Shown one piece after another: positions 1-64,000 of a stretch of DNA of 64,000 nt. Source of the stretch: Salinispira sp. (GTDB taxonomy: Bacteria > Spirochaetota > Spirochaetia > DSM-27196 > Salinispiraceae). The DNA lies in contig CBDDDG010000021.1 in NCBI GenBank assembly GCA_965226555.1, forward strand, positions 32,001 through 96,000, written 5' to 3'. The notes beneath the pieces are model-generated. The model was not told the DNA's origin. It searched no databases and saw only the letters and a program-made list of their open reading frames with translations. The position numbers were made by a program, and so were the translations under genes. Numbering within the stretch: the stretch's first letter is position 1; each line of letters starts with the position of its first letter.

Positions 1-571
1 TCGTATGTATGGTGCGCAAAGTAGTTACATACCATTCAAAATCAATCCTTCGGGGGTAATTCCTGTTATCTTTGCATCTTCTGTACTCACCTTTCCAATC
101 CAGATTGCAAGCGGGCTTGCTGCTAATGTCCGCTGGCTTCAGAATCTGCAGCGTTGGCTCAGGCCGGACGGAGCTCCGTACATAATTATCTATACGCTTC
201 TGATTATCTTTTTTGCATATTTTTACACTCAGGTTTCGCTTAATCCCATTGAAATTTCCCGTCAGATAAGAGAGAATGGTGGTTCAATTCCGGGAATTCG
301 GGCTGAAAAAACAGAGGAATATCTTATGAAGGTTCTGAATCGAATTATTCTTCCCGGTGCGTTGTTTCTGGCCTTTATTGCTGTTATACCGACCATAGTG
401 CAGTCTCTGTTTAATTTTCCCGTGCAGGTTGCATATTTGATGGGGGGAACATCGCTTCTTATTCTTGTTGGCGTTGATCTCGATCTGATGAGTCAGATTG
501 AGGGGCAACTTCGCATGCATCATCATGATGGGTTAACGAAGAAGGGGCGGATTAAATCCCGCAATCTATAA
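1..571 (+). CDS. secY: Preprotein translocase SecY, 3' part (runs off window start)
   Basis: YIPFKINPSGVIPVIFASS, IPGIR and GGTSLLILVGV motifs; precedes rpmJ-rpsM-rpsK. Confidence 0.97.
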   Translation, partial: RMYGAQSSYIPFKINPSGVIPVIFASSVLTFPIQIASGLAANVRWLQNLQRWLRPDGAPYIIIYTLLIIFFAYFYTQVSLNPIEISRQIRENGGSIPGIRAEKTEEYLMKVLNRIILPGALFLAFIAVIPTIVQSLFNFPVQVAYLMGGTSLLILVGVDLDLMSQIEGQLRMHHHDGLTKKGRIKSRNL

Positions 572-573
572 AA

Positions 574-625
574 GAACGTTTTGCTTTGGAAAATTGCTTG
601 CGCAATTTCCAGTAGCAAAACTTTA
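574..625. mobile_element. MITE-like palindromic element (copy 1)
   Basis: GAACGTTTTGC...GCAAAACTTTA with inner GGAAAATTGC/GCAATTTCC arms; TAAAA on both sides (569-573, 626-630). Confidence 0.7.
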
Positions 626-639
626 TAAAAGGAAAATGT

Positions 640-753
640 ATGAAAGTCAGAGTAAGTGTCAAGCCAATTTGTGATAAATGTAAGATAATTCGACGCCGCG
701 GTGTTATACGGATTATCTGTTCTAACCCCAAGCATAAGCAGCGGCAGAAATAG
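640..753 (+). CDS. rpmJ: 50S ribosomal protein L36 (Zn-ribbon form); absent from the ORF track
   Basis: Manual translation [37 protein letters not shown]. Confidence 0.97.
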
Positions 754-762
754 GAGAATACG

Positions 763-1128
763 ATGGCGCGTATCGCAGGTATTGATTTACCAAATAAGCA
801 TATTGAAATCGCACTTACTTATATCTATGGTATTGGCCGTACATCTGCACGGCAGATATGTAAAAAAACCGGAATTTCTGGAAGCAAGCGGACAAATGAA
901 CTTACATCTGAAGAATCTAATAATCTGCGTAAAATTATTGAGAATGAATATAAGGTGGAAGGCAGGTTGAGAACTGAGGTAAGCCTGAATATCAAGCGTC
1001 TTATGGATATTGGTGCCTACCGCGGTTTCCGGCACCGAAGAGGACTGCCTGTTCGAGGGCAGCAGACACAAACAAATGCGCGTACTCGCAAGGGTAAGAG
1101 AAAAACTGTCGCAGGAAAGAAAAAATAG
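763..1128 (+). CDS. rpsM: 30S ribosomal protein S13
   Basis: [10 protein letters not shown]...[18 protein letters not shown]. Confidence 0.98.
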
Positions 1129-1137
1129 GAGAAGTAA

Positions 1138-1521
1138 TTGGCTAAACCAGCGAAAAAGAAAAAAGATAAGAAAACTATATTTGAAGGGAAGATACATATT
1201 CAGGCCACATTCAATAATACTATTGTTACAATTTCTGACCTGAACGGTAATACTATCTCATGGGCGAGTGCCGGAGGGCTTGGTTTTAAGGGTGCAAAAA
1301 AATCAACTCCCTATGCAGCTCAGGCAACTGCGGAAAGCGCAGTACAGAAGGCTCTTGATTACGGACTCGGTGAAGTTCATGTACTTGTCAAAGGTCCGGG
1401 AATAGGCAGGGAATCAGCAATACGTTCTCTTGGAAATATGGGGCTGAAGGTAAAAAGCATAAAAGATGTTACACCCATTCCCCATAACGGTTGCAGACCG
1501 CGGAAAGTACGTAGAGGCTGA
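1138..1521 (+). CDS. rpsK: 30S ribosomal protein S11
   Basis: [33 protein letters not shown] start. Confidence 0.98.
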
Positions 1522-1531
1522 TATACTAAGC

Positions 1532-1557
1532 GAAAGTTTTGCAAATGCAAAACTTTC
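1532..1557. repeat. Short palindromic module of the MITE family
   Basis: GAAAGTTTTGC-AAAT-GCAAAACTTTC perfect 11-bp inverted repeat. Confidence 0.65.
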
Positions 1558-1632
1558 TCACCATTTCAGTGGAGAAGTAGAAAATTTATAACAATCACAT
1601 ATCTGCAATTGCGTTGCGAAAAAGGAAATTTC

Positions 1633-2691
1633 ATGGCACGAAAAAGTCTATTGAAAGGTTTTAAGAAACCAAAGAACATTACATTTGAACATAGTGATGA
1701 AAAACCTGATTATGGGCGTTTTGTTGCTTATCCTTTTGAGAGGGGGTACGGAACAACCATTGGTAATTCATTTCGCCGTATTCTCCTTTCGAGTATTCAG
1801 GGATATGCAGTAACGGCTATACGGATTACTTCCCATGATGCTGAGGGTAATGCGCATCTGCTTTCCAGCGAGTACGAATCAATACCGGAGGTTGTCGAAG
1901 ACACATCGGATTTTATTAATAATCTCAGGCAATTGAACATTGTCCTGCCCTCCGATGCGGAGCAGAAAACTATCGTAGTGAAATTTTCCGGGAAGGAAAA
2001 ACTCACCGGCAGTGATCTGGAAGTTGACTCCGATATAAGGATACTGAATGGCGATATACATCTTCTGAGTACAATGCCGTCTGCCAATTTGGAAATTGAG
2101 TTGCAGATTGATCTTGGCCGAGGGTATGTACCTGCTGAACAGAATAAAAATTACATTGAGATTATCGGTGTTATTCCTCTGGATGCCCTCTATTCCCCAA
2201 TTCGGCGGGTTGTCTATTCAACAGAAAATACCCGCGTAGGCGACAGGGGCGATTACGATAAACTTATTTTGGAAATATGGACTGACGGCAGTATAAAACC
2301 GGAAAATGCCCTCTCGGAGGCGGCAAAAATTGCCAAGGATCATTTTACCACCTTCATCAATTTTGACGAGAGCACTATTCTGGATGACGATGAGGGCAAT
2401 GAAGAGGACGCACGTATTCAGCAGATATTAAATACACCTGTTGATGAGCTTGAACTTTCCGTACGCTCAAGTAATTGTCTTAAAAATGCGGACATCCGGA
2501 CCATCGGTGATCTCATATCGAAAACCGAAGAAGAAATAAAAAACACCAGAAACTTCGGCAAGAAATCACTGCAGGAAATCAAAGAGAAACTTCAGGAATG
2601 GAATCTCTCGATGGGCACGACCGATTATACATCTTTGACACTAACTCCAAAAATACCGAAGAGAAAGAGAGTAATGAACGATGAGGCATAG
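1633..2691 (+). CDS. rpoA: RNA polymerase alpha subunit
   Basis: [38 protein letters not shown]...RNFGKKSL; start at ATG after AAAGGA. Confidence 0.98.
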
Positions 2692-3076
2692 AATTGGAAT
2701 TAATCCTCTTGAAAGAAAGGCGAGTCATCGAAAATCGCTGATCCGTAATATGGTTACATCATTTTTCCGATATGAACGAATCAAAATTACCAAAACCAAA
2801 GCCCTTGCGCTTTGCCGAGCCGCAGAAAAGATGATTACCAGAGCGAAAATTGATTCAGTTCATAACAGGCGTATTGTTGCCCGAAATATCACCGATAAGG
2901 CGATTCTCGCAAAACTCTTTACCGAAATTGCTCCCCGTTCAAAAGAGCGCAGGGGCGGCTATACGCGTATGTACAAACTCGGTCCTCGCTCGGGTGATGC
3001 AGCTGAAATGGTCATTGTTGAATTAACCGACAGGAATTCCGATGAGGAAAATACTGCAAATGATACGAAAACATAG
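2681..3076 (+). CDS. rplQ: 50S ribosomal protein L17
   Basis: MRHR..., [21 protein letters not shown]. Confidence 0.97.
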
Positions 3077-3160
3077 GCATGAACAATAAATTCTGATTTT
3101 CGTCTGGAATTACAGGAAAAAATCCTTGATGCGTATCATTCTTCGCAAGAATAATATGTT

Positions 3161-3233
3161 TGGGATGTAGCCAAGCGGTTAAGGCACCGGGTTTTGATCC
3201 CGGCATGCGGAGGTTCGAATCCTCCCATCCCAG
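3161..3233 (+). tRNA. tRNA-Gln(TTG)
   Basis: Acceptor TGGGATG/CATCCCA, anticodon arm CCGGG-TTTTGAT-CCCGG, T-loop GGTTCGAATCC. Confidence 0.95.
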
Positions 3234-3273
3234 GGAGAATCTGGCAGAGATCATATATACATATGGAGGAATT

Positions 3274-3879
3274 ATGGCTACAAAGGTACTGTCCGTCAAA
3301 GAGCGTACAGAGTTTGGTTCAAGCGCGAGCCGCAGATTACGGGGCGAAGGAAACATTCCGGTAGTTGTCTATGGTCATCGCGATGCGCAGCATTTTATTG
3401 TCGATGGTTGGGAATTCAGAACGAAATTCCGGCACATTTCCGAAAGTGAAATCATAACTCTTAAAAACGGCGATAGCGATTTGCAGGTACTCATTAAAGA
3501 TTATCAGGCTGATATCATTAAAAACAGGATGATCCATATTGATTTTTATGAAATTGAAAAGGGGCGGACACTGCGAACGCATGTTCCCGTGTATCTGCTT
3601 GGAACACCTATTGGCGTTCGCGAGGGCGGTATTCTTGAAGCTCCCCTGCATGAGTTGGATATCGAATGTCTGCCGAAGGACCTTCCCGAAAAAATTGAAG
3701 TGAATATAAGCGAACTACAAGATTCTGCTGCTCTTCATGTCAGCGATATAGAATCGCCCACGGGGGTGAAAATTCTTACAAATGCAGATCAGGTCATTGC
3801 TGCGGTAACGCATGCAAAAGCTGAATCTGTTGAAAGTGAGGAAGCCGCAGACGAAGAAGAAGCGGTTGAAGAAGAATAG
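3274..3879 (+). CDS. rplY: 50S ribosomal protein L25/Ctc
   Basis: SRRLRGEGNIPVVVYG, HIDFYEI, acidic tail; ATG after GGAGGA. Confidence 0.95.
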   Translation: MATKVLSVKERTEFGSSASRRLRGEGNIPVVVYGHRDAQHFIVDGWEFRTKFRHISESEIITLKNGDSDLQVLIKDYQADIIKNRMIHIDFYEIEKGRTLRTHVPVYLLGTPIGVREGGILEAPLHELDIECLPKDLPEKIEVNISELQDSAALHVSDIESPTGVKILTNADQVIAAVTHAKAESVESEEAADEEEAVEEE

Positions 3880-4492
3880 CTCCCCCGCAGAAAACAGATC
3901 TGTTCTCTGTATTATTGGTCTGGGAAATCCTGGGATGCCTAGAATCGGAAGTCGGCATAATGTCGGTTTTCACCTTGTGGATGAAATTGCGGAAATTTCA
4001 GGACTATCATTTAGGAAAAAACTATTCTCAAAATATCTGTATGCGGAAGGTATGAACCATGAAGGCGCTACATTCAGGAAGATAGTTCTTGTGAAACCGC
4101 TCACGTATATGAATAACAGCGGAACCGTTATTCCCGATATTCTGAGAAATTACGGGGAGGATGTGCAATTTCTTGTGGCGGCAGATAATATGGATCTTCC
4201 CCCAGGTATTGTCCGCCTCAAGAGGCGCGGCGGAACAGCAGGGCATAACGGACTCAAATCTGTTACCGAATATCTGGATGATGATTTCTGGCCGCTGTAC
4301 ATTGGTGTGGGACATCCCGGAACGAAGTCGGCTGTTACATCCCATGTTATGGAAAAAATGAATCGTCATGAGCAGGTTCTTTATAAACGGTTCATGCCGA
4401 CATGGGCCGGATATATTCTCAAACTTTCTTCGGAACCCTTTGATACAGTGCTGCAGAATATAAATTCTTCCCGTAACGATGACAGTCTTTAA
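3866..4492 (+). CDS. pth: Peptidyl-tRNA hydrolase (start uncertain)
   Basis: GLGNPG, RHNVGF, KPLTYMNNSG, GHNGLKS. Confidence 0.93.
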   Translation: MKKNSSPAENRSVLCIIGLGNPGMPRIGSRHNVGFHLVDEIAEISGLSFRKKLFSKYLYAEGMNHEGATFRKIVLVKPLTYMNNSGTVIPDILRNYGEDVQFLVAADNMDLPPGIVRLKRRGGTAGHNGLKSVTEYLDDDFWPLYIGVGHPGTKSAVTSHVMEKMNRHEQVLYKRFMPTWAGYILKLSSEPFDTVLQNINSSRNDDSL

Positions 4493-5879
4493 TACATTTC
4501 GTACGAAAATACTTGACGATCTCAATGCCGGAATTCCCGGGCATGCCCTGCTCGCTCTTTCGGGCGGCAGAGATTCCATGTGCTTACTGTATCTGCTGGC
4601 TGGAGCTTCTCCCCCCGAGGGGGATGGGGGCGGCATAGGTTCTGTGCCGCAGAGGCAGTTCGCATTGCGGGCTGTCCATATCAATCATGGGATACGGCAT
4701 ATCTCCGAGTGCCGGAGAGATGAAGAATGTGTGCGGGAACAGTGCCGGAAGTTGGGAATTGAATTAGACATACAGAGAGCAGTTCCCTTCGAAATACAGA
4801 GCTGGCGGAAGGAAACCGGCGGTATGGAAGCCGGAGCGCGATTTTTCCGTTATCGGATTATGCATGATATGCTCAGTCCCGGTGAGGTTTTGCTCACCGC
4901 GCAGCATACCGATGATCTTCTGGAGGGTATGGTTCTTGCATTTTTCAGTGGGACATGGTCTGCGCGAGCCTTCACAGCGGCAGATGAGAGAATTATGCGT
5001 CCCTACCTTCGCCTTAACATTGGCAGGACAGTAATCGACCGGATAATTGATGAACAGCATATCCCCTTTGTGTCCGATTCATCAAACAGTGATGTTTCAT
5101 ATCGGCGCAATTTTATCCGCAGGGTTATTCTCCCGCAAATTACCGGGCAATTCGGTTCGGCGCGAAAGCGCATATTAAAATTGGCCCGGGAACAGCAGCA
5201 TATTCAGGATGCCCTGGATTTCTGCGCGCCGCAGTCACCCTGGGAAAGATATTACCTGCTTGGCAGGCAGTCTCTGAGTTGCCGGTTTGAGGAACTTCAG
5301 CGAATTCCCGCCTATTTTCAGGTTGTCCATACCCGTTGCGCCATGGCATTCTTCCTGGCAGCGCCCTCTGCGTCCATCTCTGCAATGGGCATGGTGGAAA
5401 GAATTCCGTCGCAGTTTATTCTCGACACTATTGCACGACTTTCTGGAAAGAAGCGTTGCAGGGTTGAGGGGCACGATTGTATATTCATTCGAGAGGGAGA
5501 TCGTATATATCTATTTCCTCTGCTTGCCTTCTCACGGAAAAAAGGTTATCATAAAATGGTACGGGTAAATGAAAATTGCTTTGTTTATCCTTTTCTGGAT
5601 GTGAAAGTGAAAATTCGGCTGGGTGGGGATTACTGCCCGCAAAGAATGCTTTTTCTTCATAGCTGGAGTACTGAGAAACAATGTATGATCACATGTTCAG
5701 CGGCCCTGCGGGAAACAAAAGAATTGGTTCCCCATTGGTTGCGGCAGGCGATATCGACTATTGAAGATGGACAAAAAGTGTATGGTTTTTTGTATCCCGA
5801 TCTTATACGTGGGTCGTGGAATTTCGTGGCGGCAGATACCGCCATTGAAAAATCATTATCTGTGGAGCAGGTATTTTGA
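4479..5879 (+). CDS. tilS: tRNA(Ile)-lysidine synthetase, divergent
   Basis: PP-loop SGGRDS, HINHGIR, DSSN...RNFIR; between pth and ftsH. Confidence 0.85.
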   Translation: MTVFNTFRTKILDDLNAGIPGHALLALSGGRDSMCLLYLLAGASPPEGDGGGIGSVPQRQFALRAVHINHGIRHISECRRDEECVREQCRKLGIELDIQRAVPFEIQSWRKETGGMEAGARFFRYRIMHDMLSPGEVLLTAQHTDDLLEGMVLAFFSGTWSARAFTAADERIMRPYLRLNIGRTVIDRIIDEQHIPFVSDSSNSDVSYRRNFIRRVILPQITGQFGSARKRILKLAREQQHIQDALDFCAPQSPWERYYLLGRQSLSCRFEELQRIPAYFQVVHTRCAMAFFLAAPSASISAMGMVERIPSQFILDTIARLSGKKRCRVEGHDCIFIREGDRIYLFPLLAFSRKKGYHKMVRVNENCFVYPFLDVKVKIRLGGDYCPQRMLFLHSWSTEKQCMITCSAALRETKELVPHWLRQAISTIEDGQKVYGFLYPDLIRGSWNFVAADTAIEKSLSVEQVF

Positions 5880-7774
5880 ATAATAATAATAGTAATAATT
5901 TGCGCAACAATGATAATCAGGATCCGCAACAGCCGGTAAATTTTAATTTCAAAAATAACAAATTTGCCCTTATTATGCTCATTGCAATATTGGTGAGTTT
6001 TATATTTATTTTTTTGCCGACGGTGAATACTTCGGGCGGCGAAATAAATTATTCGGAATTTCTTTCATACCTTGAATCGGGTATTATTGAAAAGGTCGAT
6101 ATTATTGGTAATTCCATAGTTGAGGGACGTCTGCTCAGAAACGGCGCTTCCGAAAAATTCAGCACACGAATTCCCTATATTGATCAGGAGCTGATACAGC
6201 GTCTGAATGAGAAGGGTATTACTTTTTCCGGTAAGGAAAGTCCGGTAAGTCCTCTGGTACTGCTTGTGAACATTTTCCCATGGGTTATCGGGATATTTTT
6301 TATATGGTTCATGCTCCGACAGCTTCATGGCAATGGAAATAAGGCCTTTTCCTTTGGGAAGAGCAAGGCGAAGATCTACTCCGATGACAAAGAAAAGATA
6401 ATGTTTTCAGATGTTGCCGGACAATATGAAGCCAAGTATGAACTGCAGGAAATAGTGGAATTTCTGAAGAATCCGAAAAAATTTGAGGAAATAGGCGCAA
6501 AAATTCCCACGGGTGTTTTGCTTGTCGGTCTGCCGGGTACCGGTAAAACGCTGCTTGCAAAAGCTACTGCAGGGGAAGCCGAAGTAAAATTTTTTCACAT
6601 GTCGGGTTCTGATTTTGTAGAAATGTTTGTCGGAATTGGCGCAAGCCGCGTTCGTGATCTCTTTGAACAGGGAAGGCGCAATGCTCCCTGTATTATTTTT
6701 ATCGATGAGCTTGATGCTGTCGGCCGTACACGAGGCGCAGGCTACGGCGGCGGACATGATGAGCGTGAACAGACGCTGAATCAGATGCTCGTTGAAATGG
6801 ACGGATTTGAAACAAAGGACGGGGTAATAATTATTGCCGCTACCAATAGGGCAGATGTTCTTGACCCTGCTCTTTTGCGCCCTGGTCGATTCGACCGGAG
6901 AGTTATTATTGATATGCCGGATATGAATGAACGGCATGCAATTCTGAAAATACATGTAACAAAGATCCCGCTTGATTCATCGGTTGAACTTGAGGTTCTT
7001 GCTCGTTCAACTCCCGGGGCATCGGGAGCTGATCTTGCCAATTTGGTTAATGAAGCGGCGCTGCAGGCTGCCCGCAAGGATCATAAGTATGTGACCAAAG
7101 AAGATTTTGAAGAAGCCCGGGATAAAGTCTTCATGGGGGTTGCCCGAAAATCGAAAACCTTCACAAAGGAAGAGAATCGCTGGAAGGCCTATCATGAATC
7201 GGGGCATGCTCTTCTCCATTATTATCTTGAGAATGCGGATCCGCTTCACAAGGTTGATATTATTCCCCGAGGTTCGACGGGAGGCATAACCTGGAGCCTT
7301 CCTGAAAAAGATACCTATATTCAGAAGAAGGGATGGCTCGAAGACAGAATTGCCATTACCTACGGCGGCATGATTGCGGAGAAACTGGAATACAACGAGA
7401 CAAGCACCGGTGTTTCCAATGATCTTAAGCAGGCAACAGACATTGCCCGAAACATGGTCTGTAATTGGGGTATGAGTAATCTTGGACCGATTGCGCTCGG
7501 GCAGGATGAGCAGCCAATTTTCCTTGGAAAGGAAATTGCCCGGCATAATGACTATTCCGATGGTCTGGCTCGAAAAATTGATGATGAAATGCATGCTATT
7601 CTGGAGAGGGCCTATAAGCGGGCTGAAGGTATTCTGAAAAAACACAGGGATCAGCTGGATACTCTCGCGGCAGAATTACTTGTGAAAGAGACACTGTCTG
7701 ATGTTGAGGTTCGGGAACTTCTCAATTTGCCATCCCGACTTGAGCAGACAAAAAATCAGGATGAAAATTCATAA
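5876..7774 (+). CDS. ftsH: ATP-dependent Zn metalloprotease FtsH
   Basis: Two TM segments, [23 protein letters not shown]. Confidence 0.98.
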
Positions 7775-9686
7775 AAGGCATTTGTTCCGTATAGTTCCCC
7801 TTGTTTTGCTCATTATTTCCTGCGCTGGTCAGTCGATTCTTTTTCGTGAAGATCCTGTGCCTGAGCACATTAATTTCATTCGGGAAAAAATTGTTCGCTT
7901 TACGGCAGAAGAAGATCAGAAACATCTTTTTCAGGCATCGCTCATGATCTCCCGGGAGACTACCCGTAGACGTTTATCGTTCTCTGAGGGCAGAGATTTC
8001 ATGCGCGGCGTCCTTTTGAAATTTGAGGCAATGATCAGAGCCGATACTCATTCCCCCTATGAGCAACTGCCTGCCGAACCGACCGCCGACCTGCCTGCGG
8101 AACCGCATTCGGGGAAGCTGCGCAATTTTAACATTCTCCTTGCCCATGCCCGTTATCTCTTTGGACAGGACAGTTTTCCCGATTTTACCTCTTATACCGT
8201 CCGCACAGAAGGTGAGGATATTCTGGCTGCTGCTGAGAAAGAGCGGCTGGAGGGATATGATGCTCTGGCCCTGCATTATCTATTTCAAGCTGTGGAAATT
8301 CTTGGAAGCAGCTGGTTTCTGGATAATGCTTTTCCATTAGAAACAGCGCTGTGGTATGCCGCTGTTGCCCGAAAATATCACAATCGCGATGTTCTTTCAC
8401 TCATTGTTAAGACCATTGAACGCAATTATCCGCTTGAGGAGAAGAATGCCGCCATGCTTGACGCGTATCGTGAATATGCACAGAGCGACTGGGATGTGAG
8501 TGTTGGTGTTGAGGCAAGTGTTACCATATGGGTAGATAAGGGTATACGTCTTGAAGGGAGTGTTGGTTTTCCCGATCGGAGCATTGGTACGGGTTTTTAT
8601 GTTGCCTCCGATGGTTATATCATTACGAATTACCACGTTATTGCCAGCGAGGTTGACCCGACATATGAAGGGAAGAGTGAATTATTCATCCGCCCCGGTA
8701 ACAATCCTCAGCTCCGTATTCCTGCAACAGTTATTGCCTATGACCGCATATTTGACATTGCGCTCATCAAGGCAGAGAGTGAATCTCCTGAGCTTATGAG
8801 CTTTTTACCCGCGCGCTCCCTCCCCCCGGGCAGTAATCTCTTCGTTGTCGGTTCTCCGGGGGGGCTTGAGCGCAGTGTTACCGCGGGTATCGTATCGGCT
8901 CAGGGACGCCGTTTTCTCCAAATGGGAGACTTTGTACAGGTCGATGTGCCTATTAATCCCGGTAACAGCGGGGGTCCCATGTTCGATGAAGATGGGCATC
9001 TTGTCGGGGTGGTATTTGCCGGTGTGGAGCAGTTTGAGGGAGTTAATTTTGCGATACCAGCGTACTGGATTCAGTATTTTTTCCCTCAACTCTTTGAAGG
9101 CGGGGAAGTGCGGCACCCCTGGTTTGGCATGGCCGCCCGCAGGACAACAGGAGGCCTGGCAGTCGATTATGTGGTGCCCGGCAGTCCCGCAGAGGAGGCG
9201 GGTTTTCAGGCGGGGGAAATTGTTACTGCCATTAATGGCAGGCCTGTTTCACGTATCCCCGATGCGCAGGCAATTCTTCTCGGGGGAATGATTGAACAGC
9301 TCTATGATATCGCCGTAGAAGAGACACAGGATGTCGGCGGCAGGAGCATCCGCAGACTCGTATACAGCGAGGAACGCCCCTATAGTCCACTCAAGAATGT
9401 TCTTGGAGACAGGCTTGCCAATGTGTGGCTGCCGCCGCTCTTCGGCATGAAGGTTGTGTCCACGAGAACTCAGACAAACACCTATACCATTACCGAGGTC
9501 TTTTCGGGAGGTATAGCCGATGAATCCGGACTGAGTGAACATGACCATTTCAGACTTCTGAACTGGTTTATTGATCCTGATCTGGACATCGCAGTACTTC
9601 AAATATTCATCCAGAAACGGACAAACGGATACCTTGATGAGGGCTTGCAGCTTGCGGCATACATTGAACTCAACAGTTTTCTGTAA
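7761..9686 (+). CDS. Lipoprotein with trypsin-like serine protease and PDZ domains (HtrA/S1C-like)
   Basis: Lipobox LLIISC; TNYHV, DIALIK, INPGNSGGP; PDZ VVPGSPAEEAG. Confidence 0.85.
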   Translation: MKIHKRHLFRIVPLVLLIISCAGQSILFREDPVPEHINFIREKIVRFTAEEDQKHLFQASLMISRETTRRRLSFSEGRDFMRGVLLKFEAMIRADTHSPYEQLPAEPTADLPAEPHSGKLRNFNILLAHARYLFGQDSFPDFTSYTVRTEGEDILAAAEKERLEGYDALALHYLFQAVEILGSSWFLDNAFPLETALWYAAVARKYHNRDVLSLIVKTIERNYPLEEKNAAMLDAYREYAQSDWDVSVGVEASVTIWVDKGIRLEGSVGFPDRSIGTGFYVASDGYIITNYHVIASEVDPTYEGKSELFIRPGNNPQLRIPATVIAYDRIFDIALIKAESESPELMSFLPARSLPPGSNLFVVGSPGGLERSVTAGIVSAQGRRFLQMGDFVQVDVPINPGNSGGPMFDEDGHLVGVVFAGVEQFEGVNFAIPAYWIQYFFPQLFEGGEVRHPWFGMAARRTTGGLAVDYVVPGSPAEEAGFQAGEIVTAINGRPVSRIPDAQAILLGGMIEQLYDIAVEETQDVGGRSIRRLVYSEERPYSPLKNVLGDRLANVWLPPLFGMKVVSTRTQTNTYTITEVFSGGIADESGLSEHDHFRLLNWFIDPDLDIAVLQIFIQKRTNGYLDEGLQLAAYIELNSFL

Positions 9687-9706
9687 AATATGTTAGTATC
9701 CTCTGA

Positions 9707-11515
9707 ATGAGTTCCTACGATATTTCCTGCATTCGGAATTTTTGTATTATTGCCCACATTGATCATGGAAAATCGACATTGGCCGATCGTTTTATTGAGC
9801 GTTCGCATATTATCTCTGAGCGGGAATACCGCGATCAGATTCTCGATAATATGGATATTGAACGGGAGCGCGGTATTACCATAAAGAGTCAGGCAGTTAC
9901 CGTGATCCACAGGAGTAATGGTAAGGACTATGAACTCAATTTTGTCGATACTCCCGGCCATGTTGATTTTACCTATGAGGTTTCCCGAGCTATTGCGTCC
10001 TGCGAAGGCGCCCTGCTCCTCGTGGATGCCTCACAGGGTGTGGAAGCCCAGACTATCTCGAATCTTTACCTAGCGCTTGAACATGATCTGGAGATTATTC
10101 CCGTTATCAACAAGATTGATATGCCGGCTGCCGATGTCGACCGTGTACGCGCGCAGATTGATCATGATCTCGGACTAGACAGCAGCGAGGCTGTTCTTGT
10201 TTCAGCAAAATTGGGAACGGGTATTGATGAACTCTTCGAAAAAATTGTCAATGTAATCCCAGCCCCTCAGACAGTGCGGAGCAGCGCAACCCGGGCACTG
10301 GTTTTCGATTCCCATTACGATGCCTACCGAGGTGTTGTGGTGCATTGCAGGGTTTTTGACGGCAGCATTTACCAAGGACAGGAAATACTTCTCATGGGTT
10401 CACAATCATCTTATAAAATTGATGAAATTGGGCGCTTCAAAATTGACCTTGAACAATGTGAGAAACTGGAGTCTGGTGAGGTTGGCTATTTTCTGGCCGG
10501 TATAAAAAATATTAGCGACATTCAGGTGGGTGATACCATTACCGATACCATCCGCGCGGCTAACAAGGCCCTGCCGGGGTTCAGAGAAGTTAAACCCATG
10601 GTGTACTCATCTATCTATCCTGTGGACAGTAATGCCTACAAGGATCTTGCTGACGCAATGGACAAGCTCAAGCTCAATGATGCCAGCCTGATATTCGAGA
10701 AGGATAGTTCTGCCGCATTGGGCTTCGGCTTCAAATGCGGATTTCTCGGGCTTCTTCATCTTGATGTGGTGCAGGAGCGCCTCGAACGGGAATTTGATCT
10801 TTCTGTTGTTTTTACAGCCCCCTCAGTACGTTATGAGGTTCATCTCCTGAATGATCAGACTGTTTCCGTAGAAACTCCCGCTGAAATGCCCGATACAGCA
10901 CAGATCGATTACGCGCGGGAGCCCTATATCCGCGCGAGTATTATTACTCCGGTTGAATATATCGGGAATCTCATGGCGCTCTGTCTTGAGAAACGCGGTA
11001 TTCAGAAGGATATGATCTATCTTGATGAGAAGAGGGTAGAGGTGATCTATGAGATGCCTCTGGCAGAGGTGCTCTTCGAATTTTACGATCGCCTCAAAAG
11101 TCTGAGCCGAGGCTATGCCAGTTTCGATTATGAGATTATCGACCATAGAAGAACAAACCTGGTACGCCTTGATATCCTCATTAACGGTAACCCTGTTGAC
11201 ACCCTGAGCCAGCTTGTATTTCGGGAAAACGCGGCTGTAAAGGCCCGGAAAATCTGTAAGAAACTCAGCCGTGAAATACCCCGTCATCAGTTCAAAATCC
11301 CCATCCAAGGCGCCATTGGAAGCAGCATCATAGCCCGGGAAACAATTAACGCTGTCCGAAAGGATGTAACCGCCAAATGTTACGGCGGCGACATTACCCG
11401 AAAACGCAAACTGCTTGAAAAGCAGAAGGAAGGCAAGAAACGCCTGAAGATGGTCGGCAATGTTGAACTCCCCCAGAGTGCCTTTCTCTCGGTGCTCCGC
11501 AGCGATGAGAACTGA
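9707..11515 (+). CDS. lepA: Elongation factor 4
   Basis: RNFCIIAHIDHGKSTLADR, KDVTAKCYGGDITRKRKLLEKQK. Confidence 0.98.
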   Translation: MSSYDISCIRNFCIIAHIDHGKSTLADRFIERSHIISEREYRDQILDNMDIERERGITIKSQAVTVIHRSNGKDYELNFVDTPGHVDFTYEVSRAIASCEGALLLVDASQGVEAQTISNLYLALEHDLEIIPVINKIDMPAADVDRVRAQIDHDLGLDSSEAVLVSAKLGTGIDELFEKIVNVIPAPQTVRSSATRALVFDSHYDAYRGVVVHCRVFDGSIYQGQEILLMGSQSSYKIDEIGRFKIDLEQCEKLESGEVGYFLAGIKNISDIQVGDTITDTIRAANKALPGFREVKPMVYSSIYPVDSNAYKDLADAMDKLKLNDASLIFEKDSSAALGFGFKCGFLGLLHLDVVQERLEREFDLSVVFTAPSVRYEVHLLNDQTVSVETPAEMPDTAQIDYAREPYIRASIITPVEYIGNLMALCLEKRGIQKDMIYLDEKRVEVIYEMPLAEVLFEFYDRLKSLSRGYASFDYEIIDHRRTNLVRLDILINGNPVDTLSQLVFRENAAVKARKICKKLSREIPRHQFKIPIQGAIGSSIIARETINAVRKDVTAKCYGGDITRKRKLLEKQKEGKKRLKMVGNVELPQSAFLSVLRSDEN

Positions 11516-11586
11516 TTCCCGCTGCTGCTGTTACCGCTGAGGCTGCTGCCGCTGTTACCGTTGAGCCCGCTGAGGAAGATATTTTC

Positions 11587-13686
11587 CTATGTATGGCGCC
11601 AGCTCAGTAAACGTGTCACATATCTGATCCAGTACCTCGTATTTCCTGCGAGAGCTGTAAGAAAAGAGGGGCTCGGTGATGGCGAGCGCTGACCCGGAAG
11701 AAAGCGCCAGAGGAAATCCCGCTTGTTGAGAAGGGTGTGAATCTCAGACCACTGCCGTTCCAGATCATGCCCCTCGGTCTCATGCCTGCCTGTCTGCAGC
11801 GCAGATTTTCCGGAACTCCCGCCGTTTCCGGCAATATCTTTGGAAGATGATTTTGATACAAGCGGAAACAGGACGGTGATATCATACTGAAGTTTTTGCA
11901 GTTCCTGCAGTAATTCCTGAAGCTCCTGCCGGAAATTCTTTTTTGCCGGTTCATGGGGGAGCTGCTCTTTGTTTTCTGCCATTTCTCCGTTTTCTGCTGC
12001 CGAGTGTTCGGCGGTGCCGGTGAAGCGCTGCTGTCGCTGCTGCATTAGTTGCGTATCTGTTCCTTCCATGGTCATAGCGGCGCCGGTGAAGGGGAAAACA
12101 CGGTTACTGCCGAAACGCTGTGACAGTTCTTTAAAGCGCGCAGCATAACTGCGCATGAGTTCATCGCTGAGGGCCGGCCGACCGGAGAGTTCGGTATGAA
12201 AGTGCCTCGGAACCTCAAGCCCCCACTGCGCTGCGGGAGAAAGGCGGGCAGCAGTCCGCAGTACACGTTGATGCGCCGGCGCAGACCTGCTGTGCGTGCG
12301 TCCGGGAGGAAAGGCGAAGTCAAAACCGCAGTGGTAAATCGGAGCTCTGCTGTAGTGGAGGAGGATGTAGAGCGCAAGGGGGCCGACACTTCCCAGCGGG
12401 GGCAGACGGGGAATGTCTGCGGGCAGCATGTCGAGAAATGAGGTTTCAGCAAAGCGGCTCAGGAAGGCTGCGCGGTTTCTGAAGAGCCGCAGCGATGGCG
12501 GGTGCGCGAGTATATCGTGAACAAGCAGGCTGTTTCCGGTGAAGGAGCAGGCAGATGAGCAGATGAAGTCATCCATATTGGCGAACTGACCCTCTAACAT
12601 AAATATGATTTCAGGAACCACCCCTGCTTCAATGAGAGTCGGCAGGGCAGTATCTACCGCAGCAATCACCCAATTTTTCTCCGCGTGCCGACTTTTCTCC
12701 GCGATCAGCCCTTCGTCTCCGTGTCGGTTTTTCTCCCCATGCAGCCTTTCGTCCGCACATCGGCGCAATTTTTCAAGAACATCTTCAAGACCGACTCCGG
12801 CACCACAAAGAATAACCGATTTGTTGTCTGTGAGCTTGCGAAGAGCATGCCCTAATCTGTCCGAATCCCCCGATTGCCCGTCCCCCGAATCCCCTGCAGA
12901 GATATTTCCTTTTGTTTCCTCATATTCCAGAGAATTGACCAAGACATTTCTGATCCAGAGGTGAGACATGAAGAGGATGGTGGAATGGTTTCGCCAATTC
13001 TGCCGGATGCGGCGGATGGCGCATTCCCTGAGCAGATTATCGTGCTGCCCGCGGCCGCAGAAGCGGAGCCCCTGCACTCTGCGCAGGCGTCTGCGTACAT
13101 TGTCCTCACACAATGAACATGCCCCCCCGGTAAAAAATATCTCTTCCAGCCAGTGAAGTTGCCGGCCGGCAGTAGATTCAGGGCAGAAAATGATCCGTGG
13201 CATATCTTCCAGCTTTGAGCGGAGCCTTTGCCATGCCAGATACTGGGAATTTCGAATGTTCTCATCGGATGAGTTTCCATCCGATTCCTGCGGGTGATCG
13301 GCTGCAAGGGGGCGGTCGGCAAGGGGGTGATCGGCAGCAAGGGGGCGGTCGGCTGCAAGGGGGCGCTCGGCTGTGAAAAACGGAAAAAGAAGTTTTTCAG
13401 TTTCAAAAATAATGAGCAGAGAGTTCTCAGGCAGGGAATTGTTAAGGAGGCAGGAAAGACCGTAGCCCAGCCCGGGAGAAAAAAGGAGGTAGAGGCAGAA
13501 GTCCTTATTGAGCATGCGCGCAAAGCGCCGACTGAACTCCGTTTCCTCTGTCAGACGGCGATAGACTGACTGCCCCCTAATTCGGACATTCAGTTTTCCG
13601 CCATCAACGAAGAACACGATCCCTTCCGAATCGCCCCTGCTCCCGGCATCCGCTCTGCCTGGGGGCAATTCTTGCTGCCGATTCAT
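11587..13686 (-). CDS. Motility-associated factor (Maf)/MptE-like (DUF115) protein
   Basis: ILCGAGVGLE, AAVDTALPTL..G..P, GSVG, CGFDFAF...THSR. Confidence 0.7.
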   Translation of the reverse strand: MNRQQELPPGRADAGSRGDSEGIVFFVDGGKLNVRIRGQSVYRRLTEETEFSRRFARMLNKDFCLYLLFSPGLGYGLSCLLNNSLPENSLLIIFETEKLLFPFFTAERPLAADRPLAADHPLADRPLAADHPQESDGNSSDENIRNSQYLAWQRLRSKLEDMPRIIFCPESTAGRQLHWLEEIFFTGGACSLCEDNVRRRLRRVQGLRFCGRGQHDNLLRECAIRRIRQNWRNHSTILFMSHLWIRNVLVNSLEYEETKGNISAGDSGDGQSGDSDRLGHALRKLTDNKSVILCGAGVGLEDVLEKLRRCADERLHGEKNRHGDEGLIAEKSRHAEKNWVIAAVDTALPTLIEAGVVPEIIFMLEGQFANMDDFICSSACSFTGNSLLVHDILAHPPSLRLFRNRAAFLSRFAETSFLDMLPADIPRLPPLGSVGPLALYILLHYSRAPIYHCGFDFAFPPGRTHSRSAPAHQRVLRTAARLSPAAQWGLEVPRHFHTELSGRPALSDELMRSYAARFKELSQRFGSNRVFPFTGAAMTMEGTDTQLMQQRQQRFTGTAEHSAAENGEMAENKEQLPHEPAKKNFRQELQELLQELQKLQYDITVLFPLVSKSSSKDIAGNGGSSGKSALQTGRHETEGHDLERQWSEIHTLLNKRDFLWRFLPGQRSPSPSPSFLTALAGNTRYWIRYVTRLLSWRHT

Positions 13687-13750
13687 GACCCTTCCCTCAA
13701 GCGGCTACCGCTCCCTCTGCCCGGGAGCCCGTGGGGCAGCTGAAGTCGGC

Positions 13751-15142
13751 TCATGACCTTCGGAATAATTTTACGATGGGATTGTTCAAGAGAGAATCGA
13801 CTTTGACCGTCTTTCCAAGTTTCTGGAACACTTCGGCATAGCAGGGATATGGATGGATAATCCCGCTGAGTTTGCCGTAGCGAATGCCGAGGGCCTTTAT
13901 AACCTGAAGCTCGGAGATCATTTCTCCTGCCCGATCGGCAAGAATGGAAGCCCCGAGTACTTTCGCAGATGAATTGAGTATGAGCTTTACCCGTTCAATG
14001 GAGGGACCCTTAGTCCGTGTACGGTCTAAATTGTTCATATCAAAATTGTACACGCGAATTTTATCGCCATAACGTTCCCGTGCATCCGCTTCGGTAAAAC
14101 CCGCCCGGGCCAGCTCGGGTTCCGTAAAGGTTACCCATGCAACATGGTCATAGTTCACCGACATGTTTATCGGAAGTACCGCATTGAGCGCAGCCGTTAT
14201 CGCCTGATAATTGGCCATGTGGGAGAATTGATAGGGACCGGTAACATCGCCAAGAGCATAGACCCCCGCTGCCGATGTCTGCATTTTACGGTTTACGATA
14301 ATTCCCCGGCGCTCGTAGCGAATCCCTCCGGCTTCTAAGTTCAGGGCTTCAACATTCGGTTTGCGCCCCACCGCGGCGAGAATGGCTTGCGCTTTGATGC
14401 TATCTGTCTTGCCGTCGCGTTCATATGTGAGCTTTATGCCTGCGCTGCTCTGTTCCACCTTTGCTGCCTTTGCTCCAAGGTACAATTCCACTCCTTCAGC
14501 ACGGATTTTCTCCTGAAGCGGATGAACCATGTCCATCTCCTCTCTGAAAAGAATACTGGGCATCATCTCAATAAGTTTGACCCTTACCCCCATACGGTTC
14601 ATGGCCTGCGCAAGTTCAATGCCTATGGCGCCGCCGCCGAGAACAATAATGCTTTCAGGAAAACGCTCAAGCTCAAAAATAGTTTCATTACTGAGATAAT
14701 CTACCTCATTGAGACCGGGAATGGGAGGAATAAATGGGGCTGATCCGGTAGAAATAATAATTTTTCTGGCAGATACTTCCGTATCGCCGATTTTCAGCCT
14801 CCGGCGGTCAATAAATGAGGCTTCTCCCTGCATCCAGACAATGCCCATTTTCTCAAGAGTTTCGGGATCCTCATGCCGGTAAACCTCTTCACGGACCGTT
14901 CTGGCATGTTCAAGAGCAAGACGGGTGTCGTAAACATAATTCGGCACCCGCTGACGAAGGGTATATGCCGCGCGGGCCTCGTTTATGAGCGCCTTACTCG
15001 GCACACAGCCGGACCAGGTACATTCGCCCCCGGCCTTATTGCGTTCGACAAGAAGGACCTTCTTCCCAAGCCCGACCCCGTTTACCGCAGCGGTTATTCC
15101 TCCCGCTCCGGCGCCAATGACGACAATATCATAATGATTCAT
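13751..15142 (-). CDS. Class I pyridine nucleotide-disulfide oxidoreductase (LpdA/MerA-like)
   Basis: IGAGAGG, GGECTWSGCVPSK, GGGAIG, C-terminal IHPYPCYAE. Confidence 0.9.
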   Translation of the reverse strand: MNHYDIVVIGAGAGGITAAVNGVGLGKKVLLVERNKAGGECTWSGCVPSKALINEARAAYTLRQRVPNYVYDTRLALEHARTVREEVYRHEDPETLEKMGIVWMQGEASFIDRRRLKIGDTEVSARKIIISTGSAPFIPPIPGLNEVDYLSNETIFELERFPESIIVLGGGAIGIELAQAMNRMGVRVKLIEMMPSILFREEMDMVHPLQEKIRAEGVELYLGAKAAKVEQSSAGIKLTYERDGKTDSIKAQAILAAVGRKPNVEALNLEAGGIRYERRGIIVNRKMQTSAAGVYALGDVTGPYQFSHMANYQAITAALNAVLPINMSVNYDHVAWVTFTEPELARAGFTEADARERYGDKIRVYNFDMNNLDRTRTKGPSIERVKLILNSSAKVLGASILADRAGEMISELQVIKALGIRYGKLSGIIHPYPCYAEVFQKLGKTVKVDSLLNNPIVKLFRRS

Positions 15143-15255
15143 GTTAACTCCTCCTCAGTGTTTCTGAGAATTTTGATTTTGATGTTGATGAAAACGTTTT
15201 GCATATTCCTTCCAGAAAGCATAGGTGTATTGTTTCGGCGGATCAAGGGACACAG

Positions 15256-15282
15256 GAGGATTGTGAGGATCGGGTTTTACGC
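15256..15282. repeat. 27-bp direct repeat of a segment in the mfd 3' end (16916-16942)
   Basis: GAGGATTGTGAGGATCGGGTTTTACGC identical at both positions. Confidence 0.9.
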
Positions 15283-15292
15283 CGCCGCGGGC

Positions 15293-15889
15293 TTAATGCT
15301 TGGATGATTTGTTGTCCGGTTTCCAAACGATGTGACCGTTGACACCGTGTTTGTCGTAAGTCGCCAAAACATCTTTGGCGAATTTCATTAAACGCTCATC
15401 GTCGAGTGCTTCCGCTTGTTTATGCAGATTAATAAATAACTGCTTTGCGGTTTCGGTTTGGTTGTAATTTTTCTTTTGGTAATTGTGGGCACCGCATAAG
15501 ATTTGCCCGTTGCTGATAGTCGCTTTGCCGCCACTGGATTTGGGACGGATATGGTCGACTTGCAATTCCACACCGTCCTTTTTACTAAGTCCGCAAACCG
15601 CGCATTTGTACTTTCCTATTTTCATAATCACCGCTTTTTGCGCGGGCGTGAAATCTTTTTGATCTTTTTCGGTTGCAAGTTTCGGGTCGTAACGATAAAC
15701 GCCCTTGCTAATTTTCTGCAACAAGCCTTCGGCATGCAGCAACCGAATCGCCCGGTCAGGGTCACGGAACTTTTTGCCCGGTTGCTTTTCATATTCACTG
15801 ACAATGGCAGGCACTGACTCTTCGTGATGAATATTACGGTTTGGATTGGCCAAGAAAAAATCTCGGACAATTTTGGATTGACTTGCCAT
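15293..15889 (-). CDS. HNH endonuclease, probable REase of a type II R-M pair
   Basis: CAVC...QVDHIRP...GG...NGQILC..HN; directly downstream of an MTase. Confidence 0.8.
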   Translation of the reverse strand: MASQSKIVRDFFLANPNRNIHHEESVPAIVSEYEKQPGKKFRDPDRAIRLLHAEGLLQKISKGVYRYDPKLATEKDQKDFTPAQKAVIMKIGKYKCAVCGLSKKDGVELQVDHIRPKSSGGKATISNGQILCGAHNYQKKNYNQTETAKQLFINLHKQAEALDDERLMKFAKDVLATYDKHGVNGHIVWKPDNKSSKH

Positions 15890-15894
15890 TTTTG

Positions 15895-16680
15895 TTACGC
15901 CGTCGACGCTTGTTGGTCACTGAACAAATTAAATGTTTCGTTGCTGATTCTGGTTTTTGTCAATTTGCAAAACGTGTATTCCAATTCAATGCCGATTGCA
16001 TTGCGCTGATGCGCACGTGCTTCCAAGATGGTTGTGCCACTACCGCAGAACGGGTCAAGCACAGTGTCGCCCACAAACGAAAATAATTTGATACATCGTT
16101 TCGGCAACTCACGCGGGAAAGGCGCGGGGTGCCCGATGCGCTTTGCGCTCTCGCCGGGAAAACTCCACATACCTTTTACCCAATCTTTAAATTCATCCGT
16201 GCTAATGTCGTTTGCGCCTTGGCGTTTGCGTTTCCACTCGTCTTTATACAAAACAATAATGACTTCCACCGGTGCGATAATATGCGGAGCGCTTGCCGAG
16301 CACCAACTTCCCCATGCGGTGTTGCGCGAAATGTTGCCTTCATTCCAAATAATTGTGGCATGATATTTCCAACCGAGTTTTAACGCAATTTGGGTTAAAT
16401 CGGCACATACCGGCCGTTTCCCGCCTTTGTTTTTGTCTAGCCCAACATTCAAACAAAATCGTCCGGTGGTGCGAGTCCACAGCAATACATTCGCCATCCA
16501 TTGCCGCGAAAATTCCAAATAATCGGAATAGTCCAACAAATCGCCTTTTCCGTTTCCGCTGTATTTCATTCCCAAATTATACGGCGGCGAGGTGACGGTC
16601 AAATCTACCGAGTCGGCAGGCAGAGTATGTGCACGCGTACAATTCGCGTTGATGATTTGCGTTTTGGGTGCGTTAAGCAT
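15895..16680 (-). CDS. Beta-class N4-C/N6-A DNA methyltransferase
   Basis: TSPPYN before HPAPFP and VLDPFCGSGTT. Confidence 0.92.
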   Translation of the reverse strand: MLNAPKTQIINANCTRAHTLPADSVDLTVTSPPYNLGMKYSGNGKGDLLDYSDYLEFSRQWMANVLLWTRTTGRFCLNVGLDKNKGGKRPVCADLTQIALKLGWKYHATIIWNEGNISRNTAWGSWCSASAPHIIAPVEVIIVLYKDEWKRKRQGANDISTDEFKDWVKGMWSFPGESAKRIGHPAPFPRELPKRCIKLFSFVGDTVLDPFCGSGTTILEARAHQRNAIGIELEYTFCKLTKTRISNETFNLFSDQQASTA

Positions 16681-16829
16681 TGGTATTCCCCTTGATTCAT
16701 GAAAAATACGGGCTTCACATGAAAAATGGTATAATTTTGATGAGATTGGTGCGTTGCAACAATCTCATCTGTAGAACAAAGTATCATTCATTCCGACAGA
16801 ATGTCAAACCCACATGTGAAGTTCCTCTT

Positions 16830-19800
16830 TCATCCCCTAATGGAAGAGAGCCTGTCGCGCAGATATTCACTTTTTTCATGGAGCTTGATCATATGGGTGT
16901 CGACTAGGAGCACCTGAGGATTGTGAGGATCGGGTTTTACGCTGCCGCCGCTCGTGCGTATCAGTTCCATTACCCTGTCGAAATTCAAGTCGGCAATGCG
17001 GGAAAAATAGATTTCTGCCTGTCCGCGCCGTTCGCGTATTTTTACTATTCCCAGCTGATGGCAGAGTATTCGTGTTTCGGCAAGCGAGATAAGGCTGGCA
17101 ACTTCATCGGGGATGGTTCCAAAGCGATCGGTTATGTCGGCATAAAGTCCGTTGAGTTCTTCCTGTGTGTTTACTGCCGCTATATGCTTATAGAGTTCCA
17201 TTTTTTCCATTGTGTCGGTAATATAGGCATCTGGAATGTAGCCGGTGTATTCCATCTCCAGATAAATTTCTTCAGGAAGTTCATCGGTATTCTCGCTCAA
17301 ACGCCGTATTGCCTGATCAAGAAGTTTGAGGTAAAGATCAAAGCCGATGCTGTAAATATCGCCGCTCTGCTGGCGGCCGAGGAGGTTGCCGGCGCCGCGG
17401 ATTTCCAGATCCTTCATGGCAATCTTGAAGCCGGAGCCGAGCTCTGTATTGTCGCTTATAATTTGAAGCCGTTTCATAGCTATCTCGCTGAGCGATTGCT
17501 TCTCAGGGTAAAAAAGATAGGCGTAGGCAAGCCGCGCTGAGCGTCCCACCCGCCCCCTGAGCTGATAGAGCTGGCTTATGCCGTACATATCGGCGCGGCC
17601 AATGATGATGGTATTGACATTGGGAATGTCAATGCCGTTTTCAATAATTGTTGTGGTCACAAGTACTTCGAAGGCTCCGTGGATGAAACGGTGCATAATG
17701 TCCTCAAGATCATGAGGCTTCATCTGACCATGGGCCTGTTCAACAGAAATTTCGGGCAGCAGATTCTGAAGAAATGTCTGAATGTTATCGAGAGTTTCTA
17801 TGCGGTTGTGCAGATAAAATACCTGACCGCCCCGTTCAATTTCACGGCGGATGGCCGATGCGGCCCGTTCGCCGCTGAAGGGTTCAACATGGGTTTCAAT
17901 GGGGCGCCGATTATGAGGCGGTGTTTTTAGGAGGCTCATATCCCGAATTTTGAGAAGGCTCATGTGGAGGGTACGGGGGATGGGGGTGGCTGAAAGGGTG
18001 AGGCAGTCAACTGAGGTCTTAAGCGCTTTTAAATGTTCTTTGTCCTTCACCCCGAAGCGTTGTTCTTCATCAATGATGATCAGACCGAGGTTTTTGAATA
18101 CAACATCCTTTTGGATGAGTCGGTGGGTTCCGATGGCAAGATCAAGTGTTCCGTCTGCGAGCCCTGCGATAATTTTTTTCTGTTCTGCGGGAGCAACGAG
18201 GCGGCTCATCATACCGATGTTGAGCGGAAATGCCTTTGTCCGTTCTTCTATGGTCTCATAGTGCTGTTCAACGAGGATTGTTGTGGGCGCCAGAAAGGCC
18301 ACCTGCTTGCCCGCGCTGAGCGCCTTAAACGCAGCGCGCATGGCAATTTCTGTTTTCCCGTAGCCTACATCGCCGCAGACAAGGCGGTCCATGGGAAGCG
18401 GGCGCTCCATGTCCTGTTTAACTTCCTCAATACACCGTATCTGATCCTCGGTTTCTTCAAAGGGAAAGGCTGCCTCAAACTCAATTTGCCATTCACTGTC
18501 TGGAGGAAAGGCATATCCTGTGATCTTTTGCCGTTTACTGTAGATATCGAGTAAGTGCTCGGCAAGGTCTTCTACATGCCGGGAAACCCGCGATTTACGC
18601 TTTTCCCAGCTCTTTCCCCCTATCCTATCGAGACGGGGGGCATTTCCGCTGCTTCCAATGTAGCGCTGTACCAGGTTTACCTGCTCTATTGGAACGAAAA
18701 CAAATTCCTCATCGGCAAATTCAAGTTTTATGTAATCGCGCTCATTTCCGCCTGCCTGTATGCGCTGAATGGCAATAAAGCGGCCGATGCCATGGTGCAC
18801 ATGAACAACATAGTCCTTTTCATCGAGCTCCACAAAACTGTCAATTGCCTCGCTCTGTACCTTCTTCATTGATTGGGGAGTTCTCCGTTTACGTCCGAAT
18901 AGTTCATTTTCATGAATGATCATAAAAGACGATTCAGGGATACTGAAGCCGGCAGAGATACTTCCGGTAACAATGCGTAGCGGAAGATCCGCGAACAGGC
19001 GCTCAAGCCGGTTTTTCTGAGCCTCGGAGTCGGTGAGAAGAAAGACCGTGTACCCCGCCGCCTCAAGGTTTTTTATTTCATCGCGAAAGAACTGTATGTT
19101 ACCGAAAAAACTCCGCGGCTCATCGGAATGGAAATGTATTTCCTTCCGGGGGGCGGGGGCATCTGCCGGTAACCCCTTGTTCAGCAGGGGAAGGCGCAGC
19201 AGAGCGGGGCAGGCCTTCTCATGTTCGTGCAGAGGAAAAAGCAGAGGCTGGGGCATGGCAGGCGCTTCGCTGCGGCGCATCCTTCGGTATAGTGCATCAT
19301 ATTCATGGCGGAGCCCATCTGCGGCAGACAAACAGCGCTCGTACTCACCAATAACAGTAATATCACCCTCGCTGAGATAGGCGAACAGTGAACCTTCTTC
19401 ATTCCATACCATTTCCTCCGCAGGCCGGAGCATAAACGCTTTGAGATTTTCTATTGAACTCTGCGATAGATGATCGAAGCGGCGAATTTCGCCAATACTA
19501 TTCCAGTTCAGAATCATACGCAGCGGATACTCATCGCCGGGCATGAATAGATCGCAGACCTCGCCTCTGAGCGCGAATTCGCCCGGCGCGGAAACTCGCT
19601 TTACCCGCGTGTAGCCTCGGGAATCAAGCTGCTGAATGAGCATATCTGTTTCAATGTCCTGTTTCTGTGTAATGCGGAGGTACTGTGAACGGATATGCTC
19701 TGGCGGGGGAACGGGGGTCAGAAATGAGCGCAGGCTGGCGCAGAGAATGTCGGTGGAACGGTTCAGAAGGTCTTCCATGCCCCTCAGGCGCGTGCCGAAA

Positions 19801-20105
19801 ATGGCGGAATGAGCGGGGATATCCCGATAGGGAACTGTTCCCCAGCCCGGCAGCGTTGTTACCCTGCGCTTAAGCTGCCGAAGATCATGCGCGAGTAATT
19901 CCACTTCCTGTTCACCGGGCATAACCACAAGCATCATTCTGCCCCGCCGCTCCGATATTTTTGCGAGCAGAAAGGGAAGGAGACCGCCCCGTACACCCAG
20001 CAGATGAAGAGGATGGTCATTCTGCTGAAGGGAATCAAACAATTCCCTGTATGCCGGAAGTGTTTTTAATGTTTCCGAAGTACTGGAATAGAATAAGGAA
20101 TTCAC
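16830..20105 (-). CDS. mfd: Transcription-repair coupling factor
   Basis: VVHVHHGIGRF, DRLVCGDVGYGKTE, DEEQRFG, QLYQLRGRVGRS. Confidence 0.97.
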   Translation of the reverse strand: MNSLFYSSTSETLKTLPAYRELFDSLQQNDHPLHLLGVRGGLLPFLLAKISERRGRMMLVVMPGEQEVELLAHDLRQLKRRVTTLPGWGTVPYRDIPAHSAIFGTRLRGMEDLLNRSTDILCASLRSFLTPVPPPEHIRSQYLRITQKQDIETDMLIQQLDSRGYTRVKRVSAPGEFALRGEVCDLFMPGDEYPLRMILNWNSIGEIRRFDHLSQSSIENLKAFMLRPAEEMVWNEEGSLFAYLSEGDITVIGEYERCLSAADGLRHEYDALYRRMRRSEAPAMPQPLLFPLHEHEKACPALLRLPLLNKGLPADAPAPRKEIHFHSDEPRSFFGNIQFFRDEIKNLEAAGYTVFLLTDSEAQKNRLERLFADLPLRIVTGSISAGFSIPESSFMIIHENELFGRKRRTPQSMKKVQSEAIDSFVELDEKDYVVHVHHGIGRFIAIQRIQAGGNERDYIKLEFADEEFVFVPIEQVNLVQRYIGSSGNAPRLDRIGGKSWEKRKSRVSRHVEDLAEHLLDIYSKRQKITGYAFPPDSEWQIEFEAAFPFEETEDQIRCIEEVKQDMERPLPMDRLVCGDVGYGKTEIAMRAAFKALSAGKQVAFLAPTTILVEQHYETIEERTKAFPLNIGMMSRLVAPAEQKKIIAGLADGTLDLAIGTHRLIQKDVVFKNLGLIIIDEEQRFGVKDKEHLKALKTSVDCLTLSATPIPRTLHMSLLKIRDMSLLKTPPHNRRPIETHVEPFSGERAASAIRREIERGGQVFYLHNRIETLDNIQTFLQNLLPEISVEQAHGQMKPHDLEDIMHRFIHGAFEVLVTTTIIENGIDIPNVNTIIIGRADMYGISQLYQLRGRVGRSARLAYAYLFYPEKQSLSEIAMKRLQIISDNTELGSGFKIAMKDLEIRGAGNLLGRQQSGDIYSIGFDLYLKLLDQAIRRLSENTDELPEEIYLEMEYTGYIPDAYITDTMEKMELYKHIAAVNTQEELNGLYADITDRFGTIPDEVASLISLAETRILCHQLGIVKIRERRGQAEIYFSRIADLNFDRVMELIRTSGGSVKPDPHNPQVLLVDTHMIKLHEKSEYLRDRLSSIRG

Positions 20106-20125
20106 TGGAATATCCGATAATATAA

Positions 20126-20237
20126 TAAAGTTTTGCTACTGAAAATTTTGCTCTGCAAAATTTTCCAATGAGGATTCTCTCATCTATATGTTTGATTCTC
20201 TCACGGTATAGAAAGTTTTGCCATAGGCAAAACTTTA
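20126..20237. mobile_element. Composite MITE-family element between mfd and the divergent gene
   Basis: TAAAGTTTTGCTACTGAAAATTTTGC-TCT-GCAAAATTTTCCAAT + AGGATTCTCTCA linker + GAAAGTTTTGCC-ATA-GGCAAAACTTT; same linker at 63251-63328. Confidence 0.65.
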
Positions 20238-20328
20238 TCAATGCAAAACCATATTATTATTTTTGTATAACGCACCCGCGCATACTGTCATGCAGGATTG
20301 CGGGTAATACAATTGGAGCTACACTTTT

Positions 20329-21273
20329 ATGCAGAAGGCTGTATATGGTTCTTTTCTTATATTGTTTGCCTTCCTATTCCCCATTCAGGCTGCAGGGAAT
20401 GAAGTTGAACTCTTTATTCATGTACATAATCAGCACATTTACTTCCCGGGCGATTCTGTTTTTATCCGTATAACAATACAGAATAACAGCCCCGATGTAT
20501 ATCGCTTCAATTTATCGGATGAGCGTCTGTTTAATATCGATTTCGATGCGCGGAATGTGGATAATCTGGAAGCTGATCCTGCCGCGGAACTCATCATGGC
20601 TGAATCGAATGCCCGCCGGATATTTTACCGTGGACTTGAAATTCTGCCCGGAGAAGAATTTTCGTTTATTGAGGATATCGCTGCCTACCGCGTGCTCAAA
20701 GAGGGACTGTATATCATTCATGCCCGTTTTTATCCCGAATTTCGGGGAATAGAGGGGCAGAATGTTCTTGTGTCGAATAATCTGACTGTGTCGATCAGGG
20801 AAGGTTTCCGCCGCGCTGAAGCCTCCCTTATCAAGGCAGATGAACTCGTCAGCGATGAAATGAGACGAGCGGCTCTCCCCCCGGATGAAGTCGTATCCTA
20901 TACTCTCGAGGCCCGCATGCATTCACGAGCCGAACAATTTCTTCAGTATCTTGATACTGCGCGCTTATATGCGGCCAGACAACAGCGCAGAGAACAGTTT
21001 CTCCGCCTTTCCGCATTCAGGCAGCAGGAAGTGCTCCGAGATTATGAGCAGGAACTTCTCAATAATGAGACAGATGAAGGTATCAGCCTTATTCCGAACG
21101 AGTACCGCATCCTCCAGACAACATATAGGCAGAGTATGGGAACTGTCATCGTTGAGCAGCGTTATGATGAAGGCAGCTATGTGGAAGTGAAGCGTTTTAC
21201 CTATGATCTGGAAAGACGCGACGGTATCTGGTATATTGTCCGTTATCAAGTTGTTAACCTAGGAACAGAATAA
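20329..21273 (+). CDS. Exported hypothetical protein (Ig-like N-terminal region)
   Basis: Signal peptide, 314-aa ORF, RBS GGAG. Confidence 0.75.
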   Translation: MQKAVYGSFLILFAFLFPIQAAGNEVELFIHVHNQHIYFPGDSVFIRITIQNNSPDVYRFNLSDERLFNIDFDARNVDNLEADPAAELIMAESNARRIFYRGLEILPGEEFSFIEDIAAYRVLKEGLYIIHARFYPEFRGIEGQNVLVSNNLTVSIREGFRRAEASLIKADELVSDEMRRAALPPDEVVSYTLEARMHSRAEQFLQYLDTARLYAARQQRREQFLRLSAFRQQEVLRDYEQELLNNETDEGISLIPNEYRILQTTYRQSMGTVIVEQRYDEGSYVEVKRFTYDLERRDGIWYIVRYQVVNLGTE

Positions 21274-21938
21274 TGAGAATTATGCTGATAAGCCCGGAAC
21301 CTTCCGATTATACAAAACTAATCACTGCCAGTGAGGATAGTGAGTGGAATGTTTTTCGCTATGCTCAACCCCTCAAGGCTCTTGATAATCTTGATGAGAT
21401 TTCTCCCGACCTGTTCATTTGGAATGTTACGAGTTTTCCCCGGCACTGGAAAATACTTGCCTCTTTTTATGCAATATCATTTTCTACGGAACTGCGGCTC
21501 ATACTTTTCTCGGAAGATGGAGAGATTGCTCAGGAGGAAGGAGAAAAAGCGGATGCCTTAGGAATTATCGGGATTATCCGGGATGGTCTGACGAGGAGGA
21601 AGGTTGAGGATATTATTGGAACAGCAGACCCTTCAGAGTCGCAGGAACATGATAATTCCCTTTTGACAATGACGCATCCCGGGAATTTCAGCATCATCCA
21701 TGGAAAAATTCGTGAATTCAGAGCAGATAGTATTGTATTCGGCGCGCAGAAAAAAATATCAGAATTTCCTATCGGGACAGTTTTTGCCGGAAGCCATATC
21801 CGGGTTCATGATACACGGATTAATCTTGACCTGATCCTCCAACAACACTCAGATGATACCTGCATACTGGCTATTCAGAGCGGTCAGGAAGAATACCGCG
21901 CTCTTTTTGAAACACTCCGCAGCACGGTGTTGCTGTAA
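21273..21938 (+). CDS. Hypothetical protein, receiver-like N-terminus
   Basis: YAQPLKALDNLDEISPDLFIW...FPRHWK; translationally coupled to the upstream gene. Confidence 0.65.
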   Translation: MRIMLISPEPSDYTKLITASEDSEWNVFRYAQPLKALDNLDEISPDLFIWNVTSFPRHWKILASFYAISFSTELRLILFSEDGEIAQEEGEKADALGIIGIIRDGLTRRKVEDIIGTADPSESQEHDNSLLTMTHPGNFSIIHGKIREFRADSIVFGAQKKISEFPIGTVFAGSHIRVHDTRINLDLILQQHSDDTCILAIQSGQEEYRALFETLRSTVLL

Positions 21939-22152
21939 AACGGTGAATTCAACCATAAGTGCAACACCTTCCTGCCCACTCATCCCGACTCCCCAAAAAA
22001 ATCACAACATTCTTTCAAATCCTTTCCAAAAAACACAATTAAAAATGACAGTTCTTCCGTTACAGATATAGCAGAAGGTATGTATGAGTAATTCCGGATA
22101 CAATATACATGATATTGCTTTTAAGACAAAGTTTTGCATTGAGCACAAAAGC

Positions 22153-22356
22153 ATGTCCCAAGATATACATACACACATACCGGAAAAATTGTACACAATG
22201 ATGGAAAAATACCTTGCGATGCCAAAGGTTCTCAATAGGCCTGTGATGGTCGATTTGAATAGGATGAGCGAGGAGGAGTTTACCCGGGGGTCAGACGGAG
22301 TTGCACGCCTGCTCGCCATGCGGCGGGGTCGGCTCAAACCTTTAGGTGATGTATAA
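22153..22356 (+). CDS. Small hypothetical protein (possible RHH-like N-terminus)
   Basis: 67-aa ORF filling an intergenic gap, HTHIPEKLYTMM. Confidence 0.3.
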   Translation: MSQDIHTHIPEKLYTMMEKYLAMPKVLNRPVMVDLNRMSEEEFTRGSDGVARLLAMRRGRLKPLGDV

Positions 22357-22426
22357 TGTACTGAGATAAGGGTACTATAGTACATCAAAAAAATATTATA
22401 GAGTATGCTTATATGAGGATGGACAG

Positions 22427-23272
22427 GTGAACACAAATAGGGTTGTATTTCAGAGCGATTTTGGACTTGTCGATGGAGCTGTTGCTGCCATGTACGGGGT
22501 GGCAAGTGAAGTATCGCCGGAGTTAAAACTCTACGACCTCACGCATGAGATTCCTCAGTTCAATATTCGGGAAGCTTCGTACCGGCTTATTCAGACAATA
22601 TCGTACTGGGCGAAGGGAACAGTGTTTGTGTCGGTGGTTGACCCTGGTGTCGGTACCCAGCGGAAGAGTGTGGTAGCCCTCACTGAGTCGGGGCATTATA
22701 TTGTTACCCCCGACAATGGAACCCTTACCCATGTACGGGAGAAAATTGGCATTCGCGAGCTTCGCGAAATTGAAGAATCGGTGAACCGCCTAGCAAATTC
22801 GGAGCATTCCTACACCTTCCATGGCAGAGATGTCTATGCCTATACCGGAGCCCGTCTTGCCGCTGGTGTTATAAGCATGGCGGAAGTTGGAAGAGAACTC
22901 CCTGTGAGCGAAATCATTTCTCTTCCAAGCGAACCTGCCCGCATGGCGCAAAACACAATCAACGCGAATATCGACATTCTCGATACCCGCTACGGAAGCC
23001 TGTGGACAAATGCGTCCCGGGATCTTTTCGGAAAACTCGGCATATCCTATGGTGAATATGTGTATGTCGAAATTGCCCGGCACGGCAGGGTAGTATACGG
23101 AAATGATCTGGTCTACTGCAGATCGTTCAGCGATGTAAATATCGGCGCCTCTCTTGTGTACATTAATTCCCTTCTGAACGTTGGTATTGCGATTAATCAG
23201 GGGAATTTTGCCCGCGCTCATGATATCCATTCAGGATTCAAAATACAGTTTTCACCTTCACAGAGAAAGTAA
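22427..23272 (+). CDS. SAM hydrolase (DUF62, SAM hydroxide adenosyltransferase family)
   Basis: SDFG, VVDPGVGTQR, PDNG, TFHGRD. Confidence 0.9.
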   Translation: MNTNRVVFQSDFGLVDGAVAAMYGVASEVSPELKLYDLTHEIPQFNIREASYRLIQTISYWAKGTVFVSVVDPGVGTQRKSVVALTESGHYIVTPDNGTLTHVREKIGIRELREIEESVNRLANSEHSYTFHGRDVYAYTGARLAAGVISMAEVGRELPVSEIISLPSEPARMAQNTINANIDILDTRYGSLWTNASRDLFGKLGISYGEYVYVEIARHGRVVYGNDLVYCRSFSDVNIGASLVYINSLLNVGIAINQGNFARAHDIHSGFKIQFSPSQRK

Positions 23273-23411
23273 ACGGCGGTCGGTACTTGTCAGAATGATA
23301 TTAACTTAAGGATGTCAGAAATGAAAAATTTAGTAGCGATATTGAATTCTTTTTTGAGTCAGAAGATTCTGGAAGTCCATGAAATTTTAATTTTGATCGG
23401 AAGTTTTGTGC

Positions 23412-23441
23412 TTGACAAGGTTCCCGCTTCATAGGTAAAGT
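23412..23441 (+). promoter_or_regulatory. Candidate sigma70 promoter for the TM2 gene
   Basis: TTGACA-18 nt-TAAAGT. Confidence 0.45.
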
Positions 23442-23521
23442 AATGTTGCTCCCGAAGGGGATGTCACGCATTGCGAACATTGCGTGTCGTACAGAAAACT
23501 ATAATTTCAGGAGGAATTATT

Positions 23522-23902
23522 ATGGAAACAAGTTCAAAAAGCACATGGGTCTATACCCTGCTTTTGATATTTTTGGGAATATTTGGCGCCCACCGATTTT
23601 ATGTTGGTAAAAAAGGATCGGGCAGCATATATTTGCTTGTCTGGGGGGTATCATTTCTCGGTTTATTCCCGGTGACAATCGGATTAATTGTTAGCGTTTC
23701 GCTAGGAGTTGCAGTGCTATTAGATTTGTTCCAGCTTGGATTTGGCGATCCGAAAGATGGGAGCGGTTGCGCTCTGGAACAGGTTCGGGGCGCCAGAATA
23801 CTGGCGGCTGTTTTGGGCGTTGTGGGGGTCATTGGCCTCATTTTTGGAGCAACCACCCTTGGACGCTTCTTCTCAGCATCCGAATTCAATCATTTGTTTT
23901 AA
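23522..23902 (+). CDS. TM2-domain membrane protein
   Basis: LLIFLGIFGAHRFYVGK; RBS AGGAGG. Confidence 0.85.
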   Translation: METSSKSTWVYTLLLIFLGIFGAHRFYVGKKGSGSIYLLVWGVSFLGLFPVTIGLIVSVSLGVAVLLDLFQLGFGDPKDGSGCALEQVRGARILAAVLGVVGVIGLIFGATTLGRFFSASEFNHLF

Positions 23903-23920
23903 CAAACGATATATTTTATA

Positions 23921-24040
23921 GAAAGTTTTGTAAAATGCAAATATAAAATAGGAGAATGCTAAGTACAGAGAAAGCATTTCGAATCTGAAACTTTTACTAC
24001 TGGAAATTGTGCAGGCACAATTTTCCAATGCAAAAGTTTC
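23921..24040. mobile_element. Long composite MITE copy
   Basis: Colinear with 43577-43702 (TATAAAATAGGAGAATGCTAAG...CTACTGGAAATTG.GC..GC.CAATTTTCCAATGCAAAAGTTTC). Confidence 0.75.
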
Positions 24041-24066
24041 TCTTATATTTATTCAGGAGGCAAGAA

Positions 24067-24615
24067 ATGAAGAAATTTTCTGCCAAAACTATCGTCATAA
24101 TCGCCATTGGCGCTGCCCTTTACGGTATCGGCAGCCTGATCAACATTCCGGTTTTTACCGGAACAAGTCTGCGTCCGGCTGTCGCAATACTCGCTGCATT
24201 TGCGGCGCTCTTCGGCCCCATCGTTGGTTTGCTCGTCGGTCTCATTGGTCATCTTCTTACTGATATTTTCGGAGGATTGGGAATCTGGCTTACATGGGTG
24301 CTCGGTTCGGGTATTGTCGGCGCCATTATCGGTTTCTTCGGTAAGATCACATCGGATAATCTGGAAAAAGGCGAATTTCCAGAGAAGGATGTTGCCATTT
24401 TCATTCTTCTCGGGCTTGTTGCGAACTTTCTGGGCTACAGTGTCTCGGCTTTTCTGGATTTTATTATATTTGCGGAACCGGCGAATAAGGTACTCATTCA
24501 GCATCTCATCGCATCACTGTCAAACACTTTCATGATTGCGACAATCGGCACACTTATTCTGTTTGTTGCCGCCAAAAGAAACAAACAGGGCAGGAATCTG
24601 TCGGAAGAAAAATGA
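24067..24615 (+). CDS. ECF transporter S component (MtsT-like)
   Basis: [29 protein letters not shown]; upstream of ECF ATPase and EcfT. Confidence 0.85.
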
Positions 24616-26420
24616 GCGCCAATGCTTTTAGCCCGTCCGGAGGGCGGGCATGCATTGAGTTCAGTAATTTTACATTCACCTATGAGGCTCAGCAGGAAGC
24701 GACCCTCCGTGATGTTTCTATAACAATACATCGTGGGGAAAAGGTTCTCATTGCCGGTCCGAGCGGCAGCGGTAAAAGTACACTTGCAGCCTGCATAAAC
24801 GGTCTTGTTCCCAATACCCTGAAAGGAAGCATAAGCGGCACACTCACCATTGCGGGCATCCGTCCTGCCGAATTCAGCATACCCGAGGTCAGCAAATTGC
24901 TTGGTACAGTTCTTCAGGATACTGATAATCAGTTTGTCGGTCTCAGTGTTGGGGAGGATATTGCCTTCGCTCTGGAAAATGATGTGGTACCGCAGGCTGA
25001 AATGCGGGCTATTGTCGCGCGCGTTGCCGCCATGGTGGACATGGATTCCTTCATTACGCGTTCGCCCTTTGAGCTGAGCGGGGGGCAGAAACAGCGGGTA
25101 TCGCTTGCAGGCATTTTGGTTGATGATGTCGACATTCTGCTCTTCGATGAACCTCTTGCCAACCTCGATCCCCGTACCGGAAAGCGTACTATTGAGCTCA
25201 TCGATGACATTCATAAAAAAACCGGAAAGACCATCATTATCATTGAGCACAGAATTGAAGATGTGCTCCACCGTCCCCTCGACCGCATCCTGCTCATGAA
25301 GAAGGGCAGGATAATTGCCGATGACAGCCCCGATAATCTGCTTGCTTCCTCAGTTCTTCAGGAAAATGGTCTGCGGGAACCGCTTTTTCTCACTGCTCTG
25401 AGGTTCTCAGGCTGTACGGTTACGCAGACCGACAGACCTGCCTCACTCGAAACCCTGGATCTGAACCCATTCCGCAACAGGCTGCTGAAGTGGTTTTCCG
25501 CAGGCGCAGCGCCCCCTGCGGGAAGAGCCGGAACAGGGGAGCCCATCCTTGAGGTGGAAGGAATTGAACATTCCTACGATGGCGAGCAGAAGGTGATTGC
25601 CGACATAAGCTTTTCCGTCCGCCGCGGAGAAATTATCTCACTCATCGGAAAAAATGGCGCTGGTAAGTCAACACTTTCCCAGATCATCATGGGAGGATTA
25701 GTCCCTGATGCCGGATCCATTTCCTTCCTGGGGGAGAATCTGCTCACAAAGAGCGCTTCAGAACGAAGTGGACATATCGGCTTTGTCATGCAGAACCCGA
25801 ATCATATGATTTCCCACAACCTCGTATGCGAGGAGGTCGCCTTTGGTCTTCGGCTCAGGGGATTTCCCGAGGAAGATATCCGGCAAAAAACCAATGAAAT
25901 TCTAAAGCTTTGTAACCTCTACACCATGAGAAACTGGCCCATCCATGTGCTGAGCTACGGGCAGAAAAAACGGGTAACCATTGCCTCCATTCTCGTCATG
26001 GGCGCGGAACTGATCATTCTCGATGAACCGACCGCCGGTCAGGATTACCGTAACTACACCGCTATCATGGAATTTCTTATATCCCTCAACAGTTCCCTCA
26101 GTATTACGATTATTCTTGTTACCCATGATATGCATCTTGCGCTCGAATACAGTAGCCGCGCCCTCGTCCTCTCCGATGGCGAACTTATATGCGATGATAA
26201 CATCGCAAAGGTTTTTTCCAATATCCAGGTTATTGAACGCGCCAACCTGAAGCTCTCCAGCCTCTACGAACTTGCTCTGAAGCTGGACATTGAAAGCCCC
26301 GAAAAATTTATTGACCGCTTTATCCGCAGCGAAAAGCCCAGCGACCAGATCGCCCGTCCCGACCATCAGCCCAGCGACCAGATCGCCCGTCCCGACCATC
26401 AGCCCAGCGAAAAGGAGTAG
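24612..26420 (+). CDS. ECF transporter fused dual ATPase
   Basis: GPSGSGKST and [17 protein letters not shown] and LSYGQKKR. Confidence 0.93.
26335..26410 (+). repeat. 33-bp tandem duplication in the ATPase C-terminal tail
   Basis: AGCCCAGCGACCAGATCGCCCGTCCCGACCATC x2 plus a partial unit ([11 protein letters not shown]). Confidence 0.9.
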
Positions 26421-26423
26421 ATT

Positions 26424-27266
26424 GTGGACAGCAGTAAAATTGGATTCAGATTGAGTTATCTTGAAACCGGGTCATTTTTTCACCGCTTGAGCGGAGTGAG
26501 CAAGCTGATATTGTTCATCTATTGGATATTCCTCACCCTGCTTTCCTTTGATCTGCGCATTCTCGTTGCCATGCTCATTATGGTGTATTGCTTTCTTGCT
26601 CTGTCCCGCGTTCCCTTCCGGGTCTACCGTCCCTTTGTGCTGATACTTCTTGTGTTTGTCCTGTTTAATGCCGGTGTCATTTTCCTCTTTGCTCCCGATC
26701 AGGGCGATATATATATTGGAAGCCGCACGGTGCTGCTTGAGCTGAACGGGCGCTACGACATTACCCGGGAAACGCTCGTGTACCTGGCCGTTGTCGTGTG
26801 TAAATATATTACTGTTCTGCCCATGGCGCTGCTCTTTATTTTCAGTACGCACCCAACAGAATTTTCAGCGAGCCTTGCCAGCGTTGGTGTTCCCTACCGT
26901 TTTTCCTATGTTGTGAGCCTGACTCTCCGGTATCTGCCGGAGATAACGAAGGACTTTCGGAACATTCTCCAGTCGCAACAGGCTCGGGGAGTTGAAATTG
27001 GCAGGAAGACCGCCTTTTTCAGAAGGATATCGAACATAGGAAGAATTCTCATCCCGCTCATATTTTCCAGCCTCGACAGGGCAGAAAGTATTTCCAATGC
27101 CATGGAACTTCGCGGTTTTGGAAAGTTTGAGAAGCGCAGCTGGTATAACTACCGCGCTCTTTCATGGCGGGACATTCTGGCCTTTGCGCTTATGGCAGCC
27201 TGGCTCGTTTTGTACATTGTTCTCCGCCTCCGCCTCAATGGCATGTTCTGGTATCCCTTTACATGA
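26424..27266 (+). CDS. ecfT: ECF transporter T component
   Basis: SQQARG and AMELRGF motifs; multiple TM segments. Confidence 0.9.
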   Translation: MDSSKIGFRLSYLETGSFFHRLSGVSKLILFIYWIFLTLLSFDLRILVAMLIMVYCFLALSRVPFRVYRPFVLILLVFVLFNAGVIFLFAPDQGDIYIGSRTVLLELNGRYDITRETLVYLAVVVCKYITVLPMALLFIFSTHPTEFSASLASVGVPYRFSYVVSLTLRYLPEITKDFRNILQSQQARGVEIGRKTAFFRRISNIGRILIPLIFSSLDRAESISNAMELRGFGKFEKRSWYNYRALSWRDILAFALMAAWLVLYIVLRLRLNGMFWYPFT

Positions 27267-27293
27267 AGCCTCCTGCGCTACTGCCGGCAGAAC

Positions 27294-27384
27294 CGCCAAG
27301 CCCCGCGGGGCGTGTGCAGCGTGGCGGCAGCCGTAATGCGACTGGCCGTTATTGAAGCGCCAAGCCCCGCGGGGCGTGTGCAGC
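27294..27384. repeat. Two 27-bp GC-rich direct repeats between convergent ecfT and acnA
   Basis: CGCCAAGCCCCGCGGGGCGTGTGCAGC at 27294-27320 and 27358-27384. Confidence 0.85.
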
Positions 27385-27395
27385 CGGTCGGCAGC

Positions 27396-30092
27396 CTACA
27401 TGAAGCCGCGGAGAACGGTGTGGAGAATGCCTCCGTTTCGGTAATATTCAACCTCAACCGAGCTGTCTATGCGGCAGACGGCCGTGAATTGTGTCATTTT
27501 TCCTTCGGGATCGGGACCCTTCGCTTCTATGCCTATGCGCTGCTTGGGTTCTACCGTATCATCAATGTGTATGGTGAACAATTCATCTCCCCGGAGTTCC
27601 AGCGTTTCGGCAGATTCGCCGTGTTGGTACATGAGGGGCAGTACCCCCATTCCGATGAGATTACTGCGGTGAATCCGCTCAAAGCTCTCCGCAATGACGG
27701 CCCGCACCCCCAGCATATACACACCCTTGGCAGCCCAATCGCGGCTGGAACCCATTCCGTAGTCCTTTCCCGCGAGGACAATTGTGGGCATAGCGTTTTC
27801 ACGGTAGCGCAGGCTTGCATCGAAAATGCTCATTTCCTCGCTGTTTTTCCTGCCCGGCAGGTACACAGTGCGGCTTCCCTCTGTGCCCGGGGCAAGCTGG
27901 TTCCTCAGGCGGATATTCGCAAAGGTACCGCGGGTCATGACCTTGTCGTTGCCCCGCCTGCTTCCGTAGGAGTTAAAGTCGCTGTATTTCACGCCCATTT
28001 CCTGGAGGTAGATGCCGGCGGGGCTGTCGCGGGCAATAACGCCCGCTGGGGAAATGTGGTCGGTGGTTACTGAATCGCCCACCTTAACAAGCACTGCCGC
28101 ATCCTTTATGGGAGAAATAGTTCCTGCCGTTTTGCTCATGTTAACAAAGAAGGGCGGTTCCTGAATGTAGGTCGATTTTTCCTGCCAGTTGTACACCTCA
28201 GCGGAATTGAGCTCAATGCTGTTCCATTCGGGGTTGCTGCTTTCAATGCCCTTATAGCTTTTCTGGAAGGACTCCCTGTTCATGGCATTCTTTACAAATT
28301 CCGCAATTTCTTCATCGGAGGGCCAGATATCCCTGAGATACACAGGACCCTCTGTGCCTTCGCCTATCGGGTCGCTGTCAAGATTGATATGTACATTTCC
28401 GGCAATGGCATAGGCAACGCAGAGTGGGGGAGATGCCAGAAAATTCGCTCGGGTATCGGGGTTAATCCGTCCCTCAAAGTTTCGGTTTCCGGAAAGTACG
28501 GCAGCCGCAACTATGCCGTGTTTCTCAATTGCCCTGCTCAACTCTTCGGGAAGCGGTCCCGAGTTGCCAATGCAGGTTGTGCAGCCGTAACCGACAAGGT
28601 AGAACCCCAGTTTCTCAAGCCAGGGCATGAGGCCGGCTGTTTTCAGGTACTCGGTTACCACCACCGAACCCGGCGCGAAGCTTGTCTTTACAAAGGGCTT
28701 TGTACTCAAGCCCTTTTCAACAGCCTTCTTCGCAAGAAGACCGGCTGCCATGAGAACAGAAGGATTCGATGTGTTGGTACAGCTGGTTATGGAAGCAATA
28801 ACAACATCACCGTGCCTGAGTTCCATGTCTGTACCGTTCATGCTGAAGGCTGCCCGCGCATCGGGGTCTGCCTGTTCAAAGCCTCCGGACTTTATGGGGG
28901 CTGTGAGCAGATGCCGGAATTTTGAGGAAACATCGCTGAGCGCTATTCTATCCTGCGGACGCTTCGGCCCGGCAATGGATGGCACAATGCTGCCCAAGTC
29001 AAGTTCAAGAACCGTTTCATACAATACATCATCGCTGCTCCCGAACATTCCCTGAGAACGGCAGTACTTTTCAACCAATTCGAGGAGCTCCTCATCGCGG
29101 CCGGTGGCATACATGTATTCGAGGGTCTTGTTGTCAACGGGGAAGAAGCCCGCTGTTGCTCCATATTCAGGAGCCATATTTGCTAAGGTTGCCCGATCGG
29201 GCACAGTGAGGGAGTTTATTCCCGGGCCGGAGTACTCAACAATCTTCCCAACAACTCCCTGAGCCCGCAGGAGCTCGGTTACCCGCAGAACAAGATCGGT
29301 GGCCGTTGCCCCCTTCGGAAGATGTCCGCTCAATCGCATGCCGACAACAGGGGGCACCAGCATGTAGATGGGCTGTCCCAGCATGGCAGCCTCCGCTTCA
29401 ATACCGCCGACACCCCAGCCGAGTATGCCGAGGCCGTTAATCATTGTTGTGTGGCTGTCGGTTCCGACAAGGGTGTCGAAGAAGGCATAATCGGTTTTGC
29501 CGCTGGTTTTTTCCTGAACCACCTTCCCGAGATATTCCAGATTTACCTGATGACAAATTCCGCTGGCAGGCGGAACCACATGAAAGTTCTCAAAAGCTCC
29601 CTGTCCCCAGCGGAGAAATTCATAGCGTTCCTTGTTTCGTTCAAATTCTCTCTCTGCGTTTTTCCTGAAGGCCTCGGAAGTGGCGAAGAAATCGATGCTC
29701 ACTGAATGATCGATAATGAGATTCACCGGAAGCTGCGGATTTATTCGGGATGGATCGCCCTTCATTCTCTGCATGGCCGAACGCAGAGCGGCAAGATCCA
29801 CCACGCAGGGAACGCCGGTGAAATCCTGAAGGAGCACCCGCGCAGGGGTGAAGGGTATTTCAATGTCTGAGGGTTTTTCAGGATTGTAGGAAAGGAAATG
29901 TGTGAGATGCTCGCGGGTAACTTCTTTTCCGTTAATGTTGCGCAGTACCGATTCAAGTAAAACACGGATACTGTAGGGAAAACGGGAAATGCGCGGATAC
30001 TCCTTTGCCAGTTCGGTGAGGGAGAAATATTTCAGGTTTCGTTTTCCGATCCTCAGATCGCGTATAACAGAAAATACATCGGAATAGGGCAT
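27396..30092 (-). CDS. acnA: Aconitate hydratase A
   Basis: RVLLQDFTGVP, DSHTTM, ITSCTNTSNP, GYGCTTCIGNSG, GSSRDWAAKG. Confidence 0.97.
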   Translation of the reverse strand: MPYSDVFSVIRDLRIGKRNLKYFSLTELAKEYPRISRFPYSIRVLLESVLRNINGKEVTREHLTHFLSYNPEKPSDIEIPFTPARVLLQDFTGVPCVVDLAALRSAMQRMKGDPSRINPQLPVNLIIDHSVSIDFFATSEAFRKNAEREFERNKERYEFLRWGQGAFENFHVVPPASGICHQVNLEYLGKVVQEKTSGKTDYAFFDTLVGTDSHTTMINGLGILGWGVGGIEAEAAMLGQPIYMLVPPVVGMRLSGHLPKGATATDLVLRVTELLRAQGVVGKIVEYSGPGINSLTVPDRATLANMAPEYGATAGFFPVDNKTLEYMYATGRDEELLELVEKYCRSQGMFGSSDDVLYETVLELDLGSIVPSIAGPKRPQDRIALSDVSSKFRHLLTAPIKSGGFEQADPDARAAFSMNGTDMELRHGDVVIASITSCTNTSNPSVLMAAGLLAKKAVEKGLSTKPFVKTSFAPGSVVVTEYLKTAGLMPWLEKLGFYLVGYGCTTCIGNSGPLPEELSRAIEKHGIVAAAVLSGNRNFEGRINPDTRANFLASPPLCVAYAIAGNVHINLDSDPIGEGTEGPVYLRDIWPSDEEIAEFVKNAMNRESFQKSYKGIESSNPEWNSIELNSAEVYNWQEKSTYIQEPPFFVNMSKTAGTISPIKDAAVLVKVGDSVTTDHISPAGVIARDSPAGIYLQEMGVKYSDFNSYGSRRGNDKVMTRGTFANIRLRNQLAPGTEGSRTVYLPGRKNSEEMSIFDASLRYRENAMPTIVLAGKDYGMGSSRDWAAKGVYMLGVRAVIAESFERIHRSNLIGMGVLPLMYQHGESAETLELRGDELFTIHIDDTVEPKQRIGIEAKGPDPEGKMTQFTAVCRIDSSVEVEYYRNGGILHTVLRGFM

Positions 30093-30244
30093 TGTTTACT
30101 CCTGTGGTAGGGAAATTATTCCTCATTATACCCCGTATGCGCCCTGTGGAGCAAGTAGCAGAAAGTATTTAAAGTATAAAAGTATTTATATGGGGAGATA
30201 TATATGCCGAAATAAGGAATGAGTAGTCAGGAGGACTAACATAT

Positions 30245-31096
30245 ATGCACGGATGCAGACGATTGAGCAGGGCAGCTCTATTATTGGTCGTGGGATTTTT
30301 CATTCTCCCGCCCCCAATCATATTTTCTCTGGACATTGAATACCGCGTTCAGGCGGGCGAAACATTCTATTCCATAGCTCGAAAATACAACATAAGCCAT
30401 CAACAACTTATGTCGACGAATAACATACACGACGAGCAATCGCTGCGGGTCGGACAAATACTGCGCATTCCGCAGGCGGGCTCTGAAATTTTGGAGAAGT
30501 ATGAAATTCAGGGCGGCGATACACTTTACAGCATATCGCGCCGAAATGGTATGAGCGTTCAGGATATTCTCGATTTTAATAATTTGAGTCCCGATGATAT
30601 TATACAACCCGGTCAGGTTCTGCAGCTGAACCCACAATCGGAGCGGAGCTTCGAGCGGCAAAGGGAGGGATCGGGAACTGTTCCCGTTACCCTAAGCAGC
30701 AAAACAGTATCGCCGACAATTACCGCTCCAGCGCTCCAACCTCAGGGAACGCTATTCTGGCCGCACGGAGGGGAACAGATTAAGCTGAGCGGAAAATTTC
30801 CCGGCATAGCCATTCGGGGTGATGCCGGCGATAACATACGCGCAGTGAGCAGCGGCAGAGTTGTGTACAGCGGGCCGCATTCCACCCTTGGCAATGTGGT
30901 ATTTATTCAGAATGAGCGCGGGTACATATATATTTATGGCGGAAACCGTAATCTTCTCATTGTTTCAGGCGATTCTGTTCAGGCAGGGCAGATCATCGGC
31001 ACCCTCGGTCCAAGCCCGCTCCTTCAGGAAGTACAGGTGTATTTCAGCGTCTGGAAGGAAGGACGATACATTGATCCCGCAAAATCGCCCCGGTAA
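30245..31096 (+). CDS. Protein with two LysM domains and an M23-like domain (NlpD-like)
   Basis: YRVQAGETFYSIARKY, YEIQGGDTLYSISRR; M23-like C-terminus lacking HxxxD/HxH. Confidence 0.85.
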   Translation: MHGCRRLSRAALLLVVGFFILPPPIIFSLDIEYRVQAGETFYSIARKYNISHQQLMSTNNIHDEQSLRVGQILRIPQAGSEILEKYEIQGGDTLYSISRRNGMSVQDILDFNNLSPDDIIQPGQVLQLNPQSERSFERQREGSGTVPVTLSSKTVSPTITAPALQPQGTLFWPHGGEQIKLSGKFPGIAIRGDAGDNIRAVSSGRVVYSGPHSTLGNVVFIQNERGYIYIYGGNRNLLIVSGDSVQAGQIIGTLGPSPLLQEVQVYFSVWKEGRYIDPAKSPR

Positions 31097-31199
31097 TTTT
31101 CCATTTCACACAAAATTAATATTGTTTTTATGCCTTTGTAGTGATATATTACCACTGGGATTATATTTGAAAAAATCAACGTGCTAAAAACACTATAAT

Positions 31200-32138
31200 A
31201 TGCCGACAAAGAATGATAATATGCCGACAGAGAATGATATTTTAAAACTATATTTACGACAGATCACAGAGTATCCTTTGCTCTCGACAGCAGAGGAACT
31301 GAGTCTGACAACAAAGATATTCGAACAAAAAAATCATTTGCAGAAACTTACTGCGGAATACAACAGCGACTCTGGAAAAGTAACAAGTGAAATGCTTGAA
31401 AAAGCGGCGCAGGCCCTCCTTATAAGTAAAAATCAAATGATTCATTCTAATCTTCGTCTGGTAGTTTCCATTGCAAAGAAACTGAACAACAGAGGTCTGC
31501 CGCTGCTTGATGTTATTAATGAGGGTAACATTGGGCTTATTGAAGCAGTTGAGCGTTTCGATCATCGGAGAGGCTGCAGGTTCTCTACCTACGGCACATG
31601 GTGGATTCGGCAGACAATTCTGAAGAGTGTTGCCGAAAAGAGCAGAACGGTTAGAATACCTATTCATATGATCAATAGCATGCAGAAATATCATTATACC
31701 TGCAGCTATCTCAGCGATGAGTTTGAACGCGAGCCCACTAACGATGAAATCGCGCAATGTCTCCAATGCACACCGGAAAAAGTTCGGAAAATTAAAATAG
31801 CCAGTCAGAAAACGACATCGCTCGACAGTACTATTGACGATAATATGACCAGCCTTGTTAATATGGTCGTTGATTTCGATAAGCAGGAACCCCTTGACCA
31901 GATTTTCAGGCGCACAGTTGTGAATGACCTGAGGCAGATGCTTGATAAGCTTCCTGATCGGGAACGGAGGATTCTCCAGCTCCGTTTTGGTCTCAATGGA
32001 GAAGGACCATTCACACTCGATGAAACCGGTAGGCGTATAGGAATTACCCGTGAACGGGTGCGTCAAATTCAAAAGAACACACTTACATATCTGCAGGATC
32101 TACTGAGATTACGCGGTTATCAGGAAAATACTATTTGA
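31200..32138 (+). CDS. Sigma-70 family factor, RpoS-like (no region 1.1)
   Basis: SNLRLVVSIAK, FSTYGTWWIRQ, TRERVRQI; follows an NlpD-like gene. Confidence 0.88.
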   Translation: MPTKNDNMPTENDILKLYLRQITEYPLLSTAEELSLTTKIFEQKNHLQKLTAEYNSDSGKVTSEMLEKAAQALLISKNQMIHSNLRLVVSIAKKLNNRGLPLLDVINEGNIGLIEAVERFDHRRGCRFSTYGTWWIRQTILKSVAEKSRTVRIPIHMINSMQKYHYTCSYLSDEFEREPTNDEIAQCLQCTPEKVRKIKIASQKTTSLDSTIDDNMTSLVNMVVDFDKQEPLDQIFRRTVVNDLRQMLDKLPDRERRILQLRFGLNGEGPFTLDETGRRIGITRERVRQIQKNTLTYLQDLLRLRGYQENTI

Positions 32139-32160
32139 CCGGTATTGGGCTGGCGGAAGC

Positions 32161-32829
32161 ATGAGCAGTAGCATGAATTTTGAGTTTGATATGATCACGA
32201 CACGAGGCGGCGACAGCGGAAAGAGCAGCCTCTTCGGGGGTGAACGGCGGATCAAATCGGATCCGGTTTTTACCGTACTTGGAAACCTCGATGAACTGAC
32301 ATCGGGGCTGGGCATCTGCCGCAGCGCCATTAATATCTCCCGCGCTTCCCGTTCCCTTGGCATGGACAGCCGGAGAAAAGACAGCCCGGGCGCGGACAGC
32401 CATGGTAACGATATGGCTGCCGATATCCGATCTATTCAGCAGGAACTGCAGAACATTGCCGCCCTCATCGCCACCCCTGTGAGCAGCCTGAATACCATAA
32501 AGCCCCTCGGTAAAACCGATTCCGAATGGGAAAGCTTTCTGCGTGAGAAGCTTAACGAGCTGGAGCGCACAGAATCGCGCTACATCGCTCACATTACCAT
32601 AACGGACTTCATAATCCCCGGCGATACTGAGGTTTCAGCCCGCTTTGATCTTGCCCGAACCGTATGCCGCCGCGCAGAGCGTTCACTTGTATCGTATATT
32701 CAGATGCTTCCAACCGAGTATTACCGCCGCGCGCAAAATTATCTCAACCGTCTGTCAGACTGTCTCTTTGTTATGGCGCGTTACTTTGAGCAGAATTTTT
32801 CTGCGGATTCTTCGGGGGCGCAGGGCTGA
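32161..32829 (+). CDS. PduO-type cob(I)alamin adenosyltransferase
   Basis: TTRGGDSG.S, GNLDEL, ARTVCRRAER, YLNRLSD. Confidence 0.9.
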   Translation: MSSSMNFEFDMITTRGGDSGKSSLFGGERRIKSDPVFTVLGNLDELTSGLGICRSAINISRASRSLGMDSRRKDSPGADSHGNDMAADIRSIQQELQNIAALIATPVSSLNTIKPLGKTDSEWESFLREKLNELERTESRYIAHITITDFIIPGDTEVSARFDLARTVCRRAERSLVSYIQMLPTEYYRRAQNYLNRLSDCLFVMARYFEQNFSADSSGAQG

Positions 32830-33451
32830 AAGAAGCCGGGCTGAAATGGTACTGGACCTGGCTGTGAATAAGTCTGTCATCATCGAAAAGAAAATATCCT
32901 GAGAATTTATTTCCTGCCAGCGCGTGGGGCAGCCAGATTCTGTCATCGAACCACATCCGATCATAGGGAAGATTCTGTACCGGGCACCAGAATGGCTTGG
33001 CCTCGTCTGTTTCTATGAGCTCGCCTGAAAAATGGTATGCCCAGAAAACCTCAGCATATAAGGTATACCCATCGGTAAACGAAAAATACAAGCGGCCGCG
33101 GATCTCCACATTGTGGGGAGTAAGTCCAATTTCTTCCCCGCATTCCCGAATAGTTGCCTGAACGAAGCTTTCTCCCTGTTCCAGTTTTCCCCCGGGCCCA
33201 TTCACCTTTCCTGCGCCAAGCCCCCGTTTTTTTTCTATGAGGAGAAGTTCGCTGGCGGCGGCGGGGGCGGGTTGGGTGGTGGCTCGCTGAGCGGGGGCGC
33301 GCTGGGCAGCATCAGGCTGAATTGAGTCGCGCTGAATGTACAGAAGCACAGCCCTGTCATCAGGAGAAAAATGGGAGAGCTCCGCAAGAGAGGTATTGAG
33401 AGTATCCAGATCATGCGAGGGGGTCATATCGGCAATTTTCGGGTGGGACAT
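32771..33451 (-). CDS. Nudix hydrolase (8-oxo-dGTPase, MutX-like)
   Basis: GGKLEQGESFVQATIRECGEEIGL; LPYDRMWFDD. Confidence 0.88.
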   Translation of the reverse strand: MSHPKIADMTPSHDLDTLNTSLAELSHFSPDDRAVLLYIQRDSIQPDAAQRAPAQRATTQPAPAAASELLLIEKKRGLGAGKVNGPGGKLEQGESFVQATIRECGEEIGLTPHNVEIRGRLYFSFTDGYTLYAEVFWAYHFSGELIETDEAKPFWCPVQNLPYDRMWFDDRIWLPHALAGNKFSGYFLFDDDRLIHSQVQYHFSPASFSPAPPKNPQKNSAQSNAP

Positions 33452-33535
33452 ATAGTATTCCTGTCGTATTATTGAATAGATTAAAAATATAATGTAGTGT
33501 ACAGTAATGCTACCGTATTAGAAAGGGGGAGTTAC

Positions 33536-35710
33536 ATGATTGGACTTGTTGTTATTGCTATTTTTGCAGCGCTGAGTTTTGCCTTGATCAATTATATTGG
33601 GGTTCGACGGCTTGAACCGGGAACCGAATTGATGATTGAAATTTCAGGCGCTATTCGGGAGGGCGCGGATGCATTTATTCGTCACGAATACCGCATTATT
33701 TTTTCTATTGTATGCCTTATTGCTCTTGGGCTTGCTCTGCTGGTGAGCTGGTACACGGGGGTAAGCTTCATTCTCGGCGCCTTCATGAGCGCATCGGCAG
33801 GATGGATCGGCATGAAAATTGCCACCATTACCAATGTCCGTGTGTCAAATGTTGCGCGGAAAAGCGAGGAGATCGGGCCGACGCTTCAGGTTGCTTTTCG
33901 AGGCGGCAGTGTCATGGGGCTCAGTGTGGGAGGATTTTCTCTCCTGGGGCTGTTCATAGTGTATGTTATTTTCGGCCGCATTCTGGGGCAGACCGATCCA
34001 GAGCAGATGAGGACTGTGAGTAATTTTCTTGATATCAGCTTTATTCCCTTTACCATGACGGTATCCGGCTATGCGCTCGGCTGCTCAATTATTGCCATGT
34101 TCGACCGTGTCGGCGGCGGTATATACACGAAGGCGGCCGATATGGGCGCCGATCTTGTTGGGAAAACAGAAGCAAACATTCCGGAAGATGATCCGAGAAA
34201 CCCGGCGACCATTGCCGATAATGTGGGCGATAATGTGGGCGATGTTGCCGGTCTCGGCGCCGATTTGCTTGAGAGCTATGTTGGAGCCATTATCTCCAGT
34301 GTTGTGCTCACCGCCTATATGTTTTTCACCACCAATGCCGGCGGCGGAAATTTCGATGATCATTTTATGACTCAGCTCATCCACTATCCCCTTATGTTTG
34401 CGGCCATCGGCATATTCGGCAGTATTGTGGGTATTGCCTTTCTGTTACTGAAAAAACCGGGAAGTAATCCGCACAAGGAGCTGAACATCTCTGTGTTTAC
34501 CGCTGCCTTTCTTACCCTCGGCGGCAGTATTGTTCTCACATGGTATCAGTTTACTGGTATTGACCCCTCCCAGTTTGCGCTTGTCGGGTTCCATCTCGGA
34601 TGGCTCAGCCCTTGGCTTGCTGCGGTTACGGGTATCGTGGTCGGCATCGTCATCGGGCAGCTTGCCGAGTACTATACCAGCTACCATTTCAAACCGACCA
34701 AACATATATCTGCCGCCAGCCGCGAAGGTACTGCCCTGAACATTACCGAGGGTATGGCAGTCGGCATGAAGTCAACATTTTTTCCCCTGCTTGTTCTCGC
34801 TCTGGCAGTTATCAGCGCCCACGCTATCGCCGGCCTCTATGGGGTGGCAATGGCGGCGATTGGAATGCTGAGTTTTGTTGTATCGACGGTAAGTGTCGAT
34901 ACCTATGGTCCCATAGCAGATAATGCCGGCGGTATTTCCGAAATGGCGAAACTTCCGCCCCGGGTGCGCGAAATTACCGATGAATTAGATTCAGTTGGGA
35001 ATACAACCGCCGCAATAGGGAAGGGTTTTGCCATTGGTTCAGCCGCCCTTGCCGCGCTCAGTCTCTTTGCTTCGTTTCTGTACAGTCAGGTAGGCAGCGA
35101 TAGCATTAATAGTTTCACCGGCTTGTTGCTGAACATGATTGATCCGCTTGTCCTTGCAGGCGCGCTGGTGGGTTCAGCCCTTCCGTATTTGTTCAGCGGT
35201 ATTCTCATTGAGGCGGTAGCAAAGGCTGCGCGGAAGATGGTTCAGGAAGTACGGCGCCAGTTTAAAGAGCATCCGCTTATTCTTACGGGCGAAGAAAAAC
35301 CAAACTATCGGGAATGTATTGAGATAAGCTCCGCTGGAGCTTTGAATGAAATGCGGGTTCCCGCCCTCATAGCGGTATTCACCCCCATTGTATCGGGCTT
35401 CCTGTTTGGGCCTGCCTTTGTTGGGGGCATGCTCATCGGTACGACACTCAGCGCCATTATGCTTGCCCTGTATTCAGCAAATTCGGGCGGCGCTTGGGAC
35501 AATGCGAAGAAGTACATTGAACAGGGACGCCATGGCGGTAAGGGTTCTGAGGCGCATTCAGCCGCAGTTATCGGCGACACGGTCGGTGATCCTCTCAAGG
35601 ATACCGTTGGTCCTTCTCTGGATATTCTCATAAAAATTATGGCTGTTGTTTCACTCATTATGGTATCGATCTTCAAGCGCTATAATATTCTCGATTTCCT
35701 GAATCTTTAA
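33536..35710 (+). CDS. hppA: Membrane pyrophosphatase, K+-dependent, probably Na+-translocating
   Basis: GGIYTKAADMGADLVGK, DNVGDNVGD, GNTTAA (Ala = K+-dependent), DLLESY. Confidence 0.93.
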   Translation: MIGLVVIAIFAALSFALINYIGVRRLEPGTELMIEISGAIREGADAFIRHEYRIIFSIVCLIALGLALLVSWYTGVSFILGAFMSASAGWIGMKIATITNVRVSNVARKSEEIGPTLQVAFRGGSVMGLSVGGFSLLGLFIVYVIFGRILGQTDPEQMRTVSNFLDISFIPFTMTVSGYALGCSIIAMFDRVGGGIYTKAADMGADLVGKTEANIPEDDPRNPATIADNVGDNVGDVAGLGADLLESYVGAIISSVVLTAYMFFTTNAGGGNFDDHFMTQLIHYPLMFAAIGIFGSIVGIAFLLLKKPGSNPHKELNISVFTAAFLTLGGSIVLTWYQFTGIDPSQFALVGFHLGWLSPWLAAVTGIVVGIVIGQLAEYYTSYHFKPTKHISAASREGTALNITEGMAVGMKSTFFPLLVLALAVISAHAIAGLYGVAMAAIGMLSFVVSTVSVDTYGPIADNAGGISEMAKLPPRVREITDELDSVGNTTAAIGKGFAIGSAALAALSLFASFLYSQVGSDSINSFTGLLLNMIDPLVLAGALVGSALPYLFSGILIEAVAKAARKMVQEVRRQFKEHPLILTGEEKPNYRECIEISSAGALNEMRVPALIAVFTPIVSGFLFGPAFVGGMLIGTTLSAIMLALYSANSGGAWDNAKKYIEQGRHGGKGSEAHSAAVIGDTVGDPLKDTVGPSLDILIKIMAVVSLIMVSIFKRYNILDFLNL

Positions 35711-35763
35711 GCAGCCGCGGAGGCTGCGAGCGGGAGCATGGACAGGACGCATGGGCGGGCGGA

Positions 35764-35991
35764 ATGAGACCTGAGGAAATTATTGCTGATATTTACCGGC
35801 AGCTTTGCGAAAAGCAGACACAGGGCGAGCGGCCGAAAGAGGTTCTTATGACACTTGAACAATACCGCCTGCTCAGCTGGTATCGGCGTTTTCTTGGCGA
35901 TATCGGGAAATCCGACTATCTGGACGATTATAACATTTTCGGTCTGGATATTCTTGTTGACAGAGGAATTGAAGGCCCCAGAGTCTGCTGA
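35764..35991 (+). CDS. Small hypothetical protein
   Basis: 75-aa ORF filling the gap between hppA and the convergent gene. Confidence 0.6.
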   Translation: MRPEEIIADIYRQLCEKQTQGERPKEVLMTLEQYRLLSWYRRFLGDIGKSDYLDDYNIFGLDILVDRGIEGPRVC

Positions 35992-36052
35992 TGCAGCCTC
36001 ATCATCAGGCGTATCAGGTCAATCCGCAGAAATCAAGCCAGAAAAATCGTGA

Positions 36053-37402
36053 TCATGAAGCAAGCAGTGAAAAAATGAAGCCCGGCAGGAGGAGCGCGCC
36101 CGCGATGAGGACGATGACGGGGATGTCGCGCAGCCGGAGGGTCAATTTTTCCGTGTCCGTTTGCGGGGGATGTTCGGAGAGTATGGAGAGAACGCGGTCG
36201 AGGCTCCCGATGAGGTTCTGCCGGTTTGCGCTGCGCCGGTGATCATATATCAATTCAAAATAATTCAGAGATGCGCTAATGAGTCGGCCGATGGTTCCGG
36301 GGAGTCTCAGGTTTTTCCGAATGGAAAACAGGGAGATGAAGACGAAGCCGATAACGCTGAGCCCGCGGTATAATCCGGCAAAGAGCGCTCCTTCGGTAAT
36401 GACAATGTTCCCAATGGCGAGGAGCACCCGCCCCTGCGGTATAAAAAGATGAAAAATACTCACCGTCACTATGAGAAACCCGAAATAGGCATAGAGGAGC
36501 CGTTTTCCCGAAGCCCGCGCGAGAACCCCGAGAATGAGAACCTGCGCAAGCCGGGGCAGGGGGTGTTCTACGCTGAGGAAGATCGGCAGCGAAATAATGC
36601 CTGCAATGAATGCCCCGGAGGTTGAGAGGTATTTTTGCAGAAGGGGTGTGCGGATTGGCGTTTTGAGCCCGCGCCCGCGCTCGTGTTTATGCCGCGATCT
36701 GCGCCCGCGCTCATGTTTATGCCGCGATATGCGCCAGCTCCTCATTGCAGCGTTGCCCGTTGCCTGCTCATGGGGTTGCGGCTGCGCTGGGGGCGGCGGC
36801 TCTGCTGCGCCGTTGCCCGTTGCCTGCTCGTGGGGCGGCGGAATGGATGCTGCGTGAGCGCGGGCAATGCCTTGTATGCGGTACTGTTCGTGAAACCAGC
36901 GGGAATGACGGGAGATATTATCAGCAAGAACGGCAATAATGATCCCTGCCGCAAATCCCAGTCCGTAAAAAAGAGGAAGAATGACCCAGGACTGCGCGCC
37001 GAAAATGAAACCAACCGAGAACAGCCCCTGCACCGTGTTACTTGCCAGAGCGCCTGCTAGGCTTATTCCGATGTAACTGGCTTTTTTCGAGCGATAAAGA
37101 AGATACATCAGCAAAAAAGATGCAAAGCTGCCCGTGAAACTGAACAGAAAAACATAGCTTGCGAGGGTGCCGTTTACCAGCGCCTGTCCGAGGGTTTTCA
37201 TGAGGGTGAGAAGCGCAAGCTGCCTGAAGTTCATGAGGGGAAGAGCGAGTATGATGGGGAGGTTTGCGAGCCCGAGCCGAAAGAAGGGTACCGGTCGGGG
37301 AAAAAGATACTCAAGAGTAGCGCAGAACATGCTGAACGCAGCAAATAACGCTATCTTCTCAAGAACGGCATCGGACAAGCCTGAATGCCCTTTCATATTC
37401 AT
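36053..37402 (-). CDS. Gx transporter family membrane protein with C-terminal EcfT-like TM region
   Basis: LEYLFPRPVPFFRLGLANLP, GISLAGALASN; low-complexity linker. Confidence 0.75.
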   Translation of the reverse strand: MNMKGHSGLSDAVLEKIALFAAFSMFCATLEYLFPRPVPFFRLGLANLPIILALPLMNFRQLALLTLMKTLGQALVNGTLASYVFLFSFTGSFASFLLMYLLYRSKKASYIGISLAGALASNTVQGLFSVGFIFGAQSWVILPLFYGLGFAAGIIIAVLADNISRHSRWFHEQYRIQGIARAHAASIPPPHEQATGNGAAEPPPPAQPQPHEQATGNAAMRSWRISRHKHERGRRSRHKHERGRGLKTPIRTPLLQKYLSTSGAFIAGIISLPIFLSVEHPLPRLAQVLILGVLARASGKRLLYAYFGFLIVTVSIFHLFIPQGRVLLAIGNIVITEGALFAGLYRGLSVIGFVFISLFSIRKNLRLPGTIGRLISASLNYFELIYDHRRSANRQNLIGSLDRVLSILSEHPPQTDTEKLTLRLRDIPVIVLIAGALLLPGFIFSLLAS

Positions 37403-37417
37403 GAGATATTACCCCGT

Positions 37418-37471
37418 GAAACTTTTGCATTGGGAAATTGCGCTTGCGCAATTTCCAGTAGCAAAACTTTG
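37418..37471. mobile_element. MITE copy with 5-bp TSD CCCGT
   Basis: CCCGT|GAAACTTTTGCATTGGGAAATTGCGCTTGCGCAATTTCCAGTAGCAAAACTTTG|CCCGT. Confidence 0.85.
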
Positions 37472-37485
37472 CCCGTGTTAAAAAC

Positions 37486-37559
<74 letters not shown>

Positions 37560-37694
37560 ATATACACAGTAAAATGCTAGCATATCGGCTTCCGGCTGTC
37601 AATTCAGGCAAACTTTTCGCCACCTAAAGTGCCGATGTACAACAGTGAACTCATCCGGCGCGGCGCGCAACAGTGAATATCTGTCTATGAGAAC

Positions 37695-37964
37695 TTATTT
37701 TAATGATGTTCCAATTATTGAACCCAGTACAGTGGTCAAAGTCGATGCCAAAACGGTAGTCATTATAATTGAGGATGGATTATTCGCATTATCACTAAGT
37801 ACTGACCACATTACAAAAAGTGGAAGAATAATGAGTATAAATACTAAAACCGAAACCAAACTACGTAATCGAAATGCCTGCCTTTTTTCCTCAGGTGTTA
37901 TTATGGGAGTAGATTTGTGTTTTGTCGTATAATTCTCAGAATTTTCAGCGCTTTTATCAGACAT
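37695..37964 (-). CDS. Small two-TM protein, putative PanT toxin
   Basis: Start overlaps the Panacea gene stop; hydrophilic N-terminus then two hydrophobic helices. Confidence 0.55.
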   Translation of the reverse strand: MSDKSAENSENYTTKHKSTPIITPEEKRQAFRLRSLVSVLVFILIILPLFVMWSVLSDNANNPSSIIMTTVLASTLTTVLGSIIGTSLK

Positions 37965-38406
37965 TGGCAAACTCTCTTTTTATATCTTCATGATTAATTA
38001 TTGCATTTTGCTTTTTGCTAATAGCCTTCCACCATGCGCCGTCCCTGTTGTGTACTAAATCTATTAATTCATACCCGTGCAAATGACCATAATTCTGAAT
38101 TGCTTCTACGACATTTTTGTCATCGGTGAGCGTATATTGCTTTCCGTCAGTAAATTTAAGATATGTTCGTATTATCTCGCTACCATAATATTTATAGGCC
38201 CTATATATACTCACAACAACAGGTCCATATTGCCATGCAGTAAATTCCAAATCATCTATTTTTTCGCCATCATTTTTCAGGTGCATGGCATAGCTCAAAT
38301 AAATGAGTTTTTGTAATTTGAGCGGACTAATAAATATGGCATTTTTTTCACAGGAGTTCAAAACAGAATTTGAATATGCTACTGCGGGAATGGTCAATGT
38401 GCTCAT
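37957..38406 (-). CDS. Panacea (DUF4065/SocA-like) antitoxin
   Basis: ISPLKLQKLIY, FTAWQYGPVV..IY, H.RDGAW. Confidence 0.85.
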   Translation of the reverse strand: MSTLTIPAVAYSNSVLNSCEKNAIFISPLKLQKLIYLSYAMHLKNDGEKIDDLEFTAWQYGPVVVSIYRAYKYYGSEIIRTYLKFTDGKQYTLTDDKNVVEAIQNYGHLHGYELIDLVHNRDGAWWKAISKKQNAIINHEDIKREFANV

Positions 38407-38423
38407 TACCTGCCTCCCAATAA

Positions 38424-38478
38424 GAATTTTTTTGCTACTGGAAATTGTGCAAGCACAATTTCCCAATGCAAAAGTTTC
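38424..38478. mobile_element. MITE copy upstream of Panacea gene 1
   Basis: TTTTGCTACTGGAAATTGTGCAAGCACAATTTCCCAATGCAAAAGTTTC. Confidence 0.75.
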
Positions 38479-38670
38479 TGTAATGATAATAAGAAAAAAG
38501 AGGAGAAGTGTAAACTAATTTCTTCGATAATTGTGGGATATCAAACGGCAGAAGAGAAATACAACGCGCATCATCAATGACAGAACCCCACTTGATAATT
38601 CCCCGATTTTTCACTATCCTCAATTTTGCTAGGAAATTTCGTCATTGGCAGAAGGTTTGCGGGAATTATA

Positions 38671-41655
38671 ATGGGAAACGAGCAGCAGATAGAAGCTGAG
38701 CTCCTGAATACACTTCAGGAGCTGAAATATGACTACAGAGATGATATTAAAGATAGGGCGGCGCTGGAGTCCAATTTTCGTGAAAAATTTGAGGCGCTCA
38801 ACAAAGTCCATCTGACCAATAGTGAGTTTGCGCGCCTTCTGGAGCACATTATTACTCCCGATGTCTTCGCTGCATCCAAAACCCTGCGATCGCTGAACGA
38901 CTTCCTGCGGGAAGATGAAACCCCGCTGAACTACACATTAGTGAACATTAAAGATTGGTGCAAAAACACCTTCGAAGTTGTGAACCAGCTCCGCATGAAC
39001 ACGGCGAACAGCCACCACCGCTACGATGTTGTGTTACTCATAAACGGTGTTCCGCTCGTGCACATTGAGTTAAAAAACCGCGCTGTCAGCCCGCAGAAAG
39101 CCATGCAGCAAATTGTCCAGTATAAAGATGATTACGGCAGCGGATACAGCCGAACATTAATGTGTTTCATGCAGATATTCATTGTCAGCAATGACACGAC
39201 CACCTGGTATTTTAGCAACAATAACAAACGCCACTTCGGCTTTGATGTCGATGAACACTTTCTGCCGCGGTATACATTTGCCGACCAGAATAACAAAAAA
39301 ATAACCCAGCTCAATTCCTTTGCAAAAGCATTCCTTGCCAAATGCGCGCTCGGAGAGATGATTAGCCGCTACATGGTACTTGTCGCAAGCGAACAGAAAC
39401 TTCTCATGATGCGCCCCTACCAAATATATGCGGTTAAAAGAATTGTGGAATCCATTCATAATAACTGCGGCAACGGGTACATCTGGCATACAACGGGGAG
39501 CGGAAAAACCCTGACATCCTTCAAGGCCTCCACCTTGCTGAAAGATAATGCGAGCATTGAAAAATGCCTATTTGTTGTTGACCGGAAAGATTTGGATCGC
39601 CAGACCCGCGAAGAGTTTAACCGCTTTCAGGAGGGCTGCGTGGAAGAAAACACAAACACGGAGGCCCTGGTTGAGCATCTGCTGTCAGATGACTATGCCG
39701 ACAAAGTAATTGTTACCACCATTCAGAAACTCGGGCTGGCATTGAGCGAAACAAACACGCGCAACTATAAAAAACGTCTGGAACCCCTGCGCAACAAACG
39801 GCTGGTATTCATTTTCGATGAATGCCACCGTTCGCAGTTTGGCGATAATCATAAGGCCATAAAAGAATTCTTCCCGAAATCGCAGCTCTTCGGTTTTACC
39901 GGAACCCCCATTTTTGCCGATAACGCAGCGCACATAACAATTGACGGAGAAAAAGCATCGTACAAGACCACTGCCGATCTATTTCACAATGAACTGCACG
40001 CCTACACCATTACGCACGCCATTGAAGATGACAATGTTCTTCGTTTTCATGTCGATCATTACCAGCCGGAGGGCGCAAACAGCCCCCGCCCGGGCACTCA
40101 CGCGGCGAAAGAGGCTATTGTTGAAACCATTTTGAAAAGGCACAACGCCATGACACGCAACCGTAAATTCAATGCCCTCTTAGCAACTGCCGGCATTAAC
40201 GATGCCATTGACTACTACAATCTGTTCAAAGAGATACAGAAACACCGGAAGACAGATGACGACAGTTTCATGCCATTGAACATTGCATGCGTGTTCTCTC
40301 CGCCCGCGCAGGGAAGCTCCCCCGAGAACGCACAGGACATTACACAAATTCAGGAAGACCTGCCGCAGGAGAAAAAAGATAATGCTGTGGAACCGGAAAA
40401 AAAGAAAAAAGCGCTCAGTTCCATTATTGCGGACTATAATGCCCGGTACAACACCAACCACAGCATCAATACATTCGATCTCTACTATCAGGATGTGCAA
40501 AAACGCATTAAGGATCAGCAATTTTCGAACTCCGATCTGCCGCATAATGAGAAGGTGGATATTGTGATTGTTGTTGATATGCTGCTCACCGGCTTCGACT
40601 CCAAATTTCTGAACACCCTGTATGTCGACAAGAACCTAAAATATCAGGGGCTCATTCAGGCGTTTTCACGAACAAACCGCATATTAAATGCAACGAAACC
40701 CTTTGGCAGCATTCTGGATTTTCGCCAACAGCAGAATGCGGTGAACACTGCCATTGTTCTCTATTCCGGCGAGGCCGGCGAGCGCGCAAAGGAAATATGG
40801 CTGGTTGATGAGGCGCCGACGGTTATTGAAAAATTGGAACAGGCCCTTACAGAGTTGAGCAATTTTATGCGGTCCCAGGGGCTGGAGTGCAATCCTTCAG
40901 AAGCGGCGAACCTCAAAGGAAATGCCGCCCGCGGTCAATTCATTAATTTGTTCAAGGAAGTCCAGCGCCGCGCAACCGAGCTTGATCAATATACCGACCT
41001 CACCGAAGAACACAGGCAGAGCATTGACAATGCAATATCGCCCGAGAATTTGCAGGGGTTCAGGGGCGTGTATCTTGACATGGCGCGGACGCTGAAGGAG
41101 CAGCGCGATGAGGAAGGCGAGCCGGATGATCCCGACACGAATGACCTCGATTTTAAGTTCGTTCTGTTTGCCTCGGAGCTCATCGATTATGATTACATTA
41201 TGAAGCTCATTGCCGAATACACGAACGCGCCGCCGGAGAAGAAAAAAATGAATCGCGAGCAGTTGCTTGCTCTCATTCAAGCCGATGCCAAGTTTCTGGA
41301 TGATCGTGATGATATTGCCGACTATATTGATACCCTCGCCGTCGGTGAGGGCTTAAGCGAAAAACAGATTAGGGACGGCTACGAATCCTTCAAGAACCAG
41401 AAGAATGAAGACAGGCTGGCAAACATTGCTGCCAATTACGGTATAGAAAACGCTGACTTGCAAAAGCTTGTCGCTCTCATTCTGCGGCGCATGATTTTTA
41501 ACGATGAGGACTTAACCGCCCTGTTCATGCCATTGGAACTCGGCTGGAAGGAGCGCGGGCGCAAAAAGCAGGCAATGATGCGGGAGCTCATTCCGATCCT
41601 GCGCAAACAAGCACATGGCCGCGAAATTTCAGGGCTGGACGTGTATGACTACTAA
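38671..41655 (+). CDS. hsdR: Type I restriction enzyme R subunit
   Basis: DVVLLINGVPLVHIELK, HTTGSGKT, DECHR, FTGTP, IQAFSRTNR. Confidence 0.96.
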   Translation: MGNEQQIEAELLNTLQELKYDYRDDIKDRAALESNFREKFEALNKVHLTNSEFARLLEHIITPDVFAASKTLRSLNDFLREDETPLNYTLVNIKDWCKNTFEVVNQLRMNTANSHHRYDVVLLINGVPLVHIELKNRAVSPQKAMQQIVQYKDDYGSGYSRTLMCFMQIFIVSNDTTTWYFSNNNKRHFGFDVDEHFLPRYTFADQNNKKITQLNSFAKAFLAKCALGEMISRYMVLVASEQKLLMMRPYQIYAVKRIVESIHNNCGNGYIWHTTGSGKTLTSFKASTLLKDNASIEKCLFVVDRKDLDRQTREEFNRFQEGCVEENTNTEALVEHLLSDDYADKVIVTTIQKLGLALSETNTRNYKKRLEPLRNKRLVFIFDECHRSQFGDNHKAIKEFFPKSQLFGFTGTPIFADNAAHITIDGEKASYKTTADLFHNELHAYTITHAIEDDNVLRFHVDHYQPEGANSPRPGTHAAKEAIVETILKRHNAMTRNRKFNALLATAGINDAIDYYNLFKEIQKHRKTDDDSFMPLNIACVFSPPAQGSSPENAQDITQIQEDLPQEKKDNAVEPEKKKKALSSIIADYNARYNTNHSINTFDLYYQDVQKRIKDQQFSNSDLPHNEKVDIVIVVDMLLTGFDSKFLNTLYVDKNLKYQGLIQAFSRTNRILNATKPFGSILDFRQQQNAVNTAIVLYSGEAGERAKEIWLVDEAPTVIEKLEQALTELSNFMRSQGLECNPSEAANLKGNAARGQFINLFKEVQRRATELDQYTDLTEEHRQSIDNAISPENLQGFRGVYLDMARTLKEQRDEEGEPDDPDTNDLDFKFVLFASELIDYDYIMKLIAEYTNAPPEKKKMNREQLLALIQADAKFLDDRDDIADYIDTLAVGEGLSEKQIRDGYESFKNQKNEDRLANIAANYGIENADLQKLVALILRRMIFNDEDLTALFMPLELGWKERGRKKQAMMRELIPILRKQAHGREISGLDVYDY

Positions 41656-42892
41656 CAAAACGCAGAAGGCACTGGTTCCGAAACTGCGCTTTCCTGAATT
41701 TCGGGAATCTTTAGGCTGGACAACTAAAGCAGGAAACCAAATATTTTCACAAATAAGTAATAAAAATCACGATTCAAATTTGTCAGTATTGGCAATTACA
41801 CAGGAGCATGGTGCAATTCCAAGAAATCAAATCAATTACCATGTATCTGTTAGTAAGGAAAGTATTGATGGATATAAAGTCGTAGAGATCGGGGACTTCA
41901 TAATTAGTTTGAGATCTTTTCAAGGAGGCATTGAATACTCAAAATATCAAGGATTATGTAGCCCCGCGTATATAATTCTTAGAAACAGAACAGGAATTAT
42001 GAATGACTATTTTATTCATCTATTTAAAACAAAACATTTTATTCGGGATATGGCTAAAAATATTGAGGGCTTACGTGATGGTAAAATGGTTAGTTATAAA
42101 CAATTTTCTGAATTAATGCTGCCTTATCCATTAGCCGAAAAAGAACAACAAAAAATTGCACATTGTCTGTCTTCTATTGATAAGGTCATTGAACTGGAAG
42201 GGCAAAAGCTGAATGCCCTGCGTGATCATAAAAAGGGCCTCCTGCAAAACCTTTTTCCCGCTGAGGGTAAAACACTTCCGAAATTTCGCTTTCCGGAGTT
42301 TCGGGATAGTTCAAAATGGATAATTAAGACATTGGATGAAAATCTGATTCAACGAAGTCAAAGAAATAAGGAATCAAAATATAATCGAATTCTTAGTGTG
42401 AACAATACGAAAGGGTTTATTTTACAATCTGAACAATTTGTGGATAAACAGGTAGCAAGTAATGATTTATCACCGTACAAAATAGTTCATAAAGGTTGGA
42501 TAGCCTATAACCCTTCAAGAATAAATATTGGATCCATTGCGATCTTAGAACAATTTGAAGCTGGAATTGTCAGCCCTATGTATGTGGTTTTTGAGGTGCA
42601 AGAAGATAAAATAAATCCATATTTTCTGTTATATTTTGTAGATACTCATACATGTAATCAAAAAATTAAAATGGCGTGTTCCGGTAGCGTTCGCGATACA
42701 TTATCGTTTGAAGCGCTATGTAATCTCGAAATTGCATTGCCAAGGAAAAAAGAACAACAAAAAATCGCTGAGTTCTTATCTACAGCGGATAACATGATCA
42801 CCGCGCAGGAACAAAAGATCGCATCATTAAAAGCGCATAAAAAAGGCCTCTTGCAGCAACTTTTTCCCAACCCTGAGGAGGTCGCTAAATGA
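41645..42892 (+). CDS. hsdS: Type I R-M specificity subunit
   Basis: Duplicated PK(L/F)RFPEF and EQQKIA...KKGLLQ.LFP around two AT-rich TRDs. Confidence 0.95.
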   Translation: MTTNKTQKALVPKLRFPEFRESLGWTTKAGNQIFSQISNKNHDSNLSVLAITQEHGAIPRNQINYHVSVSKESIDGYKVVEIGDFIISLRSFQGGIEYSKYQGLCSPAYIILRNRTGIMNDYFIHLFKTKHFIRDMAKNIEGLRDGKMVSYKQFSELMLPYPLAEKEQQKIAHCLSSIDKVIELEGQKLNALRDHKKGLLQNLFPAEGKTLPKFRFPEFRDSSKWIIKTLDENLIQRSQRNKESKYNRILSVNNTKGFILQSEQFVDKQVASNDLSPYKIVHKGWIAYNPSRINIGSIAILEQFEAGIVSPMYVVFEVQEDKINPYFLLYFVDTHTCNQKIKMACSGSVRDTLSFEALCNLEIALPRKKEQQKIAEFLSTADNMITAQEQKIASLKAHKKGLLQQLFPNPEEVAK

Positions 42893-42900
42893 CTCTATGT

Positions 42901-42969
42901 GCTGAGCATTCTCGCATTTTGTAGAAAGTTTTGCTACTGGAAATTGTGCTTGCACAATGCAAAAGTTTC
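42901..42969. mobile_element. MITE copy just after hsdS
   Basis: Inverted GAGAATGCT linker plus GAAAGTTTTGCTACTGGAAATTGTGCTTGCACAATGCAAAAGTTTC. Confidence 0.75.
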
Positions 42970-43010
42970 TTATAGTTTTTTATGGTATATTATATGTATC
43001 GGGAGGTGCT

Positions 43011-43475
43011 ATGAATATTGATACAGTGGTTAATGTCATTCTTCAATTAGCGAATAAGAAAAAACTTATTGTGCGGCCAATGAAATTACAAAAACTTCTT
43101 TGGTTTGCTCATGGTTGGTATATGGTATGGAATAAAGATTCAGAATTAAAGGGATTAATTTCTCATTCTTTTGAAGCATGGCCGTATGGACCTGTTATTC
43201 CTTCTGTTTATCATGAGTTCAAACATTTTCGTTCCAATCCTATTGATGATTTTATGTATAGAAATAATGATGAGTACTATACATCTACCAATGCGCAGGT
43301 GAAATATGTTTGTGGAGAAGTTATACGAGTTTATGGAGAAATGACCGACATATACTTATCGGGTCTAACGCATAATTTAAATGGCGCGTGGTGGAAAGCC
43401 TTTTCAAAAGGCATGGGAAGTGTAATAGATCAATCGGATATTTTCGAGGAATTTAGTGAAAAATCAAGCGGATGA
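43011..43475 (+). CDS. Panacea (DUF4065) antitoxin, second copy
   Basis: PMKLQKLLWFAHG, FEAWPYGPVIPSVYHEFK, LTH..NGAW; RBS GGAGG. Confidence 0.88.
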   Translation: MNIDTVVNVILQLANKKKLIVRPMKLQKLLWFAHGWYMVWNKDSELKGLISHSFEAWPYGPVIPSVYHEFKHFRSNPIDDFMYRNNDEYYTSTNAQVKYVCGEVIRVYGEMTDIYLSGLTHNLNGAWWKAFSKGMGSVIDQSDIFEEFSEKSSG

Positions 43476-43763
43476 GTTTAAAGGGTTTACCGAAGAAAAA
43501 ATCCCACAACCACATAATAAATTGGACTCTTTGGACTCTTCAAATCCTGACAAAAAAGAAGAGAAAGCGCATAGTACAAAGTTTTGCAAAATGCAAAACT
43601 TTCTATAAAATAGGAGAATGCTAAGCACAAAGAAAGTATTCCAGATCGGAAACTTTGGCTACTGGAAATTGCGCAAGCGCAATTTTCCAATGCAAAAGTT
43701 TCTAGTAGAAGATTACACAGATTAGCAACAGCACGATGGACTATATGGGGAGGAATATTGAGT
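43456..43763 (+). pseudogene. Putative PanT partner gene interrupted by a MITE
   Basis: GAGGA-GTG start overlapping the panA end; removing the element and one TAGTA restores ...EEKAHSRRLHRLATARWTIWGGIL. Confidence 0.55.
43577..43702. mobile_element. 126-bp composite MITE with 5-bp TSD TAGTA
   Basis: TAGTA|CAAAGTTTTGC...GCAAAAGTTTC|TAGTA (43572-43576, 43703-43707). Confidence 0.85.
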
Positions 43764-43764
43764 A

Positions 43765-43786
43765 GAAACTTTTGCATTGGAAAATT
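43765..43786. mobile_element. Truncated MITE end, inverted orientation
   Basis: GAAACTTTTGCATTGGAAAATT. Confidence 0.65.
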
Positions 43787-43851
43787 TCATGAAGAAATAC
43801 CCATTTAATCCTGAATTATTCCGAGATGCGCAGGAAGAGACGCAAAAATGA
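43777..43851 (+). pseudogene. 3' remnant of a lost gene formerly coupled to hsdM (possibly a PrrC-like anticodon nuclease)
   Basis: LENFMKKYPFNPELFRDAQEETQK* ending in an ATGA overlap with hsdM. Confidence 0.4.
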
Positions 43852-45461
43852 CCGCAAAAATGCAAAAACAATTGGGGGAAGTCCTCTGGGCAATTGCCGA
43901 CCGGCTGCGGGGCGCAATGAATGCGGACGATTTTAGAGATTACATGCTCTCATTTATTTTCCTGCGTTATATTTCGAGTACCTATGAAAATTCCGCACGG
44001 GAGGAATTGGGACCAGACTACCCCGAAAAAAATTCTGCGGACGCTGGAACCCCATTGCAAACATGGTATACGAACAATGCCGACGACATTGACGAATTCG
44101 AAGAAACCATGCGCCGCAGCGTTCACTACGTGGTGCAGCCCGAGTACCTGTGGAGCCATATCTCTGAACTGGCGAGAACTCACAATGCCCACCTTCTCGA
44201 CACCCTTCAGAGGGGCTTCGCATACATTGAGAATGAATCATTCAAAAGCACCTTTCAGGGGCTTTTTTCCGAAGTCAACCTCACATCTGAAAAGCTCGGA
44301 AGGAATTATGAGGCTCGGAATACACTGCTTTGCAAAATTGTCAATGAAATAGCGAGGGGGCTGAACGAATTCCCGACCAACAGCGACATTTTGGGCGATG
44401 CCTATGAATACCTCATTGGTAAATTCGCTGCCGGAGCGGGCAGAAAGGCAGGTGAGTTTTATACTCCGCAAATCCTCTCCAGCATTCTCTCTGCCATTGT
44501 CGCGCTCGACAGTCAGGACCCATCGCAGGGCGAAAAGAAACACCTTGAAAGCGTTTTTGACCCGGCCTGCGGGTCGGGTTCCCTGCTTCTGAATGTGCGA
44601 AAGCGACTCGGCCCGCATGGCATTGGCAAAATTTATGGTCAGGAAAAAAACATTACTACCTACAATTTGGCGCGCATGAACATGCTTCTGCATGGGGTTA
44701 AGGACTCTGAATTTGAAATGTACCATGGCGATTCGCTGACCAACAATTGGGATATGCTCAGAGAACAGAACCCCGCCAAAAAAACCTCTTTCGATGCCGT
44801 GGTGGTGAATCCTCCCTTCAGCTTGCGCTGGGATCCATCGGATGCTCTGGCGGATGATATGCGCTTCACAAACTATGGGCTTGCCCCCCGATCGGCTGCC
44901 GACTTCGCATTTCTCCTGCACGGGTTTCATTACCTGAAAGATGACGGCACCATGGCAATTATTCTGCCCCACGGTGTTTTGTTCCGCAGCGGCGCAGAAT
45001 ACAGAATGCGCCGCAAGCTCCTGCGAGATGGACACATTGATACTATCATTGGTCTCCCTCACAACCTCTTTTATTCAACGGGTATTCCCGTGTGCATTGT
45101 GGTTCTCAAGAAATGTAAGAAGCCCGATGACATTCTGTTCATTGATGCCAGTAAACAGTATGAAAAAGGCAAACGTCAGAATTATCTGGAAAAAGAACAC
45201 ATCGATAAAATCATAGCAACGTATCAATTCCGTAAGGAGGAGAAGCGCTACTCCCGCTGTGTTTCCATGGAGGAAATTGATGAGAACGATTACAACTTAA
45301 ACATTTCACGCTACATCAGCACCCAGGAACCCGAAAAGGAAATTATTCTCAAAGACGTACATTATGCCATACAAACTTTGGAAAGCGAGATTAGCGAGAA
45401 CACAAACGTGCATAACAGCTATCTGGAAGAGTTAGGCTTGGACCCCCTGCCGCGTTCCTGA
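43848..45461 (+). CDS. hsdM: Type I R-M methyltransferase subunit
   Basis: LGDAYEYLI, GEFYTP, DPACGSGSLL, NPPF, YNLNISRY. Confidence 0.97.
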   Translation: MTAKMQKQLGEVLWAIADRLRGAMNADDFRDYMLSFIFLRYISSTYENSAREELGPDYPEKNSADAGTPLQTWYTNNADDIDEFEETMRRSVHYVVQPEYLWSHISELARTHNAHLLDTLQRGFAYIENESFKSTFQGLFSEVNLTSEKLGRNYEARNTLLCKIVNEIARGLNEFPTNSDILGDAYEYLIGKFAAGAGRKAGEFYTPQILSSILSAIVALDSQDPSQGEKKHLESVFDPACGSGSLLLNVRKRLGPHGIGKIYGQEKNITTYNLARMNMLLHGVKDSEFEMYHGDSLTNNWDMLREQNPAKKTSFDAVVVNPPFSLRWDPSDALADDMRFTNYGLAPRSAADFAFLLHGFHYLKDDGTMAIILPHGVLFRSGAEYRMRRKLLRDGHIDTIIGLPHNLFYSTGIPVCIVVLKKCKKPDDILFIDASKQYEKGKRQNYLEKEHIDKIIATYQFRKEEKRYSRCVSMEEIDENDYNLNISRYISTQEPEKEIILKDVHYAIQTLESEISENTNVHNSYLEELGLDPLPRS

Positions 45462-45483
45462 CCCGCATTCAGAGGTTTTATCC

Positions 45484-46062
45484 ATGAGAAATGTTACCGC
45501 TACAATCCGACTCGCCGCGCTTCTTACGGTTTTTCTCTGTTCCTGCGCGACAGCGCATCAATCTGCAAAAATCGACCCACACGCAAAAATCGACCAGCCC
45601 CCCGAAAAATCTGCCGAATCTGAAAAATCCACATCTGCCAAAAAAATCGACCAGCATGCCAAAAAAGAACTATTCCAAGTAAGCGGAGAAGTATACAATG
45701 AGGTTTTCCATGAAGTGCGGAGAATTATTCAGGAGCTCGATGATATTATTCAGGGCAGGCAATTTTCGGCATGGCTTGAATACTTGAGCGATGACTACCG
45801 AATGCGCTATAATGACCCCGAGACCCTTGAGGTAATTTCGGGGAGTAGACGGCTACGCGCTGAAAACATTATACTGAAGAACATTGAAGATTTTTTTACC
45901 CATGTGGTGGTGCCGAGCAGGGTACATTACCGGCTGGATAAGCTTATTTTCATTAGTGAAGTAGATGTAGAGGCAATTATGATTGTTAATAATGAATCGA
46001 TAGTTGCATATCAACTACATTTTACAAATGGGTATTGGAAAATTATTGATAATACTATATAA
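45484..46062 (+). CDS. Hypothetical lipoprotein
   Basis: Lipobox FLCSC; DFFTHVVVPSR. Confidence 0.75.
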   Translation: MRNVTATIRLAALLTVFLCSCATAHQSAKIDPHAKIDQPPEKSAESEKSTSAKKIDQHAKKELFQVSGEVYNEVFHEVRRIIQELDDIIQGRQFSAWLEYLSDDYRMRYNDPETLEVISGSRRLRAENIILKNIEDFFTHVVVPSRVHYRLDKLIFISEVDVEAIMIVNNESIVAYQLHFTNGYWKIIDNTI

Positions 46063-46081
46063 TTGTGCCGATATCATAAGA

Positions 46082-46106
46082 GAAACTTTTCCAATGCAAA
46101 AGTTTC
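46082..46106. repeat. Collapsed MITE-family palindrome upstream of the HEAT gene RBS
   Basis: GAAACTTTTCCAATGCAAAAGTTTC. Confidence 0.6.
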
Positions 46107-46120
46107 TACAAGGAGCATTT

Positions 46121-46801
46121 ATGAAGAGGTATAGGGGAATCTTTTCCGTTATTTTCTTATTTGCAATAGCATTACTGCCGGCCCAGGAAACACTACGAAC
46201 CCTCGAGGACTTATATCTAAGTACCGATATTGAGGTTCAGCTTATCCTGAGTCAGGCTGTTTCTGCTGATCGTTACAGCAAACTTACTGCGCTCGATGTC
46301 ATTCGGGACATGCAGGACGGAGGAAGAATTCCGGCGAATGAGAATGCCGTTATGATTATTCTCAGCTCTCTTTCCGGAGAGGGTATTACCCGGATTGTTC
46401 ATTCAGACGGACGGATAGTAAACAATTTTCCCGAAGTGCGGCGTCAGGCAGTGTATCTTCTGGGAGAAATTGGCGGCGAACGCGCCATGGAAATACTTTA
46501 TACTGTTTTTGAGAATGATCCTGAGCCAATGGTTCTTTCCGAAGCCATTTTGGCTCTCACAAAAACGGGAATAAGCGACCCGCAGAAAGCTTCAAAATAC
46601 ATTTCCAACATTCTGAGGTCGAACACTCTGCATGAAAATCCTAATAACGGTCTTGCTTCAGCCTGTCTTACTGCGATCCAGGATCTGAGCGTCGTTAATT
46701 CAACTATTCTGACCGAAGTAATTGGCGTTGTCTCAGGTTTCTACATCAATAAGGTTCGTCAACAGGCCATTGACCTCATAAATTTTCTCAGAAATAGTTG
46801 A
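46121..46801 (+). CDS. Exported HEAT-repeat protein
   Basis: Signal peptide; PEVRRQAVYLLGEIG, DPEPMVLSEAILAL. Confidence 0.8.
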   Translation: MKRYRGIFSVIFLFAIALLPAQETLRTLEDLYLSTDIEVQLILSQAVSADRYSKLTALDVIRDMQDGGRIPANENAVMIILSSLSGEGITRIVHSDGRIVNNFPEVRRQAVYLLGEIGGERAMEILYTVFENDPEPMVLSEAILALTKTGISDPQKASKYISNILRSNTLHENPNNGLASACLTAIQDLSVVNSTILTEVIGVVSGFYINKVRQQAIDLINFLRNS

Positions 46802-47457
46802 TCGGACATATCAGGCAACATTTTCCGAAGATTCTTACCGTTCTTATAATTGCCGGCATAGTCGGCATGGTTTTTGTGTTTTTGTGCTACCATCTGGTTT
46901 CCAGTGTAAGCAGGGAGAGAATTTTTGGAGATATGGATGACCTTCCCAACAGCAGAGTTGGTCTCCTTCTTGGTACTGCCCCCCGTTCCCGCAGAGGAAG
47001 CACGAACACCTTCTTCACCAACCGCATAGCGGCTGCGGCGCAGTTATTCAGGGCAGGAAAAATACGGTACATCCTTGCCAGCGGCGATAACAGCGATCTT
47101 TCATATAATGAGCCCATATATATGAAAGAAGCGCTTGTCGGCAGGGGCATACCGGCGGAGCGCATCGTGCTCGACTATGCCGGCTTTTCAACGCTCGATT
47201 CCATTATTCGGGCTCGAACAGTTTTCGGTCAGCATCGCTTTATTATTATCAGCCAGCGCTTTCATAATGAGCGGGCGGTATATATTGCCGTTGGAAATGA
47301 TATTGATGCCCTCGCGTACAATGCCGGAGATGTGCGGGGTTATGCGGGTCTCTATGCTCTTGTGAGAGAGTCGCTTGCCAGAGTAAAAGCTGTTTTCGAT
47401 ATTCGGATATTTAACACGCAGCCGAAATTCTCAGGCCCCCCTGAAACCATTCCCTGA
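46798..47457 (+). CDS. sanA: SanA/YdcF/ElyC family protein
   Basis: ILASGDN...YNEP, LDYAGFSTLDS, SQRFHNERA, RESLAR. Confidence 0.85.
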   Translation: MIGHIRQHFPKILTVLIIAGIVGMVFVFLCYHLVSSVSRERIFGDMDDLPNSRVGLLLGTAPRSRRGSTNTFFTNRIAAAAQLFRAGKIRYILASGDNSDLSYNEPIYMKEALVGRGIPAERIVLDYAGFSTLDSIIRARTVFGQHRFIIISQRFHNERAVYIAVGNDIDALAYNAGDVRGYAGLYALVRESLARVKAVFDIRIFNTQPKFSGPPETIP

Positions 47458-47549
47458 ACGGCTGCTTGTGGGCGGCTGTTTCTGGATGGCGGGGGAGCGC
47501 GGTGTGGGGCGCGCGCGTGTGAGCGGCGCAGGGGTGCCGAGGAGCGCAT

Positions 47550-48188
47550 GTGAAAGTTTCTCTGTATTATATTTTGCTTGTTCTCACAATACCCGCTTTC
47601 GGCTTCGACACCTCTGTGCTGGGCCTGTATACCATTGCCAACCGTACAGGTTTTGATCTGCATCACATATTCATTTCACCGGGCGACAGCAACAGCTGGG
47701 GCGCCGACATTCTCTCCTCCGGTAAGACTCCCGCTATCCTCCCCGCCGCCGATACCTACAGTTTCTATGTCCACTATGAGCTCAATAATCCGGTTTTTGC
47801 TCTTCTTGCGATTGATGAGGATGGCGATTCCTATGTCATGAATGAAATACCCGGGCAGGATACATTGTATCTGGAGATCGGCCTGGAGCATTACGATCAA
47901 CCATCCGCTCGGGTTCCGCCTGCGGACAGAATTGTCCTGACAAATGCCGGCAGCAGTAACATATGGTTCATGTTTCTCAGCCCCTCCGATTCTCTTGTCT
48001 GGGGCGCCGACATTCTCGGCGACAAGGGAATGTTTGAAAGCGGTGAAAGTATAAATATCCGCATGTATTCTGATGAAACCGATTATGATCTTCTGGGAGT
48101 AACTGAAAATGGGGAAATGTACTATCGAAAATTGACCATGCCGGGGGCAGGACGCATCATCGAGATCACCGAATACGACCGGCGATAA
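47550..48188 (+). CDS. Exported hypothetical protein with duplicated domain
   Basis: Signal peptide; ISPGDSNSWGADIL / LSPSDSLVWGADIL internal repeat. Confidence 0.75.
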   Translation: MKVSLYYILLVLTIPAFGFDTSVLGLYTIANRTGFDLHHIFISPGDSNSWGADILSSGKTPAILPAADTYSFYVHYELNNPVFALLAIDEDGDSYVMNEIPGQDTLYLEIGLEHYDQPSARVPPADRIVLTNAGSSNIWFMFLSPSDSLVWGADILGDKGMFESGESINIRMYSDETDYDLLGVTENGEMYYRKLTMPGAGRIIEITEYDRR

Positions 48189-48220
48189 TATCAGAATGTG
48201 ACAGGCGATGAATTGATGTG

Positions 48221-48949
48221 TCAGATGATGTGACTGGCGATGAATTCAGATGATTTTCGGACGATTTCCAGCGGAATTGCATGCGCCCCGTGGAATGCAT
48301 GAAACGCGACATTCCAGCCCGCTTTCCGAAGGAGTTCCGCCAGCCTGCCTGCGTTGCCGAAGGAGAGAAGGGGGTCGTAGATGCCGTGGCTCTGAAAAAC
48401 CGGCGCGGGCGGGCAGCGCGCAATGAGCTCCGCGCTTACCCTTTCATCTATGAGGCTGCTTGAGAAGAGCAGTATCCCCCTCACGGGCAGCCGCAATTCG
48501 AGCACCGTCCGCAGCGCCAGCATTGACCCCTGGCTGAAACCGCCAATGAAGGTATTCTCCCAAACCACGCCGAGTTCCCGCGCATCGGCTGCCAACTCCC
48601 GCGCCCGAACCCCGAGTTCCGGCACCGATAGCTCAGCCATATTCTGAAAATATGTCCCCGCTGCAGCCAGTTCAATATGTTTCCTGTCGGAGGGAAACCA
48701 TGCGTAGCTGTTGGTCTGAATGCTCACCGGCGCGCGGGGAAACAGCCACCGAATATCACCCAATGGCAGCGATATTTCATGCGACAGCCCCTCAAGATCC
48801 CGCTCATTCGCCCCAAAGCCATGGGCGAGAATAATCGTGGTAGTTGGGGTGGTCGCCTTGTCCGCGCCGCCAGTACCGCCCGTGGTGGAAGTCGCTGAAG
48901 GCGCCGTGTCGTCCTGCGATTCAGCAGGAATGTTCCAGAAGTAATTCAT
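48221..48949 (-). CDS. Phospholipase/carboxylesterase (alpha/beta hydrolase)
   Basis: HGFGAN, GGFSQG, SHGIYDPL, GAHAI. Confidence 0.88.
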   Translation of the reverse strand: MNYFWNIPAESQDDTAPSATSTTGGTGGADKATTPTTTIILAHGFGANERDLEGLSHEISLPLGDIRWLFPRAPVSIQTNSYAWFPSDRKHIELAAAGTYFQNMAELSVPELGVRARELAADARELGVVWENTFIGGFSQGSMLALRTVLELRLPVRGILLFSSSLIDERVSAELIARCPPAPVFQSHGIYDPLLSFGNAGRLAELLRKAGWNVAFHAFHGAHAIPLEIVRKSSEFIASHII

Positions 48950-49020
48950 TGTTTTCCTCGTTTGTAATAGGTATGGGGCAATTCAATTCTGAGTATGTAG
49001 TTTCCTTTCTTTGCTCATTC

Positions 49021-51651
49021 TCATATGAAGTAACCTTCAAAATTCTCTGCTAATTGCAGTTCAAAGCGTTCATATATTCGTATGTGGACTCTGGTTTTCA
49101 AATAATTTCGTTTTTCTTCCTCAGAGCCGTATTCTTTAAGCCAATTGGGTTCGTCTTTTAGGATATCTTCCAGTGCTTTGTGATCTTCAGATAGGGGACG
49201 TACATCTATCCAAAGTCTATCGACAATACCTTCTGAACTTTCACCTTCAGGTACAGGCGACCATTGTATCAATTTTCCAAACTTATTTTTATTGAGAATT
49301 ACTATGCCTTTCTCATATTGATGTATGGGAGGTGAATAATACACCGGAATTTTCAATTCATTGAATGTTAACTCACCTGCCCACTGTGACGGTGGATTAT
49401 GCGTATGGTTTATTTCTGTGAAATTATTATTCCTCCATAAATCACTATAGGATTCGCCAATAGCACATATGAAGTAGTCATTTTTTACTTCTAACTGACT
49501 GAGAAATTCATTCAGAGACTCAACACGTGGTTCTTCACAATGTTTTATTATTTCCTGAAGTATTGCACGCGATTCAGATATTCCCAAATCGTCACCATAA
49601 ATCTGCCCCCGGTTGTCATAGTTAACATGCCATTTTTCAAAAAAGGCAGCTTTATCAGATACTTTATTTAGTGAAAAATAATTCACAGAAGGGGCTGGAG
49701 ATGAATCCGTTTTATTTTCAATTGCTTCCCTCTCATTTAGTATGGTCCTTATTGGATTTTTTTGATCAGCGGCTTTAACAAGACATTCTTTGAACTCAGA
49801 AACTTTCTTCTGGCTAATTGGTTGTTGCGCAATTATATGTTCTAATTTGGTATCAATGTTATTCCGTAGATCTGAAAGATAGTCTTGCACCTGCTCTTCT
49901 AATGCAGACGGTTTTTTTTCTATGCCCAATTTTCTTAAAAATGGTTCGTTTTTCTCTTCCTCAAATATCTTTTTCATGTGTTTTTCAATATCGTCAATTT
50001 TATCTTGTAAACTGCGTAGGGTAAATTGATCGTAGTTTGATAGATTCACATTTGAATTGTCATTTGATGATGTTTGAGAATCAATTTGTGGAAGATACCG
50101 AAGAATGAGAATTGCATAATATTGCCGATAATAAAATTCTGAATCCTGGTGATTAGCAAAAAAAGGAAAAGATGTAGTATACGTATACCATGATTCTCCC
50201 GCAATAAGAAGTATGACCTTGTCCATACTATTTGGGTAAATATCATTCCCGCCCCACCATATTGTAGAATTTCTTGGTTGCTTAAATCCCCAAATTTCTA
50301 CTATATAGTCATATTCTTTGCTGAAAAGGCAATATGCCGCGATTCCATTTACCATTTTGAGTAATAGGTTAAACCGTAACTGCAGGGAAACATTTTTGTA
50401 GATAGTTGCTTTTTTATTATGTACATCTAGTGAAGGATCAATATTATTAATGGAAGTAAGAACCTTCTCACATTTCTGTTTCCATTCATTAAACGCGGTG
50501 AGAGAGTAAATGTTTTCGGCTAATGAAATTAAGGAAGATAGTAATGAATGTATCTGCCAGTATAAAGCACTATGTTCTTTGGTTGCCTTTCCCCATACTG
50601 CCCACCTAATTTTCTGCATTTCCTGATGAATATCTGGTAAGGGAATTCCATCAATAAATTGGAAAAGGAGAAAGGAAAATAAGCTCGTATCCCTTTCTCG
50701 AACTATTGCCTGACAGATAGTAAAAAAATGTTGATTAACAATATCAATGTAGTCGATTCTGAAGGCATATTCTTCTAATGGCGAAGTCTCAAATACTATT
50801 TTAGTGTACCAGTCAATAGAAGAGAATGCATTTGTTGGATTTTTCTGTATTGTGTCAATTCCAATTTGTGTCATTACGTTCAGGACAACTTTTATTATTG
50901 AATTGTTATTTTGCTTATTTGTTAATTCTCTTAATACTCTCTGCAACTGATTATTAATTGGATCTCCGTTTGAGAATAAATTACTCTTTAATGCTTCATC
51001 CTTTAATCTTTTAATTTGATTCAAAAAAGTCGATGTTATTGGGTAGTAGGTTTCGGGTCTTCTCAGGAGAATCCTATGCTTTATTGATTCTGGATCTGGG
51101 TCTTCCAGTTTTTCCTGTAGTATTTTAAGTAAACGATCTACAAAGTTAGTCAATTCGTCATGTAGCAATTTTTTCTTTTCGTTACGCAATACATAAACAA
51201 GCAGATCGCCAATATCTTCGATTGAGGGGATTAAATTTGTATTTTTTTTCCGATGTACTTTTTTATCAAGTTCCCGATAGAGCGCTTTTAGAATGTACTT
51301 TGTATTGTGCACCAATTTTTTGGTAATTTCTAAGCATTGGAACAGAAAAATAATTGAAAAGACTAATATAATTACTGATGATATGGTTATAAGACATACC
51401 AAAACATCAGGGAGGAGCTCCTGAAAAACGTAAAAACTGATTGGCAGTATAATATTAGAGGCAAGCAACAATGGGAGGAGGATACGAAACGCGAGTTTCT
51501 TATCGTAGATTTTGCTTGCTACTTCTGATCCAAATCGATTAGCCAAGTTACTTATGGTGTTTGTGGTGAATGGAATAAAAACAGCTAATACTGCAATGCT
51601 GAAAGAAGCAATTATTGTGTAAAGTGTTGGATCAGGGGTGAAATTACACAT
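49021..51651 (-). CDS. 876-aa protein: about 3 N-terminal TM helices, long helical middle, C-terminal HK97-capsid-like region (inferred)
   Basis: Long AT-rich ORF; hydrophobic N-terminus; C-terminal order PIS..(NPIRTIL)..LGISESRAIL..KIPVYYS..GIVIL..RVHIRIYERFEL. Confidence 0.8.
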   Translation of the reverse strand: MCNFTPDPTLYTIIASFSIAVLAVFIPFTTNTISNLANRFGSEVASKIYDKKLAFRILLPLLLASNIILPISFYVFQELLPDVLVCLITISSVIILVFSIIFLFQCLEITKKLVHNTKYILKALYRELDKKVHRKKNTNLIPSIEDIGDLLVYVLRNEKKKLLHDELTNFVDRLLKILQEKLEDPDPESIKHRILLRRPETYYPITSTFLNQIKRLKDEALKSNLFSNGDPINNQLQRVLRELTNKQNNNSIIKVVLNVMTQIGIDTIQKNPTNAFSSIDWYTKIVFETSPLEEYAFRIDYIDIVNQHFFTICQAIVRERDTSLFSFLLFQFIDGIPLPDIHQEMQKIRWAVWGKATKEHSALYWQIHSLLSSLISLAENIYSLTAFNEWKQKCEKVLTSINNIDPSLDVHNKKATIYKNVSLQLRFNLLLKMVNGIAAYCLFSKEYDYIVEIWGFKQPRNSTIWWGGNDIYPNSMDKVILLIAGESWYTYTTSFPFFANHQDSEFYYRQYYAILILRYLPQIDSQTSSNDNSNVNLSNYDQFTLRSLQDKIDDIEKHMKKIFEEEKNEPFLRKLGIEKKPSALEEQVQDYLSDLRNNIDTKLEHIIAQQPISQKKVSEFKECLVKAADQKNPIRTILNEREAIENKTDSSPAPSVNYFSLNKVSDKAAFFEKWHVNYDNRGQIYGDDLGISESRAILQEIIKHCEEPRVESLNEFLSQLEVKNDYFICAIGESYSDLWRNNNFTEINHTHNPPSQWAGELTFNELKIPVYYSPPIHQYEKGIVILNKNKFGKLIQWSPVPEGESSEGIVDRLWIDVRPLSEDHKALEDILKDEPNWLKEYGSEEEKRNYLKTRVHIRIYERFELQLAENFEGYFI

Positions 51652-51746
51652 ACATATTCCTGCCTGCGCAGTATATTACAAATTGTTGTGTGGGTCAGTA
51701 AATTGCACAACCAGTACGCCACTAAATCCTCGCCCGTTTAGACGTG

Positions 51747-51916
51747 GGGGCAAATTTGAGTTTCATTTCGCGGTCATTGTATGTGTCCGATATTCATCAT
51801 GCCCCATAAATGTATTCAGCTTATCGGTAATAAGCTCGCGCCGTTTTTCCAAAAAATCATCGTACTTATCAAGAGTCCATAAGGACGGATCAATAGGAAT
51901 ACATTGTTGGATTAAG
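51747..51916 (-). pseudogene. 170-bp copy of the gmrSD 3' end
   Basis: Matches 53356-53525 with 3 substitutions. Confidence 0.9.
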
Positions 51917-52038
51917 TGGCCGAACCGTTGCGGGATCGGAATCAATTTGATTAACAATGCACTAAATAAATACTGAAAATTTGATAAAGTGAATAATAAT
52001 GATTAAATTTATTCATAAGCCACAAACGGAGGAGATAT

Positions 52039-52740
52039 ATGGATATACCAACAAAAAGAATTGCCGTCTTAATTGACGCAGAAAATTTGTCCGTAAATTA
52101 CGCCAAGATAATTTTTGACAAAGTGTCATCATACGGCGATGTTATTGTTCGAAGGGCCTACGGCTTTGAAGGAACCTTCAAGAAGTGGAAAAAAGCGGCA
52201 TTTACACATGCCGTTAATTTTAAACTATGTCCGCACCAAGTCAAAAACAAGGGAGTGACTGATATAGCCATAGTCATTGATGCCATGGAATTAATGTATA
52301 GGAAAACGGTAGATGACATTTGTCTGGCAACCAGTGACAGCGATTTTAACACATTGGCGATGAAATTGCGGGAGGAAGGCATAAAAGTCTACGGAATAGG
52401 AAAAAGCAATACAGTGCAATCATTTATTAAATCATGTAATGAATTCCATACACTGCCGGACAAAGACGATCAAATTAATAATAAAGAAACAGTAGAAGCG
52501 GTTGAATTACATGAACAGGAACTACGGGGAATGCTTTTATCTGCCTGTGAAAATCTTCCCAGTGACAATGAGGGATGGATCAATCTGGCAAGTGTGGGGA
52601 GTTATATAAAAAGAATAAGTCCGCAATTTAATCCTCCTCAAAAACTTCTTGATCTGGTAAAAAGCATGGAGGAATTTTTTGATATCGACAAAGTCCCCAG
52701 ACAAAATGCGCCGGATGTGGCTTATATAAGGAAAAGATAA
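52039..52740 (+). CDS. NYN-domain (LabA/DUF88 PIN-like) protein with OST-HTH/LOTUS domain
   Basis: IAVLIDAEN, RRAYG, TDIAIVIDAM, TSDSDF, GWINLASVGSYI. Confidence 0.9.
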   Translation: MDIPTKRIAVLIDAENLSVNYAKIIFDKVSSYGDVIVRRAYGFEGTFKKWKKAAFTHAVNFKLCPHQVKNKGVTDIAIVIDAMELMYRKTVDDICLATSDSDFNTLAMKLREEGIKVYGIGKSNTVQSFIKSCNEFHTLPDKDDQINNKETVEAVELHEQELRGMLLSACENLPSDNEGWINLASVGSYIKRISPQFNPPQKLLDLVKSMEEFFDIDKVPRQNAPDVAYIRKR

Positions 52741-52791
52741 AATGATCAATTTACCTTTTATGCAGATTGCTTTTCTTCTTCAGATATAACA

Positions 52792-53142
52792 CTAAATTTT
52801 CTTCCATATTCTATAGAATTTTTTTGATCTTCGCAGGAACTCTTTTGAGCTCTGTGAGGATACAGCTTCTACGATTTCTTCACTCATAACTATTAGACCA
52901 CATTGATTACAAATATAGCCTGATGTTCCTGGCGGATTGATGAATGTTGAGATGATTTTATTATTTAATAGTGTCTGATGAGGACAGAATGTTTGTGCTT
53001 TTCGTTTTAAACGTTCTTTCCTCTCCTTCAAAAAAACATTCAGATCAAATTTAAAAGAAACAGAGAATGAAATTTTAATAAGACAGATTGAAACAATTGA
53101 TAAAAAAGCTATCCAGATTATTTGTGAAATATCCATACCCAT
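52792..53142 (-). CDS. Small protein with one TM helix and CPH...CxxC Zn-ribbon-like motif
   Basis: Hydrophobic N-terminus; FCPH and CNQC; RBS AAGGAG. Confidence 0.6.
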   Translation of the reverse strand: MGMDISQIIWIAFLSIVSICLIKISFSVSFKFDLNVFLKERKERLKRKAQTFCPHQTLLNNKIISTFINPPGTSGYICNQCGLIVMSEEIVEAVSSQSSKEFLRRSKKFYRIWKKI

Positions 53143-53227
53143 CGTATCTATATGTACTCCTTTACTAAAAACCCGGACACAGTTCTTTTCGGAACCATGG
53201 TCGGTTTATTGATATAACCGAATCTCC

Positions 53228-53430
53228 GCTAACCCCCCGCCCGTTTCGGCTTGCTGGGGCAAATTTGAGTTTCATTTCGCGGTCATTGTATGTGCCCGAT
53301 ATTCATCATGCCCCATAAATGTATTCAGCTAACCCCCCGCCCGTTTCGGCTTGCTGGGGCAAATTTGAGTTTCATTTCGCGGTCATTGTATGTGCCCGAT
53401 ATTCATCATGCCCCATAAATGTATTCAGCT
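53228..53430. repeat. Exact 100-bp tandem duplication at the gmrSD stop
   Basis: 53228-53327 equals 53328-53427; GCT junction microhomology. Confidence 0.9.
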
Positions 53431-55084
53431 TATCGGTAATAAGCTCGCGCCGTTTTGCCAAAAAATCATCGTACTTATCAAGAGTCCATAAGGCCGGATC
53501 AATAGGAATACATTGTTGGATTAAGGTTTCTTTTCCCTGCTTTTCAATAATGGTTTGTAAATAATCTGCTGGAATTGTATCGCTGATTTTTTTGTTTGTA
53601 CGCCCGCTGATAAAGCCAAGATTGGCAATGTCATTTATTTTTTCTTTGGCAACTTTATTTTTCAAAATACTTTGCGGGAAAATGTGATGAAATTGCAGTT
53701 TATGTTCAGCGCCGGAATGATTGAGGGAAATGCCCAATCTTGTGAACCAATCTTTTGCACCGCTCTCACGGAAAATGAGGAACATGGTTTTGAAATAAGC
53801 ACTTCTATTGTTTTTGCTCTCTAAATCAGAGGCAACTACCTCAAGGCGGCCGAATTGTGTACGAAGAAGCCCTATCATAGACGAAATATCTTTTCCTTTT
53901 CTAATAGCGCTCAAATCCTGATTAAGGTACGTTTCACTGGAACCGCGGGAATAACGTCCTTTTGCATTGGCAACTAAAAGCCAATATCGCAGGTTATCTC
54001 CCTGCTGTGGAATTAATGAAAACCTATTTTGTTGGGCAAAATACCCCAATGTAATAATTAAGGATGGGTTAGCCAGTAAAGCAGGGCTGTCAATACGCAC
54101 ATTACTTTTGAGAAAATTCAATGCAAAATTAAATCCCTCTTTTGATTTTTCCCAACCTTCCTCAAGCTGCTTTTTTGATAGGCTGGATACTGTTTTGAAT
54201 TGGGACTGACCAGTAGTAAAAGCAACAAGGTTTTTTATATAAATACCAATGGGGTAATCGAAGCCTGTGTCTTTACATTCTTTCTGAAATTTCTCAAAGA
54301 TTTTCAGAGAATTTGGCCACTTAGCGGTAATTTGCGCCAGTGCTAAATCAGAACCGCGCAGCTTTGCTCCGAGTGAGTTTACCCGGACAAAAATTTCCGT
54401 TACTTCCTCGTACGATTTGCTCCGTTCCAGTACATGCACATCGTACTCATATTTCTTAATATCACGCAACCGCTTAAGGCGATCTGCGTACTTTCTATAA
54501 CGGGGATCATTGAAATTCTCAATACCACATTTTTGCAGCAGTTCGATGTCATCGCCATTTTTAAATACTTCTTTTACTGACACCCAATGTGCAATGCTGG
54601 CAAGACGCGGAGTTTTCACTACAAACGCCATCTGTTCCATACGTTTAAGAACATCTTCCTCGCTGGCGTCGGCTTCGTCATCAAAATCAGAAATGGTTTC
54701 GTTTACTTCTGTCACCACTTTTAATTCATGTGGATGCTCAAGGTTAAACAAAATATCAATCGGATGCTTGAGGCATTTTACGTAAAGGGGTTCATCGCGC
54801 AAAATTGCGGAAAGCGAGGTAAGGCGTTGCTGACCGTCCAGCAATAGTTGAAATGTTCCGGCAGAGTTAGACTCCTGTGATATTGCAAAGTCGTGTGTGG
54901 TCACATCATCACCGGCCTCCCATGTAAGAATGGTACCGGAAGGATAGTTACGGTAAAGCGAATCCAGTAAGTCGCGTATACGTGTTTTCGGCCATACGTA
55001 GCGGCGCTGCATTTCAGGGAGCCTAATTTCTCCGCGTCTAATTTTGGACACTAACTCTTCAATATTACACGATTGTTTTCCCAT
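53372..55084 (-). CDS. GmrSD-family type IV restriction protein (DUF262 + DUF1524)
   Basis: PEMQRRYVW, LLDGQQRLTS, IFVRVNS, HHIFP...IANL..N. Confidence 0.9.
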   Translation of the reverse strand: MGKQSCNIEELVSKIRRGEIRLPEMQRRYVWPKTRIRDLLDSLYRNYPSGTILTWEAGDDVTTHDFAISQESNSAGTFQLLLDGQQRLTSLSAILRDEPLYVKCLKHPIDILFNLEHPHELKVVTEVNETISDFDDEADASEEDVLKRMEQMAFVVKTPRLASIAHWVSVKEVFKNGDDIELLQKCGIENFNDPRYRKYADRLKRLRDIKKYEYDVHVLERSKSYEEVTEIFVRVNSLGAKLRGSDLALAQITAKWPNSLKIFEKFQKECKDTGFDYPIGIYIKNLVAFTTGQSQFKTVSSLSKKQLEEGWEKSKEGFNFALNFLKSNVRIDSPALLANPSLIITLGYFAQQNRFSLIPQQGDNLRYWLLVANAKGRYSRGSSETYLNQDLSAIRKGKDISSMIGLLRTQFGRLEVVASDLESKNNRSAYFKTMFLIFRESGAKDWFTRLGISLNHSGAEHKLQFHHIFPQSILKNKVAKEKINDIANLGFISGRTNKKISDTIPADYLQTIIEKQGKETLIQQCIPIDPALWTLDKYDDFLAKRRELITDKLNTFMGHDEYRAHTMTAK

Positions 55085-55254
55085 AATTATTGACCATACA
55101 TAATTTTTCATATATTATCAATGGTGTAGGTCGTTCGGTTCCCAAGGCTGGGTTGCCCGAGACCTGCTTTTTTATACCTTTATAATACCTTTTGTCCTGT
55201 GGTTCCTGTTAGCCGGATACTCACCATGCCTGCCTGGAGGTGGAGCACAACTTC

Positions 55255-56705
55255 TCAATAGGCAATAATCTCATTATACCATGACGGAAACGCTACATCG
55301 TTCGTTTGTCCGCGACCCACCCTGGAAGCCCCAAACATAGTGGTGACCGTTACGGTATATTTGTTATTTACCTTCGTCCAATGTTCCTTCCATTCCTCAA
55401 GATCGAGATTGAATGCGCTTGCGTCATTGAACATACCTGACATATCCGTTACCGATCTGACATCCCATCCGGAAATATCGCCATTGAATGCGCTTGCGCC
55501 AAAGAACATATAGCGCATAGTCGTTACCGAACTGACATCCCAGTCGGAGATATTGCCATTGAATGAATCTTTGTTAAGGAAAATATAGGACATATCCGTT
55601 ACTGCCGCGGTAATAATGTAGTTGAGATTGCCAGTATTGCCCCATGTTGATATCCCCGTAGTTACCGCTGCGCTCAGTTCAGCGTTAGATGTTGGACTCA
55701 CGGTAACAGAGAAATACTCTGCAAAGAGTATGTCTCCGCTTTCTGTTTCACCATATACCACATATGTTCCTGCCGTTGTACTCGCGGTAACCGTAACAAT
55801 TCCGGTACTCGCATTAACTGTCGGAATGGTGACTCCTACGGGTGCAGTTGCGGGGGTTACCTTCAGGTCTCCTCCATCAAAATCGAGAGTGCCCGATTCC
55901 ACCGTGGTCAAAGAAACGCTGAGGTTCAGGTTCTCATTGGCAATACCGGCAGTAACAATGGCATTATCGGCAGCCAAAAGGCTTATAGAATTTTCCGTAC
56001 CCGAAGGAGTCTGTGTCGGAGGAAATGATGGCAGCGGTTCCGTTACGGGTGCAGACCAGGGTCCAGCACCCTCCGCGTTGATGGCGCGCATCTGCACGTG
56101 GTAGAGAGCGCCGTTTCTCAGGCCGGTAATGGTGTGGTCTGTTCCGGTGATGCCGGAAGCATATGTCCATGCTCCGCCGCCTTCGCGATATATCAGCTCA
56201 TACCCGGTAATGGCACTGCCGTTATCATCCGGTTCAGCCCATCTCGCAACGATCCGCCCAGTGCCCGCATAAAGGGTTGGGGCAGCCGGCGCGTCAGGAA
56301 CGGTGGCGGGGGGAGTTGCAGCGGCAGGGAGAGTTTCAACGGCAGATTCCGACCATGGCCCAGCGCCGACTGCATTGACGGCGCGCGCCTGTACGTGGTA
56401 CTCGGCTGCGTTTGTCAGGCCGGTAATGGTGTAGTTTGCGGCTGGCGCGGCGAGTGCAATTATCGCCGACCACGTGGTACCGCCGTCCGCGCTATGGTGA
56501 AGGTGGTATGTGGTAATTTCACTGCCGCCGTTGTTCGGAGCAGTCCATGTAGCAATGAGTCGCTCATTCCCCGCTTCAAGGTTTGGGGCACCTATTTTGC
56601 CCGGAGGGGTTGCCGCTGGTTCCGGCATGGGACATCCCGCCATCAATACAATAAAAATTGTGCAGAATGCGAAGAGAGTTACCCCCCCCTAAATTTGATC
56701 CTCAT
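55255..56705 (-). pseudogene. Lipoprotein with two FN3 domains and BspA/DUF285 repeats; signal peptide frameshifted at a G8 tract
   Basis: FNGNISDWDVSSVTTMRYMF repeats; ATG at 56705 reads MRIKFRGG*, one extra G restores ...VTLFAFCTIFIVLMAGC. Confidence 0.8.
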
Positions 56706-56778
56706 ACATTACCTTCATAAGGTTTCATTACAGTATAGGGGAAGCTCTGGTACTTGACCAGCTCCGTGCCTGCCGGAG

Positions 56779-59712
56779 CTAATGATCGTCCATGGCAAAC
56801 ACGCTGACACCGTCATCGACGACTCCCGTGACAAACAGATATGTAACGCTGCCGATGACGGCAGTCGTCAGCGCGTTGGAGCCGTTAAGATGCAGGGTGG
56901 AAGTGTCAGCAATATTATCGACATTTGTGAGTGTTCCTTCGGCGTTTACCCTGAACATACTGATTCCATTATCCAATAATCCTACGACAAACAGATAGGT
57001 AATGCCGTTGATTACAGCAGTCGTTATGTCGCTGGCAGTGCGAAGATGCAGGGTGGCATTGTCGGTTTTGTTGTCAGTATTCTTGAGGAATCCGGTATTG
57101 CTTATTAAAAACACGCTGACACCGTTGTCGAAGTATCCGGTGACAAACAGATAAACGGCGTCATTAATGGCAGCAGTCGCCAGACCCCATGCTCCATCAA
57201 GTTTCCGTAAGAAAGTGTCATAGACATAGTGCTTATATTCAAGTGTTCCCGCATTGTCTGCCGAAAACATGGTGACAGCGTCTTCGGTGAATGACGCGGC
57301 AAACAGCAAGGCAGTCCCTCCAATTTCGACAGCCGTCAGTCCCTTGGGCGCGGCAAGCTTCAGAAAGGACGTATCAGGTTCATTGTCGACATTTGTGAGT
57401 GTCCCGTTGCTGTTGACCCGAAACACACTAATGCCGTAATCACTGCTTCCGGCGGCAAACAGATACGTAGCGTTTCCAATGACAGCGGTCGTCAAAGTGC
57501 TGCGGTCAAGAAACAGGTTGTCCGTATCAGGTTCATTGTCGACATTTGTAAGTGTTCCGCCGCTGTTGACTCGAAACACACTAATGCCGTTATCAATGGC
57601 TCCGGCGACAAACAGATAAACTGCGTTTCCAACTTCAGCGGTTGTTACATCGCTGGCTCCTTCAAGAAACAGGTCGCCCGTATCAGGTTCATTGTCGACA
57701 TTTGTGAGTGTTCCGCCGCTGTTGACCCGAAACACACTGACACCGTTAGAAGTGTATCCGGTAACAAACAAATAAACGGCGCCGCCGACTTCGGCAGTTG
57801 CTACACTGCTGACGTCATCAAGATTCAGGTTTCCGCTATTGCCGATGTTTGCGGTGTTATTGCTGAATCTGGTGGTTGGAGTGCCAGTGGAAGATTCCGA
57901 CCATGCGCCCGCGCCCTGCGCGTTGACGGCGCGCACCTGCATAGGGTAGGGGAGTCCGCTAATGAGTCCTCTAATGGTGTGGCTTGTGCCGGTAATGCCG
58001 GAGGCGATCTGCGTCCAGTCTCCGTTGTCTTCGCGATATTGCAGGTTATACGCGCTAATTGCGCTGCCGCCGTTGTCGGCGGGGGCTGTCCATGTAACAG
58101 TGAGTGAGCCCCTTCCCGCGGTGAGTGTTGGAGGGTTAGGAGCGGCAGGAACGGTAATGGGGGTTGCGGTGGAAGGCTCCGACCACGCGCTTTCGCCCAG
58201 CGCGTTGACGGCGCGCACCTGCGCCTCGTAGACCCTGCCGTTTGCCAGCCCGGTAATGACGCGGTTCATGGAAGTGCCAAGGCCAGACGCAATAGTAATG
58301 TTCTTCCAGATTCCGCTGCCGTTCTCGCTATAGCGCAGGTAATACGCGCTAATTGCGTTGCCGCCGTCATCGGGCGCTGTCCATGTTGCGGTAAATGAAC
58401 TGTTACCCACTTCGAGGACGGGAGCCTTCGGCGCGGCGGGAACGGTGGCAGGGGCGGCGGTGGAAGGCTCCGACCACGCGCCTTCGCCCCGCGCGTTAAT
58501 TGCGCGCACCTGCGCCTCGTAGACCCTGCCGTTTGCCAGCCCGGTAATGACGCGGTTCATGGAAGTGCCAAGGCCAGACGCAATAGTAATGTTCTTCCAG
58601 ATTCCGCTGCCGTTCTCGCTATAGCGCAGGTAATACGCGCTAATTGCGTTGCCGCCGTCATCGGGCGCTGTCCATGTTGCGGTAAATGAACTGTTACCCA
58701 CTTTGAGGACAGGAGCCTTCGGCGCGGCGGGAACGGTGGAGGGGGTGGCGGTGGAAGGCTCCGACCACGCGCCTTCGCCCCGCGCGTTAATTGCGCGCAC
58801 CTGCGCCTCGTAGACCCTGCCGTTTGCCAGCCCGGTAATGACGTGGTTCATGGAAGTGCCAAGGCCAGACGCAATAGTAATGTTCTTCCAGATTCCGCTG
58901 CCGTCCTCGCTATAGCGCAGGTAATACGCGCTAATTGCGCTGCTGCCGCTGTCGGTCGGCGCAGTCCATGACATGGTGAGCGAAGCGTCTCCCACTTCGA
59001 GCCTCAGATCGGTCGGCGCGGCAGGGAGAGTGGGATCGGGGGCAGCGGTGGAAGGCTCCGACCACGCGCCTTCGCCCCGCGCGTTAATTGCGCGCACCTG
59101 CACGGCATAACTGATGCCGTTTGCCAGCCTGGTAATGACGCGGTTCATGGAAGTGCCAAGGCCAGACGCAATAGTAATGTTCTTCCAAATTCCGCTGCCG
59201 TCTTCGCCATGGCGGAGGTTATACGCGCTAATTGCGCTACCGCCGTTATCGGGCGCTGTCCATGTTGCAATGAGTTGCCCATTTTCCGCTTCAAGGGTTG
59301 GGGCAGCCGGCGCGGCAGGAACGGTAATAGGGCTTGCCGTGGAAGATGTCGACCAGCCACCAGTGCGCTGCGCGTTGGCGGCGCGCACCTGCACGGCATA
59401 ACTGATGCCGTTTGTCAGCTCGGTAATGGTATGGCTTGTGCCGGTAATACCGGAGTTAATCTCTATCCAGTTTTCACTGCTCATGTGACGATAGCGCAGG
59501 TTATATTCAGTAACATCGTTTCCCGCGTTGTTGCTCCTCCAATTCCATGTAGCAGGATCAATCCACGAAGCAGTAAGTTGTCCGTTCCCTGCTGCGAGAG
59601 TCGGAGCAAACATGGCAGGCGGCGCAGTGAGCATTGGACATCCGGCAATCAATGCAATGGATATTGAGCAGAAAATGAAAAGGGTCATTCTTTTGTATGA
59701 CGTAATTCTCAT
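56779..59712 (-). CDS. Surface lipoprotein: six FN3 domains plus a seven-repeat beta-propeller-like domain
   Basis: Lipobox LIAGC; WTAP..GG.AI..Y...VQVRA.NA.G.G.WS x6; YLFV.G....GVSVF-type repeats x7. Confidence 0.88.
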   Translation of the reverse strand: MRITSYKRMTLFIFCSISIALIAGCPMLTAPPAMFAPTLAAGNGQLTASWIDPATWNWRSNNAGNDVTEYNLRYRHMSSENWIEINSGITGTSHTITELTNGISYAVQVRAANAQRTGGWSTSSTASPITVPAAPAAPTLEAENGQLIATWTAPDNGGSAISAYNLRHGEDGSGIWKNITIASGLGTSMNRVITRLANGISYAVQVRAINARGEGAWSEPSTAAPDPTLPAAPTDLRLEVGDASLTMSWTAPTDSGSSAISAYYLRYSEDGSGIWKNITIASGLGTSMNHVITGLANGRVYEAQVRAINARGEGAWSEPSTATPSTVPAAPKAPVLKVGNSSFTATWTAPDDGGNAISAYYLRYSENGSGIWKNITIASGLGTSMNRVITGLANGRVYEAQVRAINARGEGAWSEPSTAAPATVPAAPKAPVLEVGNSSFTATWTAPDDGGNAISAYYLRYSENGSGIWKNITIASGLGTSMNRVITGLANGRVYEAQVRAVNALGESAWSEPSTATPITVPAAPNPPTLTAGRGSLTVTWTAPADNGGSAISAYNLQYREDNGDWTQIASGITGTSHTIRGLISGLPYPMQVRAVNAQGAGAWSESSTGTPTTRFSNNTANIGNSGNLNLDDVSSVATAEVGGAVYLFVTGYTSNGVSVFRVNSGGTLTNVDNEPDTGDLFLEGASDVTTAEVGNAVYLFVAGAIDNGISVFRVNSGGTLTNVDNEPDTDNLFLDRSTLTTAVIGNATYLFAAGSSDYGISVFRVNSNGTLTNVDNEPDTSFLKLAAPKGLTAVEIGGTALLFAASFTEDAVTMFSADNAGTLEYKHYVYDTFLRKLDGAWGLATAAINDAVYLFVTGYFDNGVSVFLISNTGFLKNTDNKTDNATLHLRTASDITTAVINGITYLFVVGLLDNGISMFRVNAEGTLTNVDNIADTSTLHLNGSNALTTAVIGSVTYLFVTGVVDDGVSVFAMDDH
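58170..59250 (-). repeat. Near-identical 291/297-bp FN3-coding tandem repeats
   Basis: GCGCACC anchors at 58213, 58504, 58795, 59092. Confidence 0.85.
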
Positions 59713-59766
59713 AATGTTACTTTCTCAAGGTAATATATGGGCTCTTAAACCTTTGGACTGCCCCTG

Positions 59767-61137
59767 TTATGGTCGCGCGCGGGTGCTTAGGTTCCAAGCA
59801 TAAATGGTGTTGTCTTCGTCATCCATTATCCACATTGTTTCTCCATCGGACCAGATACCTTCGGGGCTGCTGTTTCCAGCACTCGCAAGTGCGGTGACAG
59901 TGAAATCTTTTGAGGAATCTCGCTCTTTGTTCGTCATGTTGTAGGCATAAATTTTCTTGTCGGAGTAATCGGATACCCACATTGTTTCACCATTCGACCA
60001 GATGCCTGCGGGGTTTTTATTTCCTGCGCCGTCAAGCGCGGTGAAATCTTTTGAGGAATCTCGCTCTTTGTCCGTCATGTTGTAGGCATAGATTTTGTTG
60101 CGGAAATCATCTGCCACCCACATTGTTGTGCCATTTGACCAGATGCCGTAGGGGGTCTTATTTTCTGCATCGAGCGTGAAGTCTTTGTCCGGCTCGCGGG
60201 ATTTATCATCCATTTTATAGGCATAGAGTTTGTCATCTTGTGAATCGGTCACCCACATTGTTGTGCCATTTGACCAGATACCTGCGGGGTTCTCATTCCC
60301 TGCGTCAGCAAGCGTGGTGAATTTTTTGGACGTCTGGAGGGTATTCTGATAATGCATGCTGAAGGCATTTATTGTGGTATTAGTAAAAATTGTTATCCAC
60401 ATTGTGTCTCCATCGGACCATATGCCTCTCTGAATTGAGGAAGAGCCGACATCAATGAAGTCGTCTATGTGATAACCTGAAGCATCGTAGCCTTCGGGGT
60501 TGTAGTGTGTGCCGGTGTCGCGGTGAATGCGGGCGGAGTTAAAGCCGGCTGCGTTATAGCCGTCAGGGTTATATTGTGAGTTGCTGTCCTTGTGAATGCC
60601 GCCGACGTTAAAGCCTGCGAGGTTGTATGGTAAGCCGGTGTCCTTGTGAATGCCGTCAGCGGTAAAGCCGTTTTTGTCGTAGCCTTCGGCGTTATAGCCG
60701 TTTTCGTTATAGCCTTCGGCGTTATAGCCGTTTTCGTTATAGCCTTCGGCGTTAAAACCGTTTTCGTTATAACCTTCAGCGTTATAGCCGTTTGAGTCGT
60801 ACCCTTCGGCGTTAAAGCCGTTTGAGTCGTACCCTTCAGCGTTAAAGCCGTTTTTGTCGTACCCTTCGGCGTTATAGCCGTTTTTGTCATACCCTTCGGC
60901 GTTATAGCCGTTTTCGTCATAACCTTCGGCGTTATAGCCGTTTATGTCATAGCCATTCGGGTCGTATTGCGTTTCAGTCTCGCGATGAATGCCGGCGTCA
61001 TTAAATCCTCTCGCATCATACATTTCACAGGCCGTGAGAATGATCATCAGTGCAAAAATGAAAAAGACACATCGCAATACATGCGGGCTGAGAAAACATT
61101 TTCTGTTTTCTTTTCGTTCAAGGTTTAAACCTTTCAT
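59767..61137 (-). CDS. Lipoprotein with G(Y/F)(D/N)xx pentapeptide repeats and a GIWS(D/N)G.TMW propeller-like domain
   Basis: Lipobox LTAC; about 20 consecutive pentapeptides; five GIWS repeats. Confidence 0.85.
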   Translation of the reverse strand: MKGLNLERKENRKCFLSPHVLRCVFFIFALMIILTACEMYDARGFNDAGIHRETETQYDPNGYDINGYNAEGYDENGYNAEGYDKNGYNAEGYDKNGFNAEGYDSNGFNAEGYDSNGYNAEGYNENGFNAEGYNENGYNAEGYNENGYNAEGYDKNGFTADGIHKDTGLPYNLAGFNVGGIHKDSNSQYNPDGYNAAGFNSARIHRDTGTHYNPEGYDASGYHIDDFIDVGSSSIQRGIWSDGDTMWITIFTNTTINAFSMHYQNTLQTSKKFTTLADAGNENPAGIWSNGTTMWVTDSQDDKLYAYKMDDKSREPDKDFTLDAENKTPYGIWSNGTTMWVADDFRNKIYAYNMTDKERDSSKDFTALDGAGNKNPAGIWSNGETMWVSDYSDKKIYAYNMTNKERDSSKDFTVTALASAGNSSPEGIWSDGETMWIMDDEDNTIYAWNLSTRARP

Positions 61138-61312
61138 ACATTACCTCCATAAGGTTTCATTACAGGGAAGCTCTGGAAACATGGGTATTTCACACTGCTA
61201 TCGCGGAAATAGCGTTTTTTAAGCTCCACTGTGCTATAGTATAGTCAAAAAATTCGTTTGTGTCAAGCACATTTTCGAATTTCTGTGGGATATAAACCTT
61301 TGGACTGCCCTG

Positions 61313-63223
61313 TTATGGTCGCTCGCGGGCGCTCAGGTTCCAAGCATAGATGGTGTTGTCCTCATCATCTACTATCCACATTGTTTCTCCATCGGACCAG
61401 ATACCTTCGGGGCTGCTGTTTCCAGCATTCGCAAGTACGGAGGCAGCGAAATCTTTTGAGGAATCGCGCGCCCTGCTTGTCATGTTATAGGCATAAATTT
61501 TATTGTCGGAGTAATCGGATACCCACATTGTTTCGCCATTCGACCAGATGCCTGCGGGGTTTTTATTTCCTGCGCCAGCAAGCGTGGTGAAATCTCTTGA
61601 GGAATCGCGCTCCCTGCTCGTCATGTTGTAGGCATAGATTTTGTTGCGGAAATCATCTGCCACCCACATTGTTGTGCCATTTGACCATAGTCCGTAGGGG
61701 ATCTTGTTTTCTGCATCGAGCGTGAAGTCTTTGTCCGGCTCGCGGGACTTATCATCCATTTTATAGGCATAGAGTTTGTCATCTTCTGAATCGGTCACCC
61801 ACATTGTTGTGCCATTTGACCAGATACCTGCGGGGTTCTCATTCCCTGCGTCAGCAAGCGTGGTGAATTTTTTTGACGCTTGGAGGGCATTTTGATAATG
61901 CATGCTGAAGGCATTTATTGTGGTATTAGTAAAAATTGTTATCCACATTGTGTCTCCATCGGACCATATGCCTCTCTGAATTGAGGAAGATCCGACATCG
62001 ATGAAATCATCTGTGTGATAACCTGAAGCATCGTAGCCTTCCGGGTTGTATTGTGTGCCGGTGTCGCGGTGAATGCCGCCGGAGGTAAAGCCGGCTGCGT
62101 TATAGCCGTCTTTGTTGTAGCCTGCGAGGTTGTATTGTGTGCCGGTGTCGCGGTGAATGCCGCCGGAGGTAAAGCCGTTTGCGTCATAGTCATCAGCGTT
62201 ATAGCCGTTTGCATCGTAACCTTCGGCGTTAAAACCGTTTGAGTCATAGCCGTTTGCATCGTAACCTTCGGCGTTAAAGCCGTTTGAGTCATAGCCGTTT
62301 GCATCGTAACCTTCGGCGTTAAAACCGTTTGAGTCATAGCCGTTTGCGTCGTAACCTTCGGCGTTAAAACCGTTTGCGTCATAGCCGTTTGCGTCGTAAC
62401 CTTCGGCGTTAAAACCGTTTGAGTCATAGCCGTTTGCGTCGTAACCTTCGGAGTTAAAGCCGTTTGCGTCATAGCCGTTTGCGTCGTAACCTTCGGAGTT
62501 AAAGCCGTTTGAGTCATAGCCGTTTGCATCGTAACCTTCGGCGTTAAAACCGTTTGAGTCATAGCCGTTTGCGTCGTAACCTTCGGCGTTAAAACCGTTT
62601 GCGTCATAGCCGTTTGCGTCGTAACCTTCGGCGTTAAAACCGTTTGAGTCATAGCCGTTTGCGTCGTAACCTTCGGAGTTAAAGCCGTTTGCGTCATAGC
62701 CGTTTGCGTCGTAACCTTCGGAGTTAAAGCCCTTTGAGTCGTAACCTTCGGCGTTAAAGCCCTTTGAGTCGTAACCTTCGGCGTTAAAGCCGTTTGAGTC
62801 GTAACCTTCGGCGTTAAAGCCCTTTGAGTCGTAACCTTCGGCGTTAAAGCCGTTTGAGTCGTAACCTTCGGCGTCAAAGCCGTTTTCGTCATAACCGTTA
62901 ATATCATAACCTTCCGGGTTATAAATTGTGTCGGTGTCGCGGTGCCGAGCTTCGGCGTTAAAGCCGTTTGAGTCGTAACCTTCGGCGTCAAAGCCGTTTT
63001 TGTCATAACCGTCTTTGTCATAACCGTTAATATCATAACCTTCAGGGTCATAAATTGTGCCGGTGTCGCAGTGAATGCCAACGTCATTAAAACCTCTCCC
63101 ATCATGCATTTCGCAGGCGGTGAGAATGAGTATCAGAGTAAAAATGAAAAAGACCCCTCGCAACAGATGAGGGCTGAGAAAACGTTTCTTGTTTTCTTTT
63201 CGTTCAAGGTCTAAAATTTTCAT
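61313..63223 (-). CDS. Paralog of 59767-61137 with an expanded pentapeptide array
   Basis: Lipobox LTAC; about 50 consecutive pentapeptides; near-identical C-terminal domain. Confidence 0.85.
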   Translation of the reverse strand: MKILDLERKENKKRFLSPHLLRGVFFIFTLILILTACEMHDGRGFNDVGIHCDTGTIYDPEGYDINGYDKDGYDKNGFDAEGYDSNGFNAEARHRDTDTIYNPEGYDINGYDENGFDAEGYDSNGFNAEGYDSKGFNAEGYDSNGFNAEGYDSKGFNAEGYDSKGFNSEGYDANGYDANGFNSEGYDANGYDSNGFNAEGYDANGYDANGFNAEGYDANGYDSNGFNAEGYDANGYDSNGFNSEGYDANGYDANGFNSEGYDANGYDSNGFNAEGYDANGYDANGFNAEGYDANGYDSNGFNAEGYDANGYDSNGFNAEGYDANGYDSNGFNAEGYDANGYNADDYDANGFTSGGIHRDTGTQYNLAGYNKDGYNAAGFTSGGIHRDTGTQYNPEGYDASGYHTDDFIDVGSSSIQRGIWSDGDTMWITIFTNTTINAFSMHYQNALQASKKFTTLADAGNENPAGIWSNGTTMWVTDSEDDKLYAYKMDDKSREPDKDFTLDAENKIPYGLWSNGTTMWVADDFRNKIYAYNMTSRERDSSRDFTTLAGAGNKNPAGIWSNGETMWVSDYSDNKIYAYNMTSRARDSSKDFAASVLANAGNSSPEGIWSDGETMWIVDDEDNTIYAWNLSARERP

Positions 63224-63250
63224 ACATTATCTCCGTAAGGTTTCATTACA

Positions 63251-63328
63251 GAAATTTTTGCATAAAACAAAAGTTTCCAATAAGGATTCTCTCAAGGTAT
63301 AGAAAGTTTTGCCGCAGGCAAAACTTTG
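63251..63328. mobile_element. Composite MITE copy with 5-bp TSD TTACA
   Basis: TTACA|GAAATTTTTGC...GCAAAACTTTG|TTACA; paralogous leaders at 56703 and 61135 lack it. Confidence 0.8.
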
Positions 63329-63409
63329 TTACAGAATGCTATATAAAAGTCCTGCAAAATGCAAGACCTATAATGCGCGGAAGATGACCAACAGGCGGGA
63401 TGAGTGGAT

Positions 63410-64000
63410 TCATGCCGCAACCAAGTTCTCCGCCAGCTCCAACACATCCACCGGCCACAGGCATTCCGGGCGCGGATGGCGTACTCGCGGATGTCCGTCC
63501 GCCGGACGGCAGTTCTGTAGGGATTTGAGCCACTGGGCAGGAATAGCTTCCCTGCCGAATACAGCCCCTAACAGCGATCCGCAAATAGCCGCGTTGGTAT
63601 CGGTGTCGCCTCCGCGCATAATGGTGTCGACAACACCGTCCTCAAGCCCCGGAGCATGAAGGAGCTGATACAGGGCATTCTGAAAAGCGATCAATACCCA
63701 GCCCTGTTGGCGCAGATAGTCCGCTGGGGGTTCTTCGGCGGCTTTGTTAATGCTATGCAGCAGAGCGGGTTCGGCGGGCATATCGACTGCCCACTGCCGG
63801 ATGCGCTGGTAGAGCTTCCCGCGGCCGCATTCGAATTGAATAGCCTGAGCAATTGCCATGGCAAACAGCGCGTTTGCCTGCCGACAGATAGGGTTGGGAT
63901 GAGTAATCGCCGCATCCTGCATGGCCCATTCAGCCACCCGATTCGGGTCAATTCCGGCTCCGAAAATTCCGAGCGGGCTAATCCGCATGAGCGCTCCATT
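63410..64000 (-). CDS. ADP-ribosylglycohydrolase family protein, 3' part (starts beyond window)
   Basis: NGALMRISP, AITH, GGDTDTNAAICGSLLGA. Confidence 0.9.
   Translation of the reverse strand, partial: NGALMRISPLGIFGAGIDPNRVAEWAMQDAAITHPNPICRQANALFAMAIAQAIQFECGRGKLYQRIRQWAVDMPAEPALLHSINKAAEEPPADYLRQQGWVLIAFQNALYQLLHAPGLEDGVVDTIMRGGDTDTNAAICGSLLGAVFGREAIPAQWLKSLQNCRPADGHPRVRHPRPECLWPVDVLELAENLVAA

Follow-up and report, generated by a model that had tools for sequence, protein, structure and literature searches.

A predicted HK97/encapsulin-fold domain in a membrane-anchored, defence-associated bacterial protein family

The window analysed here, the whole 64,000-nt stretch of a Salinispira sp. 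contig, contained an ORF for an 876-aa protein, confirming the observation of a preliminary description of this DNA, together with genes encoding a GmrSD-family nuclease, a NYN protein, and a 116-aa protein, all in AT-rich surroundings (GC 33-42% across 49-55 kb; Table 1). The 3' end of the GmrSD gene recurs 95 nt upstream of the start codon of the 876-aa gene, with the second copy at 53356-53525 and a third partial copy near 53226-53330 (window 51719-53525). Since the NYN and Zn-ribbon genes lie between the two repeat copies, the 876-aa gene probably once directly followed the GmrSD gene, its likely original direct upstream neighbour, as homologs follow RM genes; recombination between the repeats could remove a block of 1,609 bp. 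Elsewhere in the window, an HNH-like nuclease and a DNA methyltransferase-like gene formed a pair among housekeeping genes (15293-16680), and a family of ~53-nt palindromic repeats (37418-46110; copies near 37418, 38430, 42924, 43649, 43763, and 46082) flanked two SocA/Panacea antitoxin genes, one of which (42957-43475) was located between hsdS and hsdM of a type I RM locus. In addition, four tandem secreted-looking proteins with fibronectin-III-like repeats, a beta-propeller-like tail, and long GY(D/N) pentapeptide arrays were encoded at 55255-63223. In the host genome (93.5% complete), 43 RM-like ORFs were detected by BLAST, and no match to PF04454 or PF05065 was found.

Table 1. Features of the 876-aa gene and its neighbours, in window coordinates.
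Feature	Position	Strand	Evidence or remark
Whole gene: 3 TM helices, alpha-solenoid, and predicted HK97/encapsulin-fold domain	49021..51651	-	Fused form; most of the family occurs as a two-gene pair
Membrane module, residues 9-115, three hydrophobic helices	51307..51627	-	Hydropathy, structure model, charge bias, split/fused comparison
Alpha-solenoid, predicted cytoplasmic, residues 117-604	49840..51303	-	Only generic HEAT/ARM or helical-repeat matches
Best-conserved solenoid stretch, residues ~439-515	50107..50337	-	Alignment conservation
Predicted HK97-fold domain, residues 605-876	49024..49839	-	Structure model and structural comparison; closest to Family 1 encapsulins
Truncated E-loop hairpin, residues ~642-666	49654..49728	-	Secondary structure of model; R-to-E spacing
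Spine helix, residues 681-702	49546..49611	-	Model; register with encapsulin spine helix (weak: 15/300 shuffles reach it)
Conserved three-helix insert, residues ~820-852	49096..49194	-	Model, conservation, alignment
170-nt copy, 98% identical, of GmrSD gene 3' end	51747..51916	.	Upstream of the 876-aa gene
NYN + OST-HTH protein	52039..52740	+	Pfam; between two direct repeats
116-aa protein, hydrophobic N-terminus	52792..53142	-	Weak Zn-ribbon match, E 0.0015, below cut-off; between direct repeats
GmrSD-family (HEC-05-like) nuclease	53372..55111	-	Pfam; PADLOC E 5e-49; co-oriented with 876-aa gene

Profile searches of the 876-aa protein against Pfam and NCBIfam returned no match, PF04454 and PF05065 included, and neither library detected a P-loop NTPase or an enzymatic effector domain. 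The best hit in PADLOC-DB 2.0 (library of 2023) had an E of 0.013 over 46 residues, with no profile match; searches of 17 family members against PHROGs gave no naming match, and sequence searches of the PDB gave no match naming the protein.

Hydropathy revealed three hydrophobic segments starting at residues 10, 57, and 83, in agreement with the structure model and with the approximately three N-terminal TM helices first described. The stretches flanking these segments contained 0, 5, 0, and 9 Lys/Arg residues, a charge distribution suggesting an N-out topology with the long remainder, and hence the bulk of the protein, in the cytoplasm. Among the 65 homologous loci that cover the TM module as well as the beginning of the solenoid, the TM module was encoded by a separate, overlapping upstream gene in 51 and fused in 14, although some of these assignments could be assembly errors. 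In a quick tree built from 55 distinct rows, 12 of them fused and one of them the window's gene on a long branch, the split/fused label changed seven times, all changes being forced by starred branches. Since the TM and soluble parts stayed together through these changes, the two modules likely work as one unit. The overlap was in the +1 frame at 39 of 41 distinct junctions, with the stop at nearly the same position, and an ATG preceded that stop by 17-26 nt in 37 of the 39. This conserved overlap, with repeated fusion, was seen at L001, L002, L003, L004, L006, L009, L015, L017, and metagenome loci, and is a candidate for translational coupling or programmed frameshifting.

Residues 1-610, covering the membrane module and solenoid, were predicted to form no beta-sheet, and searches with the solenoid returned generic matches only, revealing no recognisable effector. 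Within its best-conserved stretch, the family consensus reads GAYCLFK...WEYKQP.DSDA.W.G and H-H-G, polar motifs that could possibly represent a binding site.

For the C-terminal region, the structure model and structural comparison bore out the HK97/encapsulin fold proposed in the preliminary description. The model follows the HK97 order of N-terminal element, E-loop hairpin, spine helix, A-domain, and long P-domain strands. Family 1 encapsulins were the closest structures, with podophage procapsids nearly tied, and among the top 24 structural matches cellular encapsulins were nearer than most phage capsid proteins. Thus, of the earlier phrase "domesticated capsid subunit", the capsid fold stands, whereas an origin from phage rather than from a recruited encapsulin is not favoured. 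Identity in structural alignments to any solved capsid was ~10-15%, and no significant sequence link of the domain to encapsulins or phage capsid proteins was found, hhalign of the family against 20 encapsulins giving a P of 0.15, inside the range of 20 shuffles. The domain begins with a helix (H10-26 of the domain model) in place of an extended N-arm, aligning from encapsulin residue 8, and its register against encapsulin was reached by 3 of 300 shuffles in a post hoc comparison. Collectively, a predicted HK97 domain in a membrane-anchored, defence-associated protein is well supported.

Two regions of the predicted fold differ from encapsulins. The spacing from the conserved Arg635 to the spine residue Glu693 was 55-62 residues in 142 of 143 family rows but 82-91 in all 20 encapsulins, indicating that the E-loop region is ~24 residues short, as the preliminary description had perceived. 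Moreover, the three-helix insert (helices at residues 824-851 of the model), in which P, W, L, G, Q, and L are kept, separates the final two long strands, which a short turn connects in the encapsulin consensus, and would occupy the P-loop position. According to the accessible part of 10.1101/2022.09.09.507160, the A-domain forms the capsomer core, whereas the E-loop and P-loops mediate contact from one capsomer to the next and at the three-fold axes, suggesting that the ring-forming part has been kept and the lattice-forming parts altered. A short E-loop and an insert at the P-loop position are traits that a chain terminator would show, and the protein might accordingly be pictured as a decoy acting without cell death, whose domain co-assembles with phage capsid and ends lattice growth while the anchor tethers the aborted heads. 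This is distinctly unlikely, because the low identity to solved capsids makes co-assembly across diverse phages doubtful and the conserved 490-aa solenoid is left unexplained.

The altered loops also bear on the possibility that the family has no defence function and is a mobile accessory gene that merely gathers alongside RM genes in variable regions and encodes a membrane-tethered compartment or scaffold. Fused and TM-bearing encapsulins provide a precedent for it (PMC8346489). In fused Family 1 encapsulins, the N-terminus lies inside the shell (PMC8346489). By rough arithmetic, however, 60 solenoids (56.5 kDa each) would take up ~4,100 nm3 of an assumed T=1 lumen of 4,200 nm3; a T=3 shell would be overfilled, and a T=4 shell has room, yet the TM helices would still be enclosed. 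The membrane-tethered closed shell raised earlier is therefore unlikely, given its remodelled lattice-contact loops and a 56-kDa solenoid that would about fill the T=1 lumen.

A profile built from 17 sequences recovered 1,075 clusters at E<=0.001 among 1.84 billion representatives, the best 150 of which were listed. The 19 loci and 78 metagenome loci came from Patescibacteria-type candidate phyla, Cyanobacteriota, Pseudomonadota, Spirochaetota, Bacillota, Verrucomicrobiota, and others, and one plasmid carried a member. Nevertheless, the spread was rare and patchy, with members in 0 of 60 relatives of the host; two other groups, counting their centres, yielded members in 3 of 401 and 5 of 151 genomes. 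No member was detected in viral contigs (0 of 54 pattern hits) or in the phage genomes searched. Several alleles were visibly damaged: L048, L049, L050, and L094 represent a decaying allele with several frameshifts and stops at shared positions, and L110 has an internal stop. P0141, a database protein in which the HK97 domain follows an N-terminus resembling a ribosomal protein, is likely a chimeric assembly.

The family comprises two chassis. The window's gene represents the short one, whereas members of the long one are ~1,050 aa in length and differ in TM region and middle; between the two, the helical parts show only a distant alignment, whose score is dominated by the shared tail. In nine of 15 long members, the HK97 domain was 87-90% identical to that of a short member, whereas the preceding 250 aa had no BLAST match below E 0.18 to short members. 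These nine form one clade, and the quick tree needs five label changes, of which well-supported branches force only one, indicating at least one swap of the domain between the subfamilies.

For the neighbourhood analysis, 97 loci were collapsed to 73 at 95% nucleotide identity, and one or more neighbouring ORFs of >=90 aa were present for 64 of these; up to three neighbours per side, each of at most 600 aa, were scanned (232 in total). An RM or GmrSD gene was located within three ORFs at 30 of the 64 non-redundant loci (leaving out L040, L069, and the ParB-linked methylase of L009), upstream at 28 and directly upstream at 21, with 27 of the 28 co-oriented. In a BLAST-based baseline from the one host genome, an RM-like ORF lay that close to 199 of 2,327 ORFs (8.6%), a comparison in which simple tests overstate the enrichment owing to relatedness among the loci, seven of which have one methylase and GmrSD-HNH pair in common. 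The RM kinds varied (type I, II, IIG, III, ISP, and GmrSD), as expected of a hotspot, and AbiE, HEPN-nucleotidyltransferase, KAP NTPase, PIN, and Fic genes were also present at several loci. Together, these family-wide data strengthen the defence reading of the preliminary description. An EcoRI-type adenine methylase and/or GmrSD-HNH gene stood directly upstream of both short and long members at L013, L023, L025, L033, L062, L070, and L072. Among four further loci, L107 was beside ResIII and a methylase, L109 and L110 were beside an AAA-ATPase or a toxin-antitoxin gene, and L108 had housekeeping surroundings. At 34 of the 64 loci no RM gene was found within three ORFs, many of the contigs being short, and cyanobacterial loci L007, L014, L018, and L108 were surrounded by housekeeping genes. 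This housekeeping context fits the non-defence possibility, which we nonetheless regard as unlikely overall, since RM adjacency is far above the host baseline, the lattice loops are remodelled, and DyP, ferritin-like, and other typical cargo Pfam families were absent among the 232 neighbours, many of which had no Pfam match.

Head-module genes were equally scarce: no capsid, portal, or protease family occurred among the 232 neighbours, and a terminase appeared at one of the 64 loci (L009), so the earlier statement that neither head-module nor cargo genes lie nearby extends to the scanned loci with this single exception. At L009 (10093-13166), the terminase large subunit and a ParB-methylase lie on the opposite strand directly downstream of the homolog, possibly as a prophage remnant. 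That the family is itself a remnant or variant of a phage head gene, as this terminase and the near-equal scores of podophage procapsids might suggest, is highly improbable and largely refuted by the lack of relatives in the viral contigs and phage genomes, the lack of head genes nearby, and the intact TM-solenoid architecture across many phyla. Likewise, compared with HK97-type major capsid proteins (HRP29, T7 procapsids, HK97 gp5, and T4 gp24), the family is without a head module, is absent from the viral collections searched, and has remodelled lattice loops and a membrane module.

Family 1 encapsulins (PF04454; 7bcv, 9b9q, 3dkt, and 2e0z, as well as Flp- and cytochrome-fused forms) are the closest known shell proteins, but the 876-aa protein differs from them by its lack of a PF04454 match, its shorter E-loop (by ~24 aa), a helical insert of roughly 30 aa, a 600-aa TM-solenoid extension, and an RM neighbourhood with no cargo gene at the scanned loci. 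The Mesorhizobium Family 3 encapsulins with a TM extension are likewise HK97-fold proteins fused to membrane helices; in the accessible part of PMC8346489, they have four to five C-terminal helices, a phage-capsid-family (PF05065-type) shell, and a biosynthetic cluster, whereas in the 876-aa protein the helices are N-terminal and often a separate gene, a solenoid lies between, the loci are defence-related, and PF05065 does not match. N-terminally fused Family 1 and TM-extended Family 3 encapsulins are thus the closest in print, and the tested features exclude membership of either. The literature search found no description of the family, or of a capsid-fold domain within a defence protein, although it could appear without a name in large tables of predicted defence genes; in line with the initial impression that this is not a described system, the family is real and widespread and apparently undescribed to date. 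Its novelty lies in architecture and genomic context, its function being putative.

CapRel and Lit are capsid-sensing defences, and in mouse the Gag-derived restriction factor Fv1 is a host-kept, capsid-derived protein acting against incoming capsids. With Fv1 the 876-aa protein would share the concept only, by analogy, the fold being unrelated and the domain of life another. A closer comparison is Avs8A, for which HK97 capsid proteins are a known immune trigger and whose sensor consists of solenoids or tandem repeats, according to the accessible part of PMC12236752. The likeness comprises a phage capsid protein as the (here proposed) trigger and a repeat-like helical region; Avs8A combines a STAND NTPase with an Mrr nuclease, neither of which the 876-aa protein has, whereas a capsid fold of its own is a feature of the 876-aa protein that the accessible text of PMC12236752 does not describe for Avs8A.

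Judged from sequence and context, the 876-aa protein is likely an anti-phage membrane protein, and a defence function, all such readings taken together, is quite probable. The leading reading, a capsid-fold bait coupled to a membrane effector, is tentative (probability roughly 0.4): the HK97 fold would have been turned into an immune receptor, a lattice-incompetent bait that would bind phage heads during their assembly and set off a membrane effector. The bait would be a swappable module, carried by two or more different TM-solenoid chassis and present in one- and two-gene forms. The TM module would hold the protein in the inner membrane, leaving the remainder in the cytoplasm, and the HK97 domain, keeping the N-helix, spine, P-sheet, and A-domain but with a short E-loop and a helical insert in the P-domain hairpin, would take part in or seed a capsomer-like ring but would not extend a lattice. 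Late in infection, when phage capsid or scaffold protein is abundant, its binding to the bait would bring several copies together, and clustering, via the solenoid, would join the TM bundles, depolarising the membrane and aborting infection, while also draining capsid subunits to the membrane. In most genomes, where a separate, overlapping gene encodes the TM module, the product of that gene would dock on the solenoid. This reading is proposed because the HK97 fold is predicted with remodelled lattice loops, RM/GmrSD genes are near 30 of 64 loci against the 8.6% baseline with a patchy spread, the TM and soluble parts are kept together, the HK97 domain is shared between subfamilies, and HK97 capsid proteins are a known trigger of Avs8A (PMC12236752, accessible part). 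Against it, the domain resembles cellular encapsulins more than it does most phage capsids and has no significant sequence link to either, no effector is recognisable, 34 of 64 loci are without nearby RM genes, and some cyanobacterial loci are housekeeping. High conservation of the domain also sits awkwardly with an arms race; being conserved and swappable between different solenoids, the domain resembles a structural module, and this points to another anti-phage arrangement, in which it serves as a self-oligomerising hub whose penta- or hexameric ring makes the TM helices a gated pore while the solenoid senses a phage protein, a nucleotide, or RM inhibition. The proximity to self-assembling encapsulins with a retained A-domain, the polar motifs in residues 439-515, the tight position directly behind RM genes, which fits a guard role, and the sensing of Avs8A by solenoids or tandem repeats (PMC12236752, accessible part) all agree with it, but the ring and pore are putative and many simpler oligomerisation domains exist, leaving it somewhat unlikely.

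The cellular uses of the HK97 fold found in print are encapsulin compartments, and the present family points to immunity instead. If the bait reading is true, it would represent a bacterial capsid-against-capsid defence, opening a route to understanding how roles pass between encapsulins and phage capsids, and offering a means of examining or blocking the assembly of heads. With the rival reading of a self-oligomerising hub, too, the family would provide a capsomer-built membrane complex of a new type, and homologs from cultured cyanobacteria make the idea directly testable.
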